In this document: piece by piece, positions 1 through 64,000 of the stretch | Position numbering within the stretch: the stretch's first letter is position 1 | How the letters are laid out: each line of letters starts with the position of its first letter | DNA from: Steroidobacteraceae bacterium | GTDB taxonomy: Bacteria > Pseudomonadota > Gammaproteobacteria > Steroidobacterales > Steroidobacteraceae | Direction: 5' to 3' | Assembly: GCA_035495635.1 (NCBI GenBank) | Contig: DATJFN010000055.1 | Coordinates: 539 to 64,538 of the forward strand | Length of the DNA: 64,000 nt | Notes under the pieces: model-generated | The model's input: the letters and a program-made list of their open reading frames with translations, nothing else | Told to the model about the DNA's origin: nothing | Database searches by the model: none | Translations under genes and position numbers: made by a program

Positions 1-3000
1 GATTCAGCATGATGTCCATGGAGCGGTCCGGCGTCCGCACCTGCACGGTCCCGAGCACCGCGTCCCAGTGACGCACGACTGCATCGAGCGAAGCATCGAT
101 GTCGGCGGCACGGTAACGTGAGACGAGCGCCCGCATTTCGCGCTCGGTCGCGGCCTGGCCGAGCAGAAAGACGATTTCCGTCGCGCCTCCCGGTTCGATT
201 TCGACCTGCGCCTGCAGCGCGCCGCAGCTGTCGAATCCGGCACCGACTCGCCCGGACAGCGGGGCGCTTCCTGCCAATGCGAGGGGATTCGCCAGCGTGC
301 CGTTGCGGCCGAGGAACTCGCGCCGGTCGGTGGTCCAGGCAGCCTGCTGCCCACCGAGGTCGGCAAACGCGATGCGGGAACCAAATCCGACGTTCCAGGG
401 ATTACGCGCGAGCAGCGCGCCGGTTTCAGGATCGACCGCCGTCACGATCGACGGCGCCGAAGCCGCACGCGACGAGCCCAGCACCCATTCGACATAGGCC
501 GTAACCGACAGACGCCGGACCTCCTCCGACGTGTTCCGGATCGTGAGTCGCGAAACCTTGATCGGGTCGTCGAGCGGCACGAACTGCAGGAGTTCGAGCG
601 AAACGCCATTCGCCGCATGCTCGAACCGGCTGTATCCCTGGCCGTGCGTCGCGACATACGGCGACGTCTCGTTGCGAACCGGCAGCGCGGTCGCGCCCCA
701 CAGCTGGCCCGTGTCTTCGTCACGCACGTAGAGGGTTTCACCGGTCCGATCGGCGACCGGATCGTTCGACCAGGGCGTGATCTGGTTGTCGCGGCTGTTC
801 TCCGACCAGGTGTATCCGCTGCCCTCGACCGCGGCCTGGAATCCGAAGCTGCGATTGGCGACAACATTGATCCAGGGGGCGGGCGTCGACCTCCCGGCAT
901 CGAATGTCGTCACGTACTCACGGCCATCCCGCGCAAATCCCCCGAGTCCATTGAAGTACTCGAGCTCAGGCAGCGTCGTAGTCGGCTGCCGTTGCGCTTC
1001 CGTGGAAGGCGGACGCGGCGGAGGCGGCGCACCGCCGGCGTAAGGTTCCCTGACGTGATCGAGCTGTTCCGCCACGGTGCCGCGGCCCGCGACCAGCACG
1101 ACCCTCGCAACCGAGAGGAGCCGCGCCCGCGTTTCTTGCGAAATGAGGTCCGACCTCAGCACGAACACGGAGCCGCGCGTGGCATCCGCGCCAATTCGCG
1201 GACGCGACTGGCTGGAGCGGACCTGGGTCTCGAGGGCGACCTGCAGGTCCTGGATGTACGAAGCGGCGCGTTCGTTCAGGACCACGAGATCGACGGCGAG
1301 CAGTTTCATGCGCCAGTACTCGTGTGCGGCGAGCAGCTGGCGGACGATGCCGATCTCTTCGATGTCGTGGATTCGCACCAGGACGATCGGCAGGTCTCCG
1401 GATATGCCGTGCGCCCACAACTCCGCCGGCCCGCCGCCACCGCGACGAATGGTCTCCGACGACGGCCGCAGCGACGAATCGGCGTAAACGAGGTGCCCCG
1501 CGAGGCGCTGGTACAGGCTGGCGTCCTCTGCCCCGACCGCGAGGTATCCCAGCTGCACCTGTGCCTGGGTCCAGGCCAGCGTGGCGGCGCGGTCGAAGGC
1601 CGACGTGTCCCGGTGCTTGTCGACGAGGTCCAGCACGCCTTCACGCGAGGATGCGACCATCGTCCAGAATGCGATGTGCACCGTCCGGCCTGCCGGAATT
1701 CGCACGCGCCGGCGCAGCGCAAATATCGGGTCGAGTACCGTGCCGACAGTATTGGACAGTGGCCGGCCGTCCATGACCGCGACCGGCATGCGGATGGATC
1801 TGCCCCGGCCGAGGAAGCGCGCGCGGTCGGTTTCGACCTGCGGCCCGGCGATTTCCTCGCCCTCGAGCACCGCAAGGTGCGCCGCCCAGATTTCCGGCTC
1901 GCTCCCTGAGCGACGTCGCCGCGTAGCGAGGATGGCACCGGTCTTCGCGTCGAATTCAGTCTGCACGAACAGCTTCGAGAATGCCGCGTGCGCGGCATCG
2001 GCGCCCGGCGGCGCGAGCACCAGCTCGGCATAGGACGTGAACTCGATCTCGCGATCCCGGCCGCCCGAATTCGTGACCGAGACCCGCCGAACCTCCGCGT
2101 CGTATTCCGGCGACACGAGGATCTCGAGCGTCGTCGTCATCGTGCCGTCGCGCCGGAAGAACTCGGCGCGGTCCTCGGTGAAGGTGACCCGGTAGCTCTC
2201 CGGCTCGACACCGCTCGGCTGGAATGCCGCCGACCAAACGTCGCCGCTTTGCGCATCGCGCAGGAATATGTACGTGCCCCAGTCGTCGCGCGTGGGATCC
2301 TCGCGCCAGCGCGTAACGGCGAGGTCTCCCCAACGGCTGTAACCCGAGCCCGCGGCCGTCAGAACGACCGCGTAGCGGTAATTCGAAAGCAGGTGCGTCT
2401 CCGGCGCGGCACCGTGCGGCGAGCGGACACGCCGAACGGCGGGGGTCTCCACCGTGTGCACGGCGGCCGTCGTCCTGACTTCGTCTACCCGCGGATGCGC
2501 GACCGCGACGTTGCGTGGCGTGCGTTCCTGCAGAAGCAGCTCGGTCGCACGCACCATCGGCTCGGCGTGAAAGCGCGCCCGCATCGCACCGTCGAGAAGC
2601 GCATTGGCGATTGCCACGATCGTCATGCCCTGGTGGTGCGCCATGTGGGCGCGCACGACGGCGACTTCTTCGCCTTCCGGCAGGCGGGCGCGCGTGAAGT
2701 CGAGAGCCTCGTAGAAACCGTACCGTCCGCGCCCGCCGATAGCCTCGAGACGCGAGAAATTTGCGGCGGCCGCGTGCGGATCGACCATGGCGGCAAGTGC
2801 CGTCGCATAGGGCGCGACGACGGCGTTCCCGCCGAGGCCGCGCTTGAGGCCGAGCCCGGGGACCCCGAAGTTCGAGTACTGATAGGTGAACTCCAGGTCG
2901 CGGACATTGTAGGCGGACTCCGAGATTCCCCAGGGCACGCCGAGCTCGGCGCCGTAGCGGACCTGCCTGCGCACGACGAGGCGATTGGTCCGCTCGAGCA

Positions 3001-6000
3001 GGCTGCCGGAGGGCGCGCGCATGACGAGCGACGGCATCAGGTACTCGAACATCGAGCCGGACCAGGAGATCAGTGCGACGCCGCGGCCGAGCGGCGTGAC
3101 GGCGCGCCCGAGCCTGAACCAGTGCCTTGAAGGGAGATCGCCCTTGGCGATCGCGATGAAGCTCGCGAGCCGCGCTTCGGATGCAAGCAGGTCGTAGCAG
3201 CCGGAGTCGAGCCGGTCCTCGGAAGCCCGGTAGCCGATGGACAGCAGCTTGAGCTCGGGCTCGAATAGGAACCCGAATTCCATCGCGTCCGCCATGTCGC
3301 GCGCGCGGGTCGCCAGCTCCGCGAGGCGCCGCTGCAGCTCATGCGACGCTTCCTCACCCTGGGAGAAATCGCGAAAGTGGCTCTCCACCGCGCGCAGCGC
3401 CGCTTGGGCCCAGAACTGCATTTCTGCGCCCCCGTCGTCGCCGCGCTCGCCGGCGAGCGCGCGCGCGACGTCGACCAGCGTCGCGGCGAGCGGCCTGATC
3501 TGCAGGAGGCGCGCGGCCACAGGCACGGCTCCCGGGTCATCCGCGCGCAGTGCAGCAGCCAGCGCGGCGAGCGCGTCGTTCACCTGGCTCCGCGTGATCG
3601 TCTGGGTCCGGCGATCATCGGACAGCGCCAGCGCGGCTTCCCTGCAAAGGTCCAGGCTGTCTTCGATCCCGGCTAGCACCGTGCGGACCGCCACGGGACC
3701 GCGCATCCACTCGCCGCACGCGTTGGCGAGTGCGATCAGGTGTCCGGCCAGGTTGCCGCTGTCCACGGATGAAACGTACCGCGGCTCCAGCGGGCGCAGG
3801 TCGCCGGTGTCGTACCAATTGAAGAAATGGCCCCGGTACTGCTTCAGCCCCCGCATCGTCGTCAGCGTTGCTTCGAGCCGTTCGACCGTGTCGATGGTCC
3901 CGGCCCAGCCGAAATCGCGCGCACTCGCCGCGGAAAGCAGGTAGACGCCGACGTTGGTCGGCGAGGTCCGGGACGCGACGATCGCCTTCGGGTCCTCCTG
4001 GAAGTTGTCGGGCGGAAGCATGTGATGCGCCGCGGTCACGAACGTCTCGAAGTAGCGCCAGGTACGCCGTGCGACCAGGCGCAGGGCGCGCGCATCTTCG
4101 GGCGTCACGGTGACGCGGCCCGCGACCGGCGGCGACCGGCTGACCCACCGCGCGACGGCGGGCGATGCGAGCCAGGCCAGTACGAACGGCAATGCGACCG
4201 GCCACGCACCGTGGCCCGACCACCCGACTGCGACCGCCGCGGCCACCGAGATAGCGACTGCCGAAATCATGTGCCGGTAGCTGCCGAGAATGCCGGGAAG
4301 CCGCCGCGTCGTGAGCTGCGCGGCCGTCACCCAGTCGAGCAGGTGCCGGCGGCTGACGACCAGGCGATACAACGTGCGACCGATCGCATCGACCATCAGC
4401 CATGCCTGGTGCGGCAGGAAAACGCACGTCAACACAATCCGCGAGACGGCGAGTCTGAAATCCTCGCCGAGCGCGCGAAAATGGCTGCTCGTGCTGATGC
4501 GAGCCTGGCGCGGCACCGCGGCGGCGAGTACGGGCAAGATCATGGGCAACGCGATCGTCGACACGATGAAGGACGTCCAGATGAGCGCCCCATGCAGGTG
4601 TAGCGTCCAACCTGCGACGAGCGCGGCGGCGCCCATGGTCGGCGAGAGCGACCGCCGCAAGTTATCCAGCATCTTCCAGCGGCCGATCGACGGCACTTGC
4701 CGGCCGAGGATCCACGGCAACAATTGCCAGTCCCCGCGTACCCAGCGGTGCAGGCGAGCCGCAGCCGTGTCATAGCGCGACGAAAATTCCTCGACGACCT
4801 CGATGTCCGATACGAGGCCTGCGCGCGCAAAAGTGCCTTCGAAGAGGTCGTGACTCAGCAGGGTGCCTTCACGTACCCGGCCATGGAGCGAAGACTGGAA
4901 GACGTCGACGTCGTAAATACCCTTGCCCGTGAAGGAGCCTTCGCCGAACAGGTCCTGGTACACGTCGGACGCGGCCGCGGCGTAGGGATCGATGCCGCCG
5001 AGGCCGGAAAAGACGCGCTGGTAGAGCGATCCTTCGGAGCCGATCGGCAACGAGGGCGTCACTCGCGGCTGCAGGATCCCGTATCCCTCGACCACGCGGC
5101 GACTGACAGAATCGAACCGCGCCCGGTTGAGCGGGTGAGCCATCTTGCCGATCAGGCGGCGCGCGGCATCGCGCGGCAGGCGCGTATCGGCGTCGAGCGT
5201 GATGACGTAACGGACGCCGGCCGGCGGGACGGACGTCAACCCTTCGCCGGCAACGAAAGTCGTGTCGGTTGCACCGCGCAGAAGCCGATTCAACTCCTCG
5301 AGCTTGCCGCGCTTGCGCTCCCACCCGATCCAGCGCTGCTGGTCCTCGCTCCAGACGCGCCGACGATGGAACAGCAGGAACCGGTCGCCGGCGCCCGCCG
5401 GCCCGTATTTCCGGTTCAGGCGCGCAATGCCCGTGACCGCCGCTTCGAGGAGCTCCCGGTCACCTTCGACCTCCTGCGCAGGCGCATCCGTCCAATCGGA
5501 CAGCAGTGCGAAATGGATCTCGCGGTCCGGATCACCGAGGTGGAGGATTTCCAGGTTCTCGACCTGCTCCTCGATCGACTCGTGCGTGGTCAGCAAGGTC
5601 GGCACGACCACGATCGTGCGCAGCTGCGGAGGAATGCCGTCGCGCAGGGCGAGGCCCGGGAGTATCGTCGCGCCGTATCCGCGCGTCACGGCGCTGTTGA
5701 CGAGAGCAAGCGCTGCGTCGATCGCCGGAATCAGGCCGAGCGCGGCGAAGGCTCCGATCCAGGCACGGCCGATGCCAGTGCCCGCCAGCATGACGAGCGG
5801 CAGGGCGAGAATGATTGCGGCGATGACGAAGACCGCGCCGACGTAGCCGCCGAGGCCCATTGCGGCGCCCAGCCGCTCGCGCCAGGTATGGAGTGGCGCC
5901 CGAAATCCGATCCTCGCCTCGAACTTGCGGCGCCCGCCGGCGATCAGCCAATACCCGGGATCCCGCGTTCGTTGGCCAGGATCGTCATCCAGAGGCGCCT

Positions 6001-7078
6001 CGCTTGCGGCCGCGAGCGCCGCATCCACGATCGCTTGCTCCGAAAGCTTCGAACCGCGCGCCAGCTCCTCGATCGCATTGCGGTAGGCATTGCGCGTCGG
6101 AAAATCCATCTCGGCGAATCGGCTGCCGCGACGCAGCGAGTCATCGATCAGGCTGACGCTCTCGACCAGCGCCGCCCAGTCCACCTCGGAGATCAGGCGC
6201 ATGCTGGTGATGACGTTGCGCACCGTCACGTTCGTGGCGCCCTGCCGCTGATGCTCCTCCTGCACGATCTGGTCGACCGTGGCGCCCTGTTTCGCCAGCC
6301 GGCCCTCCAGCCATTCCAGGGCCGGTGTCACCTTGGGATCCTGGTCGCGCAGGCGCTGCACGAGTTGCACGGCAAAGGACACGGATAGCGGCGACCGGTC
6401 GTGCCGCCGCAGCATCGCGGCGATCTGCTCCTGGCTCGCGGCCGCTCCCAGCAGGCGGTCCGCGAGCCTGTCCGCTTCGCGGCGCGCGATACGGCTGGCG
6501 ACGATCCGCCGCGACGCGCGGCGAAGGTTCTCCACCAGCACGATTCGCAGCGTGATCGCGATGGCCCAGAGCTCGCCGATCGCCAGCGGCTGGACCTGCT
6601 GGTACGCACGCACGAAGCGTCGCAGCATGCCCGGATCGAAGCGGCTGTCCGTATGCGCCACGAAGGCCCAAGCCACCCCGAACACCCGTGGGAATCCGGC
6701 GAACGGCCCGGCGGAGAGCTTCGGTAGCTGCCGGTAGTAACCGGCCGGCAGGTCGTTGCGGATCTCGCGGATCTGCTGTTCGACGAGGGGAAAATTGTCG
6801 AACAGCCATTCCGCGGACGCCGTGAGGGTGCGACCCTTGGCGACCGCCCGCGCGATCGCTCGATTGGAGGCGAGCAGAACCGACGCGTTTTCCTCCAGAC
6901 GGGCCGCGAGTGATCGCCCGCGTGCCCGGCCCACGGTGACGGGCTGCGCCTCCGCAAGGCTCTTCGCGTGCTGTTCCAGTCTCTCGGCGCTGAAGAGCTC
7001 CTCGCGGATGGGCTCTTCGCTATTCCACGGCGCAGCCCGCGACCCGTAGCGCTGGTTGAACGCCGTGCGGAGTGACAT
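1..7078 (-). CDS. ndvB: cyclic beta-1,2-glucan synthase (NdvB/ChvB/Cgs type), first 2359 codons; 3' end lies beyond the left window edge
   Basis: Not in the ORF track because there is no stop inside the window. Hand translation from ATG 7078..7076 gives MSLRTAFNQRYGSRAAPWNSEEPIREELFSAERLEQHAKSLAEAQ...AEWLFDNFPLVEQQIREIRNDLPAGYYRQLPKLSAGPFAGFPRVFGVAWAFVAHTDSRFD, the conserved Ndv/Chv N-terminus. The same frame at the left edge reads ...VLGTVQVRTPDRSMDIMLN (GH94-like). An in-frame alternative ATG exists at 7105. Confidence 0.85.
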   Translation of the reverse strand, partial: MSLRTAFNQRYGSRAAPWNSEEPIREELFSAERLEQHAKSLAEAQPVTVGRARGRSLAARLEENASVLLASNRAIARAVAKGRTLTASAEWLFDNFPLVEQQIREIRNDLPAGYYRQLPKLSAGPFAGFPRVFGVAWAFVAHTDSRFDPGMLRRFVRAYQQVQPLAIGELWAIAITLRIVLVENLRRASRRIVASRIARREADRLADRLLGAAASQEQIAAMLRRHDRSPLSVSFAVQLVQRLRDQDPKVTPALEWLEGRLAKQGATVDQIVQEEHQRQGATNVTVRNVITSMRLISEVDWAALVESVSLIDDSLRRGSRFAEMDFPTRNAYRNAIEELARGSKLSEQAIVDAALAAASEAPLDDDPGQRTRDPGYWLIAGGRRKFEARIGFRAPLHTWRERLGAAMGLGGYVGAVFVIAAIILALPLVMLAGTGIGRAWIGAFAALGLIPAIDAALALVNSAVTRGYGATILPGLALRDGIPPQLRTIVVVPTLLTTHESIEEQVENLEILHLGDPDREIHFALLSDWTDAPAQEVEGDRELLEAAVTGIARLNRKYGPAGAGDRFLLFHRRRVWSEDQQRWIGWERKRGKLEELNRLLRGATDTTFVAGEGLTSVPPAGVRYVITLDADTRLPRDAARRLIGKMAHPLNRARFDSVSRRVVEGYGILQPRVTPSLPIGSEGSLYQRVFSGLGGIDPYAAAASDVYQDLFGEGSFTGKGIYDVDVFQSSLHGRVREGTLLSHDLFEGTFARAGLVSDIEVVEEFSSRYDTAAARLHRWVRGDWQLLPWILGRQVPSIGRWKMLDNLRRSLSPTMGAAALVAGWTLHLHGALIWTSFIVSTIALPMILPVLAAAVPRQARISTSSHFRALGEDFRLAVSRIVLTCVFLPHQAWLMVDAIGRTLYRLVVSRRHLLDWVTAAQLTTRRLPGILGSYRHMISAVAISVAAAVAVGWSGHGAWPVALPFVLAWLASPAVARWVSRSPPVAGRVTVTPEDARALRLVARRTWRYFETFVTAAHHMLPPDNFQEDPKAIVASRTSPTNVGVYLLSAASARDFGWAGTIDTVERLEATLTTMRGLKQYRGHFFNWYDTGDLRPLEPRYVSSVDSGNLAGHLIALANACGEWMRGPVAVRTVLAGIEDSLDLCREAALALSDDRRTQTITRSQVNDALAALAAALRADDPGAVPVAARLLQIRPLAATLVDVARALAGERGDDGGAEMQFWAQAALRAVESHFRDFSQGEEASHELQRRLAELATRARDMADAMEFGFLFEPELKLLSIGYRASEDRLDSGCYDLLASEARLASFIAIAKGDLPSRHWFRLGRAVTPLGRGVALISWSGSMFEYLMPSLVMRAPSGSLLERTNRLVVRRQVRYGAELGVPWGISESAYNVRDLEFTYQYSNFGVPGLGLKRGLGGNAVVAPYATALAAMVDPHAAAANFSRLEAIGGRGRYGFYEALDFTRARLPEGEEVAVVRAHMAHHQGMTIVAIANALLDGAMRARFHAEPMVRATELLLQERTPRNVAVAHPRVDEVRTTAAVHTVETPAVRRVRSPHGAAPETHLLSNYRYAVVLTAAGSGYSRWGDLAVTRWREDPTRDDWGTYIFLRDAQSGDVWSAAFQPSGVEPESYRVTFTEDRAEFFRRDGTMTTTLEILVSPEYDAEVRRVSVTNSGGRDREIEFTSYAELVLAPPGADAAHAAFSKLFVQTEFDAKTGAILATRRRRSGSEPEIWAAHLAVLEGEEIAGPQVETDRARFLGRGRSIRMPVAVMDGRPLSNTVGTVLDPIFALRRRVRIPAGRTVHIAFWTMVASSREGVLDLVDKHRDTSAFDRAATLAWTQAQVQLGYLAVGAEDASLYQRLAGHLVYADSSLRPSSETIRRGGGGPAELWAHGISGDLPIVLVRIHDIEEIGIVRQLLAAHEYWRMKLLAVDLVVLNERAASYIQDLQVALETQVRSSQSRPRIGADATRGSVFVLRSDLISQETRARLLSVARVVLVAGRGTVAEQLDHVREPYAGGAPPPPRPPSTEAQRQPTTTLPELEYFNGLGGFARDGREYVTTFDAGRSTPAPWINVVANRSFGFQAAVEGSGYTWSENSRDNQITPWSNDPVADRTGETLYVRDEDTGQLWGATALPVRNETSPYVATHGQGYSRFEHAANGVSLELLQFVPLDDPIKVSRLTIRNTSEEVRRLSVTAYVEWVLGSSRAASAPSIVTAVDPETGALLARNPWNVGFGSRIAFADLGGQQAAWTTDRREFLGRNGTLANPLALAGSAPLSGRVGAGFDSCGALQAQVEIEPGGATEIVFLLGQAATEREMRALVSRYRAADIDASLDAVVRHWDAVLGTVQVRTPDRSMDIMLN

Positions 7079-7103
7079 GATCCTTTGAGTATAAGGGCAT
7101 GCC

Positions 7104-7817
7104 ATGGCGACCGAGCTGCTGTTCCGCGACGACGCCTACATGAAAACAGCCACCGCGCGCGTCCTCGCCGTGCGCGACGGCAAGGTCGAGCTCGACCGCA
7201 CGATCTTCTATCCGCTCGGCGGCGGCCAGCCGGGCGACACGGGCTTCCTCGTCCGCGATAACGGCGAGCGCATCGCGATCGCCGACACGCGCAAGGGCGA
7301 CGCCCCCGGCGTCGTCGCGCATCACCTCGCCGCGGGCGCGGTGCTGCCGGAGGTTGGCGAGGCCATCAGCCTCGAGATCGACTGGGACCGACGCTACGCG
7401 CTCATGCGCCTGCACACGGCGCTGCACGTGATGTCCTGCGTGGTCGTCGCGCCGGTGACGGGCGGCAACATCGCGCCGGACAAGGCCCGGCTCGACTTCG
7501 ATATCGACATGGCGCTGCTCGACGCCGGCAAGATCGCCGCAGGCACGAACGAGCTCATCGACCGCGCCGTCGCGACCGAGAGCGTCTGGATCACGGACGA
7601 GGAGCTCGACGCGCGGCCGGAGCTCGTCAAGACGATGAGCGTGCAGCCGCCGCGCGGCCAGGGGCGCATCCGCCTGCTGCGGATTCCAGGGATCGACCTG
7701 CAGCCCTGCGGCGGCACCCACGTCGCCAACATCGCCGAGATCGGCGGCATCCAGGTCGTGCGCATCCGGAACGAGGGCAAGCGCAACAAGCGTGTGGAAA
7801 TCACGCTCACAGGCTAG
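7104..7817 (+). CDS. alaX: alanyl-tRNA editing protein, AlaX-M type (Thr/Ala-tRNA synthetase second additional domain)
   Basis: 237 aa ORF. Zinc motifs HTALHVM (HxxxH) and CGGTH (CxxxH) are typical of AlaRS/AlaX editing domains. AAGGG lies upstream of the ATG. Confidence 0.85.
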   Translation: MATELLFRDDAYMKTATARVLAVRDGKVELDRTIFYPLGGGQPGDTGFLVRDNGERIAIADTRKGDAPGVVAHHLAAGAVLPEVGEAISLEIDWDRRYALMRLHTALHVMSCVVVAPVTGGNIAPDKARLDFDIDMALLDAGKIAAGTNELIDRAVATESVWITDEELDARPELVKTMSVQPPRGQGRIRLLRIPGIDLQPCGGTHVANIAEIGGIQVVRIRNEGKRNKRVEITLTG

Positions 7818-7852
7818 ACTACGCGCCCTTTTTTTCGCCCCGGGAGACGGCC

Positions 7853-8563
7853 ATGCGACGGATCGTGAAGCTGACGGGACTGGCGTCGGGACTCCTGGCC
7901 GCCAGCGCGGCGACGGCGGCCGACTGGTCGGGCAAGGGCACGCTCGGCGGCGTGCTCGCACGCGGCAACACCGAGACCGAGACGTTCAACGCGAACCTCG
8001 ACGTCGCGACCACGGTCGACCGCTGGACGCACAAGTTCGGCGCCTCGATCCTGCACACGGTCAATGACAACGTCACCTCCGCGGACCGCTGGGAGGCGCG
8101 CGCCGAGACCAACTACGCGCTGACCGAGCGCAGCTACCTGTTCGGCACTTTCCGTTACGAGGACGACGCCTTCACGGACTTCTCCTACCAGGCGACGCTC
8201 GCGGGCGGCTACGGCTACAAGTTCATCATGACCGAGGCCACGAAGCTCGACGGCCAGCTCGGCGTCGGCTATCGCAAGGCGGAGCTCCAGCTCACCGGCG
8301 AGTCGCAGGACAACGCAATACTGCGTGGCGCGTTGAACTTCGAGCACAAGCTCACGGCCACGACCCTCGTTTACGACCGGTTCCTCGTCGAGGCCGGCGA
8401 AGACAACACCTACCTGCAGAACGCGCTCGGCCTCGAGGTGAAGATCAACGAGACCTTCGCGCTCGGGCTCGACTACCAGGTCCGGCACAACACCGACGTG
8501 CTGCCAGGGACCGAGGAGACGGACCAGCTCCTTACCGCCAACCTGGTCTACGGCTTCAAGTAA
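7853..8563 (+). CDS. DUF481-family outer-membrane beta-barrel protein
   Basis: 236 aa. Signal peptide ...LAASAATAADW. Alternating beta-strand pattern with C-terminal ...ANLVYGF(K), YdiY/DUF481-like. GGGAGA SD. Confidence 0.75.
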   Translation: MRRIVKLTGLASGLLAASAATAADWSGKGTLGGVLARGNTETETFNANLDVATTVDRWTHKFGASILHTVNDNVTSADRWEARAETNYALTERSYLFGTFRYEDDAFTDFSYQATLAGGYGYKFIMTEATKLDGQLGVGYRKAELQLTGESQDNAILRGALNFEHKLTATTLVYDRFLVEAGEDNTYLQNALGLEVKINETFALGLDYQVRHNTDVLPGTEETDQLLTANLVYGFK

Positions 8564-8581
8564 AGGGGACGCGCCCCTTTA
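8561..8581. repeat. REP-like palindrome copy (TAAAGGGGACGCGCCCCTTTA) between convergent genes
   Basis: 7 bp stem AAAGGGG/CCCCTTT with loop ACGCG. Its first TAA is the stop codon of the DUF481 gene. The convergent sulfotransferase gene stops 5 nt after it. Confidence 0.9.
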
Positions 8582-8585
8582 AAGT

Positions 8586-10163
8586 TCAGTCGATGACGAC
8601 GCCGTTGTGCGCGAGCAGTCGCGCCAACGGCGCCAGCTCCTGGCGGTAATTCCGCCACAGGTCGAGCGAATCGCGATAGATCGGCCGGCGTACCTGCGCC
8701 GCGCTCGCCGTCGATGTCGCAGCCGGGTTCTCATGGAAGCGCAGGCACTCCTCGCGCCATTCGAGGCCGCAATGCGCGAGCAGCCGGCGCGTCGCGCCTT
8801 CCTGGTCCTCGACGATCGCCTCGTAGTCGAGGTCGAGGAAACGCCCCGGCAGCAGCGCGCGCCAGTAGTTCATCAACCGCTGGTAGGCCAGGTAATAGCT
8901 GCCGAGGTCGCCCAAGTTGTACGAGAACGGGTAGCGCGTCCGGAACAGCGTCTTGAACATCGCGTAGCAGGACGCCATCGGGTGGCGCCGCAGATGCACG
9001 ATCCGCGCGCGCGGCAGCGCCTTCGCGATCAGGCCGAGGTAGCGGTAGTTCAGCGGCGTGCGATCGACGACGAACGCGCGCGTGTGGCCGTAGCCCTGGA
9101 TCGCGGTCCAGTACGACTTCCCGAGCGCCGCGGGGTCGACGCGAGCCGCCGCCTTGATGAGGTCGTCCGGGCTCGCCGCGGGACCCGCGGTGCGCGCGAC
9201 GGCAAGCTGGAGGTCGTTGACCTCGCCGACCGATGCGACCTGCTCGTGGCGGACCAGGATGCGCTCGACGAGCGTCGCGCCGCTTCTCGGCAGGCCCACG
9301 ATGAAGATCGGTCCCTCGACGTCATGCCCCGGACCCGCGGAGTCGAACCAGTCGCGGTCGAAGCAGCGGATGATGGTGGCGATCGACTGCTCATCGGTCT
9401 CGACGCGATAGGAAAGCGCCTTGCGGCGCGCCGCCGCGCCCATCGCAAGCGCCTCGAACGATTCCGCGTATTCGCCGAGGTCCTCGAGCTCCTTTGCGAG
9501 CGCGTAGTAGAGGGCGACGGGCGCAGCGCCAGGCGAGCGTCCCGCGAGCGCGATCTTGAGCGCCGCGACGTGATTGCGCTCCGGCGTCTGGCGGCGGAGT
9601 GCCGCGCGGTTGTACCAGGCATCCGCGTCGTCCGGCGCGCGCGTGATGAGCTCGTCGAGGAGCGCCTCCGCCTCGTCCATGCGGCCGATCGCGATCAGCG
9701 CACTCGCCTTGGTGTGCGCAGCCGGCGCGTCGTAGGGTTTCAGCGTCGCGACGCGGATCGCGCAGGTCGCCGCCTGCGCGTGCTGGTTGAGGTGGGTGTG
9801 GAATTCCGCGAGACGGCGCCAGGTGCCGCTGTCCGCGCCCGCGGCGCTTTCGATCGCCGTGAGCTCGGCCCGCGCGCCCGCGATGTCGCCAGCGTGCATG
9901 CGCGCCTCGATCTCCGCGAAGCGCGCGACGCTGCTTGTCGGGTCGAGCGCCAGCGCGCGGCGCGCCGTGTCGAGCATCCCGCGATAGTCGCCGGACATCT
10001 GGTGAATGCGCGCGGCGAGGAGCCAGCCCTCGACGCGCTCCGGTTCGCGCATCAGCAGCGCGTCGCAGAGCGTCCGCGCCTCGTCGATCTGGCGCCGCTG
10101 CAACAATCCGTCGATGCGGCGGATCTCGGCCGCCGCATTGGCTCCGTCCCTGGAATCCGTCAC
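8586..10163 (-). CDS. TPR-repeat sulfotransferase family protein
   Basis: This is the C-terminal 525 aa of track ORF 8586..11516. It has TPR-like repeats followed by a sulfotransferase core, with a PAPS 5'-phosphosulfate loop GLPRSGATLVERIL. Proposed start is GTG 10163..10161, which overlaps the MATE stop (GTGA). The upstream part of the track ORF is an out-of-frame shadow of the MATE gene. Confidence 0.8.
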   Translation of the reverse strand: MTDSRDGANAAAEIRRIDGLLQRRQIDEARTLCDALLMREPERVEGWLLAARIHQMSGDYRGMLDTARRALALDPTSSVARFAEIEARMHAGDIAGARAELTAIESAAGADSGTWRRLAEFHTHLNQHAQAATCAIRVATLKPYDAPAAHTKASALIAIGRMDEAEALLDELITRAPDDADAWYNRAALRRQTPERNHVAALKIALAGRSPGAAPVALYYALAKELEDLGEYAESFEALAMGAAARRKALSYRVETDEQSIATIIRCFDRDWFDSAGPGHDVEGPIFIVGLPRSGATLVERILVRHEQVASVGEVNDLQLAVARTAGPAASPDDLIKAAARVDPAALGKSYWTAIQGYGHTRAFVVDRTPLNYRYLGLIAKALPRARIVHLRRHPMASCYAMFKTLFRTRYPFSYNLGDLGSYYLAYQRLMNYWRALLPGRFLDLDYEAIVEDQEGATRRLLAHCGLEWREECLRFHENPAATSTASAAQVRRPIYRDSLDLWRNYRQELAPLARLLAHNGVVID

Positions 10164-11494
10164 GCCAGCCGAATCCTCATCGTCCGCCGCAGCAGTATGA
10201 GGCTCGTGGCGGCCTGCAGCCACACGCTCGCGACGGACAGGTACCAGACGTGGTGTATGCGATGCCAGGGCGTCGTCGAGAGCCAGATCGCGGGGATCAT
10301 GAACGTGAGGATGCGCGACGACGTCGAGCCGAGCGCCGGCCAGGTATGGCCGAGGCCCTGGAAGATGCCCGAGCAGGTGAAGATGAGGCCGGACGCGATG
10401 AAGTTGAACGAGATGATGCGGAGGAAATGCGAGGCGACCTCGATCACCGCCGGGTCCTTCGTGAAGCCCTGCGCCAGCAACTCCGGCTTCGTCTGGCAGA
10501 GGAGCGTCAGCACCGCCATCAGCGCGATGCTGACCTTCGCCGCGGCGCTGAAGGTCTCGCGCACGCGGCCGTACTGGTGCGCCCCGTAGTTCTGCCCCGC
10601 GATCGGGCCGGTCGCGAAGGCGATCGCCATCGCCGGCAGGAAGATCGACTGCATGAGGCGCGTGCCCAGCCCGAATCCCGCCTGCGCCGCCGCGCCGAAG
10701 TCGCGGATGACCCAGTAGATCACGGCCATGTACAGGAACATGAAGCCGAACTCGCCGCCCGCCGGCGCGCCGATGTTGATCATGCGGCCCCACACGGGAA
10801 GCCGCGGCTCCCAGGTCCCGGGCCGGATGTGGATGTACTTCTCGAGCTTGCGGAAGTAGCCCGCGAGCATCGCCGAGCCGACTGCGACGGCGATCGAGCT
10901 CGCGAGCCCCGCGCCCGCGACGCCCATCGGATGCCCCGTGATCCAGCCCGCGATCAGGATCGGCGCGAGGACGGCGTTCAGCAGCACGGTCACGACCTGC
11001 ACGATCATCGTCGGCTGCACGACACCGGTGCCGCGCAGGCCCGACATCATCACGTTGTTGACGTACTGGAGCGCGAGCCCCGGCAGGAACCAGTGCAGGT
11101 ACGTCGCGCCGGCCTCGACCGTGGCCGGGTCCGCGCCGACGGTTTTCATGTAGGCATTCGTCAGGAGGTAACCGCCGACCAGCGTGCCGGCCGTGCACAC
11201 GAGCGCGAGCGAAAGCGACTGGTTGAAGACAAGGTCGGCGTCCTCCGGATCCTTGCGCCCGACCGCCTGCGACACGAGCGCCATGGTGCCGACGCCGAGC
11301 GTCTGGGTCAGCGCCATCACGACGAACATCGCGATGCCCGCCGCGCCGACGCCCGCGAGCGCGGCGTCGCCGAGCTGCGCGACGAAATAGAGGTCGATCA
11401 GGAGGTAGAGCGTCTGCGCCAGCATGCCGGCCGCGATCGGCGCCGCCATGGCGATGAGATGCCCGGGAATCGGGCCTTGGGTCAGGTCGCGCAT
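10160..11494 (-). CDS. MATE family efflux transporter
   Basis: 444 aa, about 12 TM segments. N-terminus MRDLTQGPIPGHLIAMAAPIAAGMLAQTLYLLIDLYFVAQLG is typical of NorM/DinF-type MATE proteins. Confidence 0.9.
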   Translation of the reverse strand: MRDLTQGPIPGHLIAMAAPIAAGMLAQTLYLLIDLYFVAQLGDAALAGVGAAGIAMFVVMALTQTLGVGTMALVSQAVGRKDPEDADLVFNQSLSLALVCTAGTLVGGYLLTNAYMKTVGADPATVEAGATYLHWFLPGLALQYVNNVMMSGLRGTGVVQPTMIVQVVTVLLNAVLAPILIAGWITGHPMGVAGAGLASSIAVAVGSAMLAGYFRKLEKYIHIRPGTWEPRLPVWGRMINIGAPAGGEFGFMFLYMAVIYWVIRDFGAAAQAGFGLGTRLMQSIFLPAMAIAFATGPIAGQNYGAHQYGRVRETFSAAAKVSIALMAVLTLLCQTKPELLAQGFTKDPAVIEVASHFLRIISFNFIASGLIFTCSGIFQGLGHTWPALGSTSSRILTFMIPAIWLSTTPWHRIHHVWYLSVASVWLQAATSLILLRRTMRIRLA

Positions 11495-11564
11495 GAAGAG
11501 GCGTAAGATGGTACATGACGGCCGGCGCCGGCCGTCGTATTAACCAGAATCAGGGGGAATCTCG

Positions 11565-12065
11565 ATGAATCGCATGTATGCGGCTGCACTTGCGGCGGCC
11601 GGACTCCTCGCGCTAGCCGGTTGCCAGAAGGCGACGGACAGCGCGGCATTTGAAACGAAAGCGAAGGCCGATGTCCGCGCCTGGCTCGCGGCGTTCAATG
11701 CCGGCGACGTCGATACGATCGTTGCCTTGTACGCTCCGGATGCCGTCGTGATGGCGCCGGGCAATGCGTCGGCGACCGGCCACGATGCGATCCGCGCGCT
11801 GATCCAGAAGGAGAGCGCAGCCATGAAGCCGGCCGGCGTCACCCTCGCTGCCAATGACGACGACAAGGCCGCCGCCTCCGGCAACCTCGGATGGCACTCC
11901 GGCTCCTATGTCGTGAAGGACGCGAGTGGTGCTGTGGTCGACAGTGGCAATTACATGGAAGTCCAGCAGAACATCGACGGAAAGTGGCTGATCATCCGCG
12001 ACATCTGGAACTCGGATCGCCCGCCGCCGGCGCCGGCGCCGGCCGAAGCGCCGCCCGCCAGCTGA
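11565..12065 (+). CDS. lipoprotein with SnoaL-like / DUF4440 (NTF2-fold) domain
   Basis: 166 aa. Lipobox LLALAGC. The pattern W..AFNAGDVDTIVALYAPDAVVM.PG is typical of DUF4440/SnoaL-like domains. GGGGGA SD. Confidence 0.7.
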   Translation: MNRMYAAALAAAGLLALAGCQKATDSAAFETKAKADVRAWLAAFNAGDVDTIVALYAPDAVVMAPGNASATGHDAIRALIQKESAAMKPAGVTLAANDDDKAAASGNLGWHSGSYVVKDASGAVVDSGNYMEVQQNIDGKWLIIRDIWNSDRPPPAPAPAEAPPAS

Positions 12066-12069
12066 CCTC

Positions 12070-12107
12070 AAAGGGGACGGTCACATTTAAAAGTGACCGT
12101 CCCCTTT
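12070..12107. repeat. long variant of the REP-like palindrome (15 bp perfect arms)
   Basis: AAAGGGGACGGTCAC-ATTTAAAA-GTGACCGTCCCCTTT. The outer 10 nt of each arm equal the outer halves of an inverted REP pair. The right arm contains the TAA stop (12106..12108, minus strand) of the TonB receptor gene. Confidence 0.9.
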
Positions 12108-14394
12108 AGAATTTCCAGAGGACGCCGAGCGAGGGCACGAGCGGCAGCGAACCGCGCGGCTCGACGTCGAGGAAGACTTCCGGCGTCTCGGTGTCCTCGA
12201 GCTGGTACTCGACGCAGCAGTCGTTGATCCGCTGGGTGACGTTGCTCACCTCGAGGAACGCCGACAGCTCCCCCGCGTTGCCGATGTCGAATCGCCGCGC
12301 CACGCGGAAATCGAGCCGCGCATAGTCCGACAGGTTCTCCGCGTTCCGCTTGCCGACGTCCGCGAGCGGGAACGGCTCGAGCGTCTCGAGCTCGACCTCC
12401 GTCGTCGGCCATCCCTGGTGCCACGTCGCCGCCAGCGACGCCTCCCACAGGCTCCCGCGCCAGGTGAGCCCCGCGCTCAGGTAGTTGCGCTGGTCCCAGC
12501 TCCGGTGCAGCCACTCGCCGTCCACGCGGTCGAGCACTCGCGACTGCGTGTACGCCGCCCAGCCCGAGAACGACTCCGTCTCGTAGCGCAGAGAAATCTC
12601 CGCGCCCTCGGCGAGCGCCGACTCGGGACCGATGAGGATGCGGTCCGGCTTGAGCTCCGGCAGCACGAACGTCGTGTTCAGGAGGTTCTCGTGGCGCGCG
12701 AACGGGTGCTCGTAGTCCTTGCGGTAGAGCTCGAGGCGCATCGTGAGCGACTTCGAGAGATCCTGCTCGACGCTCGCGACCCGGTGCGTCGCGCGCTGTG
12801 CGCGCTGGAACTCGGTGTCGCCGTCCGAGACCTGCAGCTCGTTGATCGCCTGCGCCTGGTAGTAGCGACCCCAGCCGAAGCGCAGGCGCGTGCCTTCGCT
12901 CGGCTCCCACATGAGCACCGCGCGCGGGCTCCATTGCGAGGCGCTCTCTTCGGAGATCGTCTCCGTGTCCCAGCGGATGCCAAGGTCGGTCGCGACCGTC
13001 GCGGTCGGCTCGAAGCGCCAGTTGAGGTAAGCCGCGGACTGGTGCCCGGACGGGCGCACGTGGATGTCCCGCGTGCGCGTCGGGTCGGTCGGCGCGCCGG
13101 GCGTCAGGAACAGGAGCTCGAACGCGGCTTCGTCCGTGTAGTCGTAGCGGCCCTCTTGCTCGCGCCACTCGAAGCCGGATTGCAGCAGGGATCGGCTGCC
13201 GATCCGCCACCAGCCGTCGGCCTGCAGCGAGTCGATCGTGAAATGCCGCTCGTCCGCGAGCGAGCCGCTACCGATGCCCGGCAGGTCCGCTCTGCCCGTG
13301 CGCTCGCTCTCGAGAAGGGTCCGCGCGGCGAGCACGCGGCCGCCGAGCCCGTCCGGCGCGCCGAGGTCGAAGCGCAGCCAGTAGTACTGGTCGCGGTACT
13401 CCGCCACCGCTTCCTCCTCCTGGTCGCTGTCGAAGGCGGTAATCCGGTCGTTGAACGTGAGGAAATTCACCGACGCCGCGAGCCAGTCGTTGAAGCGGTG
13501 GCCGGCACGGCCGTACCAGTCGTCGTACTCCGGCTGGCCGAGCGGCGAGTCGATCAGGTCGAAGAAGAGGTCCATGTTGCCGCGTCGCGCGGCGAGCGCC
13601 CAGTCGGTCGAACCATCCTCGGTCGCGCCCTCGAACGAAGCGCCCGCCGTGAAGAATGACGCGACCGCCTGCCCCTGGAAGCCCTTGCCCGCGAGCCGCG
13701 GCGCGATGTCGACGACGCCGCTGCTGCGATCGCCGAACGCGACGGGAAAGCCGCCCGTGTAGATGCGCACGTCGCTCACGATCGCCGGGTCGATGCTGCT
13801 GAAGACGCCGAAGAAGTCCTTCAGGTGATACGGGTTGTAGAGGCGGAGGTCATCGAACCGGACGAGCGTCTCTTCCTCGGTGCCGCCGCGCAGGTGAAAG
13901 CGGCTCGTGAAATCCTGGCCCGCGACGCCCGGGAGGCGCGCGACCGCCCGCACGGGGTCCTCGCCGAGGTCCGGCAAGGATTCGAGCTGTGCGGCATCGA
14001 GCACGGTCGCGGAGATCTGCTCGCTGCCGAACTGGTAGTGGCTCGCGCTCACGACGACGGCGTCGATCGGCGCGGGAGCCGGCGTATGCGAGAAGCCGGG
14101 CGTCGCATGCCGCGTCGCGCGCGGCGGCACGCGCACCAGCATCAGCGTCCCGGAAGGACCATCCTGCACGGCGATGCCGTACGGCGCGAGAATCTCGGTG
14201 AGCATCGCGCGCGGCTCGGTGGCCTGCGGCGCGCCTTCGACGCGCATCCAGGGCTTCACGAGGTCGCTGCTGTAGAGGAGCTGCACGCCGCCGGCGCGCA
14301 GGTCCTCGAGCACCGATTCGACCGGCAGCCCGCGGTAGTCGGCGGCCTCGGCGGCCGCCGCGAGCGGGACCAGGAGGAGCGCGAGCGTTCTCAC
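12106..14394 (-). CDS. TonB-dependent receptor with N-terminal STN signalling domain (FecA-type transducer)
   Basis: 762 aa. Signal peptide, then an STN-like segment (VESVLEDLRAGGVQLLYSSDLV...), a plug, and a beta-barrel ending ...SLGVLWKF. GTG start overlaps the FecR stop (GTGA). Confidence 0.85.
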   Translation of the reverse strand: MRTLALLLVPLAAAAEAADYRGLPVESVLEDLRAGGVQLLYSSDLVKPWMRVEGAPQATEPRAMLTEILAPYGIAVQDGPSGTLMLVRVPPRATRHATPGFSHTPAPAPIDAVVVSASHYQFGSEQISATVLDAAQLESLPDLGEDPVRAVARLPGVAGQDFTSRFHLRGGTEEETLVRFDDLRLYNPYHLKDFFGVFSSIDPAIVSDVRIYTGGFPVAFGDRSSGVVDIAPRLAGKGFQGQAVASFFTAGASFEGATEDGSTDWALAARRGNMDLFFDLIDSPLGQPEYDDWYGRAGHRFNDWLAASVNFLTFNDRITAFDSDQEEEAVAEYRDQYYWLRFDLGAPDGLGGRVLAARTLLESERTGRADLPGIGSGSLADERHFTIDSLQADGWWRIGSRSLLQSGFEWREQEGRYDYTDEAAFELLFLTPGAPTDPTRTRDIHVRPSGHQSAAYLNWRFEPTATVATDLGIRWDTETISEESASQWSPRAVLMWEPSEGTRLRFGWGRYYQAQAINELQVSDGDTEFQRAQRATHRVASVEQDLSKSLTMRLELYRKDYEHPFARHENLLNTTFVLPELKPDRILIGPESALAEGAEISLRYETESFSGWAAYTQSRVLDRVDGEWLHRSWDQRNYLSAGLTWRGSLWEASLAATWHQGWPTTEVELETLEPFPLADVGKRNAENLSDYARLDFRVARRFDIGNAGELSAFLEVSNVTQRINDCCVEYQLEDTETPEVFLDVEPRGSLPLVPSLGVLWKF

Positions 14395-15380
14395 GGGCCG
14401 GTCGGTGCGGTGCTCCGGGCCCGGATCTCCATCGTATCGCCGTTGAGCTCGACCGCGAGGTCCGTGGTCGCCAGCATCGCCTCGAGCGCCGCCATCGGCG
14501 AGAAGTTACGGATGTCGCCGTGCAGGATCACGGCGGAGGCGCGCTGCTCGACGAGCGGCGACTCGTAGGTAAGCTTTCGTCCCGTTTCGCGCGCAACCCA
14601 CGAGATGAGGTCCGCAGCTGGCTTGCCGTCCATGTCGGGCATCGGCGCGATCGCCTCGGCCCACTGCCAGGCCGCGTCATGCGGCGCGATCGACGCGCGC
14701 GAGATTCCGCCTTTCCCGTCGATCGCGATCTGCTCGCCTGCCTGCCCCCGGAAGGACTCGCCGCCGTGATCGAGCGCGACAAGGCCTTCTCTGACGCGCA
14801 GCCGCAGCGCACCGCCCGTGACGGCGACCTCGAACTGCGTGCCAACGTCGCGCGCCGTAGCGACCGCCGTCACGACCTCGAGATGCGACCCCGACGGCCG
14901 CGCGCCGCTGTCGACATATATCGTGCCGCCCGGCACGTACAGGCGGCCCGGCGCGTCGAGCATGACCTCGGTGCCGCCCGCGAGCCGGAGCGATTCGCCG
15001 CCGGTGAGCGTGAGCGCGACGCGGCCGTCCGCCTGCGTGCGAATCTTGATTCCCGGCGTCAGCCGCGCCCGGGCCTCGGCGAGCGGCCGCCAGATGTCGC
15101 CGGTCGCGACTTCGACTTCTCCGGCAGCGCGCGCGATGCGTGCGAGCTCCTCCTGCTGTGCGACCGGCGGCGTCCAGCGCGCCATGAGCGCGATGGCGAA
15201 CACAAGCACCGCGGCGGCGGCGGCCCAGAGGATCCACATACGCTCCCGGTGCTTCGACGTCTTCTTGCGGAAGGCCTCGTGGGCGACCGTGTAGACGTGC
15301 CCGTAGGCATCCTCCGGCGGCTCGACCCGGCGCCCCGCGCTCCGGATCAGCGATTCGACGATGTCCGCTTCGCTTTGCAT
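14391..15380 (-). CDS. FecR-family anti-sigma / transmembrane sensor
   Basis: 329 aa. Cytoplasmic N-terminus, single TM (WILWAAAAAVLVFAIALMA) and a periplasmic FecR domain. It sits between the ECF sigma and the STN-receptor genes. Confidence 0.8.
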   Translation of the reverse strand: MQSEADIVESLIRSAGRRVEPPEDAYGHVYTVAHEAFRKKTSKHRERMWILWAAAAAVLVFAIALMARWTPPVAQQEELARIARAAGEVEVATGDIWRPLAEARARLTPGIKIRTQADGRVALTLTGGESLRLAGGTEVMLDAPGRLYVPGGTIYVDSGARPSGSHLEVVTAVATARDVGTQFEVAVTGGALRLRVREGLVALDHGGESFRGQAGEQIAIDGKGGISRASIAPHDAAWQWAEAIAPMPDMDGKPAADLISWVARETGRKLTYESPLVEQRASAVILHGDIRNFSPMAALEAMLATTDLAVELNGDTMEIRARSTAPTGP

Positions 15381-15388
15381 GGCTGTCC

Positions 15389-15973
15389 TCAGATCATTCC
15401 GGCAATCGCTTCACGGAATGCTTCCCGCGCGCGCGTCAGGAGCGATTCCGCGGCCTTTGCGCCGATGTCGAGGCGCACGGCGATCTCGCGCACCGAGAGC
15501 CCATCGATGTACTTCCACTCGAGCGCCGTGCCGTAGTTGCCAGGCAGCGCGTCCAGGGTCGCCTCCACGATGCGGTGCACCTGCTCGCGCAAGGCGCCTG
15601 TCTCCGGCTCGTCCGCCGCCGGCGCTGCGAGCGACTCCAGGATCGAGCGCGCATTCGGCTGGTCCTCGAGCAGCTCGACGCGGCCCTGGCTGCCGCCGCT
15701 CCGGCGGTAATAGTCAGCGACCGCGTTGCGGCAGATCTGGCAGAACCAGGTGTACAGCGCGGCCTCGCCGCGGTAGGTGTCGAGCCGCTCGATCGCCTGG
15801 CAGAAAGTCTGTTGCACGATGTCCTTGGCGGCGTCCGGGTCGCCCGGCAGGCGCGCCCGTGCGAACCGGTAGAGCCTCGGGAAGAAGCGGTCGAACAACT
15901 CGCGGAAAGCCTCCTCGTCCCCGCCCAGGATGCGGTGGGCCAGTGCGCGGTCCACGTGCACGAGCTCGGCCAT
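15389..15973 (-). CDS. ECF (sigma-70 family) RNA polymerase sigma factor, FecI-like
   Basis: Region 2 (FRELFDRFFPRLYRFARARL...AKDIVQQTF) and region 4 (LPGNYGTALEWKYIDGLSVREIA) are present. The start was trimmed to ATG 15973. Track ORF 15389..16219 has earlier in-frame starts at 16039 and 16072 (the track ORF's own start is 16219). Confidence 0.8.
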   Translation of the reverse strand: MAELVHVDRALAHRILGGDEEAFRELFDRFFPRLYRFARARLPGDPDAAKDIVQQTFCQAIERLDTYRGEAALYTWFCQICRNAVADYYRRSGGSQGRVELLEDQPNARSILESLAAPAADEPETGALREQVHRIVEATLDALPGNYGTALEWKYIDGLSVREIAVRLDIGAKAAESLLTRAREAFREAIAGMI

Positions 15974-16085
15974 CTCCGGGTTAGACGGGTCAGTCACGGC
16001 AATCCTTCGTCCCGCGAAGGATTTTCGCGCATCGCGCATCCAATGGGTCAGAAGGTTCAAAAAAACGCGCATCAAGGTGCCGCTT

Positions 16086-16835
16086 ATGTCCGCCCCTAAG
16101 AAGGTCTGGGTCCTGTTGTTCGCCGGTTTCGCCGCGCTCGCCGCCGGAGCGGCCGCCGGCGACGGCTTTACGAGGCAGTTCCCGATCACGGCCTGCGATT
16201 TCAAGCCGACGGGCGGCAACGCCTATTTCAGGCTCAAGCCGGGCCGCCAGCTCTACCTCAGCAACCTGCGCTGCGTGCAGGACAAGGAATGCGACGAGCT
16301 CGACGAGCTCTGGATCACGATGCTTCCCGAGACGAAAACGATCACGTTCGACTACGCCGGCAAGCCACGCACGGTCACCGCGCGCGTCATGGAGGAATAC
16401 GAGACGGTGGGCGGCGAGTTGGAGGAGCTTTCGCGCAACTACGTGGCGGACTGCAGTCCGATGCACGATGTGTACTACTTCGGCGAGGACGTCGAGGACG
16501 GCGACGGGAATCGCCTCCCCGATTCCTGGCTCGCGGGCCGGCGCGGCGCGCGGCCCGGCATCCTGATGCCCGACCGGGCCTTCCTGCTCGGCTCGCGGTA
16601 CTACCAGGAGTTCGCGGAGAACGCGCGTGATCGCGCCGAGCACACGTCGATGGGCATCGACGTGGAAGTGCCGGCCGGCGTGTTCCACGGCTGCGTCGAG
16701 GTGACCGAGACGACGCCGCTCGAGCCCGGCGATGAATCGTTCAAGACCTACTGCCCGAACGTCGGCAACGTGCGCGACGATGACCTCGAGCTCATCGCGG
16801 TCTACGAGAACGCCGAGTCGCCCGCGGCGAAATAA
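16086..16835 (+). CDS. secreted hypothetical protein (Cys-containing, no recognised domain)
   Basis: Trimmed from track ORF 15930..16835 to MSAPKKVWVLLFAGFAALAAGAAAGD (signal peptide). 249 aa. It is divergent from the ECF/FecR/receptor operon. Confidence 0.6.
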   Translation: MSAPKKVWVLLFAGFAALAAGAAAGDGFTRQFPITACDFKPTGGNAYFRLKPGRQLYLSNLRCVQDKECDELDELWITMLPETKTITFDYAGKPRTVTARVMEEYETVGGELEELSRNYVADCSPMHDVYYFGEDVEDGDGNRLPDSWLAGRRGARPGILMPDRAFLLGSRYYQEFAENARDRAEHTSMGIDVEVPAGVFHGCVEVTETTPLEPGDESFKTYCPNVGNVRDDDLELIAVYENAESPAAK

Positions 16836-16914
16836 AGGGGACACGCCCCTTTATCTCCGCTGCGTTCACTTCGGAGACTTGGCGGGCGATAAAGAGGCGC
16901 GTCCCCTTTATTTC
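16829..16914. repeat. inverted pair of REP-like palindromes (copies 16834..16852 and 16891..16909)
   Basis: GAAATAAAGGGGACACGCCCCTTT ... AAAGAGGCGCGTCCCCTTTATTTC, with a 38 nt spacer that has its own CTCCG/CGGAG inverted repeat. The left copy overlaps the upstream gene's TAA. The right flank abuts the stop of the HhH gene. Confidence 0.85.
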
Positions 16915-17176
16915 AATCTTCGAGCCGGCGGTCCTTCCAGTTCCACCACTTGAGCAGGTCGGCCTTCGGTTCGGGCGTTCGCGCCGCGTACGTCGCGCAG
17001 CGAAACGTGTACAGGAGGCAAGGCTCCTGTTCGTGTCCGGTGATTTTCTGGAGTCTTTGGAAGAGTTGTTCTGGATTCGATTCGGCGAGGTCTTTGATCG
17101 AGTGGATCCCCAGGTGCCTGAGATCGGCTGCGATGGCGGGCCCGATCCCCGGCAACGTGGTCAGCTCGTCGTGCAT
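16913..17176 (-). CDS. helix-hairpin-helix domain protein (Cdd1 / 'pathogenicity locus' family)
   Basis: 87 aa. MHDELTTLPGIGPAIAADLRHLGIHSIKDLA is an HhH motif, with a conserved C-terminal WW.WK.R. Confidence 0.7.
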   Translation of the reverse strand: MHDELTTLPGIGPAIAADLRHLGIHSIKDLAESNPEQLFQRLQKITGHEQEPCLLYTFRCATYAARTPEPKADLLKWWNWKDRRLED

Positions 17177-17244
17177 GGGCAGGTTCCTCCTACGGCTAGT
17201 CCACGTGACCAGATTAAACCCCCGCCCCTGCCGGCAGGCAAGCT

Positions 17245-17280
17245 GAAACGAAAAGCGGCGGGAGCCCGCGCTCCCGCCGC
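17245..17280 (-). terminator. rho-independent terminator after the disordered-protein gene
   Basis: Minus-strand sense reads GCGGCGGGAGC-GCGG-GCTCCCGCCGC followed by TTTTCGTTTC. This is an 11 bp GC stem plus a T-tract, 18 nt downstream of the stop at 17298. Confidence 0.75.
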
Positions 17281-17297
17281 CCGTTCGCGAGGCCGGA

Positions 17298-18050
17298 CTA
17301 CCGCTCGACGCTCGCGTCGGCGCTGACCGAGGCGCCGGCCTGGCCGGACGCCTGGCCGTCGCTGTCCGCGCTCAGGCTGCCGTTCGCCGCACCCTTGCCG
17401 CTGGCGTCGGCCTTCGGCTCAGGCATCGGCTCGCGCTTCGGCTCGGCTTTGTCGGCCCGCGCATCCTTCTTCGGCGCCGGCTTGTCAGCCTTCTTCGATT
17501 CGCGAGTCGCATGCGGTTGCTTGGAGGGCTTCTCGTCCTTCACCGGCTTGTCAGCCTTCGTCGGCTGATCCGGCGCGAGGTCGAGCTGGCCCGCGCCCTT
17601 GCCCGCGGCCTGGCTCGTGGCTTCGCCAGAGTGCTCCTTAGTCGAGAGACTGACGTTCGAGCCCGCCTCGCCCGCGGCGTCGGCGCCCGCCGAGACCGCG
17701 TCCGTCGCGTCATTCACGGTGCCGATCGCTGAATCGGCGGCGCCGGACGCCGTCGCCTTCGCGCCGTCCGCCGTGGACTCGACCTGCCACTTCGCGCCGG
17801 CAGCGGTGTCCCTGGCGCGATCCGTCGCGCGCGACCCCAGGTCGCGCGTGCGGCCGAGCGCATCGGTGCCGCCGTGCAGCGAGCCGTTCAGCGTGCCGCC
17901 CGCCGTTGCGCCGAGATTCCCGACGCCGCCCGTCAACGTGCCGCCGAGCCCGCCGGTTGCGCCGCCGCCCAGCAGCTGCGCGTTGGCCGTACCGCTCGTG
18001 GCCAGGATCGCGGCCACAGCGGCACTCGTGAGGACATTACGAATGTTCAT
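17298..18050 (-). CDS. secreted low-complexity (Gly/Ala/Thr then Lys/Pro/Asp-rich) protein
   Basis: Trimmed to MNIRNVLTSAAVAAILATSGTANA (signal peptide; GGAG SD 6 nt upstream). The rest is predicted to be disordered (GGATGGLGGTLTGG..., KADKPVKDEKPSKQ...KKADKPAPKKDARADKAEPK). Confidence 0.6.
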   Translation of the reverse strand: MNIRNVLTSAAVAAILATSGTANAQLLGGGATGGLGGTLTGGVGNLGATAGGTLNGSLHGGTDALGRTRDLGSRATDRARDTAAGAKWQVESTADGAKATASGAADSAIGTVNDATDAVSAGADAAGEAGSNVSLSTKEHSGEATSQAAGKGAGQLDLAPDQPTKADKPVKDEKPSKQPHATRESKKADKPAPKKDARADKAEPKREPMPEPKADASGKGAANGSLSADSDGQASGQAGASVSADASVER

Positions 18051-18115
18051 GACTTGCTCCCGATGCCGCGGACCATCCGCGGTCTTCACCAGCAAGTACG
18101 AACGGGGACGACCTT

Positions 18116-19405
18116 TTATTCCCGGTGGCCGGGATGCAAATCGGCGCCGACCAGGCCTTTACCATAAGACGGGTCGGTGCCGTTGTTACCAATATCCAGC
18201 GCGGTGGCTGCCAGGGCATCCACCGCCGCGCGCGCTGCCGCCGGATCCGGCGCCTGCAGCGTGCGCGCGAGCAGGCCCGCGACGATCGGTGTCGCGAAGG
18301 ACGTGCCGCGGATCTCCTCGAACTTTCCTCCAACCGCAGCGGCTTCGAGGTCCGCGCCGGCTGCCGCGAAATCCACCTGTTCGCCGCGGCACGCCTCGGG
18401 CAGCACCTTGTGCTCCTTGTCGACGCCCGTCACGCCGATGACGTCCGGGTAAGCGGCGGGATAGAGCGGCGGCGCTGTCGGACCATCATTGCCGACCGCG
18501 GCGACGAGCAGGAATCCGCGCGCGGTCATCGCGCGCACCAAGCCGGTCAGCAGGATGCTCCTGGCGCCGACGAGGCTGATGTTGATGACGGCGACCTTTT
18601 CGCGCGCCATCCAGTCGAGCTCGACGGCGAGCAGCGAAAGCGAGCCGCCCCCGTGGCCGCAGAAGATATCCGCGGCGTAGAGCGTCGCACCCGGGAGCAC
18701 GCTCTCGAAGTGGTCGCCGCGCCCGACCAGGAGCGACGCGACCGCCGTGCCGTGCGGCGCGGGAAACAATGCGCCGTCGCAGCCGTGGCGCACGATCGCG
18801 GCGCCGGACAGGACGGGATGCGCGCTGTCGACGCCGCTGTCGATCAGCCCGACGCGCGCGACGGCCGGCGTCGGAGTCTCCAGTTCATCCGGCGGCGCGG
18901 GGGCCGGCGGAGCCTCCTCGGACTGGAATCCCGATCCGACGTAGAGATGGTTGTAGTCGTACTCGCCCGCGGGATCGATTTCGCGCAGCTTCTGGAGCGC
19001 GCGCTTCGTCGAGATCCCTTCGGGCGCCTGCAGCACGACGAGCGTGAGGCCGAGCGCCTCGAGCTCCTCCGTGCGAAGCACGGTAAACCCCTCGTCCCGC
19101 GCCGCATCGAGCGCCGCCGGCGTCGGCGACAGCGCGCCGACCTGGCGCCTCATGATCGGCTGGCCGGCCGGGTCGGCTTCGACGGTCTCGCGCTCCGTGC
19201 GAAGGAGCTCGCGAACGCGAAGCTGGCGCGCCTCCGAGAGCGCCGAGTTCGCCGTGCGCAGCGTCCCGGTGACGGGCTCGCCGGGCAGTTTCGACAGCGG
19301 CGCCTGTGGCAGCGGCACGCCGGGCAGGCTCACCTGCGCGGACGCTGCCGTCGCCGCGCCCGCGGCGATCGTGAGGATTCCGACGATCGCAAGCCATCGA
19401 TTCAC
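18116..19405 (-). CDS. S8 (subtilisin-like) serine peptidase with N-terminal pro-region
   Basis: 429 aa with a signal peptide. The catalytic triad contexts are GLIDSGVD (Asp), HGTAVASL (His) and GTSFATP (Ser). Confidence 0.85.
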   Translation of the reverse strand: MNRWLAIVGILTIAAGAATAASAQVSLPGVPLPQAPLSKLPGEPVTGTLRTANSALSEARQLRVRELLRTERETVEADPAGQPIMRRQVGALSPTPAALDAARDEGFTVLRTEELEALGLTLVVLQAPEGISTKRALQKLREIDPAGEYDYNHLYVGSGFQSEEAPPAPAPPDELETPTPAVARVGLIDSGVDSAHPVLSGAAIVRHGCDGALFPAPHGTAVASLLVGRGDHFESVLPGATLYAADIFCGHGGGSLSLLAVELDWMAREKVAVINISLVGARSILLTGLVRAMTARGFLLVAAVGNDGPTAPPLYPAAYPDVIGVTGVDKEHKVLPEACRGEQVDFAAAGADLEAAAVGGKFEEIRGTSFATPIVAGLLARTLQAPDPAAARAAVDALAATALDIGNNGTDPSYGKGLVGADLHPGHRE

Positions 19406-19535
19406 GCCCGCTCCTTCGCCGGGCCCGCCGGCGGGAAAATGCTAGCATCCCCGCGCCCGGCCCCTGATCCCACTACGCTTGGCGCGAGCCGTTTCATCCC
19501 GTGGAAGAATCGGGCATCGCCGGACGTTTGACATC

Positions 19536-20045
19536 ATGAAGAGGACATCGGCAGTCGACGAGGTGCGCGCGCAGCTAGCGGAGCTACTGCCCCGGCTGCG
19601 GCGCTTCGCGCGGGTGATCACGCGGAACGTCGCGGACGCGGACGACCTCGTCCAGGTGTCGGTGGAGAAGGCGCTGGTGCGGGCCGAGCAGTGGCGGCCC
19701 GGGTCGAAACTGGACAGCTGGATGTTCGGAATCATGAAGAACGCCTGGATCGACGAAATCCGCACCCGCCGCCGCCGCGAGCGCGTGCATGCGCCCGAGG
19801 AAGCGGGCCTCGGCGTGGGAGATGCCTCGGCCGCCGCGCGCGACATCGCGCTCTCGGTCCAGGCCGCGATGTCGCGGCTGCCCGAGGAACAGCGCATGGC
19901 GATCGCGCTCGTGCTGGTCGAGGGGCTCTCCTACAAGGACGCCGCCGAGTCGCTCGGCATACCCATCGGCACGTTGACGAGCCGCCTCGCGCGCGGACGC
20001 GAGGCGCTCCAGGCGCTGCTCGGCGGTAAGGCAGGTGCGGCTTGA
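19536..20045 (+). CDS. ECF RNA polymerase sigma factor
   Basis: Region 2 DADDLVQVSVEKAL..W......SWMFGIMKNAWIDEIR and region 4 LPEEQRMAIALVLVEGLSYKDAAESLGIPIGTLTSRLARGR. Trimmed to ATG 19536. The track start is TTG 19479. Confidence 0.85.
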   Translation: MKRTSAVDEVRAQLAELLPRLRRFARVITRNVADADDLVQVSVEKALVRAEQWRPGSKLDSWMFGIMKNAWIDEIRTRRRRERVHAPEEAGLGVGDASAAARDIALSVQAAMSRLPEEQRMAIALVLVEGLSYKDAAESLGIPIGTLTSRLARGREALQALLGGKAGAA

Positions 20046-20770
20046 ACAGGTTCTCCGACGAGATGCTGATGGCCTACGCCGACGGCGAGCTCGACCTCGT
20101 CGCGCGCGCGGAGATCGAGGCCGCGATCGCGCGCGACCCGGAAGTCGCGCGCGCCGTCGAGCGGCATCGCGCCGTTGCCGCGCGCGTCCGGAGCGCTTAC
20201 GACGGCGTGCTCGAGGAGCCGGTGCCCGAGCGGCTCGCAGCGTTGGTGGCGGCGCCGGACAGCGGACCGGTTGTCGACCTCGCGGCGCGGCGCGAAGCGA
20301 CGCGCATCGCGATCGGCCGCTGGCGGCTCCCGCCGTGGGTGGCGCTTGCGGCATCGGTCGCGCTCGGACTGTTCGTCGGGATGCTCGTCATGCGCGAGCC
20401 CGCGGCGCCCTATGAAGAGGTGAACGGCGCCTTCGTGGCGCGCGGCGCGCTCGATGCGGCGCTGACGAGCGAGCTCGCGTCGCTGCCGGACAAATCCGGC
20501 GTCGCCATCGGCATCAGCTTCCGCGACCACGACGGCGACTACTGCCGCACTTTCCACATGCATCGCGAGGCGTCGGTATCCGGCCTCGCCTGCCGCCAGG
20601 GCGACGCCTGGAAGCTGCAAGTCCTCGCCGCCGCGCCGGAGCACGCGGGCGAGCTCCGTCCCGCCGCCGCGATGCCGCTCGCCGTGCTGCACGCCGTCGA
20701 CGCCGCGATCGAAGGCGAGCCCCTCGATGCGGGCGCCGAGGCCAAGGCGCGCGACGCGGGTTGGCGCTGA
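20042..20770 (+). CDS. anti-sigma factor (single TM)
   Basis: 242 aa. The TTG start overlaps the sigma stop (TTGA). The N-terminus MLMAYADGELD....EIEAAIARDPE is typical of anti-sigma N-terminal domains. TM at WVALAASVALGLFVGMLV. Confidence 0.7.
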   Translation: MNRFSDEMLMAYADGELDLVARAEIEAAIARDPEVARAVERHRAVAARVRSAYDGVLEEPVPERLAALVAAPDSGPVVDLAARREATRIAIGRWRLPPWVALAASVALGLFVGMLVMREPAAPYEEVNGAFVARGALDAALTSELASLPDKSGVAIGISFRDHDGDYCRTFHMHREASVSGLACRQGDAWKLQVLAAAPEHAGELRPAAAMPLAVLHAVDAAIEGEPLDAGAEAKARDAGWR

Positions 20771-20788
20771 GCGCCGCGGTCGCGCTTC

Positions 20789-21373
20789 TCAGTAAGTCTC
20801 GGCGGTGTAAATCTCGCCTTTGACCAGCCCGTCCGGATGCGGGCTGGTGTTGAGGAAGGTAACCGCGACAGTCTCGCACTGGAGACATTGCGTCACCTGG
20901 AAATGCAGGGCCTTCCAACTCGAGCCGATCACGTCGCCGCGTCGGACGTCGTCGCCGATGGCGACGAACGCTCCATCCTGCTTCAGGTGGACATACCCGG
21001 CAACCGTCCCGTCCTCTTGCTCGACAAAGATGAGATTAGTTTCCTGGTCTGCGGCCGTATTGTTGTTGGCGAAGCCAACCTGCACGAACAGCACGGTGCC
21101 GTCGCGCGACGCGACGACCGGCGTGCCGATCGGCATGCTGAAGTCGTAGGCGTACTGCGCTTTCGATCCCGCGCGATGCGAACCATGACTGCAATTGCCC
21201 TGGCTGACCAAGTAGGCTTGCCCGACCTGGAATGGTAATACGTAGGGAGAAGTCGCTTGCGGCGGATAAGGACCGCACAGGTCTGCTTCGACGCTGCCGC
21301 CGCCGTCGCTGCCGCCGCCGCAACCGGCAAGCCCTAGGGCGAGAACCGCGCCTGCTGTGCGAATTCGGCGCAT
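20789..21373 (-). CDS. LytM/M23-domain lipoprotein (metal-ligand positions look degenerate)
   Basis: 194 aa. Lipobox LGLAGC. M23-like core YAYDFSMPIGTPVVASRDGTV...GYVHL...GDDVRRGDVIG...ALHFQV. The usual HxxxD and HxH histidines are only partly present. Confidence 0.6.
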   Translation of the reverse strand: MRRIRTAGAVLALGLAGCGGGSDGGGSVEADLCGPYPPQATSPYVLPFQVGQAYLVSQGNCSHGSHRAGSKAQYAYDFSMPIGTPVVASRDGTVLFVQVGFANNNTAADQETNLIFVEQEDGTVAGYVHLKQDGAFVAIGDDVRRGDVIGSSWKALHFQVTQCLQCETVAVTFLNTSPHPDGLVKGEIYTAETY

Positions 21374-21431
21374 GGCAATATGCAGATAATAGGCGCCGAC
21401 CGGTGTCGCCTACAAACGCAGCAACCCAGTT

Positions 21432-23195
21432 ATGCACGATCTGATGAATCGGCTGGCAGGAATGTCTATCGTTCGGGTGGCGGCTGTACTGCTTGCTGCA
21501 TGGACAGCCGCCTGTGCACCGGTTCACCCTCCGGTCAACGCGCCGGCGGCCCGGCAGACGGTCGCAGGCGCCGCACCGCCGGCTGCGCCGGTCGCCGGCG
21601 TCGCGGCCGCCAATCCGCTCGCCGTCGATGCCGGGATCGAGATCCTGCGCGCGGGCGGCAGCGCTGTGGACGCGGCGGTTGCGATCCAGTCGGTGCTCGG
21701 CCTTGTCGAGCCGCAGAGCTCAGGCCTCGGCGGCGGCGGCTTCCTCCTTTATTACGACGCCGCGACGAAGAAGATCACGGCGTTCAATGGCCGCGAGGCG
21801 GCGCCGAAAGGCGCGACGCCCGGCATGTTCCTCGACGACAAGGGCGAGCCGCTTTCCTATCGCGACGCCGTGATTTCCGGGCGCTCGACCGGCGTGCCGG
21901 GCGCCATCGTGATGCTGGGGGCCGCGCATGCGCGCTTCGGCGCGCTGCCCTGGGCCAAGCTGTTCGATCCCGCCATCCGCGACGCGGAGGATGGCGTCGC
22001 CGTGCCGAAGCGCATGGCGCGATTCGTGAACGGCGACTCGCCGCAGGCGAGCCAGCCGGATGTCCGCGCGCTTTTCTCGCGGCCGGACGGCAGCCCGCTG
22101 CAGGCGGGCGATACGTTCCGCAATCCTGCGTATGCCGCGACGCTCCGGCAGGTCGCGAGCCAGGGGCCGCGCGCCCTGCTCCAGCCCCCGCTTCGCGACG
22201 AAATCATCGCGCGGACGCACGCCGAACCGCGCCCGGGCACCCTGGCGGCTGCGGACTTCGACACCTACCAGCCGACGGTTTCCGAACCCGTGTGCGGGCC
22301 TTATCTGGCCTTCCTCGTCTGCGTGCCGCCGCCGCCTTCCTCCGGCATTTCGCTGCTGCAGGTGCTCGCGATCCTCGACCGCACCGACATCGCAGCGCGC
22401 GGGCCGGGTGATCCGCAGTCCTGGTACCTGTTCGCGATGGCGAGCCGGCTGATGTACGCGGACCGCGACCAGTTCGTCGCGGACCCGGAGTTCATCCCGG
22501 TGCCGGTCCAGGGCCTGCTCGAGCCGCATTACATTTCGCGCCGCGCGGCGTTGATCGGCGTGGTGCCGGGCCCCGCGCCGAAGCCGGGCGAGCCCGCATC
22601 GATCCAGCGCGGCGCGGACGCGACGCGCGAGGCGGCGGGAACGTCCCACTTCGTGGTGATCGACCGCGACGGCAACATCGCCTCGATGACGACTACGGTC
22701 GAGTCGCTGTTCGGCTCCGGCCGCGCCGTCGGCGGGTTCATGCTTAACAACCAGCTCACGGATTTCTCGTTCCGGCCGGAAGCGGACGGAAAGCCGGTCG
22801 CGAACGCGGTCGCCGGTGGCAAGCGTCCGCGCTCCTCGATGGTGCCGGTGATCGTGCTCGATGCGTCGGGCCGCGCGGTTGCCGCGCTCGGCTCGCCGGG
22901 CAGCTCGTCGATCCTCGCCTACAACGCGAAGGCGATCGTCGGGCTCTTCGCCTGGAAGCTGCCGCTGCAGGAGGCGATCAACCTGCCGAACGTGATCGCG
23001 CGCGGGGACGAGTACTACGGCGAGGTGCCGAAGCTGCCGCCGGGGGTCGCCGACGCGCTCGCCGCGCGCGGCGTCGTCGTGAAATCCGGGCGCGGCGAGG
23101 AGTCGGGCCTGCACGGCCTCGTCGTCGACGCCAACGGCGTCGCGAGCGGCGCCGCCGACCCGCGGCGCGAAGGCGCCTGGAAAACCGTGCAATAA
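21432..23195 (+). CDS. ggt: gamma-glutamyltransferase
   Basis: 587 aa. Signal peptide, GLGGGGFLLYYD, and the autoprocessing/nucleophile site AAGTSHFVVIDRDGN. Confidence 0.9.
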   Translation: MHDLMNRLAGMSIVRVAAVLLAAWTAACAPVHPPVNAPAARQTVAGAAPPAAPVAGVAAANPLAVDAGIEILRAGGSAVDAAVAIQSVLGLVEPQSSGLGGGGFLLYYDAATKKITAFNGREAAPKGATPGMFLDDKGEPLSYRDAVISGRSTGVPGAIVMLGAAHARFGALPWAKLFDPAIRDAEDGVAVPKRMARFVNGDSPQASQPDVRALFSRPDGSPLQAGDTFRNPAYAATLRQVASQGPRALLQPPLRDEIIARTHAEPRPGTLAAADFDTYQPTVSEPVCGPYLAFLVCVPPPPSSGISLLQVLAILDRTDIAARGPGDPQSWYLFAMASRLMYADRDQFVADPEFIPVPVQGLLEPHYISRRAALIGVVPGPAPKPGEPASIQRGADATREAAGTSHFVVIDRDGNIASMTTTVESLFGSGRAVGGFMLNNQLTDFSFRPEADGKPVANAVAGGKRPRSSMVPVIVLDASGRAVAALGSPGSSSILAYNAKAIVGLFAWKLPLQEAINLPNVIARGDEYYGEVPKLPPGVADALAARGVVVKSGRGEESGLHGLVVDANGVASGAADPRREGAWKTVQ

Positions 23196-23212
23196 AGGGG
23201 ACGCGCCCCTCC
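23194..23212. repeat. REP-like palindrome copy (right arm degenerate)
   Basis: AAAGGGGACGCGCCCCTCC, preceded by AAT. The ggt TAA stop (23193..23195) overlaps its start. The ppk stop follows 2 nt after it. Confidence 0.8.
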
Positions 23213-23213
23213 C

Positions 23214-25313
23214 TCAGGAGAGCGAGAGGAGCGAGAGGAGCTCTTCCTGCGCCGAATAACGCTTGCCGCTCCTGGGCACCTGGCGCTGGTAGCCGCCTTC
23301 CGAGTCCATGACCCAGCTCTGGCAGTTGTCGTCGAGGTAGGGCTTCAGCCCCTCCTTGATGACGCGCCGCTTCAGCCGCTCGTCGAGGATCGGGAAGCCG
23401 AGCTCGATGCGGCGGAAGAAGTTCCGGTCCATCCAGTCGGCCGAGGACAGCCACACGTCGTCGGCGCCATCGTTCTTGAACCAGATCACGCGCGAGTGCT
23501 CCAGGAAGCGCCCGACGATCGAGCGCACGCGGATGTTTTCCGAGAGCCCCTCGACGCCCGGCTGCAGCGCGCAGATGCCGCGCACGATGAGGTCGATCTT
23601 CACGCCCGCCTTCGAGGCCGCGTACAACTCGTTGATGATGCCCGGCTCGAGCAGCGCATTCATCTTCGCGACGATGCGCGCCGGCCGCCCTTCGGAGGCG
23701 ATGCGCGCCTCGTTCCGGATCGCGTCGATCATCCGCTTGTGCAGCGTGAACGGCGATTGCCAGAGGTGCTTCAGGCGCTTTGCGCGTCCGAGTCCCGTCA
23801 GCTGCTTGAATACCTCGTTCACGTCGCTGCAGATCTCCTCGTTGGCGGTGAGGAGTCCCCAGTCCGTATAGAGCGTCGTTGTCGCCGAGTGGTAGTTGCC
23901 GGTACCCAGGTGCGCGTAGCGCTTCAGCACCGTGCCGTCCGGGCCCTGCTCGCGCCGCACGATCAGCGCCATCTTTGCGTGCGTCTTGTGGCCGACGACG
24001 CCGTAGATGACGTGCGCGCCGACCGCCTCCAGCTGCGCCGCCCAGTTGAGGTTCGCCTCCTCGTCGAAGCGTGCGAGCAGCTCGACGACGACCGTCACTT
24101 CTTTCCCCGCCCGCGCGGCGTCGAGGAGGATCTGCATCAGCTCCGAGGTCGCGCCGGTCCGGTACACCGTCTGCTTGATCGCGATCACGCGCGGGTCGAA
24201 TGTGCTCGACCGGATGAAATCGAGCACCGGCTGGAACGACTGGTACGGGTGGTGCAGCAGGACGTCCTGCCGCGCGATCGTCTGGAACAGGTCGTCGTCG
24301 CCCATCTCGATCGCCGCGGGCACCGAGGGCGCGAATGCCGGGTACTTGAGGTCCGGCCGGTCGATCTCGGTCAGCACCTCGCGCAGCCGGTAGAGGTTTA
24401 CCGGCCCGTCCGTGTGATAAAGGTCCTGCTCGTCGAGCTGGAACTGCTGCAGCAGGAAGTCGATCATCGCGGGCGAAATTTCCTCGACCACTTCGAGCCG
24501 CACCGCGTCACCGAAATGCCGCTGCATCAGCTCGCCCTGCAGCGCAATGCGCAGGTTCTTGATTTCTTCCTCGTCGACGAAGAGGTCGGAGTTGCGTGTC
24601 ACCCGGAACTGGTAGCAGCCCTTCACGGTCATGCCCGCGAACAGCTCGTCGATGTGCGCGTGCAGCACGCTCGTCAGGTACACGAAGGAGTACTCGCTCC
24701 CCGCGATCGCGGCCGGCAGCCGGATCGCGCGCGGCAGCACGCGGGGCGCCTGCACGATGGCGACGCGCGAGCTCCGTCCGAAGGCGTCGCGGCCTTCGAG
24801 CTCCACGATCATGTTGAGGCTCTTGTTAAACACGCGCGGAAACGGGTGGGCCGGGTCGAGCCCGATCGGCGTCAGGACGGGAAGCACCTCGCGCGTGAAA
24901 TAGTCGTGCACCCAGGCGCGCTGCGCGTCATTCCAGGTGCCGCGCCTCAGGAAGTGAATACCGGACGCCGCGAGCTGCGGCAGAAGCACGTCGTTCAGAA
25001 GGTCGAACTGCTTCGTGACGAGGTCGCGCGCCTCGCGGTAGACGATCGCCAGCGTCTCCTTCGGCGTGAGCCCGTCCGGCCCGGGATCCGAGATGCCGAG
25101 CTTGATCTGCTCCTTGATGCCGGCGACGCGGATCTCGAAGAACTCGTCGAGGTTCGAGGAGACGATCGTCAGGAAGCGCAGCCTCTCGAGCAGCGGCACG
25201 GACTCGTCGGCCGCCTGCGCGAGCACGCGGCGGTTGAACGCGAGTATCCCGAGCTCCCGGTTCAGCAGCGGAACCCGGGGCGCCATCTTGGCCGTCATGA
25301 GGCGCATGAGCAT
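23214..25313 (-). CDS. ppk: polyphosphate kinase 1
   Basis: 699 aa. LNRELGILAFNRRVLAQAADESVPLLERLRFLTIVSSNLDEFFEIRVAG is the conserved PPK1 N-terminus. In-frame ATGs at 25313, 25307, 25298 and 25286 leave the exact start ambiguous. Confidence 0.93.
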   Translation of the reverse strand: MLMRLMTAKMAPRVPLLNRELGILAFNRRVLAQAADESVPLLERLRFLTIVSSNLDEFFEIRVAGIKEQIKLGISDPGPDGLTPKETLAIVYREARDLVTKQFDLLNDVLLPQLAASGIHFLRRGTWNDAQRAWVHDYFTREVLPVLTPIGLDPAHPFPRVFNKSLNMIVELEGRDAFGRSSRVAIVQAPRVLPRAIRLPAAIAGSEYSFVYLTSVLHAHIDELFAGMTVKGCYQFRVTRNSDLFVDEEEIKNLRIALQGELMQRHFGDAVRLEVVEEISPAMIDFLLQQFQLDEQDLYHTDGPVNLYRLREVLTEIDRPDLKYPAFAPSVPAAIEMGDDDLFQTIARQDVLLHHPYQSFQPVLDFIRSSTFDPRVIAIKQTVYRTGATSELMQILLDAARAGKEVTVVVELLARFDEEANLNWAAQLEAVGAHVIYGVVGHKTHAKMALIVRREQGPDGTVLKRYAHLGTGNYHSATTTLYTDWGLLTANEEICSDVNEVFKQLTGLGRAKRLKHLWQSPFTLHKRMIDAIRNEARIASEGRPARIVAKMNALLEPGIINELYAASKAGVKIDLIVRGICALQPGVEGLSENIRVRSIVGRFLEHSRVIWFKNDGADDVWLSSADWMDRNFFRRIELGFPILDERLKRRVIKEGLKPYLDDNCQSWVMDSEGGYQRQVPRSGKRYSAQEELLSLLSLS

Positions 25314-25324
25314 CCGGTTCTGAA

Positions 25325-25342
25325 GTTACAGTCCGATGACAG
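25325..25342 (-). promoter_or_regulatory. candidate Pho box (PhoB site) facing ppk
   Basis: The minus strand reads CTGTCAT-CGGA-CTGTAAC, compared with the E. coli consensus CTGTCAT-A(A/T)A(T/A)-CTGT(C/A)A(C/T). It lies in the 74 bp ppk/ppx divergent gap. Confidence 0.45.
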
Positions 25343-25387
25343 GACCAGTTTACGCGCGCGCGGGGCGAGTGTTACCGTCGCCCGCGG

Positions 25388-26875
25388 ATGACGCGCCATG
25401 AAACCCTCGCCGCGGTCGACCTCGGCTCCAACAGCTTCCATCTCCTGGTCGGACGTATCGTAGACGGCCAGATTTACCCACTTGACACGCTGCGGGAGCA
25501 GACCCAGCTGGGCGCTGGTCTGACAGCGGACAAGAAGCTCGATCGGGCGAGCCAGTCGCGCGCGCTCGAGGTGCTGGCGCAGTTCCGCGAGCGCCTGCGC
25601 GGGCTGCCGCGCGACGCCGTGCGCGCCGTCGGCACGAATGCGCTCCGCATCGCCAAGAACTCGCCGGCTTTCCTGCGTGAGGCACGCGAGACGCTCGGCT
25701 TTCCGATCGAGGTGATCGCCGGCCGCGAAGAGGCACGCCTCATCTATCTCGGTGTCGCACACGCGCTGCCGCCCACGGAGAACAAGCGCCTCGTCGTCGA
25801 CATCGGCGGCGGCTCCACCGAGCTGATCGTCGGCCAGGGGCTCAAGCCGAAGCTGCTCGAGAGCCTCTACATGGGCTGCGTCAGCTCGAGCCTCCGGCAC
25901 TTTCCCGACGGCCGCATCGACAAGAAGGGCCTGAAGGCCGCGGTACTCGAGGCTCGCCAGGAGCTCGCCGTCGTCGCGGAGCGCTACAAGCGGTCTGGCT
26001 GGAAGGAGGCTGTCGGTTCCTCCGGCACGGCGCGGAGCATCGAAGGCATCCTGCTCGAGAACCGGTGGACCACGCAGGGCATCACGCGCGACGGGCTCGA
26101 CCAGCTCTGGGACCTCCTGTTGGACGCCGGTCGCGCCGACCCGGACCGCATCCCGGGGCTCAAGTCTGCCCGTGCAGCCGTGCTGCCCGGCGGCTTCGCG
26201 ATCATGTACGCGATTTTCGACGAGCTCGACATCGAAGAAATGCGGGTGTCCGAAGCGGCGCTCCGCCACGGCGTGCTCTATGACCTGCTCGGCCGGGTCA
26301 TGCACGCCGACATGCGCGAGGCGACGGTGACGCAGTTCATGCGGCGCTACCACGTCGATGCAGCGCAGGCGGCGCGCGTGCGCGACCTGGCGCTGCGCAT
26401 TTACGACCAGCTCTCCGGCAAGTCCGCGAATGGCGACGATCCCGACCGGCTGGCGCTCGACTGGGCCGCGCGGCTCTCCGAGGTCGGCCTCTCGATCGCG
26501 CATGCGCAGTACCACCGGCACTCGGCCTACGTGCTCTCGAATGCCGACATGCCGGGCTTCTCGCGCGTCGAGCAGCAGCGGCTCGCGCGCCTCGTGCTCG
26601 CGCACCGGGGCAAGCTGGTCAAGATCCCGACCGACGGCCTCGAGGGCACGGACTGGAATCTCGTGTTTGCGCTCCGGCTCGCATCGACGCTGCTGCGCCG
26701 GCGGAGGAAAGTGCGGCTGCCGTCGTTCCGCGCGCTCGCGGGCGACGCCCGCTACTCGATCGAGCTGCCGAAGTCCTGGCTCGAGCGGAACGCGCTGACC
26801 GCCGCCGCGCTCGAGTCCGAGGCAGGGTACTGGGAGGCCGTCGGGCGCTCGCTGCTCGTGCGCCGGATGTCCTGA
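25388..26875 (+). CDS. ppx: exopolyphosphatase (Ppx/GppA family)
   Basis: 495 aa. AAVDLGSNSFHLLVGR, IDIGGGSTELI and a C-terminal HD-like domain. Confidence 0.9.
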   Translation: MTRHETLAAVDLGSNSFHLLVGRIVDGQIYPLDTLREQTQLGAGLTADKKLDRASQSRALEVLAQFRERLRGLPRDAVRAVGTNALRIAKNSPAFLREARETLGFPIEVIAGREEARLIYLGVAHALPPTENKRLVVDIGGGSTELIVGQGLKPKLLESLYMGCVSSSLRHFPDGRIDKKGLKAAVLEARQELAVVAERYKRSGWKEAVGSSGTARSIEGILLENRWTTQGITRDGLDQLWDLLLDAGRADPDRIPGLKSARAAVLPGGFAIMYAIFDELDIEEMRVSEAALRHGVLYDLLGRVMHADMREATVTQFMRRYHVDAAQAARVRDLALRIYDQLSGKSANGDDPDRLALDWAARLSEVGLSIAHAQYHRHSAYVLSNADMPGFSRVEQQRLARLVLAHRGKLVKIPTDGLEGTDWNLVFALRLASTLLRRRRKVRLPSFRALAGDARYSIELPKSWLERNALTAAALESEAGYWEAVGRSLLVRRMS

Positions 26876-27339
26876 TGGAGTTGATCCTGTGGCGGCATGC
26901 GGAGGCGGCGCCGGGAGACCCGGACGCGGCCCGGCCGCTCACCGATCGCGGGCGTGCGCAGGCCGATCAGATGGCGCGCTGGCTCGCGCCGCGCCTCCCG
27001 CGCGAGCTTCGCATGATCGTGTCGCCGGCGCGGCGTGCGCAGGAGACCGCGCGCGCCCTCGGGCGATCCTTCGAGACGATCGAGTCGATCGCGCCCGGCT
27101 TGGATGCCACGGCGCTCCTGGCCGCGGCGCGGTGGCCCGATGCGGAGCGGCCGGTCCTCATCGTCGGTCACCAGCCGACGCTCGGCGAGGCGGCCGCGCG
27201 TTTGCTGGAGGCGCGGAACGCCGCGGCCCACATCGGTACGGGCGCCGTCTGGTGGATGCGCGCGAAATCAGGGAAAGGCCGAACGAGTGCCGTGCTGCTG
27301 CTCGCCCTCGAGCCCGAGATCCTCGCGCGCGGGAATTAA
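26875..27339 (+). CDS. sixA: phosphohistidine phosphatase SixA
   Basis: 154 aa. LILWRHAEA (RHG/A motif), LTDRGRAQA, VGHQPTLG. The start overlaps the ppx stop by 1 nt (TGATG). Its TAA stop lies inside the REP copy. Confidence 0.8.
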   Translation: MELILWRHAEAAPGDPDAARPLTDRGRAQADQMARWLAPRLPRELRMIVSPARRAQETARALGRSFETIESIAPGLDATALLAAARWPDAERPVLIVGHQPTLGEAAARLLEARNAAAHIGTGAVWWMRAKSGKGRTSAVLLLALEPEILARGN

Positions 27340-27422
27340 AGGGGACGCGCCCCTTTATTTTTTTCATTTTGGGGTCGCGCGCACTTTTTCAAAATGAAAA
27401 AATAAAGGGGCGCGTCCCCTCT
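27338..27422. repeat. inverted REP pair forming an ~85 nt nested palindrome
   Basis: Copies are at 27338..27356 and 27404..27422. Between them, TTTTCATTTTG (27361..27371) and CAAAATGAAAA (27390..27400) are perfect inverted repeats. Both flanking convergent genes end in TAA codons inside the outer arms. Confidence 0.9.
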
Positions 27423-28201
27423 TATTGCGGCTGCGCAATCCTCCCACGAATTTCCCGCAGCTTCGCCTGCACGCGCGCGGCGTTACCCGGGCCCATGCGC
27501 AGGAGCAGTTTTCGGCCCGTCGACTGCGACTCGAGAGCGGGGTCCGCGAACTCGTACAGCACGTTCGGGCGCGCGAGCGCGATGTTCGCCGGCGCCTCGG
27601 GCGCCGACAGCAGGTGATCGATCACCTCGATCACGCGATCGTTGAAGTAGCCGTCGGGGTTCCCGAGGTCTTCATAGGCCTTCTGGAACTGCGGGTAGAG
27701 GCGCTTGTAGAGCGCCGCCGTCTGGTCGACGTCGAGCGAGTCGACGAGATCAACCCAGGGCTTGTAACGGGAGAAGTTCGCGGCCCCGAGGACTGGCGCT
27801 TCCTCGCCGCCAGCCGTGACGAACTTTCCCGCCACGGGCTTTGCCGGGTTCATGCGCGCGGCGATGTCCTGGCGCGCGAGCGCGTCGACGGTTGCGACGA
27901 GCTTCCGCACGAATTCGTCGGGCACGAACATCGCCTCGAAACGCGGCGTGCCGATGAGCGTCGCCACCTGCTCGGTGGCCGACAGGTTCGGGTCGATGTC
28001 GTCGGGCGGGATGATCGGGTTCTTGACCTTCGGCGCCGCAGCCGATGGGGCAGCGGCCACGGGCGCTGCGGGCTCTTGCTTGCCGCGCGACTGCCAGTAC
28101 CAGACACCGGCGAGCAGCGCGATGACGATCGCCCCGATGATGATCCAGCGGCCTACCTTCTCGTCCTGCCAGAGCGGCCGATTGCGCTTTTCGGCGTACA
28201 T
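27422..28201 (-). CDS. DUF3014-family membrane-anchored protein
   Basis: 259 aa. N-terminal TM (WIIIGAIVIALLAGVWYW). The conserved C-terminal region (...FSRYKPWVDLVDSLD...LYPQFQKAYEDLG.PDGYFNDRVIEVIDHLL) is typical of DUF3014. Confidence 0.7.
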   Translation of the reverse strand: MYAEKRNRPLWQDEKVGRWIIIGAIVIALLAGVWYWQSRGKQEPAAPVAAAPSAAAPKVKNPIIPPDDIDPNLSATEQVATLIGTPRFEAMFVPDEFVRKLVATVDALARQDIAARMNPAKPVAGKFVTAGGEEAPVLGAANFSRYKPWVDLVDSLDVDQTAALYKRLYPQFQKAYEDLGNPDGYFNDRVIEVIDHLLSAPEAPANIALARPNVLYEFADPALESQSTGRKLLLRMGPGNAARVQAKLREIRGRIAQPQ

Positions 28202-28290
28202 GATGGGAACCTCCGAGGTTCCTGCACTGTAGTTGATACCGGCCCGTCCGGCATCATCTTAGGAGACCCGGACACGCGAGGACGGTTCCC

Positions 28291-29163
28291 TTGACCCGGA
28301 TTCCGCTTACCGCCGAGATGTCGCCGAAGGAAGCCGCCGACTGCGGCTTCGTGCTCGACGCGATCGGCATTCCTTACGAGCGGCGGACGACGGCGACCGG
28401 CTCGAGCCTCTGGGTCGAGCCGGAGGACCACCCGCGCGCGGCGCGCGAGGTCGGCGCGTACCTGCGCGAGAATCGCCGCCCCGTGCAGCCGCCCGTGGTG
28501 TGGCCCCGGCATCCGCATGCGCTCTACGGCGTCTTCGGCTACGCAATCGTCCTGGTCGCCGTGACGCTCGCATCGATTTCGCACGCCTTCAACAAGGGCT
28601 GGAACTCCGCCGGCGTGCTCGACCGGGGCTTCTTCGAGCGCGGCGAGTGGTGGCGCGTCGTCACCGCGCTCACGCTGCACGCGGACATGCTGCACCTGCT
28701 CTCGAACCTCGCCTTCGGCGCGCTCTTCGGCTACCCGGCGGCGCGGCTCTTCGGACCCGGCGTCGCCTGGCTCCTCATCCTCGTGGGTGGCGCGCTCGCC
28801 TACGGCATCGACGCCCAGCTCCACCCGCCGGAGCACTACCTTCTCGGTGCGTCGACCGCCGTGTTCACCGCCCTCGGCCTCATCGCGGCCTACGGCTGGC
28901 GCCGCCACCTCCGAAATTGGACGCCCTGGATCCGCAACGCATCGCCCCTGCTCGCCGGTTTTGCACTGCTCGCGTTTACCGGCACGGGCGGCGAGAACAC
29001 CGACATCCTCGCGCACTTGGTCGGCTTTGCCGTCGGGGCCGCGCTCGGCGCCATCTGCGCCCGCCTCCCCATGCCCGCCCCCGGCCGCACCGGCATCCAA
29101 TGGGCCGCCGGGCTGCTATCGATCGCATTGATCGCGGTCGCGTGGACGTTCGCTCTGCACTAA
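28291..29163 (+). CDS. rhomboid family intramembrane serine protease
   Basis: 290 aa. WWRVVTALTLHADMLHLLSNL, catalytic GASTAVF (GxSxxxF) and ILAHLVGF (His). TTG start as in the track. Confidence 0.8.
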   Translation: MTRIPLTAEMSPKEAADCGFVLDAIGIPYERRTTATGSSLWVEPEDHPRAAREVGAYLRENRRPVQPPVVWPRHPHALYGVFGYAIVLVAVTLASISHAFNKGWNSAGVLDRGFFERGEWWRVVTALTLHADMLHLLSNLAFGALFGYPAARLFGPGVAWLLILVGGALAYGIDAQLHPPEHYLLGASTAVFTALGLIAAYGWRRHLRNWTPWIRNASPLLAGFALLAFTGTGGENTDILAHLVGFAVGAALGAICARLPMPAPGRTGIQWAAGLLSIALIAVAWTFALH

Positions 29164-29167
29164 GAAT

Positions 29168-29186
29168 AAAGGGGACGCGCCCCTTT
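29168..29186. repeat. REP-like palindrome copy
   Basis: AAAGGGGACGCGCCCCTTT with flanks GAAT...ATTC, 5 nt after the rhomboid TAA stop. It lies between two same-strand genes. Confidence 0.9.
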
Positions 29187-29213
29187 ATTCCCGAAGCGCA
29201 CAATAGACCCACC

Positions 29214-29819
29214 ATGCTCCCGCATTCCGACCCTTGCGAAAGAAACAAGGGCCCGATCCTGCAAGTACTCCGCAAGGAGTTCGCCGACCGCACGCACGTG
29301 CTCGAGATCGGCAGCGGCACCGGACAGCACGCGGTGTATTTCACCACGGAGATGCCGTGGCTCGTCTGGCAGCCGTCCGAACTGCCAGAGTCCATGGCGG
29401 GGTTGCGGAAGCGGATCTTCAGCGAAGGCCCGAAGAACCTCCGGGCACCCGTCGAGATCGACGTGACCACGCAGCCCTGGGATGTGCGGAAGGTGGATGC
29501 CATCTTCACCGCGAACACCTTGCACATCATGCATTGGCCGCAGGTTGAAGCCTTCTTCGCGGGCCTGCCAGCGATCGCGAAGCCCGGCACCGTGCTCGCG
29601 ATCTACGGCCCGTTCCGCTACGACGGCCGCTACACCTCGGGCAGCAACGAGTCTTTCGACGCAATGCTGCACGCGCGCGATCCGCAGTCGGGGCTGCGCG
29701 ATTTCCGCGACGTGGACGCGCTCGCGCGTGCGGCGGGCTTCGAGTTCCGCGTGGACCACGCGATGCCTGCGAACAACCAGACCCTGGTGTGGACGCTCGC
29801 GGACGCCGCAGCGCCCTGA
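29214..29819 (+). CDS. DUF938-family class I SAM-dependent methyltransferase
   Basis: Trimmed from track ORF 28500..29819. MLPHSDPCERNKGPILQVL...VLEIGSGTGQHAVYF...ANTLHIMHW is typical of DUF938. 201 aa. Confidence 0.75.
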   Translation: MLPHSDPCERNKGPILQVLRKEFADRTHVLEIGSGTGQHAVYFTTEMPWLVWQPSELPESMAGLRKRIFSEGPKNLRAPVEIDVTTQPWDVRKVDAIFTANTLHIMHWPQVEAFFAGLPAIAKPGTVLAIYGPFRYDGRYTSGSNESFDAMLHARDPQSGLRDFRDVDALARAAGFEFRVDHAMPANNQTLVWTLADAAAP

Positions 29820-29828
29820 GATTCAACC

Positions 29829-30278
29829 ATGGACGGCATGCGCCGGGCGTTCCGGGACAACCTCGTCGCGATCACCAGCCTCGTCGTCGCGCTCTCCGCC
29901 CTCGGCTACAACACTTGGCGCAACGAGCGCACCGAGCGGAACCGCAACGTCCGCGTCGCCGGCATCGAGATCCTGAAGGAGATCGGATCGCTGCAGGAGA
30001 TCGTCGCCCAGGTCAGCTCCGGCGACGACGACCTCCCGGGCGCAACGCCGCATGACCCGCGGGGCCGGTTGCGCATGGGCTGGGTCGACGTCTGGACGCT
30101 CAACGACATGGCGGCGGTGATGCCGGCGGATGTCACGCGCGAGGCCCGGGAGCTGGAGGCTGCCTGGGGGGCGGACGTCGAGGAGCTGCCAACGAGCGAA
30201 GCCTCGTCGCAGCGCATCAACGCGGCCATCGAGGAACTGCGGCAGGCGACGCTCGCCTCGCTCCGCGCGCTCCGCTAG
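29829..30278 (+). CDS. hypothetical membrane-anchored protein
   Basis: 149 aa with one TM (LVAITSLVVALSALGY). No recognised domain. The coding call rests on ORF length and position only. Confidence 0.45.
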   Translation: MDGMRRAFRDNLVAITSLVVALSALGYNTWRNERTERNRNVRVAGIEILKEIGSLQEIVAQVSSGDDDLPGATPHDPRGRLRMGWVDVWTLNDMAAVMPADVTREARELEAAWGADVEELPTSEASSQRINAAIEELRQATLASLRALR

Positions 30279-30296
30279 CGCGCGCGCCGCCGGCGC

Positions 30297-30767
30297 CTAG
30301 AGCGCCGGCTTCAGCACCATGAACCCGAGGCCGATGAGCGGCGTCACGGTCGCGATCGCGCCCCAGAAATCCCACTGCTTCGACAGCCGGTGATAGGCCA
30401 CGTAATCGAACGCCCCGCTGTTCGCGCCAGCCGCCGCCGCTGTGTGCATGCGGCGCTGCAGCGGCCCGAGGCGGGTCATGAAGACGGCGCCCGAGATTGC
30501 GAACATCACGATCGTCCAGACGATCCAGGGCGTGCCGAAGATCGGGAAGCCGCCGCGGATCGCGGCGAAGATGCCGCTCGCGAGGATCACGAAGACGCCT
30601 GGCATGGTGAACAGCCGGTCGCTGCGGATGACGCCGTCCATCGCGTGCGCGATGAGCACGGCGTTCCGTGTCCTGAGCGCGTGCCGGTGCCAGAAAACCC
30701 CGGTGATGATGTTGCCGAGGAACAGGACGACCGCGATCACGTGAACCAGCTTGAGCCACAGGTACAT
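30297..30767 (-). CDS. DUF2269-family integral membrane protein
   Basis: 156 aa, 4 TM. MYLWLKLVHVIAVVLFLGNIITGVFW is typical of DUF2269. Confidence 0.65.
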   Translation of the reverse strand: MYLWLKLVHVIAVVLFLGNIITGVFWHRHALRTRNAVLIAHAMDGVIRSDRLFTMPGVFVILASGIFAAIRGGFPIFGTPWIVWTIVMFAISGAVFMTRLGPLQRRMHTAAAAGANSGAFDYVAYHRLSKQWDFWGAIATVTPLIGLGFMVLKPAL

Positions 30768-30771
30768 CGCA

Positions 30772-31605
30772 TCAACCTCCCTGCACCAGCCGGCGCCGCA
30801 ACCCGCCGAGCCAGCGCGTGAACGTCTGCGGCGCGAGCCGCTTGAACCGCCACAGCCAGCGATAGCGCGCCGGCAACACCACGTGCAGCGCCCCGCCGGC
30901 CGCGCGCGCGAGGATTTCTTCCGCGACCGGCCCGGCCTCGAGGTTCGCGCGATCCATCAGCCGCTCGCCGAAACGCCTCGCGTCGGCCGGGGCGCGGGCG
31001 CTGTCCATGATCCGCGTGCGGAAGAACCCCGGCATCGCGACCGCGACGTCGACGCCCGTGTCCGCCAGCTCCTGGGCGAGCGTCTCGGTGAGCGCGACCA
31101 CGGCCGCCTTGGAGGCATTGTAGGCGCCCATTCGGAACGCCGACATGAAGGCGGCGGCGCTCGCGACGTTGACGATGAGGCCGCGGCCCGCCGCCGCCAT
31201 GTGCGCGGCCTCGGCGCGACAGCAGTGCACGACGCCGAGCACGTTGACGTCGAGGATCCACCGCCAGTCAGCGGGCGGCGTCTCGGCGAGGTCGCCCGCG
31301 ACCGCGACACCCGCGCAGTTCAGCGCGAGGTCGAGTCCGCCGAGGCGGCCGGCGAATGCGTCGATCGCGAACGTCACCGCAGACTCGTCGGTGGTGTCGA
31401 CGGTGAAAGCCTCGCAGTGCGGGCTGCCCATCGCGCGAAGCGCTTCCGCGGCGCTCGTGAGGCGCGGCTCGTCGCGATCGAGGAGCGCGATGCGCCAGCC
31501 GCGCGCGGCCAGCAATTCCGCCGCGGCAAGCCCGAGGCCGCTCGCACCGCCGGTGATGACGGCGCGCCGGTTGGGAAATCGCGCGTCGAGCGCGGCGAGG
31601 CTCAT
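30772..31605 (-). CDS. SDR family oxidoreductase
   Basis: 277 aa. VITGGASGLGLAAA (TGxxxGxG), NCAG, and the catalytic YNASK. Confidence 0.85.
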   Translation of the reverse strand: MSLAALDARFPNRRAVITGGASGLGLAAAELLAARGWRIALLDRDEPRLTSAAEALRAMGSPHCEAFTVDTTDESAVTFAIDAFAGRLGGLDLALNCAGVAVAGDLAETPPADWRWILDVNVLGVVHCCRAEAAHMAAAGRGLIVNVASAAAFMSAFRMGAYNASKAAVVALTETLAQELADTGVDVAVAMPGFFRTRIMDSARAPADARRFGERLMDRANLEAGPVAEEILARAAGGALHVVLPARYRWLWRFKRLAPQTFTRWLGGLRRRLVQGG

Positions 31606-31624
31606 GGCCCCGCCAGTGTACGGG

Positions 31625-32089
31625 TCAGGCCGGCGCGGGCGCGACCTTCTCCGAGATCCAGCCGAGCACGGGCCCCGCGATGGCGTACATCACCGCCGCA
31701 CCGACCATCCACCAGGTCCAGATCCTGCCAGGCAGGTTGAACACGCCGTGGTAGCCGAGCGCATCGACCACCGCGAAGGCGAGCGCGATCGCGCCGAACT
31801 TGAGGCCTCGCTGCCACGCGGGCCCGGCGAGCGCGGGGCGGACCACGCTGTAGACGCCCGCCGCGATGAAGGCGCCGAGGATCCCGGACGGGATCCACAG
31901 CTTCCAGAGTAGGCTCGGATCCGGCGGGTTCGCGTTGAGCTCCGGCCGCCAGAAGGATGCGGTCGCACGATACGCCTCGGCGAGCACGCCGGAGTCCGGC
32001 GAGTGGATGAAGTGCCCGAGCACCATCGAGACGGCGAGAAGCGCGGCGTAGTAGACGATGCCGCCGACGAAGACGATCTTCCAGTTCAA
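31625..32089 (-). CDS. hypothetical integral membrane protein
   Basis: 154 aa, 4 predicted TM segments. It is on the same strand as katG and 94 nt downstream of it. Confidence 0.55.
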   Translation of the reverse strand: MNWKIVFVGGIVYYAALLAVSMVLGHFIHSPDSGVLAEAYRATASFWRPELNANPPDPSLLWKLWIPSGILGAFIAAGVYSVVRPALAGPAWQRGLKFGAIALAFAVVDALGYHGVFNLPGRIWTWWMVGAAVMYAIAGPVLGWISEKVAPAPA

Positions 32090-32183
32090 GGGAAGCCCTC
32101 CCGCGCGCTGACCGCCGCATCCTGCGCCGGCGTGAATGCCGGCGCAAGGATGCGGCGGGGAGAGCCCCGACGAGAGCGAGCCG

Positions 32184-34355
<2,172 letters not shown>

Positions 34356-34409
34356 TCAGTCCTCTTCGCGTGGGGCGCACAGGATGCGCCTCCATCCGCC
34401 ATTCGTACA

Positions 34410-34446
34410 ATCAATTGTAACTATCGTTTTGATAGACTTTGCCTAT
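34410..34446. promoter_or_regulatory. candidate OxyR operator in the katG/oxyR divergent region
   Basis: ATCA-N7-CTAT-N7-ATAG-N7-CTAT, compared with the consensus ATAG-N7-CTAT-N7-ATAG-N7-CTAT (14/16 core positions, same 37 bp span). It lies in the only AT-rich stretch here and overlaps the oxyR ATG. Confidence 0.5.
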
Positions 34447-35329
34447 GAACCTCCGCGACCTCGAGTACCTGGTCGCGCTCGCCGAGACGCGTCATTTCGG
34501 CCGCGCGGCCGCGCGCTGCCACGTGTCGCAGCCGACGCTCTCCGCGCAGCTTCGCAAGCTCGAGGACTTCCTCGGCGTCGCCCTCGTCGAGCGCCGCCCC
34601 GGCCCGCTCGCGCTGACGGCCGCGGGCGACGCGGTCGTCGATCGCGCGCGGCGCATCCTCCGGGACGCCGAGGACATCCGGAGCCTCGCGCGGGCGAGCC
34701 AGGACCCGCTCTCCGGGCCGCTGAAGGTCGGCCTCATTCCGACGCTCGGGCCCTACCTCCTGCCGCGCGTGGCGCCCCGGATCGCGAAGATGCTGCCGAA
34801 GCTGTCGCTGCTGCTGCACGAGTACCAGACGGCACCGCTCGTGGAGCGGACGCTCGCGGGCGAGCTCGACCTCGCGATCCTCGCGCTGCCGGCGGACACG
34901 AAGGGCCTCGTCACGCGCTCGCGGTTCGACGAGCCCTTCCTCGACGCCATGCCCGCTCGCCATCGCTTCGCGTCGAAGAAGCGAGTGAAGGCCACCGAGC
35001 TCGAGGGCGAGAAGCTCCTGCTCCTCGAGGAGGGGCATTGCCTGCGCGACCAGGCGCTCGAAGTTTGCGAGCACCTCGGCACGGAGGAACAGGCGTTCCG
35101 CGCTACGAGCCTCGAGACATTGCGGCAGATGGTCGCGTCCGGCCTCGGCCTCACGCTGCTGCCGGAGCTAGCGGCCGATGGGCCGTTCGCGGCGGCGCAC
35201 GGACTTGCGGTGCGCCCCTTCGCCGCGCCGATGCCCAAGCGCGTCGTCGGCGGAGCGTGGCGGCGCTCGACTTCGCGCGGTGCGGCGATCGCGGCGGTGT
35301 GCGATCTCATCGTCCGTGCCGCACCGTGA
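34445..35329 (+). CDS. oxyR: LysR-family hydrogen peroxide-sensing regulator OxyR
   Basis: MNLRDLEYLVALAETRHFGRAAARCHVSQPTLS (HTH) and the redox pair context LLLLEEGHCLRDQALEVC. It is divergent from katG. Confidence 0.85.
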   Translation: MNLRDLEYLVALAETRHFGRAAARCHVSQPTLSAQLRKLEDFLGVALVERRPGPLALTAAGDAVVDRARRILRDAEDIRSLARASQDPLSGPLKVGLIPTLGPYLLPRVAPRIAKMLPKLSLLLHEYQTAPLVERTLAGELDLAILALPADTKGLVTRSRFDEPFLDAMPARHRFASKKRVKATELEGEKLLLLEEGHCLRDQALEVCEHLGTEEQAFRATSLETLRQMVASGLGLTLLPELAADGPFAAAHGLAVRPFAAPMPKRVVGGAWRRSTSRGAAIAAVCDLIVRAAP

Positions 35330-35350
35330 CCACGTGCTGCGGCTGGCCGC

Positions 35351-36085
35351 CTACACGGTGATCGAGAGGAGCTGGTAAAGGCCGCCGAAGTAGGTTCGCT
35401 TGCGCACGGCGACCCGGGATCCCGGCGGAAGCCAGCTGGTGATCTCGGCGCGCCACAAGTCGAGCGCGAACGGCTCCAGCATCCCGAACACGCCCGCCAT
35501 CAGCCAGTACAGCGGATGCAGGCGCTTCGGGCGGTGATAGTCGACGACCACGATGCGGCCTCCCGGTCGCACCACGCGCAGTGCCTCCGCCAGCGTCTCG
35601 CGGCGGACAGCGGCCGGCTGCTCGTGCAGCAGGAAGAACAGCATTGCCCGGTCGTAGCTGCCTGTCGGGCACTCGAGCGCTGCGCTGTCTCCCTGGAACA
35701 GCTCCACCGCGGGTGATTCCCTGCTATCGGGTCCACGCCGCCGCAGCAGGCTGGCCGGCAGCTTGCGCGCCAGGTTATCGAGTTGAACGCGCAGCACGTC
35801 GACCACGTGAAGCTTGGCGCCGTGCGCAAGCCGCGCGGCGATGCGGCTTGTCAGGTCCCCGTATACGCAGGAGACCTGCAGCGTCCGCCCGGGCAGGCTT
35901 CCGCCGAGCGCAGCGAGCGCCGCGTTGCGCAGGCGGCCGTAATTACCCCACAGGATCAGGTTGACGAGCCATTGCCGCTCGAACAGGCGAACCGCCCGCG
36001 GATGCACGTAGGCCCACCAATACGTCCGCACCAGGTAATCCGGCACGTCTGCATCAGGCCTCGGCAATCGCACTTCCGCGTGCAA
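35351..36085 (-). CDS. rquA: RquA-like methyltransferase-fold protein (candidate rhodoquinone biosynthesis enzyme)
   Basis: 244 aa. VPDYLVRTYWWAYVHPRAV, a degenerate SAM motif I (LQVSCVYGDL instead of DxGxGxG), VVVDYHRP, LEPFALDLWR and TYFGGLYQLL match, from memory, the RquA pattern of Rhodospirillum rubrum. The TTG track start is uncertain. It lies 27 nt downstream of mtrB on the same strand. Confidence 0.6.
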   Translation of the reverse strand: MHAEVRLPRPDADVPDYLVRTYWWAYVHPRAVRLFERQWLVNLILWGNYGRLRNAALAALGGSLPGRTLQVSCVYGDLTSRIAARLAHGAKLHVVDVLRVQLDNLARKLPASLLRRRGPDSRESPAVELFQGDSAALECPTGSYDRAMLFFLLHEQPAAVRRETLAEALRVVRPGGRIVVVDYHRPKRLHPLYWLMAGVFGMLEPFALDLWRAEITSWLPPGSRVAVRKRTYFGGLYQLLSITV

Positions 36086-36112
36086 GGGGAGCTCTGCCCG
36101 GCCAGGTCCCGG

Positions 36113-38287
36113 TTACGGCCCGGGACTCGGCGCGGCGGCTGCGGCGCCGCCGAATCGATAGCGGAACGAGAGGCCGATGAGCTTGGCGTCGTGATCGTAA
36201 GGATCGGCGCCGCTCGCGAGGACCGACGGCACCGTGTCGGGCTCGACGCCTTCGAGCGCCCAGTCGTGGGCATCGAAATGCTCGTAACGCAGCGTGCCGA
36301 TGACGTCGAGCGCCGGCGTCGCCGCGAATTGCACCTCGAGGCTCGGCCCGTGCGAGCGCGTGCGCAGCGACGGAAACGCCTGCGGCGCGCCGCTCTGCAT
36401 CTCGACGTCGCCATCGCCGTCGATCAGGAAATATTCGAACCGCAAATTCCAGCGCTCCCCGAGACGATCGGCCCTGATGCCGGCAGAGGCCGTATCGAAC
36501 CGGTCGCGACTCCTCGCCTCCCAGTCCGGCGCGCCGAACGACTGGCTGCCGCTCAGGCGGCTCACGATCTCCTGCCGCCCGTATGAAGCATACGCAAAGA
36601 AGCGCTCGGACATCGCCCACGACAGGTCGGCCGTTTCGCCGGAATCCCGGCTGCGCGTGAGGCCGAGGCTGGAGTTGACGTAGTCGTCCAGGTAATAGAA
36701 GCCGCCCAGCGAGACCGTCACGTGACCGGGCAGCGCGAAGTCGATCCCGGCATCCCAGAAGTCGCGCTCGCGGTCGGCCAGGTTGAACTTGCGCATCAGC
36801 GGATTCTGCGGCGCGCTCGCCGCCGTGTCCGGGACATAAGGATCCGTGTCGCGGTTGGCGCCGCCGTAGCGAGCCTGGATAGAGAGCCAGGCGAGCGGGT
36901 TCGCGCGCAGCCGCGCCCACGCGCGGTCCTCCGTCGCCTGCGCGGCTTCCTGGAAGGTCCGGTCCCACTCCTCGTGGTCCCACTCCGCGGAGAGTTGCAG
37001 CGGCCGGCCGGCCTGCGGCCACAGCAGGCGCGCGAGGTCGTAGTCGCCGGCCAGCCAGAACTTCTGGCGCCGGAAACTGTAGGGCGTGTTCGTCTCGGCT
37101 CCGCCGGGGAAGGTGTCGCTCTCCACCGTGTCGTACTCGGCGCGCGGCGTGCCATTGTCACGGTCGTCGTAGCGGTACCCCAGCCTGCCGCGCAGCCCTT
37201 CGAGCCAGGAGACTTGCGCGCCCAGGTCGCCGCGGAGTTGCAGGTCGATGTGCGTGACGTCGACGCTGCCGTCCAGCGACTCGCGCGGCAGCGTGCCGGT
37301 CGCGATCAACGCGTTGGTTGTATAGGGCAGGAACGCATCATTCTGCGACGCCCGGCCCAGCGATCCGTTGAACGTCAGGCGCCACGTTGCACCGAGCGCA
37401 TAGCCGAGGCTGACCGCGAGCTGGTTGAACTGGTTATCCGGCTCCAGTGCCGTGCGCCCGCGGTCGGCCCCGGGTGCGATCGCGCTGAACGGGTTGTCCC
37501 AGGCGTAGTCCCACTGGCCCGAGAAGAAAGAGCCGAAGTAGCTGACGGCGACGCTCCCCCGCGACATCTCGTACCGCGCAGACCAGTCGACCTGATCGGT
37601 CACCGTGTCGACCGGGCTCGCGAGCTGGCTCGTGGTGGTGACGAAGTTGGCGCCGCGCAGCCGGTTGCCGTCGCGCGTCTCGTGCGTGAAATGCAGGTCG
37701 GTCTTCCAGCGCGAAGCGCCGTGGAGGCTGCCATCGAGCTGCCAGCGCTCGCGTGTCGTTGCGACGTCGTAGCCGCGCAACGAAGAGTCGAGTTCCGTCA
37801 TGAGCTGCGTGCTGCCGGCGCGTACCCAGCCCGCAGGGAGTCCCAGCGACGAGCCGCCGCCGAGGAATGGCGTGACGGTGGTGTCGTAGCGGTTGTACGG
37901 CGCCGCGATGTAGCCCGCTTCGACCTTCCAGGCGCCCGCGCGGCCCGCCGCGACTTCGACGCTACGATCGTCCAGGCCGAGATCCCGGGCAACTGCGGAC
38001 CAGTAAGCGCCATCCTCGCGGCGCTCGCCGGCAGAGCCGTCGAGCACGAGGTAGCCTCCGTCCTCGGTGATGCCGTCGAATTCGCCGAACCGGGCCGTGG
38101 CGCCGTCGGCGTAGAGGCTGCCCGCCTCCGCTTCAACCACCGGCTTGCCGTCCTCGAACGGGCAGAAATTGCATTCCCAACCGGAGGTGTCCACGGGCGC
38201 ACCGAGCGCGGGCCAGGCCGCGCACAGCGTCAGCGCCGGCAAGACAGGGGAGCGCACGACTCCGCCCATGGATGTGCGTGTCGTCAT
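36113..38287 (-). CDS. mtrB: MtrB/PioB-family decahaem-associated outer-membrane porin
   Basis: C-terminal 724 aa of track ORF 36113..39094. MTTRTSMGG...signal peptide, then the N-terminal CxxC motif (WECNFCPFE) typical of MtrB, then a long beta-barrel. The ATG overlaps the mtrA stop (ATGA). Confidence 0.85.
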   Translation of the reverse strand: MTTRTSMGGVVRSPVLPALTLCAAWPALGAPVDTSGWECNFCPFEDGKPVVEAEAGSLYADGATARFGEFDGITEDGGYLVLDGSAGERREDGAYWSAVARDLGLDDRSVEVAAGRAGAWKVEAGYIAAPYNRYDTTVTPFLGGGSSLGLPAGWVRAGSTQLMTELDSSLRGYDVATTRERWQLDGSLHGASRWKTDLHFTHETRDGNRLRGANFVTTTSQLASPVDTVTDQVDWSARYEMSRGSVAVSYFGSFFSGQWDYAWDNPFSAIAPGADRGRTALEPDNQFNQLAVSLGYALGATWRLTFNGSLGRASQNDAFLPYTTNALIATGTLPRESLDGSVDVTHIDLQLRGDLGAQVSWLEGLRGRLGYRYDDRDNGTPRAEYDTVESDTFPGGAETNTPYSFRRQKFWLAGDYDLARLLWPQAGRPLQLSAEWDHEEWDRTFQEAAQATEDRAWARLRANPLAWLSIQARYGGANRDTDPYVPDTAASAPQNPLMRKFNLADRERDFWDAGIDFALPGHVTVSLGGFYYLDDYVNSSLGLTRSRDSGETADLSWAMSERFFAYASYGRQEIVSRLSGSQSFGAPDWEARSRDRFDTASAGIRADRLGERWNLRFEYFLIDGDGDVEMQSGAPQAFPSLRTRSHGPSLEVQFAATPALDVIGTLRYEHFDAHDWALEGVEPDTVPSVLASGADPYDHDAKLIGLSFRYRFGGAAAAAPSPGP

Positions 38288-39237
38288 CGTGTGAGCCTGC
38301 TGCCGGACGGATGATTCGAGCCGTGGACCTGCGAATGGCAGTTGAGGCAGCTGCCCGCCACCAGGTAAGGGGACGGCGCGCCCGCGGCGGGAAGTCCCTC
38401 GGGCCCGTAGGCAAAGCTCGGATGGCCGACCTGCGAATGGCATTGCTGGCACAGCAAGGGCGCACGCTGGGTCAGCATCGCCGGCTGGCTCGAGCCGTGA
38501 GGCACGTGGCAGTTCGAGCAGTCCTCCGCGACCGGCGCGTGCTCCCAGAGGAACGGCCCGCGCTTTTCGCCATGACAGGAATAGCAGGTTTCGTTGAGCG
38601 AGGCCCGGCGCAGGCTGAAGTCGTTGGCCGATCCGTGCGGCGCGTGGCACCCGGTGCACGCCATCAAGTTGCCTTCCATCGGGTGGTGGAAGGGCTTTGA
38701 GTACTGGGTGTGCTCCCGCTGGTGGCAGTCGAAGCAGACCATCGCCTGCCGATCCACCGTTTGGACGTCGTCCCTGGCCGCATGGATGCGGTGGCAACCG
38801 GCGCAGGCGACTCCGTTCTGCTCGTGCACGCCCGCATGCCAGGCGTCGCCGACCGCGTCGGCATGGCAACCGAGGCAAGCTTCGTTCTGCTGCGCGGACG
38901 GCGCCTGCGACCCGGCGCCGAAGCGCAGCACGGCCGGCCGCGGCTGCCCGCTGCGCACGCGCCCGGCATGTGCGCCGCCGGGACCGTGGCAGGCTTCGCA
39001 TTGAAGCTGGCCGGCGCCGAACGGCGCATGCGGATCGGCGCGCGAGCCGTGCGGCGTCTTGAACAACGACAGCACGTCCGCGTCGTCGTGACACTTGATG
39101 CAGGTATCGGCGCCGTTCCGGCTGTACTCCGCCTCAGCCTGCGATTCCGGAGCCGGCGCGGCCGCGGCCGCCGCTTCCGCCAGCCACGCCGCCGCAAGGA
39201 GAGCGCCGGCGATCAGCGGCAAGCGTCGGGACCTCAC
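38284..39237 (-). CDS. mtrA: periplasmic decahaem c-type cytochrome, MtrA/DmsE/PioA family
   Basis: 317 aa with a signal peptide and exactly ten CxxCH motifs (CIKCH, CEACH, CLGCH, CAGCH, CFDCH, CTGCH, CYSCH, CSNCH, CQQCH, CLNCH). GTG start. Confidence 0.9.
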   Translation of the reverse strand: MRSRRLPLIAGALLAAAWLAEAAAAAAPAPESQAEAEYSRNGADTCIKCHDDADVLSLFKTPHGSRADPHAPFGAGQLQCEACHGPGGAHAGRVRSGQPRPAVLRFGAGSQAPSAQQNEACLGCHADAVGDAWHAGVHEQNGVACAGCHRIHAARDDVQTVDRQAMVCFDCHQREHTQYSKPFHHPMEGNLMACTGCHAPHGSANDFSLRRASLNETCYSCHGEKRGPFLWEHAPVAEDCSNCHVPHGSSQPAMLTQRAPLLCQQCHSQVGHPSFAYGPEGLPAAGAPSPYLVAGSCLNCHSQVHGSNHPSGSRLTR

Positions 39238-39247
39238 GCGGTCCCTG

Positions 39248-41614
39248 CTAGGGACCGACGTTGTGCATGAGCTTCACGTCGGCGGTGCGGCCGGGGCCAT
39301 GGCAGATCGTGCAGGACTCGACGCCCGACGAGACGATTGCGCCTTCCGCGGTCTTGCCGGCGTTGAAGTCGCCGCCGTTCTGCTCCATGTGCACGTGCGC
39401 CAGGTCGCTGCTGTGGCAGGCCGAGCAGGCCGCTGCGTTCGGGCTCACGGCGCGATCGTCCGCGAGCGTCGTGCGATCGCCGGCATCGAAGGTCGTTGCG
39501 TGAACCACCGAGCCGTCCACCGGATAGTAGGTATTCGGCTTGTGACAGTTCTCGCAGTTGTCCAGATGGCCGGGGAACCTGAGGTCAGTGAAATCGTTGA
39601 TCGAGTTGTTGAACCCGCAGACCTGGAATTGCGCCGAGTGAATCTGGTGGATCATGAACTTGAAGTCGATGGCCTGGTCATCCGGCCCGAGCCCGGGCGA
39701 CACGGGATCCGTCGGCGAATTGCTGCATGGCGGCAAGCGGCGCGCGATATCCGTGTTGTTCGGGTTGTGGCAGGTCGTGCAGAGCTCCGTGTTCTCCGTG
39801 CGATTGCCGCCGTGCAGCGAGAGCACGTTGTGGCAGGCGTCGCAGCGCGAGAGCTCGACTACCTGGCGGCGCGGCGTCGCGGCGGCGTCCGTGATCGGGA
39901 AGACCAGCCCAGTCGACGAGATCGGGATGTTCTCGAGCAAGCCGTCGCCGTTGGCGTCGACGCGCGCCCTGCCTTCGAGCAGCGCCTCGCCGGAGCCCGT
40001 CATGAAGAGCGGGATCGGGATCGTGGAGGTCGCGGAGAAGGTCAGGTCCGCATTCTTGACCACGGCGGGATCCAGGAAATTGATCCGCACCGGCAGCGCC
40101 GGCGTGCCGACGTCCGGCGCCGTCGCGGAACCGCTGCCGCGGTTGTTGAAATCGGCCGTGTTCCAGGCGATGTTCACGGTGAGCGAGGCGCCCGGCTGCC
40201 TGAACGGTCCGGCCGGATCCGTGGTGTCGTACGGCGCATCGCCGTTGGTCGGGTCCGTGACCTGGATGGTGACCGTCGGGTTCTGGCCCGGCGCTGTATT
40301 GGCCACGCTCACGACCGTGTACTTGAACTTCTGGGACGCGAGCTTCTCCGGTATCTCGTGCACCTTGATGGTGCGCAGGTCGCCGTTGTTGATGGTCGCG
40401 TCAGGCCCGTGGCAGGTCGCGCAGTCCGAGTCCTGCACGGCGAGGTTCGCGGCGCTGTGGCCCTGGCCGGTCTGGAAATTGATCAGCACCGGAGACGGTC
40501 CCTGCGGAACGCCGGCCACGATCTGCTGCGTGGTCGCGTCATGGCAGGCGCCGCAGGCCGCCGAGTTGACGGTGATCCGGAAGTTGCTCGCCTGCGGCGT
40601 GTCGGCGTCCGTCTCCTCGTGGCAAGTCGTGCAGTTGCGGTGGTCCTGCGGGAAGGCGACGTCGCTGAACTCGTGCAGCGTCCCGCCAAACCCGTAGATG
40701 CCGTAACTCAGCCCGAGGCCGATCGTGCCGGTCGTCTGTCCCGTGGGCAGCGTGGCCGGCTGCACGCTCGGCAGCGACTCGCCGCGGTGGATCTTGTGGA
40801 TCATCACCTTGAAATCGACCGTATTGCCGCTCTGCGCGTCGAACGTGGTGGGCGAGTGGCACATCACGCAGTAACGCGTATCGAATCGCGCGCCGCCGTG
40901 GAAGGACAGCTGGTCGTGACAAGCCTCGCAGGTGTCGTTGTCGACGATTTCGCGAGAGAAGATGCCTGTGGTCGCGCCCGTGGAGGGCTGGAAGGTATAA
41001 ACGGGGTTGATCGTCGGCGCGAGGCCGCGGATCTCGAAGCCGACTCGGTGCGTCAGCGTCGCGTCGTACGGAATGTCCGGGTCGTTCGTGATGTTCTTTG
41101 CGAACGTGTACTGATAGGTGCCGTCGCCGTTGTCCACGAACTGGCCGGTGGCGCCATTCTCGGTCGTGGCTTGGTTCACGGGCTGCGTGCCGGGACCCAC
41201 CGGCCCCGGGTTCTCGGTGCGGCGCGTGTAGGCGCGCCAGGAACTCGACTGGCCGCTTTCGCCGGGAGCCAACCGGGCAACCACGAAGCTGATTGCCGGC
41301 GCCGTCAGGCCGGTGAGCGGACGGCCGAGCTCGTCGGCGAGACCGAACTGCACGACCGGCTGCCCGCCGTCCGGCACCGTGACGCCGGTAATGACCGCGG
41401 TGATCTCTTTGGCATTCGCGACGTCGACCGTCGCGCCGCTCCCCGGCGGCCCGGGCGGACCCGGCGGTCCGGGCGGCCCCGGAGATCCGGCCGAACCTTG
41501 GTCCCCGGTGCAGGCCGCGAGAAGAAACGTCAGGCCGAGGATTGCGGCGCAGCCGAACTGTGTCCGGCGGCCGCTAGGTCTTTGAAAGGATGCCCCTGCC
41601 GAGGATGCGCTCAT
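39248..41614 (-). CDS. mtrC: outer-membrane decahaem lipoprotein cytochrome, OmcA/MtrC family
   Basis: 788 aa. Lipobox FLLAAC. Ten CxxCH motifs in two blocks of five, separated by non-haem (beta-barrel-like) segments as in MtrC. A (GPP)4 tether follows the lipid Cys. GGGGGA SD. Confidence 0.8.
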   Translation of the reverse strand: MSASSAGASFQRPSGRRTQFGCAAILGLTFLLAACTGDQGSAGSPGPPGPPGPPGPPGSGATVDVANAKEITAVITGVTVPDGGQPVVQFGLADELGRPLTGLTAPAISFVVARLAPGESGQSSSWRAYTRRTENPGPVGPGTQPVNQATTENGATGQFVDNGDGTYQYTFAKNITNDPDIPYDATLTHRVGFEIRGLAPTINPVYTFQPSTGATTGIFSREIVDNDTCEACHDQLSFHGGARFDTRYCVMCHSPTTFDAQSGNTVDFKVMIHKIHRGESLPSVQPATLPTGQTTGTIGLGLSYGIYGFGGTLHEFSDVAFPQDHRNCTTCHEETDADTPQASNFRITVNSAACGACHDATTQQIVAGVPQGPSPVLINFQTGQGHSAANLAVQDSDCATCHGPDATINNGDLRTIKVHEIPEKLASQKFKYTVVSVANTAPGQNPTVTIQVTDPTNGDAPYDTTDPAGPFRQPGASLTVNIAWNTADFNNRGSGSATAPDVGTPALPVRINFLDPAVVKNADLTFSATSTIPIPLFMTGSGEALLEGRARVDANGDGLLENIPISSTGLVFPITDAAATPRRQVVELSRCDACHNVLSLHGGNRTENTELCTTCHNPNNTDIARRLPPCSNSPTDPVSPGLGPDDQAIDFKFMIHQIHSAQFQVCGFNNSINDFTDLRFPGHLDNCENCHKPNTYYPVDGSVVHATTFDAGDRTTLADDRAVSPNAAACSACHSSDLAHVHMEQNGGDFNAGKTAEGAIVSSGVESCTICHGPGRTADVKLMHNVGP

Positions 41615-41699
41615 GGGTATCCCCCATCATCCACCCCGGCCCGATGGGAACCGGGTGAAAACCCCTAGCGATGATATGCTTCGTTGTGGCTGCTTGCAC

Positions 41700-41713
41700 T
41701 TGATCTGGATCAA
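41700..41713. promoter_or_regulatory. FNR/Anr-type box, perfect consensus
   Basis: TTGAT-CTGG-ATCAA in the 159 bp divergent gap between mtrC (start 41614) and the c4 gene (start 41774). The centre is 67 nt upstream of the c4 start codon and 92 nt upstream of the mtrC start codon. Confidence 0.6.
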
Positions 41714-41773
41714 TTACACGGACCACGGGCTAAGCAAAGACTGCGTCCAGACGTATTTGGGGGGAGTGCGGCC

Positions 41774-42391
41774 GTGAATGCGCCACGCCAAAGCCTGAGC
41801 ATTGCCTTCCTGTTGACCTCGTTGCTCGCGCTGCCGGCGGTCGCCGGCGACGCCGCGACCATGGCAAAGGCCTGCGAGGACTGCCATGGCAAGAACGGCG
41901 TCAGCGAGTCCGACGACGTTCCGACCATCGCCGGCATCTCGGCCCCCGTTCATGGCGATTTCCTGGTGGCCTATCAGGAGAAGGCGCGGCCGTGCCGAGC
42001 TTCCAAGTATCGCCACGGCGACACCTCGCGCCCGGAGACGGACATGTGCGCCATCGCCGCGAAGCTGAGCGATGCGGACGTCGAGGCCGTCGCGGGCTAT
42101 TTCGCGGCGCAATCCTTCGTCCCGGCCAAGCAGCCTTTCGACGCTGCGAAGGCGGCCGCCGGCAAGACCCTGCACGCTCGCGACTGCGCCAAGTGCCACA
42201 CCGATGGCGGACGCAATCCCGATGACGACGCCAGCATCCTGGGCGGCCAGCACCTCAAGTACTTGCAGCAGGCCCTCGCGGACCTCCGGTCCGGGAAGCG
42301 CGAACCGGGCAAGAAGATGGGCGAGAAACTCAAGCCGTTGAGCGACGCCGAGGTCGAGACGCTCGCTCAGTACTACGCCAGCCAGCAATAG
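41774..42391 (+). CDS. dihaem cytochrome c4-like periplasmic protein
   Basis: Trimmed to GTG 41774 (GGGGAG SD 8 nt upstream). Signal peptide ...LLALPAVAGD. Two CxxCH motifs (CEDCH, CAKCH), each in a class I cytochrome c-like half. Confidence 0.75.
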   Translation: MNAPRQSLSIAFLLTSLLALPAVAGDAATMAKACEDCHGKNGVSESDDVPTIAGISAPVHGDFLVAYQEKARPCRASKYRHGDTSRPETDMCAIAAKLSDADVEAVAGYFAAQSFVPAKQPFDAAKAAAGKTLHARDCAKCHTDGGRNPDDDASILGGQHLKYLQQALADLRSGKREPGKKMGEKLKPLSDAEVETLAQYYASQQ

Positions 42392-42423
42392 CGCGCGTTC
42401 GCGCGGGGCGACAGGATCCGCCA

Positions 42424-43053
42424 GTGACGACCGAAAAAGAGAGCTTCTGGGCGCGCCTGTGGCGCCGGCCGAAGAGCCGTTGGCTTCTTGGCATTCCGGC
42501 CGGTGGCCTCGTCATGTTTGTCGCGGGCGTGCTGTTCTGGGGCGGATTCAACTGGACGCTCGAAATGACGAATACGGAGGAGTTCTGCACCTCCTGCCAC
42601 GAGATGCGGGACTTCATCTACCCCGAATACAAGGAGACGATCCACTACTCGAACCGCACCGGCGTCCGCGCGAGCTGCCCGGACTGCCACGTGCCGCATC
42701 CCTACATCTACAAGCTGCAGCGCAAGGTCTACGCGTCCAACGAGCTGTTCCACAAGGTCATGGGGACAGTCGACACGCGCGAGAAATTCGAGGCGAAGCG
42801 CCTCGAGATGGCGCGAAGCGTATGGCATGTCATGAAGACGACGGACTCGCGCGAGTGCCGCAACTGCCACGAGTTCCAGCACATGGATCCCGAAGCGCAG
42901 GAGCGCGTGTCTGCGCGGCGGCATGAGAAGGCGTTCAAGCAGGGTGAAACCTGCATCGACTGCCACAAGGGCATCGCCCACCACCTGCCGAAGGACTACG
43001 ACGAGGAAGCGGAGAAGTCGGCCGGCGCCGAATCGGGCGATTCGCAGCCGTAA
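42424..43053 (+). CDS. cymA: NapC/NirT/CymA-family membrane-anchored tetrahaem quinol dehydrogenase
   Basis: 209 aa. N-terminal TM (WLLGIPAGGLVMFVAGVLFWGGF) and four CxxCH motifs (CTSCH, CPDCH, CRNCH, CIDCH), with the family pattern EFCTSCHEM...H...CPDCHVPH. Confidence 0.85.
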   Translation: MTTEKESFWARLWRRPKSRWLLGIPAGGLVMFVAGVLFWGGFNWTLEMTNTEEFCTSCHEMRDFIYPEYKETIHYSNRTGVRASCPDCHVPHPYIYKLQRKVYASNELFHKVMGTVDTREKFEAKRLEMARSVWHVMKTTDSRECRNCHEFQHMDPEAQERVSARRHEKAFKQGETCIDCHKGIAHHLPKDYDEEAEKSAGAESGDSQP

Positions 43054-43086
43054 CCAGCAGCCTGAACCCGGTCGGTTGGCGCGATA

Positions 43087-44103
43087 ATGGCCAGCGCCAT
43101 GAGAGCCGCTGGCATGTCCTTTCCAGCCTTCGTCGCGGCGGCAACTTCGGCGGCAGCTGTTGCCGCGGGACCGCTGCCCCGCCTCGTCATCGAGCCCGGC
43201 ACCCTCACGGTCTCAGGCGTCTCGGCCGGCGGCTACATGGCGACGCAGTACCAGGTGGCGTATTCGAAGGACGTCGCGGGGGCCGGGATCATCGGCGCGG
43301 GACCCTGGCTTTGCGCCGAGGGCATCATCACGCGAGCGCTCGACGACTGCACGAAAGGCAGCGCCGCGGGGCCCGAAACCTCGCTGCTCGCCGCTTCCTT
43401 GCGCACGAGCGCGGCGGCAGGCCTCGTCGACGATCCGTCCTGGCTCGCGCCCGATCGCGTGTGGATCTTCCACGGCGCGAAGGATGCGCGGATCGGCGCC
43501 GCGGTCTCCGACTCGCTGCTGCGCTTCTACAAGGAGTTCATCCCGCTCGAGCGGATCCACTACGAAACGCAGGTACCCGCTGCGCACGGGTTCCCGACCG
43601 TCTCGGAAGGCGGCGCCTGCGACGGCGATGCCTCGCCGTGGATCCTCGCGTGCAACTTCGACGCCGCCGGCGAGATGTTGAAGTATTTCTACGGTGACCT
43701 TGCGCCGCCGGTTACTCCCGTCGCAGGCACCTTCCTGAGCTTCGACCAGAAGGCCTACCTCGCGCGCGAGTCGCTCGCGTCGATGGCCGGCGAAGGATTC
43801 CTGTTCGTGCCGAAGGACTGCACCGCAGGCAGGCCTTGCCGGATCCACGTCGCCTTCCATGGCTGCCGGCAGGGAATCGAATTCATCGGTCGCGAGTTTG
43901 CGAAGGAGACCGGGTACAACCGCTGGGCCGATGCGAACCGCATCGTCGTGCTCTACCCGCAAGCCGCGAAGAGCTGGTTCTGGCCGTTCAATCCCTGGGG
44001 TTGCTGGGACTGGTGGGGCTACAGCGGCGCGGACTACGCGACCCGCAACGCCGCGCAGCTCGCGACAGTCCACGCCATGCTAACCGCCCTCGGCGCGTTT
44101 TAA
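43087..44103 (+). CDS. secreted PHB-depolymerase-family esterase (lipase box before oxyanion His, type-2 order)
   Basis: 338 aa. Signal-like N-terminus, lipase box GVSAGG near the N-terminus, a later VAFHGCRQG segment and WGCWDWWGY, resembling extracellular short-chain PHA depolymerase catalytic domains. Confidence 0.65.
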   Translation: MASAMRAAGMSFPAFVAAATSAAAVAAGPLPRLVIEPGTLTVSGVSAGGYMATQYQVAYSKDVAGAGIIGAGPWLCAEGIITRALDDCTKGSAAGPETSLLAASLRTSAAAGLVDDPSWLAPDRVWIFHGAKDARIGAAVSDSLLRFYKEFIPLERIHYETQVPAAHGFPTVSEGGACDGDASPWILACNFDAAGEMLKYFYGDLAPPVTPVAGTFLSFDQKAYLARESLASMAGEGFLFVPKDCTAGRPCRIHVAFHGCRQGIEFIGREFAKETGYNRWADANRIVVLYPQAAKSWFWPFNPWGCWDWWGYSGADYATRNAAQLATVHAMLTALGAF

Positions 44104-44120
44104 AGGGGACGCGCCTCTTT
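44102..44120. repeat. REP-like palindrome copy shared by two convergent stop codons
   Basis: TTTTAAAGGGGACGCGCCTCTTTAAAA. The TAA at 44101..44103 ends the + gene, and the TTA at 44119..44121 is the TAA of the - gene. One stem mismatch. Confidence 0.85.
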
Positions 44121-45114
44121 AAAACCTCGCGCGGTAGTCGGCCGGCGTGATGCCGACGAGCTCCTGGAAGCTCCGGCGCATCGACTGCTCGTCGGCGAAG
44201 CCGCAGTCGCGCGCCACCTGCTTGAGGCGCGCCGCGCCCTCCTCGATCCGCCGCCGGGCCTGCTCGACGCGCAGCCGCCGCACGTAGACGCCCGGGCTCG
44301 CGCCGAGTCGCGCGTGGAACTGCCGCGCGAAGTGGCGCGGGCTCATGCTCATGCGCCGCGCAAGGCCCTCGACCGTCAGGTCGCCACGAGGGTTCTCGAG
44401 CATCCAGAGCTCCAGCTCGCCGAAGAGGTCGTCGCGCTTCTGCGCCTCGAGGTGCCGGCTGAATTGCGACTGCCCGCCGGGCCGCTTCAGGAACAGGACG
44501 AGCTCCTGCGCGACCGCGAGCGCGACCGCCTTGCCGTGGTCCTGCTCGACGAGCGCGAGTGCGAGGTCCATGCCCGCGGTGACGCCCGCAGAGGTGTAGA
44601 TGTTGCCCGAGCGGACATAAAGCGCGTCGCGGTCGACCTGCGCCTTCGGTGCGAGCTTCGCGAGGCGATCGAGGTAGGCCCAGTGCGTCGTCGCGGCGCG
44701 GCCCTCGAGCAGGCCCGCCGCCGCGAGGAGCATGGCGCCGTTGCAGATCGAGCCGAGGCGCTCGATGCGCCGCGCCTGCGCCGCGAGCCAGCCGAGCAGC
44801 GCGCGGTCATTCGCCGCAGCCTCCCAGCCGATGCCGCCCGCGACGAGAAGCGTGTCCGCGTCGTCCACGTCCGCGTAGCGGCGCGCCGCCACGAGTTCGA
44901 GTCCGTTCGACATCGCGAGCGGCCCCGCCCGCGCGGCGACGAGCTCTATCGAATAAACCGGCGTGCGCGTACCTCGGTGTTCCGTGAGCCAACGCGCCGT
45001 GCGCGCAAAGACCTCGAGCGGCCCGGTGATGTCGAGCACCTGGGCTTGCGCAAATCCCAGCATTACGACGCGGTGCGGCCTCGAACGCGATCTCGGGCGA
45101 GGGACGGATCTCAT
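44119..45114 (-). CDS. GlxA-family transcriptional regulator (DJ-1/PfpI domain + AraC HTH)
   Basis: Trimmed to MRSVPRP... at 45114. DJ-1-like N-domain (GSICNGAMLLAAAGLL) and a C-terminal AraC-type HTH (...LARRMSMSPRHFARQF...ARDCGFADEQSMRRSF). Confidence 0.8.
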   Translation of the reverse strand: MRSVPRPRSRSRPHRVVMLGFAQAQVLDITGPLEVFARTARWLTEHRGTRTPVYSIELVAARAGPLAMSNGLELVAARRYADVDDADTLLVAGGIGWEAAANDRALLGWLAAQARRIERLGSICNGAMLLAAAGLLEGRAATTHWAYLDRLAKLAPKAQVDRDALYVRSGNIYTSAGVTAGMDLALALVEQDHGKAVALAVAQELVLFLKRPGGQSQFSRHLEAQKRDDLFGELELWMLENPRGDLTVEGLARRMSMSPRHFARQFHARLGASPGVYVRRLRVEQARRRIEEGAARLKQVARDCGFADEQSMRRSFQELVGITPADYRARF

Positions 45115-45251
45115 GGGAGCCGAAGATAGCGGCGCAAGCACGCGCCCGGGCGAGTATGGCAGGAAATGACGCTTACCTGTCCGGCCTGCCATGCGACGCG
45201 GGGCGAGCATGCCGCATCCATGGCGCGATAGGTCCACAGGAGGAACCGGAC

Positions 45252-45941
45252 ATGGACAGACGGCGTTTCATCGGCACGACGCTCGCGGCCTCGGTCGCGC
45301 TCTTCAACTTCCCGCGCGCGCGGTCGGCAGAGGGCGGCGCTCAAGCACCCTTGCCAAAGCGCAGGCGCACGCGCGTCGCATTCATGCTCGGCGAACACGC
45401 CAACGTGATCGACACATGCGGGCCGTGGGAGGTCTTCCAGGACGCGGCATCGCCCGACGGCGACGACGTCGGGTTCGAGCTGTACACGGTGGCGCCGGAA
45501 GAGGGCCCGATCGAGATGACCGGCGGACTCCGGGTTCTGCCCAAGTACACGATCAAGAACGCGCCGCAGCCGAACGTGATCGTCGTCCCCGCACATAAGT
45601 CGACGGGCGAGTCGCGCGAGTGGCTCGTCCAAGCGAGCGGCGGGACCGACGTGACGATGTCGGTCTGCACCGGCGCCTTCCAGCTGGCACGTGCGGGACT
45701 CCTGAAGGGAATCCCCGCGACCACTCACCATGAGTTCTTCGATTCCTTCGCAAAGGAATTTCCGGACATCGAGCTGCGACGCGGGCTTCGCTTCGTGGAC
45801 AGCGGCCGCATCGCGACGGCGGGCGGGCTCACCTCCGGCATCGACCTCGCGCTGCACATCGTCTCGCGCTATCACGGCGTCGAGACGGCGACCGCAACAG
45901 CCGCGTATATGGAGTATTCAAGCGACGCCTGGCGCGCGTGA
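45252..45941 (+). CDS. Tat-exported DJ-1/PfpI family protein
   Basis: Trimmed to MDRRRFIGTTLAASVALFNFP (twin-arginine signal; AGGAGG SD 8 nt upstream). Nucleophile-elbow Cys in MSVCTGAFQLA. It is divergent from the GlxA regulator. Confidence 0.75.
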   Translation: MDRRRFIGTTLAASVALFNFPRARSAEGGAQAPLPKRRRTRVAFMLGEHANVIDTCGPWEVFQDAASPDGDDVGFELYTVAPEEGPIEMTGGLRVLPKYTIKNAPQPNVIVVPAHKSTGESREWLVQASGGTDVTMSVCTGAFQLARAGLLKGIPATTHHEFFDSFAKEFPDIELRRGLRFVDSGRIATAGGLTSGIDLALHIVSRYHGVETATATAAYMEYSSDAWRA

Positions 45942-45951
45942 CGACGAGGCG

Positions 45952-46344
45952 TCACACGACGGCTGTTGCTTCTATCTCGACTTTGGCACGCGGCTCGAGC
46001 AGCCCCGCGACGACGACCACGGACATCGCGGGGAAATTGCGGCCGATCAGCTCGCGGTAAGCAGCTCCGATCTCGGCGAGCGCCGCGTTGTACTCGTCGC
46101 GGCTCGTGACGTACCAGGTCATGCGGACGAGGTGTTCCGGCTGCGCGCCGGCGCAGGCGAGCACGGCGACGACGTTCGCGAGCGCCTGGCGCACCTGCGA
46201 CGCGAAGTCGTCGCTGACGAAGCGTTGCTCGGCGTCCCAGCCGATCTGCCCCGCGACGAAGACCAGGCGCCCGGCCGCCGCGACGCCATTCGCGTAGCCG
46301 CGCGGCCGTGCCCAGCCGGGCGGCTGCAGGATCTCACGGCTCAT
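45952..46344 (-). CDS. RidA/YjgF family reactive-intermediate deaminase
   Basis: 130 aa. [20 protein letters not shown]...VRMTWYV...[24 protein letters not shown]. The ATG overlaps the upstream stop (ATGA). Confidence 0.85.
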
Positions 46345-47528
46345 TTCAGGAGCTCCCGCGCGACGATGAGCTTCTGCACCTCGCTCGCGCCCTCGTAGAT
46401 GCGCAGCGCCCTTATCTCGCGGTACAGGCGCTCGACCACCGCGCCCTGGACGAGCCCGCGCCCGCCGAAGATCTGCACGGCCCTGTCGATGATCGCCTGC
46501 GCGCTCTCAGTCGCCGTGAGCTTCGCCATCGCGGCCGCGCCGGTGAAGGCGCGTCCCGTGTCACGCAGCCAGGCCGCACGGTAGGTGAGGAGCGTCGCGG
46601 CATCGAGCGCCGTCGCCATTTCCGCAAGCGCCGCCTGCGTCAGCTGGAATTCGGCGAGCGGCTTGCCGAAGAGTCCCCGCGAGCGCGCATGGGCGGCCGC
46701 TTCGTTCAGGGCGCGCCGCGCGAAGCCGCAGGCCGCGGCCGCGACCGAGGTGCGGAACACGTCGAGCGTGCGCATCGCGATCTTGAAGCCCTCGCCTTCC
46801 GCGCCGATGAGCCGCGCCGCCGGGATGCGGCATTCCTCGAAGGCGAGACGCGCGAGCGGGTGCGGCGCCATGGCGTCGATGCGCTCCGCGATCGTGAAGC
46901 CTGAGTCGCCCGGCTTCACGACGAAGGCGCTGATACCCTCGGCCGACACGCTGCCGTCCGGCCGCCGGCTGCCGGGCGCTGTGCGCGCGAACACGACGTA
47001 GAAGTCCGCGATCCCGCCGTTGCTGATCCAGGTCTTCTCGCCGTCCAGCACGTATTGCGCGCCATCGAGCCGCGCCGTCGTCTGCATCGCCGCGACGTCG
47101 GAGCCTGCGCCCGGCTCGGAGAGCGCGAAGGCCGCGATCGACTGCCCGGCACCGACGCGCGGCAGCCACAATGAACGCATCTGCTCGCCGGCCGCGAGCG
47201 AGAGCGGCGCGCTGCCGAGCCCCTGCATCGCAAACGCGAAATCGGCGAGGCCATCGTGGCGCGCGAGCGTCTCTCGGAGGATGCAGATCGAGCGCGCATC
47301 GAGCTCGGTGGCCGGGCCGCCGTCGGCGGCGCGCAGGCAATGCATCAGGAGCCCGGCCTTGCCGAGCGCTGCGACCAGCTCGCGGCAGCGCGCGTCGACG
47401 GCGGCACGCTCCGTCGGGTGGGCGTCACCCGCCAGGTGCGTGCTCGCCCAACTCTCCGCTTCCTCCGCGAGGCGTCGATGCTCCTCGGAGAAGAACGGCC
47501 ATTGCAGTCGCTCGACGTGGCTGTCCAT
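46341..47528 (-). CDS. acyl-CoA dehydrogenase
   Basis: Trimmed to [20 protein letters not shown]... (395 aa). ACAD N, middle and C-terminal domains (...[11 protein letters not shown]..., ...[17 protein letters not shown]). Confidence 0.85.
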
Positions 47529-48352
47529 CAATCCCCCTCGAAGACCGGCTTCATTTTCGCCGCGAAGGCCTCGTAGGCACGGCGGAAATCGGCGCTCTGC
47601 ATGAGCCCCGCCTGGGCCCTCGCCTCGGCGTCGATCGCCTCGTTGACGCCCATGTTCCATTCGAGGTGCAGCATCTTCTTCGTCAGCGCGTGCGCGAGCG
47701 TCGGCCCCGCCGCGAGCTCCGCGGCGATCCTGCCGGCGGTCGCGGGCAATTCGGCGGCCGGCACAATGGCATTGTAGAAACCGATGCGCTCGCCCTCGGC
47801 GGCATCGAAGGCCCGTCCCGTGTAGAGGAGCTCCGCCGCCCGGCCCTGTCCGATCAGCCGCGGCAGCAGCGCACAAGCGCCCATGTCGCAGCCCGCGAGG
47901 CCGACGCGCACGAAGAGAAACGCCGCCTTCGCAGCCGGCGTCGCGTAGCGGAAATCCGAAGCGAGCGCGAGCATCGCGCCCGCACCCGCGCAGATGCCGT
48001 CGATGGCGGAGATGATCGGCTGCGGGCAGGCCCGCATCGCCCGCACGAGGTCACCCGTCATGCGCGTGAACTCGAGGAGCCCCTTCTCGTCCATCTTCGT
48101 GAGCGGCCCGATGATCTCGTGCACGTCGCCGCCCGAGCAGAAGTTTCCGCCGGCGCCGTCGATCACGACGGCGCGCACGCCGCCGCCGTCGTGCAGCAGC
48201 CGGAAGAGGTCGCGGAGCTCTGCGTAGGAGTCGAAGGTGAGCGGGTTCTTCTTTTCCGGGCGGTTGAGCGTCAGGTAACCGACGCGGTTCTCGACGCGCC
48301 ACAGGAAGTGTTTGGCCGCGTAGCCCGTGAGGTCCGGAATCTCGGTCTTCAT
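47528..48352 (-). CDS. enoyl-CoA hydratase/isomerase (crotonase) family protein
   Basis: Trimmed to [10 protein letters not shown]... (274 aa). [15 protein letters not shown] and [22 protein letters not shown]. The start overlaps the marR stop (ATGA). Confidence 0.85.
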
Positions 48353-48837
48353 GCCTCCCCCTCGAGTGAACGGACGTGTGCCTTGAGCCGCGCGAGCAGC
48401 GCCGCCATCTTCGACATCTCGCGGCCCGACAGCTCCTTGAAAGCCTCGACGATCCAGCGCTCGTGTTCCTCGGCCATCGCCGAGAACGCGCGCCGGCCCG
48501 CGCCCGTCAGACGCACGAGACGCGCGCGCCGGTCGCCCGGCTCCGCGACGCGCTCGACGAGGCCTTCCTTCTCGAGCATGTCGGTGATGCCCGTGACGTT
48601 CCCGCCGGTCACCATCATGCGCTTCGAGAGCTCGCCCATCTTGAGCCCTCTCGGCACCCGCTCGAGCTGGGCCATGAGGTCGAAGCGCGGCAACGTCGTC
48701 GCATAGCGCTCCTGGAGCAGCCGGCGCGTGCGCGTCTCGACCAGGCGGTTGGTTGCGAGCATGCGCAGCCACAGCCGGATCGCGCCATGGTCTGCGCGAT
48801 CGACGCGCGTCTCGGCGTCCGTCGCGCGCGCGTCCAT
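48349..48837 (-). CDS. MarR family transcriptional regulator (embedded in the operon)
   Basis: C-terminal 162 aa of track ORF 48349..51423. Winged-helix core [63 protein letters not shown]. Confidence 0.85.
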
Positions 48838-49607
48838 CAGGTGACCTCCCCACCCGCGACCGCGACGCTCTGGCCGGTCATGCTCTCGCTGCCCGGCCTG
48901 CAGAGCCAGAGGACTGCGTTGGCGACCTCGGCCGGCTGCACGAGCCGCAGCTGCGGGTTGAAGGTGACGAGCGACTCCCGCGCCTCGGCCTCGCTGCGCG
49001 CCGTCTTCTCGCTGATGTTCTTGATCGCGTCGCGCACGACGCCGGTGTCCGTGTAGCCGGGACAGACGGCGTTGACGGTCACGCCGGTCTTCGCGACCTC
49101 GAGCGCGAGCGCGCGCGTCAGGCCGACGAGGCCATGCTTCGCCGCACAGTAAGCCGTGCAGTACGCGTAGCCTCGAAGGCCGGCGGTGCTCGCGACGTTC
49201 ACGATGCGGCCCCAGTTCGCCGCGAGCATGGCGGGCAGCGCGGCCCGCGTGCAGTGGTAGGCACCGGTGAGATTGACTTCGAGCATCGCGCGCCAGAATG
49301 CCGCGTCGGTCCTCGCGTGCGTCCGGCTCTTCGCGAGACCGGCGTTGTTCACGAGGATCACGATCTCTCCCGCCGCCGCGCGTGCCTGGTCGAAGGCGCG
49401 CTCGACCTGTGCGGCGTCGGTGACATCCGCCGTCACGGCCTGCGCGCCGCCCGGCAATGACTCGGCCGTCTTCGCGATCTCGGATTCCGTCCGCGCGAGA
49501 AGCGTCACGCGCGCCCCGGCGCCGGCGAGCGCGGCCGCGATCGCGGCGCCGATGCCGCGTCCACCGCCCGTGACGAGCGCGTGCCTGCCCTGGAGATCGT
49601 CTGTCAC
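48837..49607 (-). CDS. SDR family oxidoreductase (3-hydroxyacyl-CoA dehydrogenase-like)
   Basis: 256 aa. [18 protein letters not shown], and the catalytic YCAAK. Confidence 0.85.
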
Positions 49608-49616
49608 TCCGCCTCC

Positions 49617-51899
49617 TTACACCGGTCCCGTCATCTGCGCCGCGCGCTCGAGGTTGCGCTCGAGCTGGCGACGCGCGGATGCGTACTGCGACGGCCACCA
49701 TTGCTCCGTGAAATGCTGCTCGGCCGCGGCGCGGAGCGTCCAGGACGGGTCCGCGAGGTGCGGCCTCGCGAGCGCGCAGAGGTCGGCGCGACCCGAGGCG
49801 ATGATCGAGTTCGCGTGGTCCGCCTCGAAGATGTTGCCGACGGCGATCGTCGGGACGCCGACGACGTTTCGCACGAGGTCGGAGAACGGCGTCTGCCACA
49901 TGCGTCCGTATACCGGCTTCTGCCAGGGCACGGTCTGGCCGCTCGACAGGTCGAGGATGTCGGCGCCCCCGGCTTTCATCGCGCGGGCGATCGTGATCAG
50001 CTCGTCCTCGCCAAGGCCGCCGGGCGCCCAGTCGCTCGACGACAGGCGCACCGAGAGCGGCTTGTCCGCGGGCCAGGCCGCGCGCACCGCCGCGAGCACT
50101 TCGAGTGGAAAGCGAATCCGCTTGCCGACGTCGCCGCCGTAGGCGTCCGTGCGCTGGTTCGTGAGCGGCGAGATGAAGCTCGCCAGCAGATAGCCGTGCG
50201 CCATGTGCAGCTCGAGCATGTCGAAGCCCGCCTGCTCGGCGAAGCGCGCGCCGCGGACGAAGTCGCCGAGCACGCGGTCCATGTCGTCGCGGCCCATCTC
50301 GCGCGGCGGCGAGCTGATTCCTTCGAAGTACGGCAGCGACGAGGGCGCCATCGTTTCCCAGTTGCCGCCCGGCAGCGGGTAGCTGTCCTCCTCCCAGCCG
50401 AGCTGCGTCGAGCCCTTGCGGCCGGAATGACCGAGCTGCATGCAGACCTTCACGCGGCTGTGGTCGTGCGCGAACGCGACGATCCGCCGCCAGGCATCCC
50501 GCTGCGCATGGTTCCAGATCCCGGTGCATCCCGGCGAGATGCGCGCGTCCGGCGAGGTGCAGGTCATCTCCGTGAAGAGCAGTCCCGCCCCGCCCGTTGC
50601 GCGCGCGCCGAGGTGCACGAGGTGCCAGTCGTTCGGCATTCCATCGACGGCCGAGTACTGCGCCATCGGCGACACGACGATGCGGTTCTCGACGCGAAGC
50701 CCCCGCAGCTCGAAGGGCAGGAACATCGGCGGGCGCGGCTTCGCGAGGCCGGCGCGCTTCGCGAGCTCCGTCTCGACGCGCTCGACGAACGCCGGGTCGC
50801 GGAGCTTGAGGTTCGCGTGGCCGATGCGCTGGCTGCCGGTCAGCAGGCTGTACGTGAACTGCCAGGGCTCGAGCTTCGTGTAACGCGCGACGCTCTCGAA
50901 CCAGCGCATGCGGTTGCGCGCCGCGCTCTGGAGCTTCAATGCCTCGGTCTCGCGCTCCTCCTCGTAGGCCGCCAGCGCAGCCGGGACGTCCGCCGCGCCT
51001 GCTGAGCGTGCCACGAGCGCGATCGCGTCCTCCATGGCGAGCTTGGTGCCGGAGCCGATCGAGAAGTGCGCCGTGTGCGCGGCATCCCCGATCAGCACGC
51101 GATTGCCGTGGTGCCAGCGCCGGCAGAGGACGCGCTGGAAATTGAGCCAGGCGGAGCCGCGCCGGTGCGCGGCGTTGCTCATGAGTCGGTGGCCGTCGAG
51201 GTACTTCGCGAACAGCTGCTCGCAGAACGCGATGGACTGCTCGTGGTTCGCCGCATCCAGCCCAAGCGCGCGCCAGGTCTCCTCGCGCGTCTCGACGATG
51301 ACGGTCGAGAGCGACTGGCTGAACTGGTAGGCATGGACCTGGAACCAGCCGTGCTCGGTCTCCTCGAACGCGAAGGTGAAGGCCGGGAACGGCTTCGTCG
51401 TGCCGAGCCAGATGTAGCGGCACTCACGCGTGTCGATGTCGGGCTCGAAGACGGCTTCGTGGCGCTTCCGCGTGCGACTGTTGACGCCGTCGGCGGCGAC
51501 CACGAGGTCGGCATCCGCGAAAATCGAGTCGTCCGCTATTTCCTGCTGGAAATGGTGGACCACCCCGAGCTCCGCGCCCCGCTCCTGCAGGATGCCGAGC
51601 AGGCGCTTGCGCTCGATGCCGCAGAAGCCATGGCCGCCGGTCGTCGTGGTCGTGCCGCGGTAGTGGACGTCGATGTCGTCCCAGTGGTGGAAGCTGCCCG
51701 TGATTGCCTCTTGCGAGGGTGCGTCGGCCGCACGGAAGTTTTCCATCGTGCGGTCGGAGAACACGACGCCCCAGCCGAAGGTGTCGTCGGGCCGGTTGCG
51801 CTCGTAGACCTCCACGCGCGCCTGCGGCAGGGCCTTGCGGAAGAGGATGGAGGCGTAGAGTCCCGCGGGCCCGCCCCCGAGGCAGACGATGCGCTTCAC
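49617..51899 (-). CDS. bifunctional FAD monooxygenase / Old-Yellow-Enzyme reductase (2-aminobenzoyl-CoA monooxygenase-reductase / salicylyl-CoA 5-hydroxylase type)
   Basis: 760 aa. The N-terminal half is [14 protein letters not shown]...[17 protein letters not shown] (aromatic-ring hydroxylase). The C-terminal half is [15 protein letters not shown]...HLG.RA.GGAGL..TEMT...[10 protein letters not shown] (OYE/NADH:flavin oxidoreductase). GTG start. Confidence 0.85.
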
Positions 51900-51906
51900 G
51901 GGCGGA

Positions 51907-51935
51907 ATTACAGGCCTGAATTATTTAAATGTCAA
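51907..51935 (-). promoter_or_regulatory. near-consensus sigma-70 promoter-like element with a palindrome in the spacer
   Basis: Minus-strand sense reads TTGACA-(17 nt: TTTAAATAATTCAGGCC)-TGTAAT-TCCGCCC-GTG (the start of the monooxygenase gene). ATTTAAAT overlaps the -35/spacer junction. It lies in an AT-rich 64 bp gap in an otherwise overlapping operon. Confidence 0.4.
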
Positions 51936-51963
51936 CTAAATCCGGCCCGAGCCATGACAGCCG

Positions 51964-53541
51964 TCAAGGATTCCGAAGGGCCTTGCGCTGAAGCTTGCCG
52001 GTCGCGGTCTTGGGGAGGGCCTCCAGGAACTCGATGACCCGCGGGTACTTGTAGGGGGCGATGCGCTGCTTCACGAAGTCCTGGAGCTCCCTGACGAGGG
52101 AGATGTCCCCTGCCCGCCCGGGCGCCAGCACGACGCAGGCCTTCACGACAGTGCCGCGCTCGGAGTCGGCTGCGCCGATCACGGCGCACTCGCGCACGGC
52201 CGGGTGTGCGAGCAGCGCCCATTCCACCTCGGGCCCCGCGATGTTGTAGCCGGCCGAGACGATCATGTCGTCGGCGCGCGAGACGAACCAGAAATAGCCG
52301 TCCTCGTCCAGGCGGTAGATGTCGCCGGTGACGTTCCAGCCGTCCCGCACGTAATCGCGCTGGCGCGCGTCGTCGAGGTAGCGGCAGCCGGTCGGGCCGG
52401 TCACGGCGAGCCGGCCGGTGCTGCCGCGCGGCAGCTCCTTGCCCGCCTCGTCGAGGACGCAGGCGCGGTAGCCCGGCAGCGGCTTGCCGGTCGAGCCCGG
52501 CCGGACCTCGTCGCCGGCGGCCGCGATGAATATGTGGATCATCTCGGTCGCGCCGATACCGTCGATGATCCGGATCCCGGTTTTCTCGAACCAGAGGTCC
52601 GATACCGCCTTCGGCAGGAACTCGCCGGCCGACACGCAGCGCTTCAGCGTGCGGAGGTCGCGGCCCGCGAGCTCACCGGCCAGCGCGCGATAGGCAAACG
52701 GCGCGGTGAAGAGGCAGGTGATGCCGTGCTTCTCGATCGCGGCGAGCACGGCGGCGGGCGCCGGTGCCTCGATAGGTACGGTCGCGGCGCGAAACCGCAG
52801 CGGAAAGACCAGCAGTGCGCCGAGGCCAAAGGTGAATCCGATCGGAGGACTTCCGGCGTAGACGTCGCCGGGGGCGGTCTCGAGCAGGTGCCGCGCCACC
52901 ACATCCGCCATCGCCAGCACGTCGCGATGGAAATGGACGCAGGCTTTCGGCTGGCCCGTCGTGCCCGACGTGAAGGCCAGGAGACAGACGTCGTCGGCCG
53001 CCGTGTCGGCGTTCTCGAAGCGATCGGAGGCCGCCGCCATGCGTGACTCGAGGTCGCCGTTGCCCCACGCGATGACGGTGCCGACGCCACCCGGCGCCGC
53101 GACCGCCTCGAGCTCCGCCAGAAGGCGATGGTCCGAGAGTGCGAACGCGGGCTTTGCCTTGCGGATGACGGCCGTAAGCTCGGGCGCGCGCAGGAGCGGC
53201 ATGGTCGTGACTGCGATCGCGCCCGCCTTCATGACGGCGAGCCAGGCCGCGTAGAGCTCGGGCCCGTTGTAACCGCGAAGCAGTACGCGGTTGCCCGGCT
53301 CGAGGCCGGCGTCCTTCAGGACATTCGCGATGCGGTTCGCGCGGGCGACCAGTTCGCGGTAGGTGATCCGCCCGGCATCCGTGAGTATCGCCGGGCGGTC
53401 GCCGTGACCCTCGGCGACGGCGTCGTCCAGGAGCACGGTCGCGCAGTTCAGGCGCTCGGGATAGCGCAGCTCGGGCAGGTCGAAGTGCAGCCGCGGCCAC
53501 TCTTCCCTCGGCGGCAGCCGGTCCTTTGCAAACGTGTCCAC
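51964..53541 (-). CDS. aryl-CoA ligase (benzoate / 2-aminobenzoate-CoA ligase family, AMP-forming)
   Basis: 525 aa. AMP-binding motif LAFTSGTTGQPKA, with YGATE-like IDGIGATE and GDIY..DEDGYFWFVSRADD. GTG start at 53541. Confidence 0.85.
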   Translation of the reverse strand: MDTFAKDRLPPREEWPRLHFDLPELRYPERLNCATVLLDDAVAEGHGDRPAILTDAGRITYRELVARANRIANVLKDAGLEPGNRVLLRGYNGPELYAAWLAVMKAGAIAVTTMPLLRAPELTAVIRKAKPAFALSDHRLLAELEAVAAPGGVGTVIAWGNGDLESRMAAASDRFENADTAADDVCLLAFTSGTTGQPKACVHFHRDVLAMADVVARHLLETAPGDVYAGSPPIGFTFGLGALLVFPLRFRAATVPIEAPAPAAVLAAIEKHGITCLFTAPFAYRALAGELAGRDLRTLKRCVSAGEFLPKAVSDLWFEKTGIRIIDGIGATEMIHIFIAAAGDEVRPGSTGKPLPGYRACVLDEAGKELPRGSTGRLAVTGPTGCRYLDDARQRDYVRDGWNVTGDIYRLDEDGYFWFVSRADDMIVSAGYNIAGPEVEWALLAHPAVRECAVIGAADSERGTVVKACVVLAPGRAGDISLVRELQDFVKQRIAPYKYPRVIEFLEALPKTATGKLQRKALRNP

Positions 53542-53542
53542 G

Positions 53543-53644
53543 GCGCGATTCTACTAAAGGGGACGCGCCCCTTTACCGCGGGGGCGCCGGATCGCCGATG
53601 CTCATTGGAAGTAAAGGGGCGCGTCCCCTTTAGTAGAATCGCGC
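53543..53644. repeat. 102 bp palindromic element: two REP copies inside 32 nt perfect inverted repeats
   Basis: 53543..53574 (GCGCGATTCTACTAAAGGGGACGCGCCCCTTT) is the exact reverse complement of 53613..53644, with a 38 nt spacer. It occupies all but 2 nt of the 104 bp gap between the divergent start codons at 53541 and 53646. Confidence 0.95.
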
Positions 53645-53645
53645 G

Positions 53646-56453
53646 ATGCCTGCGTATCTCGAAACCGAACAAGAGCTGTCGCGGCTGGCGCGGCGGGCGG
53701 CGGGCATGCGCGGCGGCCCCCGCCTCCTGATCCTGCCCGGCATCATGGGCTCGAGCATCGGGCTCCTCCGCAAGAACGGCGGCGTCGACGTGACCTGGTT
53801 CGACCCGGTCGAGATCTGCCAGGGCCAGCTCGTGAAGCTCGCACTTCCCGCCGGCAACCGATACTGGGCGACGGGCGTGCTCAAGTTCGCGTACGAGCGG
53901 CTGCGCCTCGTGCTGCGCATCGCCGGTTTCGACGCCGTGTTCCATCCCTACGACTGGCGCCGCGACCTCCTGTGGAACGGGCGCGAGCTCGCCGACCGGC
54001 TGCTGCGCGAGAAGCGCCAGGACGTCGTGCTCGTCGGCCACAGCTTGGGCGGTCTCGTGGCGCGCGCCGCGCTCGCGCACAAGGGCGGCGAGCGCATCAG
54101 CCGCGTGATCCAGCTCGGCGCACCGAACAAGGGCGTCTTCGTCGCCGTGCAGGCGCTTCGCGGAACCTATCCGCTGGTCCGGCGCGTCGCGATGCTGGAC
54201 CTGAAGCACAGCGCCGACGACCTCGCGCGCAAGATGCTGACGACCTTCCCGGGCCTCTGCGAACTCCTGCCGGCGGCGCATGTCTGCAAGAACTTTGACC
54301 CTTTCGACCCGGATCAATGGCCCGAGGGCCCCAAGCCTTCGGCCGCCATCCTCGAGGGCGCGCGCACGGCGATCGACGGCCTGCCGCCGCCCGATGAGCG
54401 CTTCCGGTTGATCGCGGGCTTCGGCCAGGACACGGTGCTGGGCCTCCGACGCTCAGGCCGCCGGCTCGAGTTTGGCCGCGGGCCGGCCGGCGACGGCACC
54501 GTGCCACTCGCGCTCGCGCAGTGGCCCAACCTTCCGACCTGGTACGCCGAAGAGAGCCACGGCTCGCTCCCCGGAAACCCGGAAGTGGGCCGCGCCGTCG
54601 TCGACCTTGCGCGAGCGGATGCGACCACCGCCCTGCCGCGCCTGCTGCCGCGCCGCCGCGGCGTGCCGACATTGTGGCAGGAGGACCTCCGCACCGCGCC
54701 TGCGCCGAAGATCGCCTGGGGCGACCTCTCCGAGCGCGAGCAGCGCGAGTTCCTGCACGAGTTCGTCGGCGTCACGCTGCCGTCAACGGCCGCGGCGACT
54801 CCGAAGCGCGCGGCGACCGCGAAAGCGGTCGAGCTCGCCTTCATGGAGGGCAGCATCACGCAGAGCGGCGCGGCGGCGATCGTGCTCGGCGCGTTCGCCA
54901 ACGTGGAGCCGGCGGGCGCGGCCCAGGCGATCGACCGCATGCTGCATGGCGCGATCAGCGACCTCGCGCGGCGGCGCGCGATCAGCGCGGCGGCCGGCGA
55001 GGTGTTCGTGCTGCCCGTCGGGCGCCACGGCATCGTTCCCCGGCTCGTCGTCTTCGCCGGCCTCGGCAACTTCGGCCGCTACGGGCCTGACGTGCAGCGC
55101 CTCGCCGCGGCGAACGTCACGCGGACGCTCGCGCTCTCGGGCGTCGAGAACTTCTCGATGGTGCTCTGGGGAACCGCTTCGGGCACCGAGCCCGACGACG
55201 CGGCGCGAGCGCAACTCGAGGGCGTCCTGACCGCGCTCTCGGACCTGGATGCGGAGCAGCGCGTCAAGCGCATCACCATCGTGTCGCGCGACGCCGGAAG
55301 GCTCGCGGCGGCGCGACGGGTCGCGGAGGACCTCCTCCGCCTGCATCCGGCGGCGCCGCTGCTGCGCATCGCGCCGCAGCGAAAGCCGAAGGCGCAAAAA
55401 CCCGCCCGCATCGTCAAGCCGGCGGCGACGCCGCTTGCCTGGCTGTTCGTGCAGGAGTCGGCGGCGCAGCTGCGCGTCGCCCTCCTCGGCCCGGCGCCGA
55501 AGGCGACGGCCCTCGTCGCGAATCGCCGGCTCGACTTGCGCCTGCTCGAGCGCGAGCACTCGCGCCTCGTGCCGGGAATCTCGATCGGCGACCTCGAGGA
55601 GTTCGGCGAGCGGCTCTCGGGCCTGCTGCTGCCGCCCGAGATCGCCGAGGCCCTGCCGTCGGTGAAAGGATCCCCGCTCGTCGTCGTGCACGATACGGCG
55701 AGCGCACACTGGCCCTGGGAAGTGTTGTCGCTCAAGGGCTGGGCACCCGCCGCTTCGAAGGGCCTGTCGCGCCGCTATGCCGCCGAAGGCATGTCGGTCG
55801 CGAAGTGGCGCGAGCAGCGCCGCCGCGCGCGCGAGTTCAACGTCCTGCTCGTGATCAACCCGACCGGCGACCTGCCGGGCGCGGTGGAGGAAGGCGAGCG
55901 CGTCGCGGCGATGCTGACGCAGATCGAGGGCGCGGGCATCACCGCGATCCGCGGCGGCGACGCGACGCGCGCGCGGCTCCTCGCCGAATTCCGCTCCGGC
56001 GACTACGACGCGATCCACTTCGCCGGCCATGCCTGGTTCGACCCCGAGGCGCCCGCCTCGAGCGGCATCCTGTGCGCGGGCGGCCGCGTGCTCTCGGGCA
56101 GCGACCTGGCCGCGATGGACTCCGTGCCGGCACTCGTCTTCTTCAACGCCTGCGAATCCGGGCGGCTGCGCGCGACGGTCAACCCGCTGCGCCAGCTCGA
56201 CCGCAGCGTCGGCTTCGCCGAGGCCTTCCTGCGCGGCGGCGTCGCGAACTTCATCGGCACCTGGTGGCCTGTCTCCGACGCCGCGGCCTCGACCTTTGCG
56301 ACGACGCTTTATCGCGAGCTCGCCAAGGCCGAGTCGATCGGCAGCGCGCTGAACGCCGCGCGCACCGGCGTGCGCGCGCTGCCTTCCGCCGACTGGGCGA
56401 ACTACCTGCACTACGGCAGCTACGACTTCACGCTGAAGGCGCCGAAGGCCTGA
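53646..56453 (+). CDS. three-domain protein: LCAT/PGAP1-like alpha/beta-hydrolase lipase + M17-aminopeptidase-N-terminal-like domain + CHAT (caspase-like) peptidase
   Basis: 935 aa. N-terminal: PGIMGS...PYDWRRD...VLVGHSLGG (Ser133), GDGTVP, ESHGSL. Middle: AAIVLGAFANVEP...GEVFVLPVG...RLVVFAGLG (Peptidase_M17_N-like pattern). C-terminal: AIHFAGHAWF (His) and ALVFFNACESG (Cys836), the CHAT dyad. An alternative start is M21 at 53706. Confidence 0.8.
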   Translation: MPAYLETEQELSRLARRAAGMRGGPRLLILPGIMGSSIGLLRKNGGVDVTWFDPVEICQGQLVKLALPAGNRYWATGVLKFAYERLRLVLRIAGFDAVFHPYDWRRDLLWNGRELADRLLREKRQDVVLVGHSLGGLVARAALAHKGGERISRVIQLGAPNKGVFVAVQALRGTYPLVRRVAMLDLKHSADDLARKMLTTFPGLCELLPAAHVCKNFDPFDPDQWPEGPKPSAAILEGARTAIDGLPPPDERFRLIAGFGQDTVLGLRRSGRRLEFGRGPAGDGTVPLALAQWPNLPTWYAEESHGSLPGNPEVGRAVVDLARADATTALPRLLPRRRGVPTLWQEDLRTAPAPKIAWGDLSEREQREFLHEFVGVTLPSTAAATPKRAATAKAVELAFMEGSITQSGAAAIVLGAFANVEPAGAAQAIDRMLHGAISDLARRRAISAAAGEVFVLPVGRHGIVPRLVVFAGLGNFGRYGPDVQRLAAANVTRTLALSGVENFSMVLWGTASGTEPDDAARAQLEGVLTALSDLDAEQRVKRITIVSRDAGRLAAARRVAEDLLRLHPAAPLLRIAPQRKPKAQKPARIVKPAATPLAWLFVQESAAQLRVALLGPAPKATALVANRRLDLRLLEREHSRLVPGISIGDLEEFGERLSGLLLPPEIAEALPSVKGSPLVVVHDTASAHWPWEVLSLKGWAPAASKGLSRRYAAEGMSVAKWREQRRRAREFNVLLVINPTGDLPGAVEEGERVAAMLTQIEGAGITAIRGGDATRARLLAEFRSGDYDAIHFAGHAWFDPEAPASSGILCAGGRVLSGSDLAAMDSVPALVFFNACESGRLRATVNPLRQLDRSVGFAEAFLRGGVANFIGTWWPVSDAAASTFATTLYRELAKAESIGSALNAARTGVRALPSADWANYLHYGSYDFTLKAPKA

Positions 56454-56460
56454 GGGCGGC

Positions 56461-57267
56461 GTGGCACGCATCGCAAGCCTGCACGTCTACCCGGTCAAGT
56501 CCTGCCGCGGGATCGACGTCGACTCGTTCCTGCTGACGGACACGGGCCCCGCGTGGGACCGGCGCTGGATGATCGTCACGCCGGCGGGCCACTTCATCAC
56601 GCAACGCTCGCACCCGGCGATGGCGACGATCGCCGTGGCGATCCAGGGCGGCAGGCTCCGGCTCACCGCCTCCGGGCGCGCGCCGCTCGAGGTCACCGTG
56701 GACCACGGCGGGAAGTCGTGGCCGGTCGTCGTCTGGAAGAGTACCTGCCTCGGCATCGACGCGGGAGACGCGGCGGCCGCCTGGCTGTCGGACGTGCTCG
56801 GCGAGCCGCTCCGGCTCGTGCGACAGGATCCTGCGCAGCCGCGCCACGCCAATACGCAATACGCGCCCGAATCCACGCCGGTGTCGTTCGCGGACGCTTA
56901 CCCGATCCTCATGATCTCGCGCGCGTCGCTCGAGGAACTGAATCGCCGGCTGCCCGCGCCGATCCCGATGACTCGCTTCCGCCCGAACGTCGTGATCGAA
57001 GGCGTCGAGGCCCATGCCGAGGATGCGATGACGCGATTCCGCACTGGGTCCGTCGTCCTGCGCGGCATCAAGCATTGCGATCGCTGCCCGATTACGACCA
57101 CGGACCAGCTGACTGGCGCCCGCGACCCGCACCAGCAGCCGCTTCGCACGCTCGCGACCTACCGGCATGACTACGTACTGAAGGGCGTCGTCTTCGGCCA
57201 GAACTGCGTCGTCGAATCCGGATTCGGCGAGCGCCTCGCGGTCGGAGCGCCGCTCACGATCGGTTAG
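56461..57267 (+). CDS. MOSC domain protein (YcbX-like: MOSC N-terminal beta-barrel + MOSC)
   Basis: 268 aa. IASLHVYPVKSCRGI, DRRWMIV, and the conserved Cys in IKHCDRCPITT. The GTG start has a GAGGG SD and lies 8 nt after the CHAT gene stop. Confidence 0.85.
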   Translation: MARIASLHVYPVKSCRGIDVDSFLLTDTGPAWDRRWMIVTPAGHFITQRSHPAMATIAVAIQGGRLRLTASGRAPLEVTVDHGGKSWPVVVWKSTCLGIDAGDAAAAWLSDVLGEPLRLVRQDPAQPRHANTQYAPESTPVSFADAYPILMISRASLEELNRRLPAPIPMTRFRPNVVIEGVEAHAEDAMTRFRTGSVVLRGIKHCDRCPITTTDQLTGARDPHQQPLRTLATYRHDYVLKGVVFGQNCVVESGFGERLAVGAPLTIG

Positions 57268-57273
57268 CGGCGA

Positions 57274-57361
57274 GAAATAAAGGGGACGCGCCCCTTTACT
57301 TTTGCCGGTTCGGCCGCCCAGGCAAATACGAAAAAATAAAGGGGCGCGTCCCCTTTATTTC
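57274..57361. repeat. inverted pair of REP-like palindromes (copies 57279..57297 and 57338..57356)
   Basis: AGAAATAAAGGGGACGCGCCCCTTT ... AAAGGGGCGCGTCCCCTTTATTTCT (24 nt inverted repeats). The 40 nt spacer has its own TTTGCC/GGCAAA inverted repeat. It lies between convergent genes. Confidence 0.9.
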
Positions 57362-57370
57362 TTTATTTCC

Positions 57371-58900
57371 TTACCAGGTGTAGCGGACGCGGTAGGTGAC
57401 AGTCGCCTCGCCGTCGGCGGCCACCTTGACCGGGAACTCGATCGTGCGCGCGTCCTTCTTGACCGAAGGCTGCGACTGCTCGATCAGCGTCCATTGGCTC
57501 CAGCGGTAGAGGTTCTCGCGCACGACGACCTCGACCGGCTGTGCCTTGTGGTTGCGGACCTTGATCTCAAAGGCCTCTTCCATGACACGGCCCTTCGTAT
57601 TGACCGTGAAGTCGGTCTGCCGGCGCTCGCCGACGACGTCGAACGCCTTCCCGAGCCGCACGCGCACGTCCTCGTCCTTCGGCGTGTGCTTGATCGTGTC
57701 CTCGCCGATGAACTCGAGGCTGCCGTCCGCCTTGTCCTGCTGCGAAACGCGGATGCGGCCCGCCGGCAGAGGCATGCCCATGCCGGAGTCCTTGTCGTTG
57801 CGGAACGTGAGCCAGACGTCGACGTCCGTGTTCGAGCTCGGACCGAGTTCGCGTTCCGTCACCGGCACTCCGTAGAGACTGCCGAGATCGCCGCCGTAGT
57901 ACACGAGCTGCTTCTTCGCCGGCACCCGTGTCGCGGTGTCGAACAGCTCGATCTGCTTGGTCGAGTTGTTCGGGATCGTCGCCGGCCGGCCGAGCGTGTA
58001 GAGGTGGTATTCGAAGAACGACTTCTCCTGGAAGCCAGCTGGCTCGGCCGCCGCCGCCATGTCCTGCATCTCGTATGCCTTCGCGCGCAGTACCTGCGGC
58101 GGCGGCTGCGCACGATTCACGTCGCCCGCGATCAACTTGAGCTTGGCGTCCGAGAAACGCGCGCCCGACTGGTTGAGGAGGCTCACCCAGGCGCCGACAT
58201 CGACAAAGCCCGAGTTCGCGTCCGATCCCTCCGTGAAGATGAGGTTGTAGTCGGCCCACCAGGTGATCCCGCCGGTCTGGTAGGAAACGCGCGCCTTCTG
58301 CATGCCGCCGCGGCCCGAGGCCACGTCCCACTCGAGCGTCGGCCGCGTGATGAGGCCGCCCGGGAGCTCGCCGAAGCGGATGCTGGTCCATTCGCGGAGC
58401 GCCCGGACCTGGCCGTCGGCGCCGCGGATCACGAGCCCATCGTTCGAGGAGACGAGCGTGCCGTCGATGACCTTCTCGCCGTCGCCGTTTCGCTGCACTA
58501 CGCTCACGTCGCGGTCGACGTAGCGCGACAGCAGCTTGTCCTGGCTCACGAGGTCGAACTGGAAGTTCTGCTCCAGCACCTTCGTGCCGTCGGGGTCGGT
58601 CAGCGACAGGAACTGCACGGTGGTCGGGTCGATGAGGGCCGCGACGTCGCTGAACTGGATCGTGCCGCGCCCGCGGGGAATCTGGAGCTCGCGGTCGAGC
58701 CTGACGAGCGCGAAGCCCGGCAGCTGGTTCGCCATGGGCGACCCCATGCCCGGCAGCGGCCGGTACCACTCCGCGGGGATGCCGCCCGGCTGCGCGGAGC
58801 TGTACACCGTGAGCGATACGTCGGGCTCCGCGGCGAGGGCGTTGAGCGCGAACAGGACACCGGCTGCGACCATTCCGGAACGTGATGCGGAGCACGACAT
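57371..58900 (-). CDS. DUF4139 domain-containing secreted protein
   Basis: Trimmed to MSCSASRSGMVAAGVLFALNALAAEP (signal peptide; GGAGG SD 7 nt upstream). 509 aa. The ...WADYNL...L.N.SG...DA.L.LIAGDVNR... pattern is typical of DUF4139. Confidence 0.7.
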   Translation of the reverse strand: MSCSASRSGMVAAGVLFALNALAAEPDVSLTVYSSAQPGGIPAEWYRPLPGMGSPMANQLPGFALVRLDRELQIPRGRGTIQFSDVAALIDPTTVQFLSLTDPDGTKVLEQNFQFDLVSQDKLLSRYVDRDVSVVQRNGDGEKVIDGTLVSSNDGLVIRGADGQVRALREWTSIRFGELPGGLITRPTLEWDVASGRGGMQKARVSYQTGGITWWADYNLIFTEGSDANSGFVDVGAWVSLLNQSGARFSDAKLKLIAGDVNRAQPPPQVLRAKAYEMQDMAAAAEPAGFQEKSFFEYHLYTLGRPATIPNNSTKQIELFDTATRVPAKKQLVYYGGDLGSLYGVPVTERELGPSSNTDVDVWLTFRNDKDSGMGMPLPAGRIRVSQQDKADGSLEFIGEDTIKHTPKDEDVRVRLGKAFDVVGERRQTDFTVNTKGRVMEEAFEIKVRNHKAQPVEVVVRENLYRWSQWTLIEQSQPSVKKDARTIEFPVKVAADGEATVTYRVRYTW

Positions 58901-58962
58901 AACGAGCCCTCCTTGGGCGGCGAATGCATAGAATAAACGGCGGCGCTCCCGGAGTCGGGTCA

Positions 58963-59469
58963 ATGCCCACCGAAATATCGCCCTGGGTCGAGAAGCTGTC
59001 GCCGTACCGGCAGGCTATCGCTGCCGGCGCGGTGCTCGTGGTGCTCATCGGCGCGATCGCCTGGCTTGCCTATCGCTGGAACGTCGCGAATGACCGCCTG
59101 GCACTCCTGCAGCAGCAGGCGGACGCGGGCTTCCTGCAGGCGCCGTCGACGAGCCGCACCGTGCGCATCGACCTGCATGCACCCCGCGCGGTCTCGGTTG
59201 GCGGCGTCGGATTCCCCGAGCGCGTCGACCTTCTCGTCAATGCGCGCACCGACCGCTACGCGCGCTTTCGCATGAGCCTCCTGCGCGACGATGGCACGCT
59301 CATCGTCCACGCCGACGAGATGCTTCGCGACTCGAACAACGATCTTCGCCTCTCGTTCAACTCCTCGATCCTGCCGGCAGGCGCCTACCGCGTCCGCGTC
59401 GAAGGCTACCTGCGCGCGGGCGAGACTCAGTTCATGGCGGAAGCGCCGCTGACTTCCGCCGGTCGCTGA
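58963..59469 (+). CDS. hypothetical membrane-anchored protein
   Basis: Start at ATG 58963 is preferred (GGAG 8 nt upstream); the track start is 58924. One TM (AIAAGAVLVVLIGAIAWLAY). No recognised domain. Confidence 0.45.
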   Translation: MPTEISPWVEKLSPYRQAIAAGAVLVVLIGAIAWLAYRWNVANDRLALLQQQADAGFLQAPSTSRTVRIDLHAPRAVSVGGVGFPERVDLLVNARTDRYARFRMSLLRDDGTLIVHADEMLRDSNNDLRLSFNSSILPAGAYRVRVEGYLRAGETQFMAEAPLTSAGR

Positions 59470-59594
59470 CTCTTCCACTTCGCCGGCCGGACTGAAAGTT
59501 CCGGCTGGCAGGGCGCTGCGCCTCGCTCCGACAGACTTCGAAGCCCTGACGACCCTTAGCTGGGTGGAAATTCCACCAGCGAGAGCATCCACCC

Positions 59595-60104
59595 ATGCAG
59601 GAACGGAATCCCATCGAGCGAGCGCACGAAGACGCGCGCGAAGGCAAGGCGGAAACCACGCAGGCCGGCAAGTTCATCCGCGAGGAAATGCACCACATTC
59701 GCGAAGGCAAGCATGGCGCACAGTCGGCCCGGCAGGCGGTCGCGATCGGGCTGTCCAAGGCGCGCCGGGCCGGCGTGAAACTGCCACCGCCCGGCAAGGG
59801 CAAGGCATCGGCCAAGACACGCAAGCGCGCAAAGCGCGACCTCGCGAGGGCAAAAGGCGCACCGGCGCGGCGGCGCCCCAGCGCAAAGCGCTCGCGCGCG
59901 ACGTTGCGTGCGCTCCGGCGCAAGGGCCGCCGGGCTGCATCGCGAACTGCGCTATCCCGGCAGGCGCATCGCGTCGCACGCCGGCGCGGTGCGGCTGCAC
60001 GCAAGGCGTCGGCGAGAAAGGCCGTGCGCATTAAGACGCCGGCACAGCGTCGGGCGGCGGGCAGGAAGGCCGCGCGGACGCGTCGCCGGCGCGCTCGACG
60101 TTAA
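59595..60104 (+). CDS. small basic protein: DUF6496-like N-terminus plus Arg/Lys/Ala-rich tail
   Basis: 169 aa. The N-terminus ERAHEDAREGKAETTQAGKFIREEMHHIREGKHGAQSARQAVAIGLSKARRAGVKL resembles the DUF6496 family. The remaining ~100 aa are highly basic and low complexity. Confidence 0.55.
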   Translation: MQERNPIERAHEDAREGKAETTQAGKFIREEMHHIREGKHGAQSARQAVAIGLSKARRAGVKLPPPGKGKASAKTRKRAKRDLARAKGAPARRRPSAKRSRATLRALRRKGRRAASRTALSRQAHRVARRRGAAARKASARKAVRIKTPAQRRAAGRKAARTRRRRARR

Positions 60105-60146
60105 AGGGAGCGAAGGCCGAAAGAGCCGCGTGAGTCGCTCGAGGCC

Positions 60147-62636
60147 TCAACCTTCCCGCAGCGTGCTGATCGGCGGGTGGTTGACGACGCCGCGCGCCGC
60201 GAGCGTCCCCGCCCCGCCCACGATGAGCGCGCCGGCCGCGAGGCCGATCGCCCAGACCCAGGGATCGATCGCGTACTCGAGGTCGAAGACCTGCGTCGCG
60301 AGGAGCCAGCCCGCGAGCGTCGCGCCGATCGCCGCGAGGACGCCCGCCAGCATGCCGAGCGCCGTGAACTCCGAGGCGACGCCCGCCAGCACGACGCGGC
60401 GCCGCGCGCCGAGCGTGCGCAGCATCGCGCTCTCGTAGCGGCGCTCGTCGCGCGTCGACTGGATCGCGGCGAGCAGCACGGTGATCCCCGCCGCCAGGGT
60501 GAACAGGAAGACGTACTGCACGGCAAGCGAGGCGCGGTCGATGACGTCCCGAACCTGGGCGAGGATCGCGTCGATGTCGAACACGGACACCGACGGGAAC
60601 CGGCGCACGAGGTCGACGAGCATCGGCCGCTGCGGCGCCTCGAGCCGCATGCTCGTGAGCCAGGTGCCGGCGAGGCCCTCGAGCGTGCCCGGCGAGAACA
60701 CGAGGAAGAAGTTCGGGCGGAAGCTGTCCCATTCGACCTCGCGGAACGACAGCACTTCGGCTTCCACTGTCTCGCCCGCGACGTCGAAGGCGAGCCGGTC
60801 GCCGAGCTTCAGCCCGAGGTCCTCCTGGTACTCGGTCGCGACCGAGACGTAGTGCCTGCCGCGGTCCGCCGCGTTCCACCAGCGGCCGGCGACGATCTTG
60901 TTGTCGACCTGCGGCGTCTCCGCCCAGGACAGGTTCTGCTCGCGCTCCGCCCACTCGCGCCCGCGGTCCGTCTTCGGCGCGATCTCCTCGATCGGCCGCC
61001 CGTTGATCGCGGTCATGCGCGACCGGATCATCGGGAAGAGCTGCGGCTTCGGAAGCCCGTGGCCCTCGATGAAGGCCTCGAAGTCCTGCCTGTCCGCCGA
61101 CGGAATGTTGATCATGAAGAAGTTCGGCGTGTTGGCCGGCAGGCTCGCGCGCCAGTCCCGCAGCAGGTCGTTCCGCACCACGGCGAGCAGCAAGAGCACC
61201 ATGAGGCCGAGCCCAAAGGCGACGATCTGCACGACGCTCTCGCGGCCGCGCCGCGCGAGGTTCGCGACACCGTAGCGCCAGGCGACGCCGACCGCGCCGC
61301 GCAGCCGACCGGCGAGCCACACGAGCAAGAAGCCCGCACCGTAGAGGACGGCCAGCGTGGCCGCGATCCCCGCGGCGACGTAACCGACGAGCTTCGCGTC
61401 GCGCACCAGCCAGTAGAGGACGCCGATCAGCGCGACCACGGCGAGGCCGTAGGACACCGAGTAGCGCAGCGGCGGCGGCTCGAGGTTCCGGCGCAGCACG
61501 CGTGCGGGCGGCACGCGCTTCAACTGCAGCATCGGCGGCAGCGCGAAGCCGACGAGGATTGCGAGCGCCGTCGCCCCGCCCAGGACGGCCGGCGCGAGCG
61601 TCGGCGGCGGCAGGTCCGCCTGCACCAGGTCGCCGAGGACACGCGTCAGGAACTCCTGTGCGCCGTAGCCTAGGAGACTCCCGACGAGCGCGGCGATGAG
61701 CGCAACGAAGGCGAGCTCGATCACCGTGACCTGCAGCACGAGCCGCTGCGGCGCGCCCATGCATTTCATCAACGCGACGTTGTCGAGGTGGCGCCGCGTA
61801 TAGCGGCGCGCCGCCATGGCGACCGCGACCGCCGCGAGCAGCACGGTGATCATCGCCGACAGGTTCAGGAACCGGCCCGCGCGCCGACTGGAGGACTGCA
61901 CTTGGGGGCTCTCCTCGGCGATGCCCACGAGCCTCTCGCTCTTCGTCTTACGCTCCTCGAGCACCGGCCGGAACGCGCGGATGTCCGCAGGCTTGCCGGC
62001 AAAGAGAAGCGCGTAAGTCGCGCGGCTGCCCGGGGCCAGCAGCCCCGTCGCGTCGAGATCGGCGAGGGGCAACAAGATCGACGGCGCGAGGTCGACGAAA
62101 GCGGAGCCCTGGTCGGGCCGGTAGTCCAGCACGCGAGAAACCGTAAAGCTCGCGGCGCCGACGTTCACGCGGTCGCCGACACGCGCGCCGAGCCGCGCGA
62201 GCAGTCGCGGCTCGAGCCAGGCCTCGCCATGGCCCGGGAGCGAGTCGGTCTCGCGCGCCGGCGTGAAGGCTGCGTCCGAAATCTTGAGACGGCCGCGGAG
62301 CGGGTAACCCGGACCCGTGGCGCGGACCGCCGCGAGTACCGAGTCGGTGCCGAAGAAGACGACGCTCGGGAACGTCACCGTGCGCGCGGTCGCGATGTCC
62401 TGCTTCGCCGCGAGTGATTCGTAGTCCGCCGAAATCGGCTCGGGCGATCGCAGCCTGAGGTCCGCCGCCAGCACTTCGGCCGCGCGCTGCTCCACCGCCT
62501 GGCCGATGCGATCGGTGAAGAACCCGACGCCGGTCAGCGCAGTGACCGCGACGAGCAGCGCCAAAAGCAGCACCGCCAGCTCGCCCGACCGCCAGTCGCG
62601 CGAGAGGGCCAGCAGAGCAAAGCGCAGAGCACGCAT
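60147..62636 (-). CDS. ybbP: ABC transporter permease, FtsX-like (YbbP-type, duplicated)
   Basis: C-terminal 829 aa of track ORF 60147..63116. MRALRFALLALSRDWRSGELAVLLLALLV... with two FtsX-type 4-TM modules. The ATG overlaps the ATPase stop by 1 nt. Confidence 0.85.
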   Translation of the reverse strand: MRALRFALLALSRDWRSGELAVLLLALLVAVTALTGVGFFTDRIGQAVEQRAAEVLAADLRLRSPEPISADYESLAAKQDIATARTVTFPSVVFFGTDSVLAAVRATGPGYPLRGRLKISDAAFTPARETDSLPGHGEAWLEPRLLARLGARVGDRVNVGAASFTVSRVLDYRPDQGSAFVDLAPSILLPLADLDATGLLAPGSRATYALLFAGKPADIRAFRPVLEERKTKSERLVGIAEESPQVQSSSRRAGRFLNLSAMITVLLAAVAVAMAARRYTRRHLDNVALMKCMGAPQRLVLQVTVIELAFVALIAALVGSLLGYGAQEFLTRVLGDLVQADLPPPTLAPAVLGGATALAILVGFALPPMLQLKRVPPARVLRRNLEPPPLRYSVSYGLAVVALIGVLYWLVRDAKLVGYVAAGIAATLAVLYGAGFLLVWLAGRLRGAVGVAWRYGVANLARRGRESVVQIVAFGLGLMVLLLLAVVRNDLLRDWRASLPANTPNFFMINIPSADRQDFEAFIEGHGLPKPQLFPMIRSRMTAINGRPIEEIAPKTDRGREWAEREQNLSWAETPQVDNKIVAGRWWNAADRGRHYVSVATEYQEDLGLKLGDRLAFDVAGETVEAEVLSFREVEWDSFRPNFFLVFSPGTLEGLAGTWLTSMRLEAPQRPMLVDLVRRFPSVSVFDIDAILAQVRDVIDRASLAVQYVFLFTLAAGITVLLAAIQSTRDERRYESAMLRTLGARRRVVLAGVASEFTALGMLAGVLAAIGATLAGWLLATQVFDLEYAIDPWVWAIGLAAGALIVGGAGTLAARGVVNHPPISTLREG

Positions 62637-63316
62637 CAGCGGCCCCCGACCAGTTGCCCCGCGTCCAGCTCGATCACGCGCCCGCAGCGCGCGGCGATCT
62701 CGCGGTCGTGCGTCACGAGGACGAGCGTCGTGCCGTTCGCGGCGTTGAGGTCGAAGAGCAGCTCGATCACCCTCGCGCCGGTCGCGGTGTCGAGGTTCCC
62801 GGTCGGCTCGTCGGCGAACAGGACGGCTGGGCGCGTGACGAAGGCGCGCGCGATGGCGACGCGCTGCTGCTCGCCGCCCGAGAGCTGCCGCGGGTAGTGG
62901 CCGAGCCGCGGCGCGAGGCCCACGTCGCCGAGCACGGCGCGGGCCGCGGCGTGCGCATCGCGCCGCCCCGCAAGCTCGAGCGGGAGCATCACGTTCTCGA
63001 GCGCGGTGAGGGAAGGAATGAGATGGAAGGACTGGAACACGAAGCCGACGTGCTGCGCGCGCGCCTCCGCGCGCCCGTCCTCGTCGAGCGCCGAGAGCTC
63101 GATGCCCGCAAGCCACACTTCGCCGGCGCTCGGCTCGTCGAGTCCCGCGAGCAGCGAGAGCAGCGTCGACTTGCCCGCGCCCGAGGCGCCGACGACGGCC
63201 ACCGTTTCGCCCGCCAGGACGGCGAGGCTCACGTCGTCGAGGATGGTCAGCCTTCCTTCGGGGCTGCTAACCTCCTTGCGCAAACTCCTGGCTTCGAGAA
63301 CGGTCTTCCGGTCCAT
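62636..63316 (-). CDS. ybbA: ABC transporter ATP-binding protein (YbbA-like)
   Basis: Trimmed to MDRKTVLEARSLRKEV... (226 aa). Walker A GASGAGKST, signature LSGGEQQR, Walker B LFADEPT. Confidence 0.9.
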   Translation of the reverse strand: MDRKTVLEARSLRKEVSSPEGRLTILDDVSLAVLAGETVAVVGASGAGKSTLLSLLAGLDEPSAGEVWLAGIELSALDEDGRAEARAQHVGFVFQSFHLIPSLTALENVMLPLELAGRRDAHAAARAVLGDVGLAPRLGHYPRQLSGGEQQRVAIARAFVTRPAVLFADEPTGNLDTATGARVIELLFDLNAANGTTLVLVTHDREIAARCGRVIELDAGQLVGGR

Positions 63317-63932
63317 GGCTCGCTGGTTGTTCCTCGCGCTGATTCTCGCCGCCGCGACGCTTCCCGCGCGGTCCACCGAACCGCCGGTGATTCTCGTCAT
63401 GGGCGATTCGCTGTCGGCCGGCTACGGGCTCGCGCCCGGCCAGGGCTGGGTGACCCTGCTGCAGCAGCGGTTGAAGAAGGAAGGGTACGGACACCGGGTC
63501 GTCAACGCCAGCGTGAGCGGTGAGACGACGGATGGCGGCGTCGCGCGCATCGACCGCGCGCTCGCGACGCACAAGCCGGGCATCGTGATACTCGAGCTCG
63601 GCGGCAACGATGGTCTGCGCGGCCTTCCGGTCGCGCGCGTCGAATCGAACCTCGGGCTCCTCATCGCCAGGAGCCGCGCCGCCGGTGCCCAGGTGCTCAT
63701 GCTCACCGTCAGCATGCCGACGAATTACGGGCTGAAATACGCCAGCGAGTTCCAGAAGGTCTACGACGACCTCCGCGTTCGCTACAAGGTCGGCACGGCG
63801 GCGCTCATGAGTCCGAAGATGGCAGTCGACTTGACTAACTTCCAGGCCGACGGCATTCACCCGAACGCCGAGGCGCAGCCGCAACTCCTGAACAACGTCT
63901 GGACCCCGCTCGTGCCGCTCTTGCGCCACTAG
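63315..63932 (+). CDS. tesA: SGNH/GDSL arylesterase / acyl-CoA thioesterase I-like
   Basis: Trimmed to MARWLFLALILAAATLPARS (signal peptide). 205 aa. GDSLSAGYG (block I), GGNDGLRG (block III), DGIHPN (block V). It is divergent from ybbA/ybbP, as in E. coli. Confidence 0.85.
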   Translation: MARWLFLALILAAATLPARSTEPPVILVMGDSLSAGYGLAPGQGWVTLLQQRLKKEGYGHRVVNASVSGETTDGGVARIDRALATHKPGIVILELGGNDGLRGLPVARVESNLGLLIARSRAAGAQVLMLTVSMPTNYGLKYASEFQKVYDDLRVRYKVGTAALMSPKMAVDLTNFQADGIHPNAEAQPQLLNNVWTPLVPLLRH

Positions 63933-64000
63933 TCAAAGGCGCGTCAAATCCGGACGATTGCCTCACGAGGTCCGCGGCCACTATTTTGCGATGCACCAAT

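Follow-up and report, generated by a model that had tools for sequence, protein, structure and literature searches.

The DNA analyzed here, a stretch of 64 kb that we call the window and whose nearest relatives are Steroidobacteraceae (Gammaproteobacteria), carries four tightly spaced genes on the minus strand in the order mtrC-mtrA-mtrB-rquA. The first, mtrC (39248..41614), encodes a surface decaheme lipoprotein of the OmcA/MtrC family (TIGR03507, 499 bits against a cutoff of 209; 10 CxxCH motifs; lipobox LLAAC), and the second, mtrA (38284..39237), a periplasmic decaheme cytochrome of the DmsE/MtrA family (TIGR03508, 289 bits, cutoff 192; 10 CxxCH motifs). They are followed by mtrB (36113..38269; TAA stop at 36113..36115), which encodes an outer-membrane porin of the MtrB/PioB type with 718 amino acids (PF11854, E = 1e-129; TIGR03509, 377 bits, cutoff 240); its start and its N-terminal CNFC motif, a CXXC, are backed by the gene call of a near-identical contig. 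The fourth and last position belongs to rquA (35351..36085; TTG start, TAG stop), which encodes a predicted rhodoquinone biosynthesis enzyme of 244 amino acids. Successive gaps measure 10, 14, and 27 nt, the last being the mtrB–rquA spacer (minus strand, 36086..36112). The original prediction had placed rquA fourth after mtrC-mtrA-mtrB and at most 27 nt beyond the mtrB stop on the same strand, exactly as found. This gene order is kept in the related loci L003, L004, L005, L085, L089, and L090 and in the P0021 contig, and the unit is conserved in at least eight same-family contigs. The four genes are predicted to be cotranscribed.

Divergent from this unit, on the plus strand, stand genes for a PdsA-like periplasmic diheme cytochrome c (41774..42391; signal peptide, 2 CxxCH motifs) and for a CymA-like inner-membrane tetraheme quinol dehydrogenase of the NapC/NirT family (42424..43053; PF03264, E = 2e-74; 4 CxxCH motifs). 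The PdsA-like protein reaches 186.9 bits with NF049874 (PdsA), under the cutoff of 330, and the CymA-like protein scores under the NapC and TorC equivalog cutoffs of libraries that hold no CymA-specific model; thus, both are relatives of the curated families, not equivalogs. No napAB genes lie near the CymA-like gene, which is 6.3 kb from the rquA start, matching the NapC/CymA gene originally predicted some 6 kb away. The parts are the same as those of MtrCAB-CymA(-PdsA) in Shewanella oneidensis and Aeromonas hydrophila—MtrC, MtrA, an MtrB with CXXC, a PdsA-type diheme, and a NapC/NirT tetraheme protein—and the clustering of mtrCAB, pdsA, and cymA matches groups in Baker et al. 2022 (PMC8805035). 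In Shewanella and Aeromonas, however, menaquinol feeds CymA and the clusters contain no quinone-biosynthesis gene, whereas the putative operon in the window includes one for rhodoquinone.

Identity of the RquA homolog

Does the fourth gene encode RquA, the single enzyme that turns ubiquinone into rhodoquinone with Mn2+ and with SAM as amino donor? The window ORF matches the RquA equivalog model NF038261 at 281.5 bits (cutoff 175, E = 4.6e-84) and covers profile positions 1–216 of 218. The next-best family reaches 34 bits, and the UbiE/MenG models give 18–27 bits against cutoffs of 158–420. All of the motifs on which an rquA-like protein had been proposed are located in the ORF: YWWAYVHP (residues 22–29), the motif I variant LQVSCVYGD (69–77), VVDYHRP (180–186), and TYFGGLYQLL (231–240). 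Motif I lacks the GxGxG glycines, a degeneracy described as a trait of RquA (PMC5953543), and all 81 RquA sequences compared have the same Q-x-x-C-V-Y-G core. Among the 78 positions at least 95% conserved in those sequences, the window protein keeps 77, including D96, FFLLHE, VDYH, and YQ. D96 (HVVD, at the end of beta2) is invariant (81/81); at D133 (QGDSAAL, after beta3), 76 of the 81 have D and the other 5 have N. By motif position, rather than by direct alignment to the Rhodospirillum rubrum sequence, these two residues map to D118 and D143, the SAM-contacting aspartates required for activity of R. rubrum RquA (PMC9814641). That protein (Rru_A3227) and the verified bacterial and eukaryotic orthologs belong to the same family and length class, with the same degenerate motif I and the same aspartates after motif I and after beta3 (PMC9814641, PMC5953543); the window RquA differs from the R. 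rubrum type by a 12-residue insertion between the two aspartates. A sequence search of the PDB returned one marginal methyltransferase match only (E = 0.0012), which leaves no solved RquA for comparison.

That the ORF is instead an ordinary class I methyltransferase of the UbiE/UbiG kind, making no rhodoquinone, is hardly credible. Its Pfam matches are generic class I methyltransferase domains (Methyltransf_25/11 and Ubie_methyltran), and JGI pipelines call close homologs "ubiquinone/menaquinone biosynthesis C-methylase UbiE" or "SAM-dependent methyltransferase," but a 73%-identical homolog is named RquA by NCBI, and both the wide separation between the RquA-specific and the UbiE/MenG scores and the loss of the motif I glycines rule against this assignment. 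Profile and motifs together support a predicted RquA. Its TTG start is in register with the proteins of relatives, which open with MHA..V....DA.VP.YL; the JGI gene caller chooses GTG at codon 14 (36046) instead, giving 231 amino acids and a 66-nt gap to mtrB. The TTG start comes with a weak Shine-Dalgarno sequence, and the combination suggests low translation.

The mtrB–rquA junction and the divergent promoter region

Consensus scans of the spacer found no FNR box and no promoter-like or terminator-like site. Scans of 34300..42500 for terminators and sigma-70 promoters likewise found no sites, although such scans are weak and uninformative at 69% G+C. Related spacers measure 25–26 nt by gene calls in three metagenome contigs and about 30 nt in genome loci of the family. 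At the mtrB stop, a GC-rich stem-loop (minus strand, 36098..36135) with a 14-bp stem holds the stop codon in its loop and extends into the spacer; its folding z is −2.3 to −2.4, equaled by 2 of 200 shuffles. The convergent rquA/oxyR junction showed no folding beyond that of shuffles. The stem-loop has no U tract and is not conserved in six related loci (L003, L004, L005, L085, L089, and L090); it is therefore not terminator-like, yet the spacer is still not structure-free. The earlier statement that no terminator-like hairpin separates the two genes accordingly stands in its wording, but it passed over the stem-loop itself. The structure could attenuate read-through into rquA; as a candidate functional element it was dropped, not being conserved in the six loci.

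The divergent promoter region, common to the mtrC arm and to the arm with the PdsA-like and CymA-like NapC genes, contains an FNR/CRP-type box, TTGATCTGGATCAA (41700..41713, assigned to neither strand). In a scan with the consensus TTGAT-N4-ATCAA it was the sole exact match in the window, where shuffles give an expectation of 0.02. With 0–1 mismatches, a box stands at the same place in L004, L005, L082, L085, and L090 and is missing there in L003 and L089. Two decayed loci, L001 and L002, have deleted mtrC, mtrA, and most of mtrB, so that rquA-frd follows an mtrB remnant; in both, the FNR box persists just upstream of this remnant. A separate promoter is indicated in several Burkholderiales loci, where an FNR-like box separates mtrB from rquA. 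For the window, we predict from the box that mtrCAB-rquA would be under FNR control.

Recurrence of the pair and its link to frdABCD

How often does rquA stand beside a porin gene elsewhere? We surveyed rquA loci from GTDB species genomes and from metagenome contigs, placing Frd neighbors by tblastn coordinates. This synteny survey extends the originally predicted pairing well beyond the window: of 75 GTDB species genomes, 12 have an MtrB/PioB porin gene as the immediate upstream neighbor of rquA, and so do 15 of 65 metagenome contigs. The linked porins belong to at least five lineages that are mutually 21–35% identical, and in one pair of otherwise collinear loci the porin cassette has been swapped. 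In L126, L125, and L017, rquA begins 1 nt or 3 nt past mtrB or overlaps it, with the Shine-Dalgarno sequence of L126 lying within mtrB. Chance adjacency is expected at about 1e-4 per genome; thus, its presence in many independent genomes is more than chance. The carriers include many unrelated bacteria of soil and fresh water, and their sharing of the pair suggests that these menaquinone-poor lineages use rhodoquinone to drive mineral respiration. The G+C content and skew of the cluster are the same as those of the host and give no sign of recent transfer. A six-gene block moving as a mobile unit was considered and rejected, as both flanks differ in L085 only and most relatives share the esterase...oxyR-katG context; inheritance of the block looks mainly vertical, and we claim no mobility.

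The commonest rquA neighbor in both surveys is frdABCD. FrdA occurs in 45 of 80 GTDB rquA loci and directly downstream of rquA in 29 of 78, and FrdA, FrdB, FrdC, and FrdD were confirmed by Pfam. Of the 12 GTDB loci with linked MtrB, 10 have frd as well (Fisher p = 0.0005), most of the MtrB-linked loci being laid out as mtrAB-rquA-frdABCD, and the closest relatives of the window (L003, L005, and L090) have mtrCAB-rquA-frdAB(CD). The rquA-frdABCD clusters of Stairs et al. 2018 thus reappear in these relatives as the same unit placed directly after mtrB. The earlier note had missed the frd genes that usually follow rquA. Unlike the published clusters, the window, L004, L085, and the P0021 contig are without frd and have a convergent LysR/OxyR-like gene or other genes directly after rquA; together with L017, L105, L125, and L126 they make eight loci, from at least three lineages, in which rquA lies beside mtrB without frd. 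We found no frd homologs anywhere in the 64-kb window. Against its relatives, window rquA gives dN/dS of 0.17–0.31, and the frd-less pair, at 0.31, is higher than frd-linked relatives (0.12–0.17). The window sublineage appears to have lost frd at the rquA site yet kept rquA under purifying selection. Because rquA mostly precedes frdABCD in relatives, RquA appears to be a hub that both partners share, and the window a derived form, frd-less here; since Frd is the commoner partner, the Mtr adjacency could also be secondary to an rquA-frd unit.

Published work reports no consistent rquA neighbors other than complex II and a generic "cytochrome" (PMC5953543, PMC9814641), and R. rubrum rquA, unlike that of the window, is not reported beside a porin–cytochrome conduit. 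Searching the literature on rquA or rhodoquinone together with mtrB, MtrA, MtoA, CymA, porin–cytochrome, iron reduction, or extracellular electron transfer, we found no description or interpretation of an RquA–Mtr coupling. A supplementary neighbor table in Stairs et al. 2018 nonetheless lists MtrB_PioB at rquA position −1 in two Burkholderiales genomes, filed as "cytochrome" only. The original claim that the coupling was undescribed must therefore be narrowed: we found no paper that interprets it, but the adjacency already appears, uncommented, in that table. The two traits also meet in a cultured Fe(III) reducer, Rhodoferax (Albidoferax) ferrireducens T118, which has mtrCAB (PMC8805035) and is a described rhodoquinone producer with an rquA ortholog (PMC6529003); the literature searched draws no connection between them, and in a metagenome-assembled genome labeled R. 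ferrireducens, rquA adjoins ccmA/ccmB, not mtrB.

Rhodoquinol as a candidate donor to the conduit

What could a rhodoquinone gene supply to a porin–cytochrome conduit? Mtr respiration in Shewanella, the source of almost all knowledge of Mtr, depends on menaquinol. Menaquinone synthesis is, to our knowledge, lacking in most Betaproteobacteria and in many Gammaproteobacteria. According to the main evolutionary survey of Mtr, genes for menaquinone must already be present in a bacterium that acquires an mtr cluster (PMC8805035). Rhodoquinone, a membrane electron carrier of low potential (−63 mV), seldom co-occurs with menaquinone (5 of 84 rquA genomes; PMC11707229). The 64-kb window contains no men or ubi genes, and a literature search for quinone data on Steroidobacter returned nothing useful.

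On balance, and with modest confidence, we favor a reading in which the window encodes a functional RquA at the end of an mtrC-mtrA-mtrB-rquA transcription unit that is induced without oxygen, and rhodoquinol feeds the CymA-like dehydrogenase. As oxygen falls, an FNR-type activator at the mtrC/pdsA box would switch on both the mtrCAB-rquA arm and the arm with pdsA and the CymA-like napC. RquA would draw on the ubiquinone pool and convert a share of it to rhodoquinone (E0' about −63 mV), dehydrogenases would reduce this to rhodoquinol, and rhodoquinol, unlike ubiquinol, would be reducing enough to be oxidized by the CymA-like tetraheme protein. Electrons would then pass from that protein through PdsA and MtrA to surface MtrC, which would deliver them to Fe(III)/Mn(IV) minerals or humic substances. 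We infer both that rhodoquinol would be the substrate of the CymA-like protein and that electrons would flow outward. Shewanella CymA needs a naphthoquinone cofactor, and the site would have to be adapted before a benzoquinone such as rhodoquinone could be used. Across the relatives, RquA would be the common quinone supplier to two low-potential sinks, Mtr and Frd, of which the window lineage keeps Mtr alone here.

How else might this arrangement be explained? Fumarate reductase is the classical user of rhodoquinol, and RquA may serve it only. The ancestral unit would then be an FNR-controlled rquA-frdABCD, conduit clusters would be mere neighbors within an anaerobic-respiration island, and the window rquA would be a leftover after frd moved or was lost. 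The prevalence of frdABCD next to rquA, also in most MtrB-linked loci and in the closest relatives of the window, the published tie of RquA to complex II (PMC5953543), and the FNR-like box directly upstream of rquA in some loci are all what this explanation expects. It is nevertheless rather unlikely in our judgment: the eight frd-less loci retain an intact rquA by mtrB under purifying selection, in some cases with gaps of 1–3 nt or gene overlap; the pairing recurs with at least five porin lineages that differ widely, persists through an exchange of the porin cassette, and has a negligible chance expectation; and the window itself holds no frd homolog. A different objection concerns the operon, because rquA might be transcribed alone from a promoter in the 3' end of mtrB, its position then owing only to common regulation or to a compacted genome. 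The stem-loop at the mtrB stop codon would fit such an arrangement, as would the promoter-like FNR box between the two genes in other lineages and the 300–750 nt of mtrB 3' end that the decayed L001 and L002 keep before rquA, which could embed a promoter. We consider this improbable, since consensus scans, though weak at this G+C, find no FNR-like box (up to 2 mismatches) or sigma-70-like site in the mtrB 3' end and spacer of the window, the stem-loop is not conserved, the FNR box of the decayed loci lies upstream of the mtrB remnant rather than within it, and the spacer is constant in the family at 25–30 nt.

The conduit might also run inward, as in MtoAB and PioAB, drawing electrons from Fe(II), minerals, or cathodes into a rhodoquinone pool that feeds fumarate reductase or eases reverse flow to NAD+. 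CymA-type enzymes are reversible (PMC3340143), and many of the rquA-linked Burkholderiales clusters are Mto-like, with an mtrC-less napC-mtrA-mtrB that resembles MtoAB-CymA/ImoA of Sideroxydans lithotrophicus ES-1 and PioAB of Rhodopseudomonas palustris and is followed by rquA-frdABCD. The described Mto and Pio clusters have been given a role in Fe(II) oxidation, however, whereas the window has the full MtrC/OmcA-type surface decaheme protein and a PdsA-like shuttle in the layout of a metal reducer. Fe(II) should moreover reduce a −63 mV quinone less easily than ubiquinone, leaving no obvious gain for uptake, and the FNR box points to expression under anoxia, a condition in which the cell is short of an external acceptor. 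For the window we regard inward flow as decidedly improbable, and we know of no Mto or Pio cluster reported with rquA or frd.

Returning to rhodoquinol as donor of the CymA-like dehydrogenase, a wider form of the proposal is one that we advance only tentatively: across menaquinone-less Gamma- and Betaproteobacteria, rhodoquinol rather than menaquinol may be the physiological donor of CymA-type proteins and of Mtr/Mto conduits, with rquA as a portable "quinone adaptor" of just one gene, moving or remaining with porin–cytochrome clusters. An rquA gene placed in a conduit operon, and accompanying no fewer than five divergent porin lineages, would give a specific, testable explanation of how CymA homologs in Beta- and Gammaproteobacteria lacking menaquinone come by electrons that are reducing enough. 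Cultured carriers for such tests are R. ferrireducens T118, Noviherbaspirillum denitrificans, and Burkholderiales bacterium JOSHI_001. The role of rhodoquinone would widen past fumarate reduction, and rquA beside mtrB may serve as a marker for the direction and quinone dependence of uncharacterized conduits in metagenomes from soil and groundwater. If the proposal is true, it would supply synthetic biology with a single gene, a simple part for moving Mtr pathways into hosts without menaquinone, and it would define a rhodoquinone-dependent mode of mineral respiration, an extracellular-respiration module workable in ubiquinone-only hosts.

RquA and its setting in the window

What does the gene behind mtrB encode? 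The 244-aa ORF at 35351..36085 (minus strand, TTG start, TAG stop) scored 281.5 bits against the NCBI RquA equivalog model NF038261 (cut-off 175) over 216 of 218 profile positions; in the family-model search the runner-up family reached 34 bits, and the UbiE/MenG models gave 18–27 bits (cut-offs 158–420). These scores weigh decisively against an ordinary methyltransferase; misidentification of the ORF is very unlikely. The RquA-specific HMM thus bears out the original prediction, and every motif quoted there is found in the ORF. Of the 78 positions with ≥95% conservation across 81 RquA sequences, the protein keeps the consensus residue at 77. Its conserved positions include a motif I without glycines (Q-x-x-C-V-Y-G), an invariant D96 at the end of beta2, and D133 after beta3. 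By motif position, without direct alignment, D96 and D133 fall where R. rubrum RquA has its two proven essential aspartates (PMC9814641). Because its 13 N-terminal residues align with relatives starting MHA..., the TTG start and a 27-nt spacer are favored; either candidate start would be expected to yield active enzyme, as R. rubrum RquA tolerates loss of its first 40 residues (PMC9814641).

Four JGI metagenome contigs encode an identical RquA, and the closest genomes are Steroidobacteraceae MAGs (71–73% identity). An 86.9-kb contig from the same population (L082, JGI 3300044699) is 98.5% identical to window positions 25364-46044, with 70 gap openings that break the MtrC, MtrA, MtrB, and KatG gene calls into fragments—probably assembly errors, not pseudogenes.

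Preceding rquA on its strand, with gaps of 10, 14, and 27 nt, are mtrC (39248..41614, an MtrC/OmcA-family decahaem lipoprotein), mtrA (38284..39237, an MtrA/DmsE-family decahaem protein), and mtrB (36113..38269, a 718-aa MtrB/PioB porin with an N-terminal CNFC motif). Both cytochromes carry ten CxxCH motifs and exceed curated NCBIfam cut-offs; the porin exceeds Pfam and NCBIfam cut-offs. Divergent from mtrC, 41774..42391 encodes a PdsA-like dihaem cytochrome and 42424..43053 a NapC/NirT-family tetrahaem protein, which we call CymA-like because no nap operon surrounds it. On the other side, a LysR/OxyR-like regulator gene (34439..35329, plus strand) converges with rquA, their stop codons 21 nt apart, and catalase-peroxidase katG (32184..34352, minus strand) lies beyond it. 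This oxidative-stress pair abuts the anaerobic module, and the neighborhood is kept in most relatives.

Elsewhere, a minus-strand ORF cut by the window edge (2-7105, >2,368 aa; GH94 supersandwich and glucoamylase-like) resembles cyclic beta-1,2-glucan synthase/phosphorylase proteins. Within 23214-26875, ppk (polyphosphate kinase, minus strand, from Pfam) and a divergent Ppx/GppA-family exopolyphosphatase gene (plus strand, from the L082 gene call and translation) form an ordinary housekeeping context. A minus-strand run for CoA-dependent aromatic/acyl catabolism (46341-53541) includes, by Pfam, an AMP-dependent ligase, an acyl-CoA dehydrogenase, and a 760-aa FAD-monooxygenase/old-yellow-enzyme fusion resembling 2-aminobenzoyl-CoA monooxygenase/reductase; translations alone add an SDR and a probable enoyl-CoA hydratase. 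Next to it, a plus-strand 935-aa protein (53646-56453) has an unusual architecture: its N-terminus is alpha/beta-hydrolase-like and its C-terminus a CHAT domain, and it also carries a peptidase M17 N-domain.

Recurrent partners of rquA

How widespread is the pairing of mtrB and rquA? We used profile searches of six-frame ORFs at 80 loci from species-representative genomes and 80 from metagenomes, all carrying rquA homologues. MtrB/PioB lay directly upstream of rquA (same strand, <500 bp) in 12/75 genome and 15/65 metagenome loci with a readable upstream flank, numbers that hold for the portion of the RquA tree around the query and not for the whole family, as the loci are the 80 best matches to the query per collection. 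The loci are also phylogenetically non-independent, and gene calls in such high-G+C DNA are heuristic. In still other loci, napC-mtrA-mtrB or tandem MtrC/OmcA decahaems lie <10 kb from rquA in different arrangements. The rquA-linked porins belong to at least five lineages with mutual identities of only 21–35%, and MtrB-linked loci occur in several clades of a neighbor-joining RquA tree, too crude for an event count. Random placement predicts mtrB-rquA adjacency at ~1e-4 per genome, and five independent events in 75 would have P ~5e-13. The linkage the original prediction proposed to survey is general, extending beyond the window. Two Burkholderiales loci, L015 and L019, are collinear (76–87% nucleotide identity) except at the mtrA 3' end and the whole of mtrB (L015:7423-9887, L019:7276-9887), which are exchanged for a non-homologous version (proteins 24% identical) ahead of an unaltered FNR-box-rquA-frd segment. 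The pattern resembles the swap of a porin cassette within a fixed napC-mtrA-[mtrB]-rquA-frd frame.

Unbiased neighbor clustering revealed a second partner, unseen in the original prediction: E. coli-type frdABCD, encoding fumarate reductase, is the commonest neighbor of rquA and lies directly downstream. FrdA is found in 45/80 genome loci, directly downstream of rquA in 29/78 genome and 21/59 metagenome loci. Since frd also occurs in 10/12 MtrB-linked genome loci (Fisher p = 0.0005), the typical layout is [napC]-mtrA-mtrB-rquA-frdABCD. Members of the window's own family differ: L003, L005, and L090 have mtr, rquA, and frd; in L001 and L002 the mtr genes are gone and rquA-frd is kept; and the window, L004, L085, and a related contig (P0021) have lost frd and kept mtrCAB-rquA, with no frd homologue across the whole 64-kb window. 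Two other cluster types also have mtrB-rquA without frd (L017, L105, and L126; and L125). If rhodoquinone serves both Mtr and Frd, one would expect rquA to be kept even where just one of them remains, as is seen here. Purifying selection acts on rquA throughout; at a dN/dS of 0.31 the frd-less pair is somewhat less constrained than frd-linked relatives (0.12–0.17).

Other contexts also place rquA near c-type cytochromes. In another Burkholderiales clade (L040:13499-20682, L045:14024-20282, L062:7465-15635, and L145), rquA lies upstream, by 2–4 kb, of two or three tandem MtrC/OmcA-like decahaems with 10 CxxCH motifs apiece; a hemerythrin gene intervenes, and these loci end before any mtrAB is visible. 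Cytochrome c maturation genes are a second type of link: CcmC-like and CcmF-like ORFs (N-terminal sequences only) lie a few genes from rquA in L126:10095-13260, as do ccmA and ccmB in an R. ferrireducens MAG (PMC5953543 supplement). Four high-G+C, proteobacterial-looking rquA contigs titled Streptomycetaceae, Enterobacteriaceae, or Clostridia MAGs (L008, L017, L032, and L057) are probably mis-binned or mislabeled.

Proposed transcription of rquA with mtrCAB

Is rquA the fourth gene of an mtrC-mtrA-mtrB operon, as originally predicted? The shared strand, the short gap, and a layout kept in relatives stand; the case for co-transcription is comparative. The order napC<-pdsA<- ->mtrC->mtrA->mtrB->rquA, with a spacer of ~25–30 nt, recurs in L003, L004, L005, L085, L089, L090, and the P0021 contig. 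Elsewhere the junction is tighter: 3 nt in L125, TAG-G-ATG in L126 with the Shine-Dalgarno sequence within mtrB, and an rquA frame extending into mtrB in L017. The sole perfect FNR/CRP-type box in the 64-kb window, TTGATCTGGATCAA at 41700..41713 (0.02 predicted by shuffles), sits inside the 159-bp mtrC/pdsA intergenic region and is kept in place in five related loci with 0–1 mismatches; the window's mtrB 3' end and mtrB-rquA spacer contain none, even allowing two mismatches. Two decayed Steroidobacteraceae MAG clusters, L001 (9581-9929) and L002 (8600-9930), no longer have mtrC or mtrA and have lost most of mtrB; L002 has its napC and pdsA in fragments as well. A 300–750-nt mtrB 3' remnant still precedes rquA-frdABCD in both, and the box lies directly upstream of it, perfect at 9154 in L002 and with a single mismatch at 9581 in L001—the pattern expected if rquA transcription begins upstream of mtrB.

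Some features count against co-transcription. The original prediction needs one correction: the loop of a GC-rich stem-loop (36098..36135, 14 bp, z = -2.3) contains the stop codon of mtrB. This structure lacks a U tract, so it is not terminator-like, and is absent from the six related loci compared. The TTG start and Shine-Dalgarno sequence of the window rquA are weak. Five Burkholderiales loci (L015, L019, L063, L068, and L105) have an FNR-like box in a ~110-nt mtrB-rquA spacer, which suggests that rquA-frd has its own promoter there, co-regulated rather than co-transcribed. For the window, comparison favors rquA as a putative operon member; an independent promoter is less likely and would be compatible with functional coupling.

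Proposed electron routes and prior descriptions

What might rhodoquinone do beside an Mtr conduit? Past gene identity and layout, our claims are inferred from comparative genomics. RquA by itself makes rhodoquinone from ubiquinone, using Mn2+ and taking the amino group from SAM (PMC9814641). At an E0' of ~-63 mV, rhodoquinone lies near menaquinone, and the two seldom occur together (5/84 rquA genomes) (PMC11707229). Shewanella CymA is a menaquinol-7 dehydrogenase for which ubiquinol oxidation is thermodynamically unfeasible (PMC3340143). From this chemistry, potential, and limit we infer a mechanism toward which we lean with modest confidence: in anoxia an FNR-type regulator would switch on both cluster arms, RquA would give part of the quinone pool a lower potential, and the CymA-like protein would take electrons from rhodoquinol and pass them outward via PdsA, MtrA, and MtrC. 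CymA specificity is the weak step; the Shewanella enzyme requires bound naphthoquinone (PMC3340143), so in a homologue that uses rhodoquinone the site would have to be adapted. Inward electron flow through the same conduit is less likely. The main rival, which we judge rather improbable, holds that rhodoquinone serves only a fumarate reductase encoded elsewhere in the genome and that adjacency to Mtr is historical; the prevalence of frd beside rquA fits it, and the frd-less mtrCAB-rquA loci fit use by Mtr.

The components are already known; their coupling is without description in searchable papers. The original prediction's statement to this effect holds for interpretation, as we found no paper interpreting the coupling, but the adjacency appears in raw form in the supplementary neighbor table of Stairs et al. 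2018 (PMC5953543): in Burkholderiales bacterium JOSHI_001 and Noviherbaspirillum denitrificans, rquA has MtrB_PioB at -1 and multihaem cytochromes at -2/-3, and two Comamonadaceae have NapC/NirT at -2. In the article itself the neighbors are named just as 'cytochrome' and complex II (PMC5953543). Neither a methyltransferase nor rquA is mentioned by Baker et al. 2022 in the principal survey of mtr clusters with their passenger genes, which states that mtr recipients require menaquinone genes (PMC8805035). R. ferrireducens T118 has been described both as a rhodoquinone producer (PMC6529003) and as an mtrCAB carrier (PMC8805035), and neither paper draws the link. The proposed novelty is thus an Mtr/Mto-type module that would have its low-potential quinone supply built in.

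Follow-up and report, generated by a model that had tools for sequence, protein, structure and literature searches.

Proteolytic switches of the caspase-like and CHAT types have recently been described in bacterial immunity, including Craspase, SAVED-CHAT, gasdermin activation and type IV Thoeris, each with a known input domain and a known output. Csx29 (TPR-CHAT, type III-E Craspase), SAVED-CHAT and separase are tightly gated proteases that depend on an activator. In the MARTX and large clostridial toxins a clan CD protease is activated allosterically by host InsP6 and autoprocesses the interdomain linkers, and the effectors released from MARTX toxins include an alpha/beta-hydrolase lipase. 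CHAT domains also occur in Borvo (BovA), a single-gene anti-phage system, and in the transmembrane anti-sigma factor DdvA of Myxococcus xanthus (PMC11506125).

The gene analyzed here lies in a 64-kb stretch of DNA (hereafter the window) and encodes a protein in which CHAT is joined within one chain to an M17_N-type macro fold, perhaps an input domain of another kind, and to a lipase-type domain; the family is present in hundreds of species and about ten phyla. In the sources the protein is named only "CHAT domain-containing protein" or "carboxylesterase", the PDB contains no close relative, and literature searches yielded no relevant account of a CHAT plus lipase or CHAT plus macro architecture and no characterization. 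The architecture, which had not been recognized as characterized when it was noticed in the sequence-only reading, corresponds to a real and uncharacterized gene, yet one that is widespread in bacteria.

Domain organization of the fusion protein

The gene and the parts of its product are the following, with the evidence in parentheses.

53646..56453 (stop codon included), + strand: whole gene, lipase / M17_N (macro-fold) / CHAT protein of 935 aa (ORF, Pfam, AF2)
53703..54650, + strand: LCAT/PGAP1-type alpha/beta hydrolase, aa ~20-335 (Pfam, Foldseek, conservation)
54651..54821, + strand: linker 1, aa 336-392 (AF2 pLDDT, column conservation)
54822..55250, + strand: Peptidase_M17_N-type macro-fold domain, aa 393-535 (Pfam, profile matches, Foldseek)
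55251..55436, + strand: helical connector, aa 536-576, and variable linker 2, aa 577-597 (AF2, column conservation)
55437..56450, + strand: predicted CHAT clan CD cysteine protease with N-terminal beta-sheet, aa 598-935 (Pfam, Foldseek, dyad conservation)

The open reading frame runs from an ATG to a TGA codon, and its GC3 of 0.92 is typical for genes of this window (69% GC); a second copy was not found in the 64 kb. The lipase-type, Peptidase_M17_N and CHAT domains all score above the Pfam gathering thresholds, which bears out the three-part fusion proposed earlier, and the six motifs on which that proposal was based were located at the residues expected. An AF2 model built from a deep alignment of 130 diverse sequences reached a pLDDT of 91.0 and a pTM of 0.65, and replaced a run with 25 close homologues that was unusable (pLDDT 57.7). 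No signal peptide or transmembrane segment was detected in the 935 residues: the 19-residue Kyte-Doolittle mean peaks at 1.5, within a beta-strand of the M17_N domain. The hydropathy scan agrees with the earlier statement that a signal peptide is lacking, and the protein is cytoplasmic. Mean column conservation is alike in the three domains (0.64-0.66). The predicted catalytic residues S133, D283, H305, H795 and C836 do not vary in 25 close relatives, and across 46 diverse clusters at 50% identity D283, H305, H791, H795 and C836 are invariant while S133 is present in 41.

The N-terminal domain carries the motifs PYDWR (101-105, with YDWR at 102-105), GHSLGG (131-136), GDGTVP (282-287) and ESHGS (303-307), from which a triad of S133 (codon 54042-54044), D283 (54492-54494) and H305 (54558-54560) is predicted; the intact Ser-Asp-His set with its LCAT hallmark, as described from the sequence, is invariant in the clade of the window. 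The Pfam families PGAP1 (30.3 bits, cut-off 24.3) and LCAT (25.6 bits, cut-off 21) are both matched partially, over the nucleophile-elbow region (residues 100-172). Foldseek relates the domain to the type VI secretion (T6SS) effector Tle4 (4r1d), a similarity likewise found by phmmer, to LCAT (5txf, target-normalized TM 0.49) and to viral LCAT-family proteins (target-normalized TM 0.5-0.64). LCAT/LPLA2 and Tle4 share with it the alpha/beta-hydrolase fold, the Ser-Asp-His set, GHSxGG and YDWR; however, they are secreted single-domain enzymes or toxins, whereas the present domain belongs to a cytoplasmic protein and is joined to a protease, and neither an immunity gene nor a T6SS accompanies it. 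In 5 of the 46 clusters (11%) the serine is replaced by Gly, with Asp and His invariant and the fold retained. It follows that the activity the family cannot do without is that of the predicted protease rather than of the lipase, and that lipolysis cannot be the universal output.

Linker 1 is predicted to be disordered at residues 375-390 (AF2 pLDDT < 50), and at its C-terminal end a basic patch, RRRQHR, is conserved in distant homologues and may represent a processing site. Beyond it, in the segment (residues ~395-535) that had been singled out for a domain search, Pfam places Peptidase_M17_N at residues 413-531 (E=1.2e-10; 41.8 bits, cut-off 23.4; positions 1-119 of the 129-position profile), in accordance with the leucyl-aminopeptidase (LAP) N-terminal pattern recognized earlier. 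Residues G424, R444, G451, G472/G474 and N490 are invariant in this domain and R443 is nearly so. Its family profile retrieves from the PDB the N-domains of the M17 leucyl aminopeptidases 1gyt (PepA), 3jru and 8pz0, in which the domain also precedes a peptidase domain; there it is followed by the M17 metallopeptidase, and here by the cysteine-type CHAT domain. By Foldseek it resembles macro domains in fold only, with target-normalized TM values of 0.78-0.85 for 2dx6 (TTHA0132), YmdB and others and 0.69 for AF1521, and viral macro domains match as well. The middle domain gives no Pfam Macro match at E<=1, so that ligand sensing by it is conjecture; and since, in addition, the family profile reaches AF1521 in the PDB at E=0.18-0.96 only, binding of ADP-ribose is not implied. 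Judged from these profiles, the domain sits on the LAP N-domain branch and not among the ADP-ribose-binding Macro domains.

The C-terminal region matches CHAT (PF12770) over residues 652-925 (E=6.7e-34, 118.1 bits against 24, profile positions 2-289 of 289). The motifs HFAGHA (791-796) and FFNACESG (832-839) contain the predicted dyad H795 (56028-56030) and C836 (codon 56151-56153), which had been reported as intact and was found in 46/46 diverse clusters and in 130/130 sequences of the set A3. By profile and conserved dyad the domain is a predicted clan CD cysteine protease, and its model adopts the caspase-hemoglobinase fold, Foldseek retrieving DdvA (8rot), Csx29 (8eex, 7y9x), SAVED-CHAT (8tl0) and separase (5fc3) with E values of 1e-6 to 1e-10.

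SAVED-CHAT of type III CRISPR-Cas (8tl0) is likewise a stand-alone polypeptide in which an alpha/beta sensor domain precedes, in one chain, a protease turned on by a signal, and it matches the CHAT part in both structure and profile. Its SAVED sensor, however, binds cyclic oligoadenylate, where an M17_N-type macro fold is found here; it has no fused lipase, and neither CRISPR nor a cyclase lies near the present gene. SAVED gives no Pfam match, and the PADLOC SAVED_CHAT model covers 60 residues of the CHAT part only (E=0.002). Csx29 (8eex, 7y9x, 7zoq), a gated and highly specific clan CD protease, is among the best structural matches of the CHAT domain, but it requires a TPR domain and Cas7-11. 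Here TPR_14 scores 13-18 bits, below its cut-off of 23.5, and no cas7-11, csx30, csx31 or other cas gene occurs in the window; the absence of a TPR or NACHT partner noted in the sequence-only reading was confirmed, and a CRISPR partner is lacking as well. BovA is likewise a CHAT-containing product of one gene, and apart from the SAVED_CHAT match its model is the only PADLOC hit (E=1.7e-11), but the match is confined to positions 512-667 of 711 of its profile, the CHAT core, and is not full-length; BovA has nothing that corresponds to the lipase or the M17_N domain. PADLOC models match the CHAT portion only. DdvA is the top Foldseek match of the CHAT region (E=6e-10), yet it is a membrane protein paired with an ECF sigma factor, whereas a transmembrane segment is absent from the present protein and no sigma factor is encoded next to it. 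A link with type IV Thoeris was rejected, as its caspase is C14-like and has a different C-terminal sensor.

Genomic context and distribution of the family

The gene occupies an ordinary metabolic region of the chromosome. It lies between an acyl-CoA-metabolism cluster and DUF4139/FtsX-ABC genes, with hemE and pyrF nearby; genes for an acyl-CoA dehydrogenase, an enoyl-CoA hydratase, an SDR, an acyl-CoA ligase and a MOSC protein are its neighbours in the window, and the AMP-ligase and MOSC genes adjoin it. It is syntenic across Steroidobacteraceae and present in 16/16 anchored loci of the window's clade, where its identity (74-93%) equals that of the flanking housekeeping genes. Through this synteny and neighbour-like conservation it comes close to a widespread housekeeping gene in a core-genome context, the outcome that the sequence-only reading had set against its own proposal. 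In more distant relatives the syntenic slot is filled in 2/14 loci, and then only by a 43% paralogue, and the conservation of the metabolic neighbours ends outside the clade.

Whether the gene that follows is a constant companion had been raised as a question:

56461..57267, + strand: MOSC_N+MOSC gene, 7 nt 3' of the stop codon; clade-specific neighbour, outside the family-wide unit

It is probably co-transcribed with the CHAT-fusion gene, as had been suggested. This linkage holds in 16/16 loci of the closest clade and in none of the relatives at <=59% identity except one (L041), and MOSC was rejected as a family-wide functional partner.

A location in a defence island, which had been raised as a question, was not borne out. 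The 64-kb window contains no mobile-element or defence genes, and the contexts of phylum-diverse loci are mostly housekeeping. Defence-type neighbours appear occasionally (SIR2/TIR with nSTAND1 at locus L089; DpdJ, BrxHI, SngC and TPR-S elsewhere in the survey), not consistently across the surveyed loci. All-against-all clustering of the flanking ORFs of 40 divergent loci revealed no partner gene conserved across phyla, nor any small neighbouring gene, shared among the loci, that might encode an immunity protein. No conserved partner emerged either when 119 neighbours at 25 loci were examined with Pfam and PADLOC; Gasdermin is absent from the 25 most frequent Pfam families of that census. An upstream ORF of ~300 aa that recurs in one paralogue group is merely a LysR regulator.

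Over 100 clusters (50% identity) have this architecture, and at least 572 query relatives were returned by a scan of species genomes. Full-length copies (~40% identity) are spread broadly but patchily over about ten phyla. No relative was found in IMG/VR viral contigs, and a phage origin was rejected on that basis. The constant part of the family is M17_N+CHAT, and the lipase is replaceable: about 20 of the best 120 profile hits consist of M17_N+CHAT alone (554-775 aa), true stand-alone short forms being confirmed by two loci (L090 and L173), and in other proteins the core is fused to TIR_2 (P0260), to Peptidase_C14 (P0238) or to unrecognized N-domains. A further variant adds a C-terminal M64 peptidase to the lipase and the core. 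These exchanges lend support to the earlier idea of a modular effector.

Possible functions of the protease core

The explanation favoured here, with a probability of roughly 40%, is that the protein acts in the cytoplasm as a regulated protease that bears, on the same chain, an exchangeable effector of the cell-death type. The M17_N-type domain would serve as a regulatory or oligomerization module and CHAT as the catalytic output, the pair forming a regulated protease switch to which an LCAT-like phospholipase/acyltransferase would be joined, as an interchangeable effector, by a partly disordered linker. A trigger would switch on the CHAT protease. Its cleavage, in cis or in trans, would probably fall in the basic/disordered linker before M17_N and possibly also in other cell proteins; the freed lipase could then attack membrane phospholipids, and the result would be regulated self-damage or growth arrest, as part of conflict, stress or programmed cell death. 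The domain assignments and folds, the universally invariant dyad and the modular core with TIR and caspase swaps all favour this explanation, as do the disordered linker before the core with its Arg-rich patch in distant members, the gated nature of the closest structural relatives of CHAT (Csx29, SAVED-CHAT and separase), and the stand-alone gene with its patchy ten-phylum spread and occasional defence-type neighbours. Moreover, TIR, caspase and membrane-lipid alpha/beta-hydrolase domains are among the effector types of bacterial conflict systems (PMC8195603). On the other side stand the core-gene behaviour in the window's clade, the mostly housekeeping contexts, the lack of mobile or defence genes in the window and of relatives in IMG/VR, the partial PADLOC matches, the conjectural ligand sensing and the loss of the lipase serine in some clusters.

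A housekeeping role is considered somewhat less likely: a cytoplasmic lipid-remodelling acyltransferase/phospholipase, inherited vertically, would act in the normal envelope and lipid metabolism of soil and sediment bacteria, and its own CHAT domain together with an M17_N-type oligomerization domain, acting as in hexameric leucyl aminopeptidases, would control its stability, assembly or activity. The fixed slot, the acyl-CoA and MOSC neighbourhood, the equal conservation of the three domains and the absence of viral copies and conserved defence partners are all consistent with such a role, under which the protein would be one of the rare caspase-like proteases that form part of lipid metabolism. 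TIR or caspase domains replacing the N-domain on the same core are nevertheless hard to square with it, and the patchy distribution among phyla, the sparsely filled slot in distant loci, the clade-bound metabolic neighbours and the clusters that lose the lipase serine yet keep the protease dyad also speak against it. The last of these observations, with Asp, His and the fold retained, together with the existence of M17_N-CHAT proteins devoid of any N-terminal enzyme, would fit a CHAT protease acting as sole effector, as in Borvo and SAVED-CHAT, with the alpha/beta-hydrolase reduced to a sensor, a membrane/lipid-binding or an autoinhibitory module. The complete Ser-Asp-His and YDWR set in 41/46 clusters and in all clade members argues for catalysis, however, and TIR and caspase, which occupy the N-terminal position in other members, are effector-type enzymes; this possibility is considered less likely than a housekeeping role. 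The resemblance of the N-domain to Tle4, and the pairing in MARTX of a clan CD autoprocessing protease with an alpha/beta-hydrolase lipase, could be read as signs of an exported lipase toxin, either Tle4-like or autoprocessed after delivery in the manner of MARTX/TcdB. This is highly improbable, given that the protein has neither a signal peptide nor a transmembrane segment and that no T6SS locus, PAAR/VgrG, RTX or immunity gene was found in the window or the surveyed loci, nor any conserved small neighbour; the proteases of these secreted toxins are mechanistic analogues only, with no sequence relationship beyond the clan.

If the core of the favoured regulated protease is indeed gated by a ligand or by stress, it would provide a new and experimentally tractable one-gene module of regulated death, and the LAP N-terminal fold would gain a function beyond aminopeptidases. 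A more specific and quite speculative extension is that the M17_N-type domain may be a sensor of a small molecule, possibly a nucleotide or ADP-ribose-derived ligand, that switches on CHAT, which in turn cuts the linker and frees the death effector (lipase, TIR or caspase). The proteins would then make up a widespread one-protein "executioner" family that some lineages, such as Steroidobacteraceae, keep as a core gene, a previously unrecognized bacterial counterpart of the logic of autoprocessing toxins or caspase cascades.

Repeats flanking the gene

The 102-bp palindrome noted upstream of the gene is real, with arms of 34 nt (53543-53576 and 53611-53644) that are 100% complementary. It proved not to be specific to this gene, as it is missing from most orthologous loci and its REP-like hairpin family has 12 copies in the window, and on these grounds a regulatory or mobile role particular to this gene was rejected. 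The repeats next to the gene are:

53543..53644, no strand: 102-bp palindrome of two inverted REP-like hairpin units, filling the divergent intergenic region
57273..57362, no strand: terminator-like; a further inverted pair of this REP-like hairpin, following MOSC

Domain composition and predicted fold

The protein under study is encoded by the following gene, whose GC3 of 0.92 is consistent with the coding pattern of a window of 69% GC:
53646-56453, + strand: three-domain gene, ATG to TGA, 935 aa

All motifs quoted in the sequence-only reading occur at the expected residues of the 935-aa translation:
residues 101-105, PYDWR; 131-136, GHSLGG; 282-287, GDGTVP; 303-307, ESHGS
residues 791-796, HFAGHA; 832-839, FFNACESG

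The protein is a genuine member of three domain families, CHAT, Peptidase_M17_N and LCAT/PGAP1. Each of the three assignments proposed from inspection was upheld by Pfam above curated cut-offs, with CHAT at residues 652-925 (E=6.7e-34), Peptidase_M17_N at residues 413-531 (E=1.2e-10) and PGAP1 and LCAT alpha/beta hydrolase matches around the nucleophile elbow. The absence of a signal peptide was likewise confirmed, and no transmembrane segment was found in the protein.

Prediction by AF2 with a shallow alignment reached a pLDDT of 57.7, and a model based on 130 diverse homologues was used instead (pLDDT 91.0, pTM 0.65), in which disorder is confined to residues 1-6 and 375-390. In Foldseek searches of this model against the PDB each domain was matched independently: the N-terminal domain by LCAT (5txf) and the T6SS lipase Tle4 (4r1d), and the CHAT region by DdvA (8rot), Csx29/Craspase (8eex, 7y9x, 7zoq), SAVED-CHAT (8tl0) and separase (5fc3). 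The middle segment, for which the sequence-only reading had advised domain and structure searches, proved to have a macro-like M17_N fold, with target-normalised TM values of 0.78-0.85 for the macro domains TTHA0132 (2dx6) and YmdB and 0.69 for AF1521; LAP N-domains (1gyt, 3jru, 3h8f, 8pz0) also match it. By sequence profile this domain places in the LAP N-domain branch (E ~1e-3), AF1521 macro being a marginal match only, and it has no Pfam Macro match; the fold is therefore macro-like, without implying that the domain binds ADP-ribose. LCAT-family proteins and viral macro domains of a viral structure library also match the model.

Distribution of the family and its constant core

Near-full-length relatives at 74-99% identity are numerous and labelled as Steroidobacteraceae MAGs, and a second group occurs at 57-59%. 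When 1.84 billion cluster representatives were scanned exhaustively with HMMER, 1,059 matched at E<1e-30, and of the best 150 more than 100 are full-length three-domain proteins at 30-51% identity. At least 572 loci encoding a relative of the query were detected when one genome per GTDB species was scanned; the 80 loci retained include full-length copies from Gammaproteobacteria, Nitrospira, Acidobacteriota, Planctomycetota, Verrucomicrobiota, Chloroflexota, Gemmatimonadota, Desulfobacterota, Spirochaetales and Phycisphaerae. Some Steroidobacteraceae MAGs hold a three-domain paralogue type of 43-45% identity (loci L047, L053, L057 and L058), so that two divergent family lineages coexist in this group. 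A LysR regulator precedes this paralogue in L047 and L057, and likewise in L051, L052 and L059, which are proteobacterial loci.

Conservation is about equal over the three domains, and the linkers are not conserved. In an alignment of 46 diverse clusters at 50% identity, CHAT residues H791, H795 and C836 and lipase residues D283 and H305 are invariant. The lipase nucleophile S133 is replaced by Gly (HGMGG) in five of the 46 clusters (P0132, P0138, P0146, P0201 and P0232), which retain the lipase Asp/His and the CHAT dyad; these sequences suggest a non-catalytic role of the hydrolase domain in some lineages.

The constant unit of the family is M17_N+CHAT. Proteins consisting of this core only (554-775 aa) account for about 20 of the top 120 core-profile matches, and in loci L090 and L173 such forms are complete genes. 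In other protein clusters the core carries diverse additions:
P0260: TIR_2
P0238: Peptidase_C14 caspase
P0213, P0222, P0403: unassigned N-domains
P0156: lipase and C-terminal M64 peptidase

Two loci show further arrangements. In L089 (6793-15451) the homologue is divided, either by frameshift or as a true split, into two ORFs that overlap by 34 nt, one for an alpha/beta hydrolase of 413 aa and one for M17_N-CHAT of 620 aa; directly after them come a SIR2_2/TIR_2 protein and an nSTAND1 NTPase of 1,368 aa. In L087 a 928-aa patatin-like protein (13232-16018) is encoded directly downstream of a 39%-identical homologue, which places two lipase-type genes in tandem.

Genomic context and candidate function

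The window is ordinary chromosome. Divergent genes upstream encode an acyl-CoA ligase, FAD/OYE oxidoreductase, SDR, enoyl-CoA hydratase, acyl-CoA dehydrogenase and RidA; MOSC lies downstream, and beyond it come a DUF4139 gene in convergent orientation and an FtsX/ABC transporter. Other parts of the window encode KatG, polyphosphate kinase, GGT and a TonB receptor as well as an MtrB/MtrC module. Syntenic regions of Steroidobacteraceae genomes share this gene order, hemE and pyrF lying close by, and the identity of the gene within the clade (74-93%) tracks that of its flanking genes. The most stably linked neighbour is:
57371-58963, - strand: DUF4139 protein, convergent to the gene

Presence was assessed in metagenome contigs anchored on this neighbour and binned by identity. 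At >=70% identity the gene and MOSC were both found in 16/16 loci with enough sequence, at 64-70% the gene without MOSC in 2/2, and below 64% only 2/14 loci held anything, namely a 43% paralogue further away. The question of whether the gene always adjoins MOSC is answered in the negative: MOSC is generally missing beside relatives at <=59% identity. Among the 53-59% relatives that lost MOSC, DUF4139 is retained in L003, L037, L039, L042, L044 and L045; it is missing in the 53-59% relatives L004, L005 and L038. An insertion of about 760 nt separates the gene from MOSC in L016, L018, L021, L024, L031, L067, L112, L113, L116 and L123, a subclade of 74-77% identity (80% for the incomplete copy in L067).

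Across phyla, no neighbour family recurs among 119 neighbouring genes at 25 loci, the maximum being five histidine kinases. The defence-island setting raised as a question earlier was not consistently found at these loci, where defence-type matches are sporadic (DpdJ, BrxHI, SngC and TPR-S/MAP3K_TRAF_bd), and no relative was found on IMG/VR viral contigs. These surveys depict a stand-alone unit, stably inherited in the clade and patchy at larger scale. The local context of the gene is unremarkable; the family is large and readily testable by experiment.

In the best-supported reading, a tentative one with a probability of about 40%, the protein would be a cytoplasmic single-chain switch, whose core of an M17_N-type regulatory or oligomerisation domain and a CHAT protease would be coupled to an exchangeable effector of the death type, in this case an LCAT-like phospholipase. 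The strongest evidence for a modular effector, an idea of the sequence-only reading, is that TIR, caspase and membrane-lipid alpha/beta hydrolase, all found on the core, make up the set of effectors that PMC8195603 describes for conflict systems of bacteria. The CHAT protease may gate the protein by cutting the disordered linker, as gated CHAT proteases and autoprocessing toxins of clan CD suggest by analogy; in distant members this linker bears a conserved patch rich in Arg, which also favours the idea.

A housekeeping role in lipid remodelling is possible, if somewhat less likely, and has real support in synteny and conservation like those of a core gene. The clusters with Gly for Ser and the short forms point to CHAT as the sole effector, the hydrolase domain serving as sensor or inhibitor, which appears more doubtful still, and an exported toxin is disfavoured as highly improbable. 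The protein does not qualify as a member of Borvo, Craspase, SAVED-CHAT, gasdermin systems or Tle effectors, and is rated as a further variant among sensor-coupled CHAT proteases with effector modules. Its architecture had not been recognised as characterised, and no literature describing the M17_N-CHAT core or the three-domain arrangement was found; databases name the protein 'CHAT domain-containing protein' or 'pimeloyl-ACP methyl ester carboxylesterase'.

REP-like hairpins and other features of the window

The palindrome reported upstream of the gene is real:
53543-53644: 102-bp palindrome, two inverted copies of hairpin AAAGGGG-ACGCG-CCCCTTT
It is not specific to the gene, since the window holds 12 copies of the hairpin within two mismatches, all intergenic, with four inverted pairs, one directly after MOSC:
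8562; 16834/16891; 23194; 27338/27404; 29168; 44102; 53556/53613; 57279/57338: hairpin copies
The pair at 53543-53644 occupies the entire intergenic region between the two divergent genes, which consequently begin 1-2 nt from identical 34-nt arms. Most orthologous loci lack the hairpin, which is present only in L033 and L112 among them; it is a REP-like element at the level of the species rather than a property of the gene.

Three further features were observed:
49617-51899, - strand: 760-aa fusion of FAD_binding_3 monooxygenase type and Old Yellow Enzyme (Oxidored_FMN)
36113-39094 and 39248-41614, both - strand: MtrB/PioB-type outer-membrane porin and adjoining MtrC/OmcA-like multihaem cytochrome
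1-7105, - strand: giant ORF of >2,368 aa running off the window, with GH94 supersandwich and glucoamylase domains

The fusion lies inside the acyl-CoA ligase/dehydrogenase/hydratase cluster, which in relatives has a MarR regulator. The porin and cytochrome pair constitutes an extracellular electron-transfer module in an apparent Steroidobacteraceae genome, and the giant ORF resembles cyclic beta-1,2-glucan synthase.
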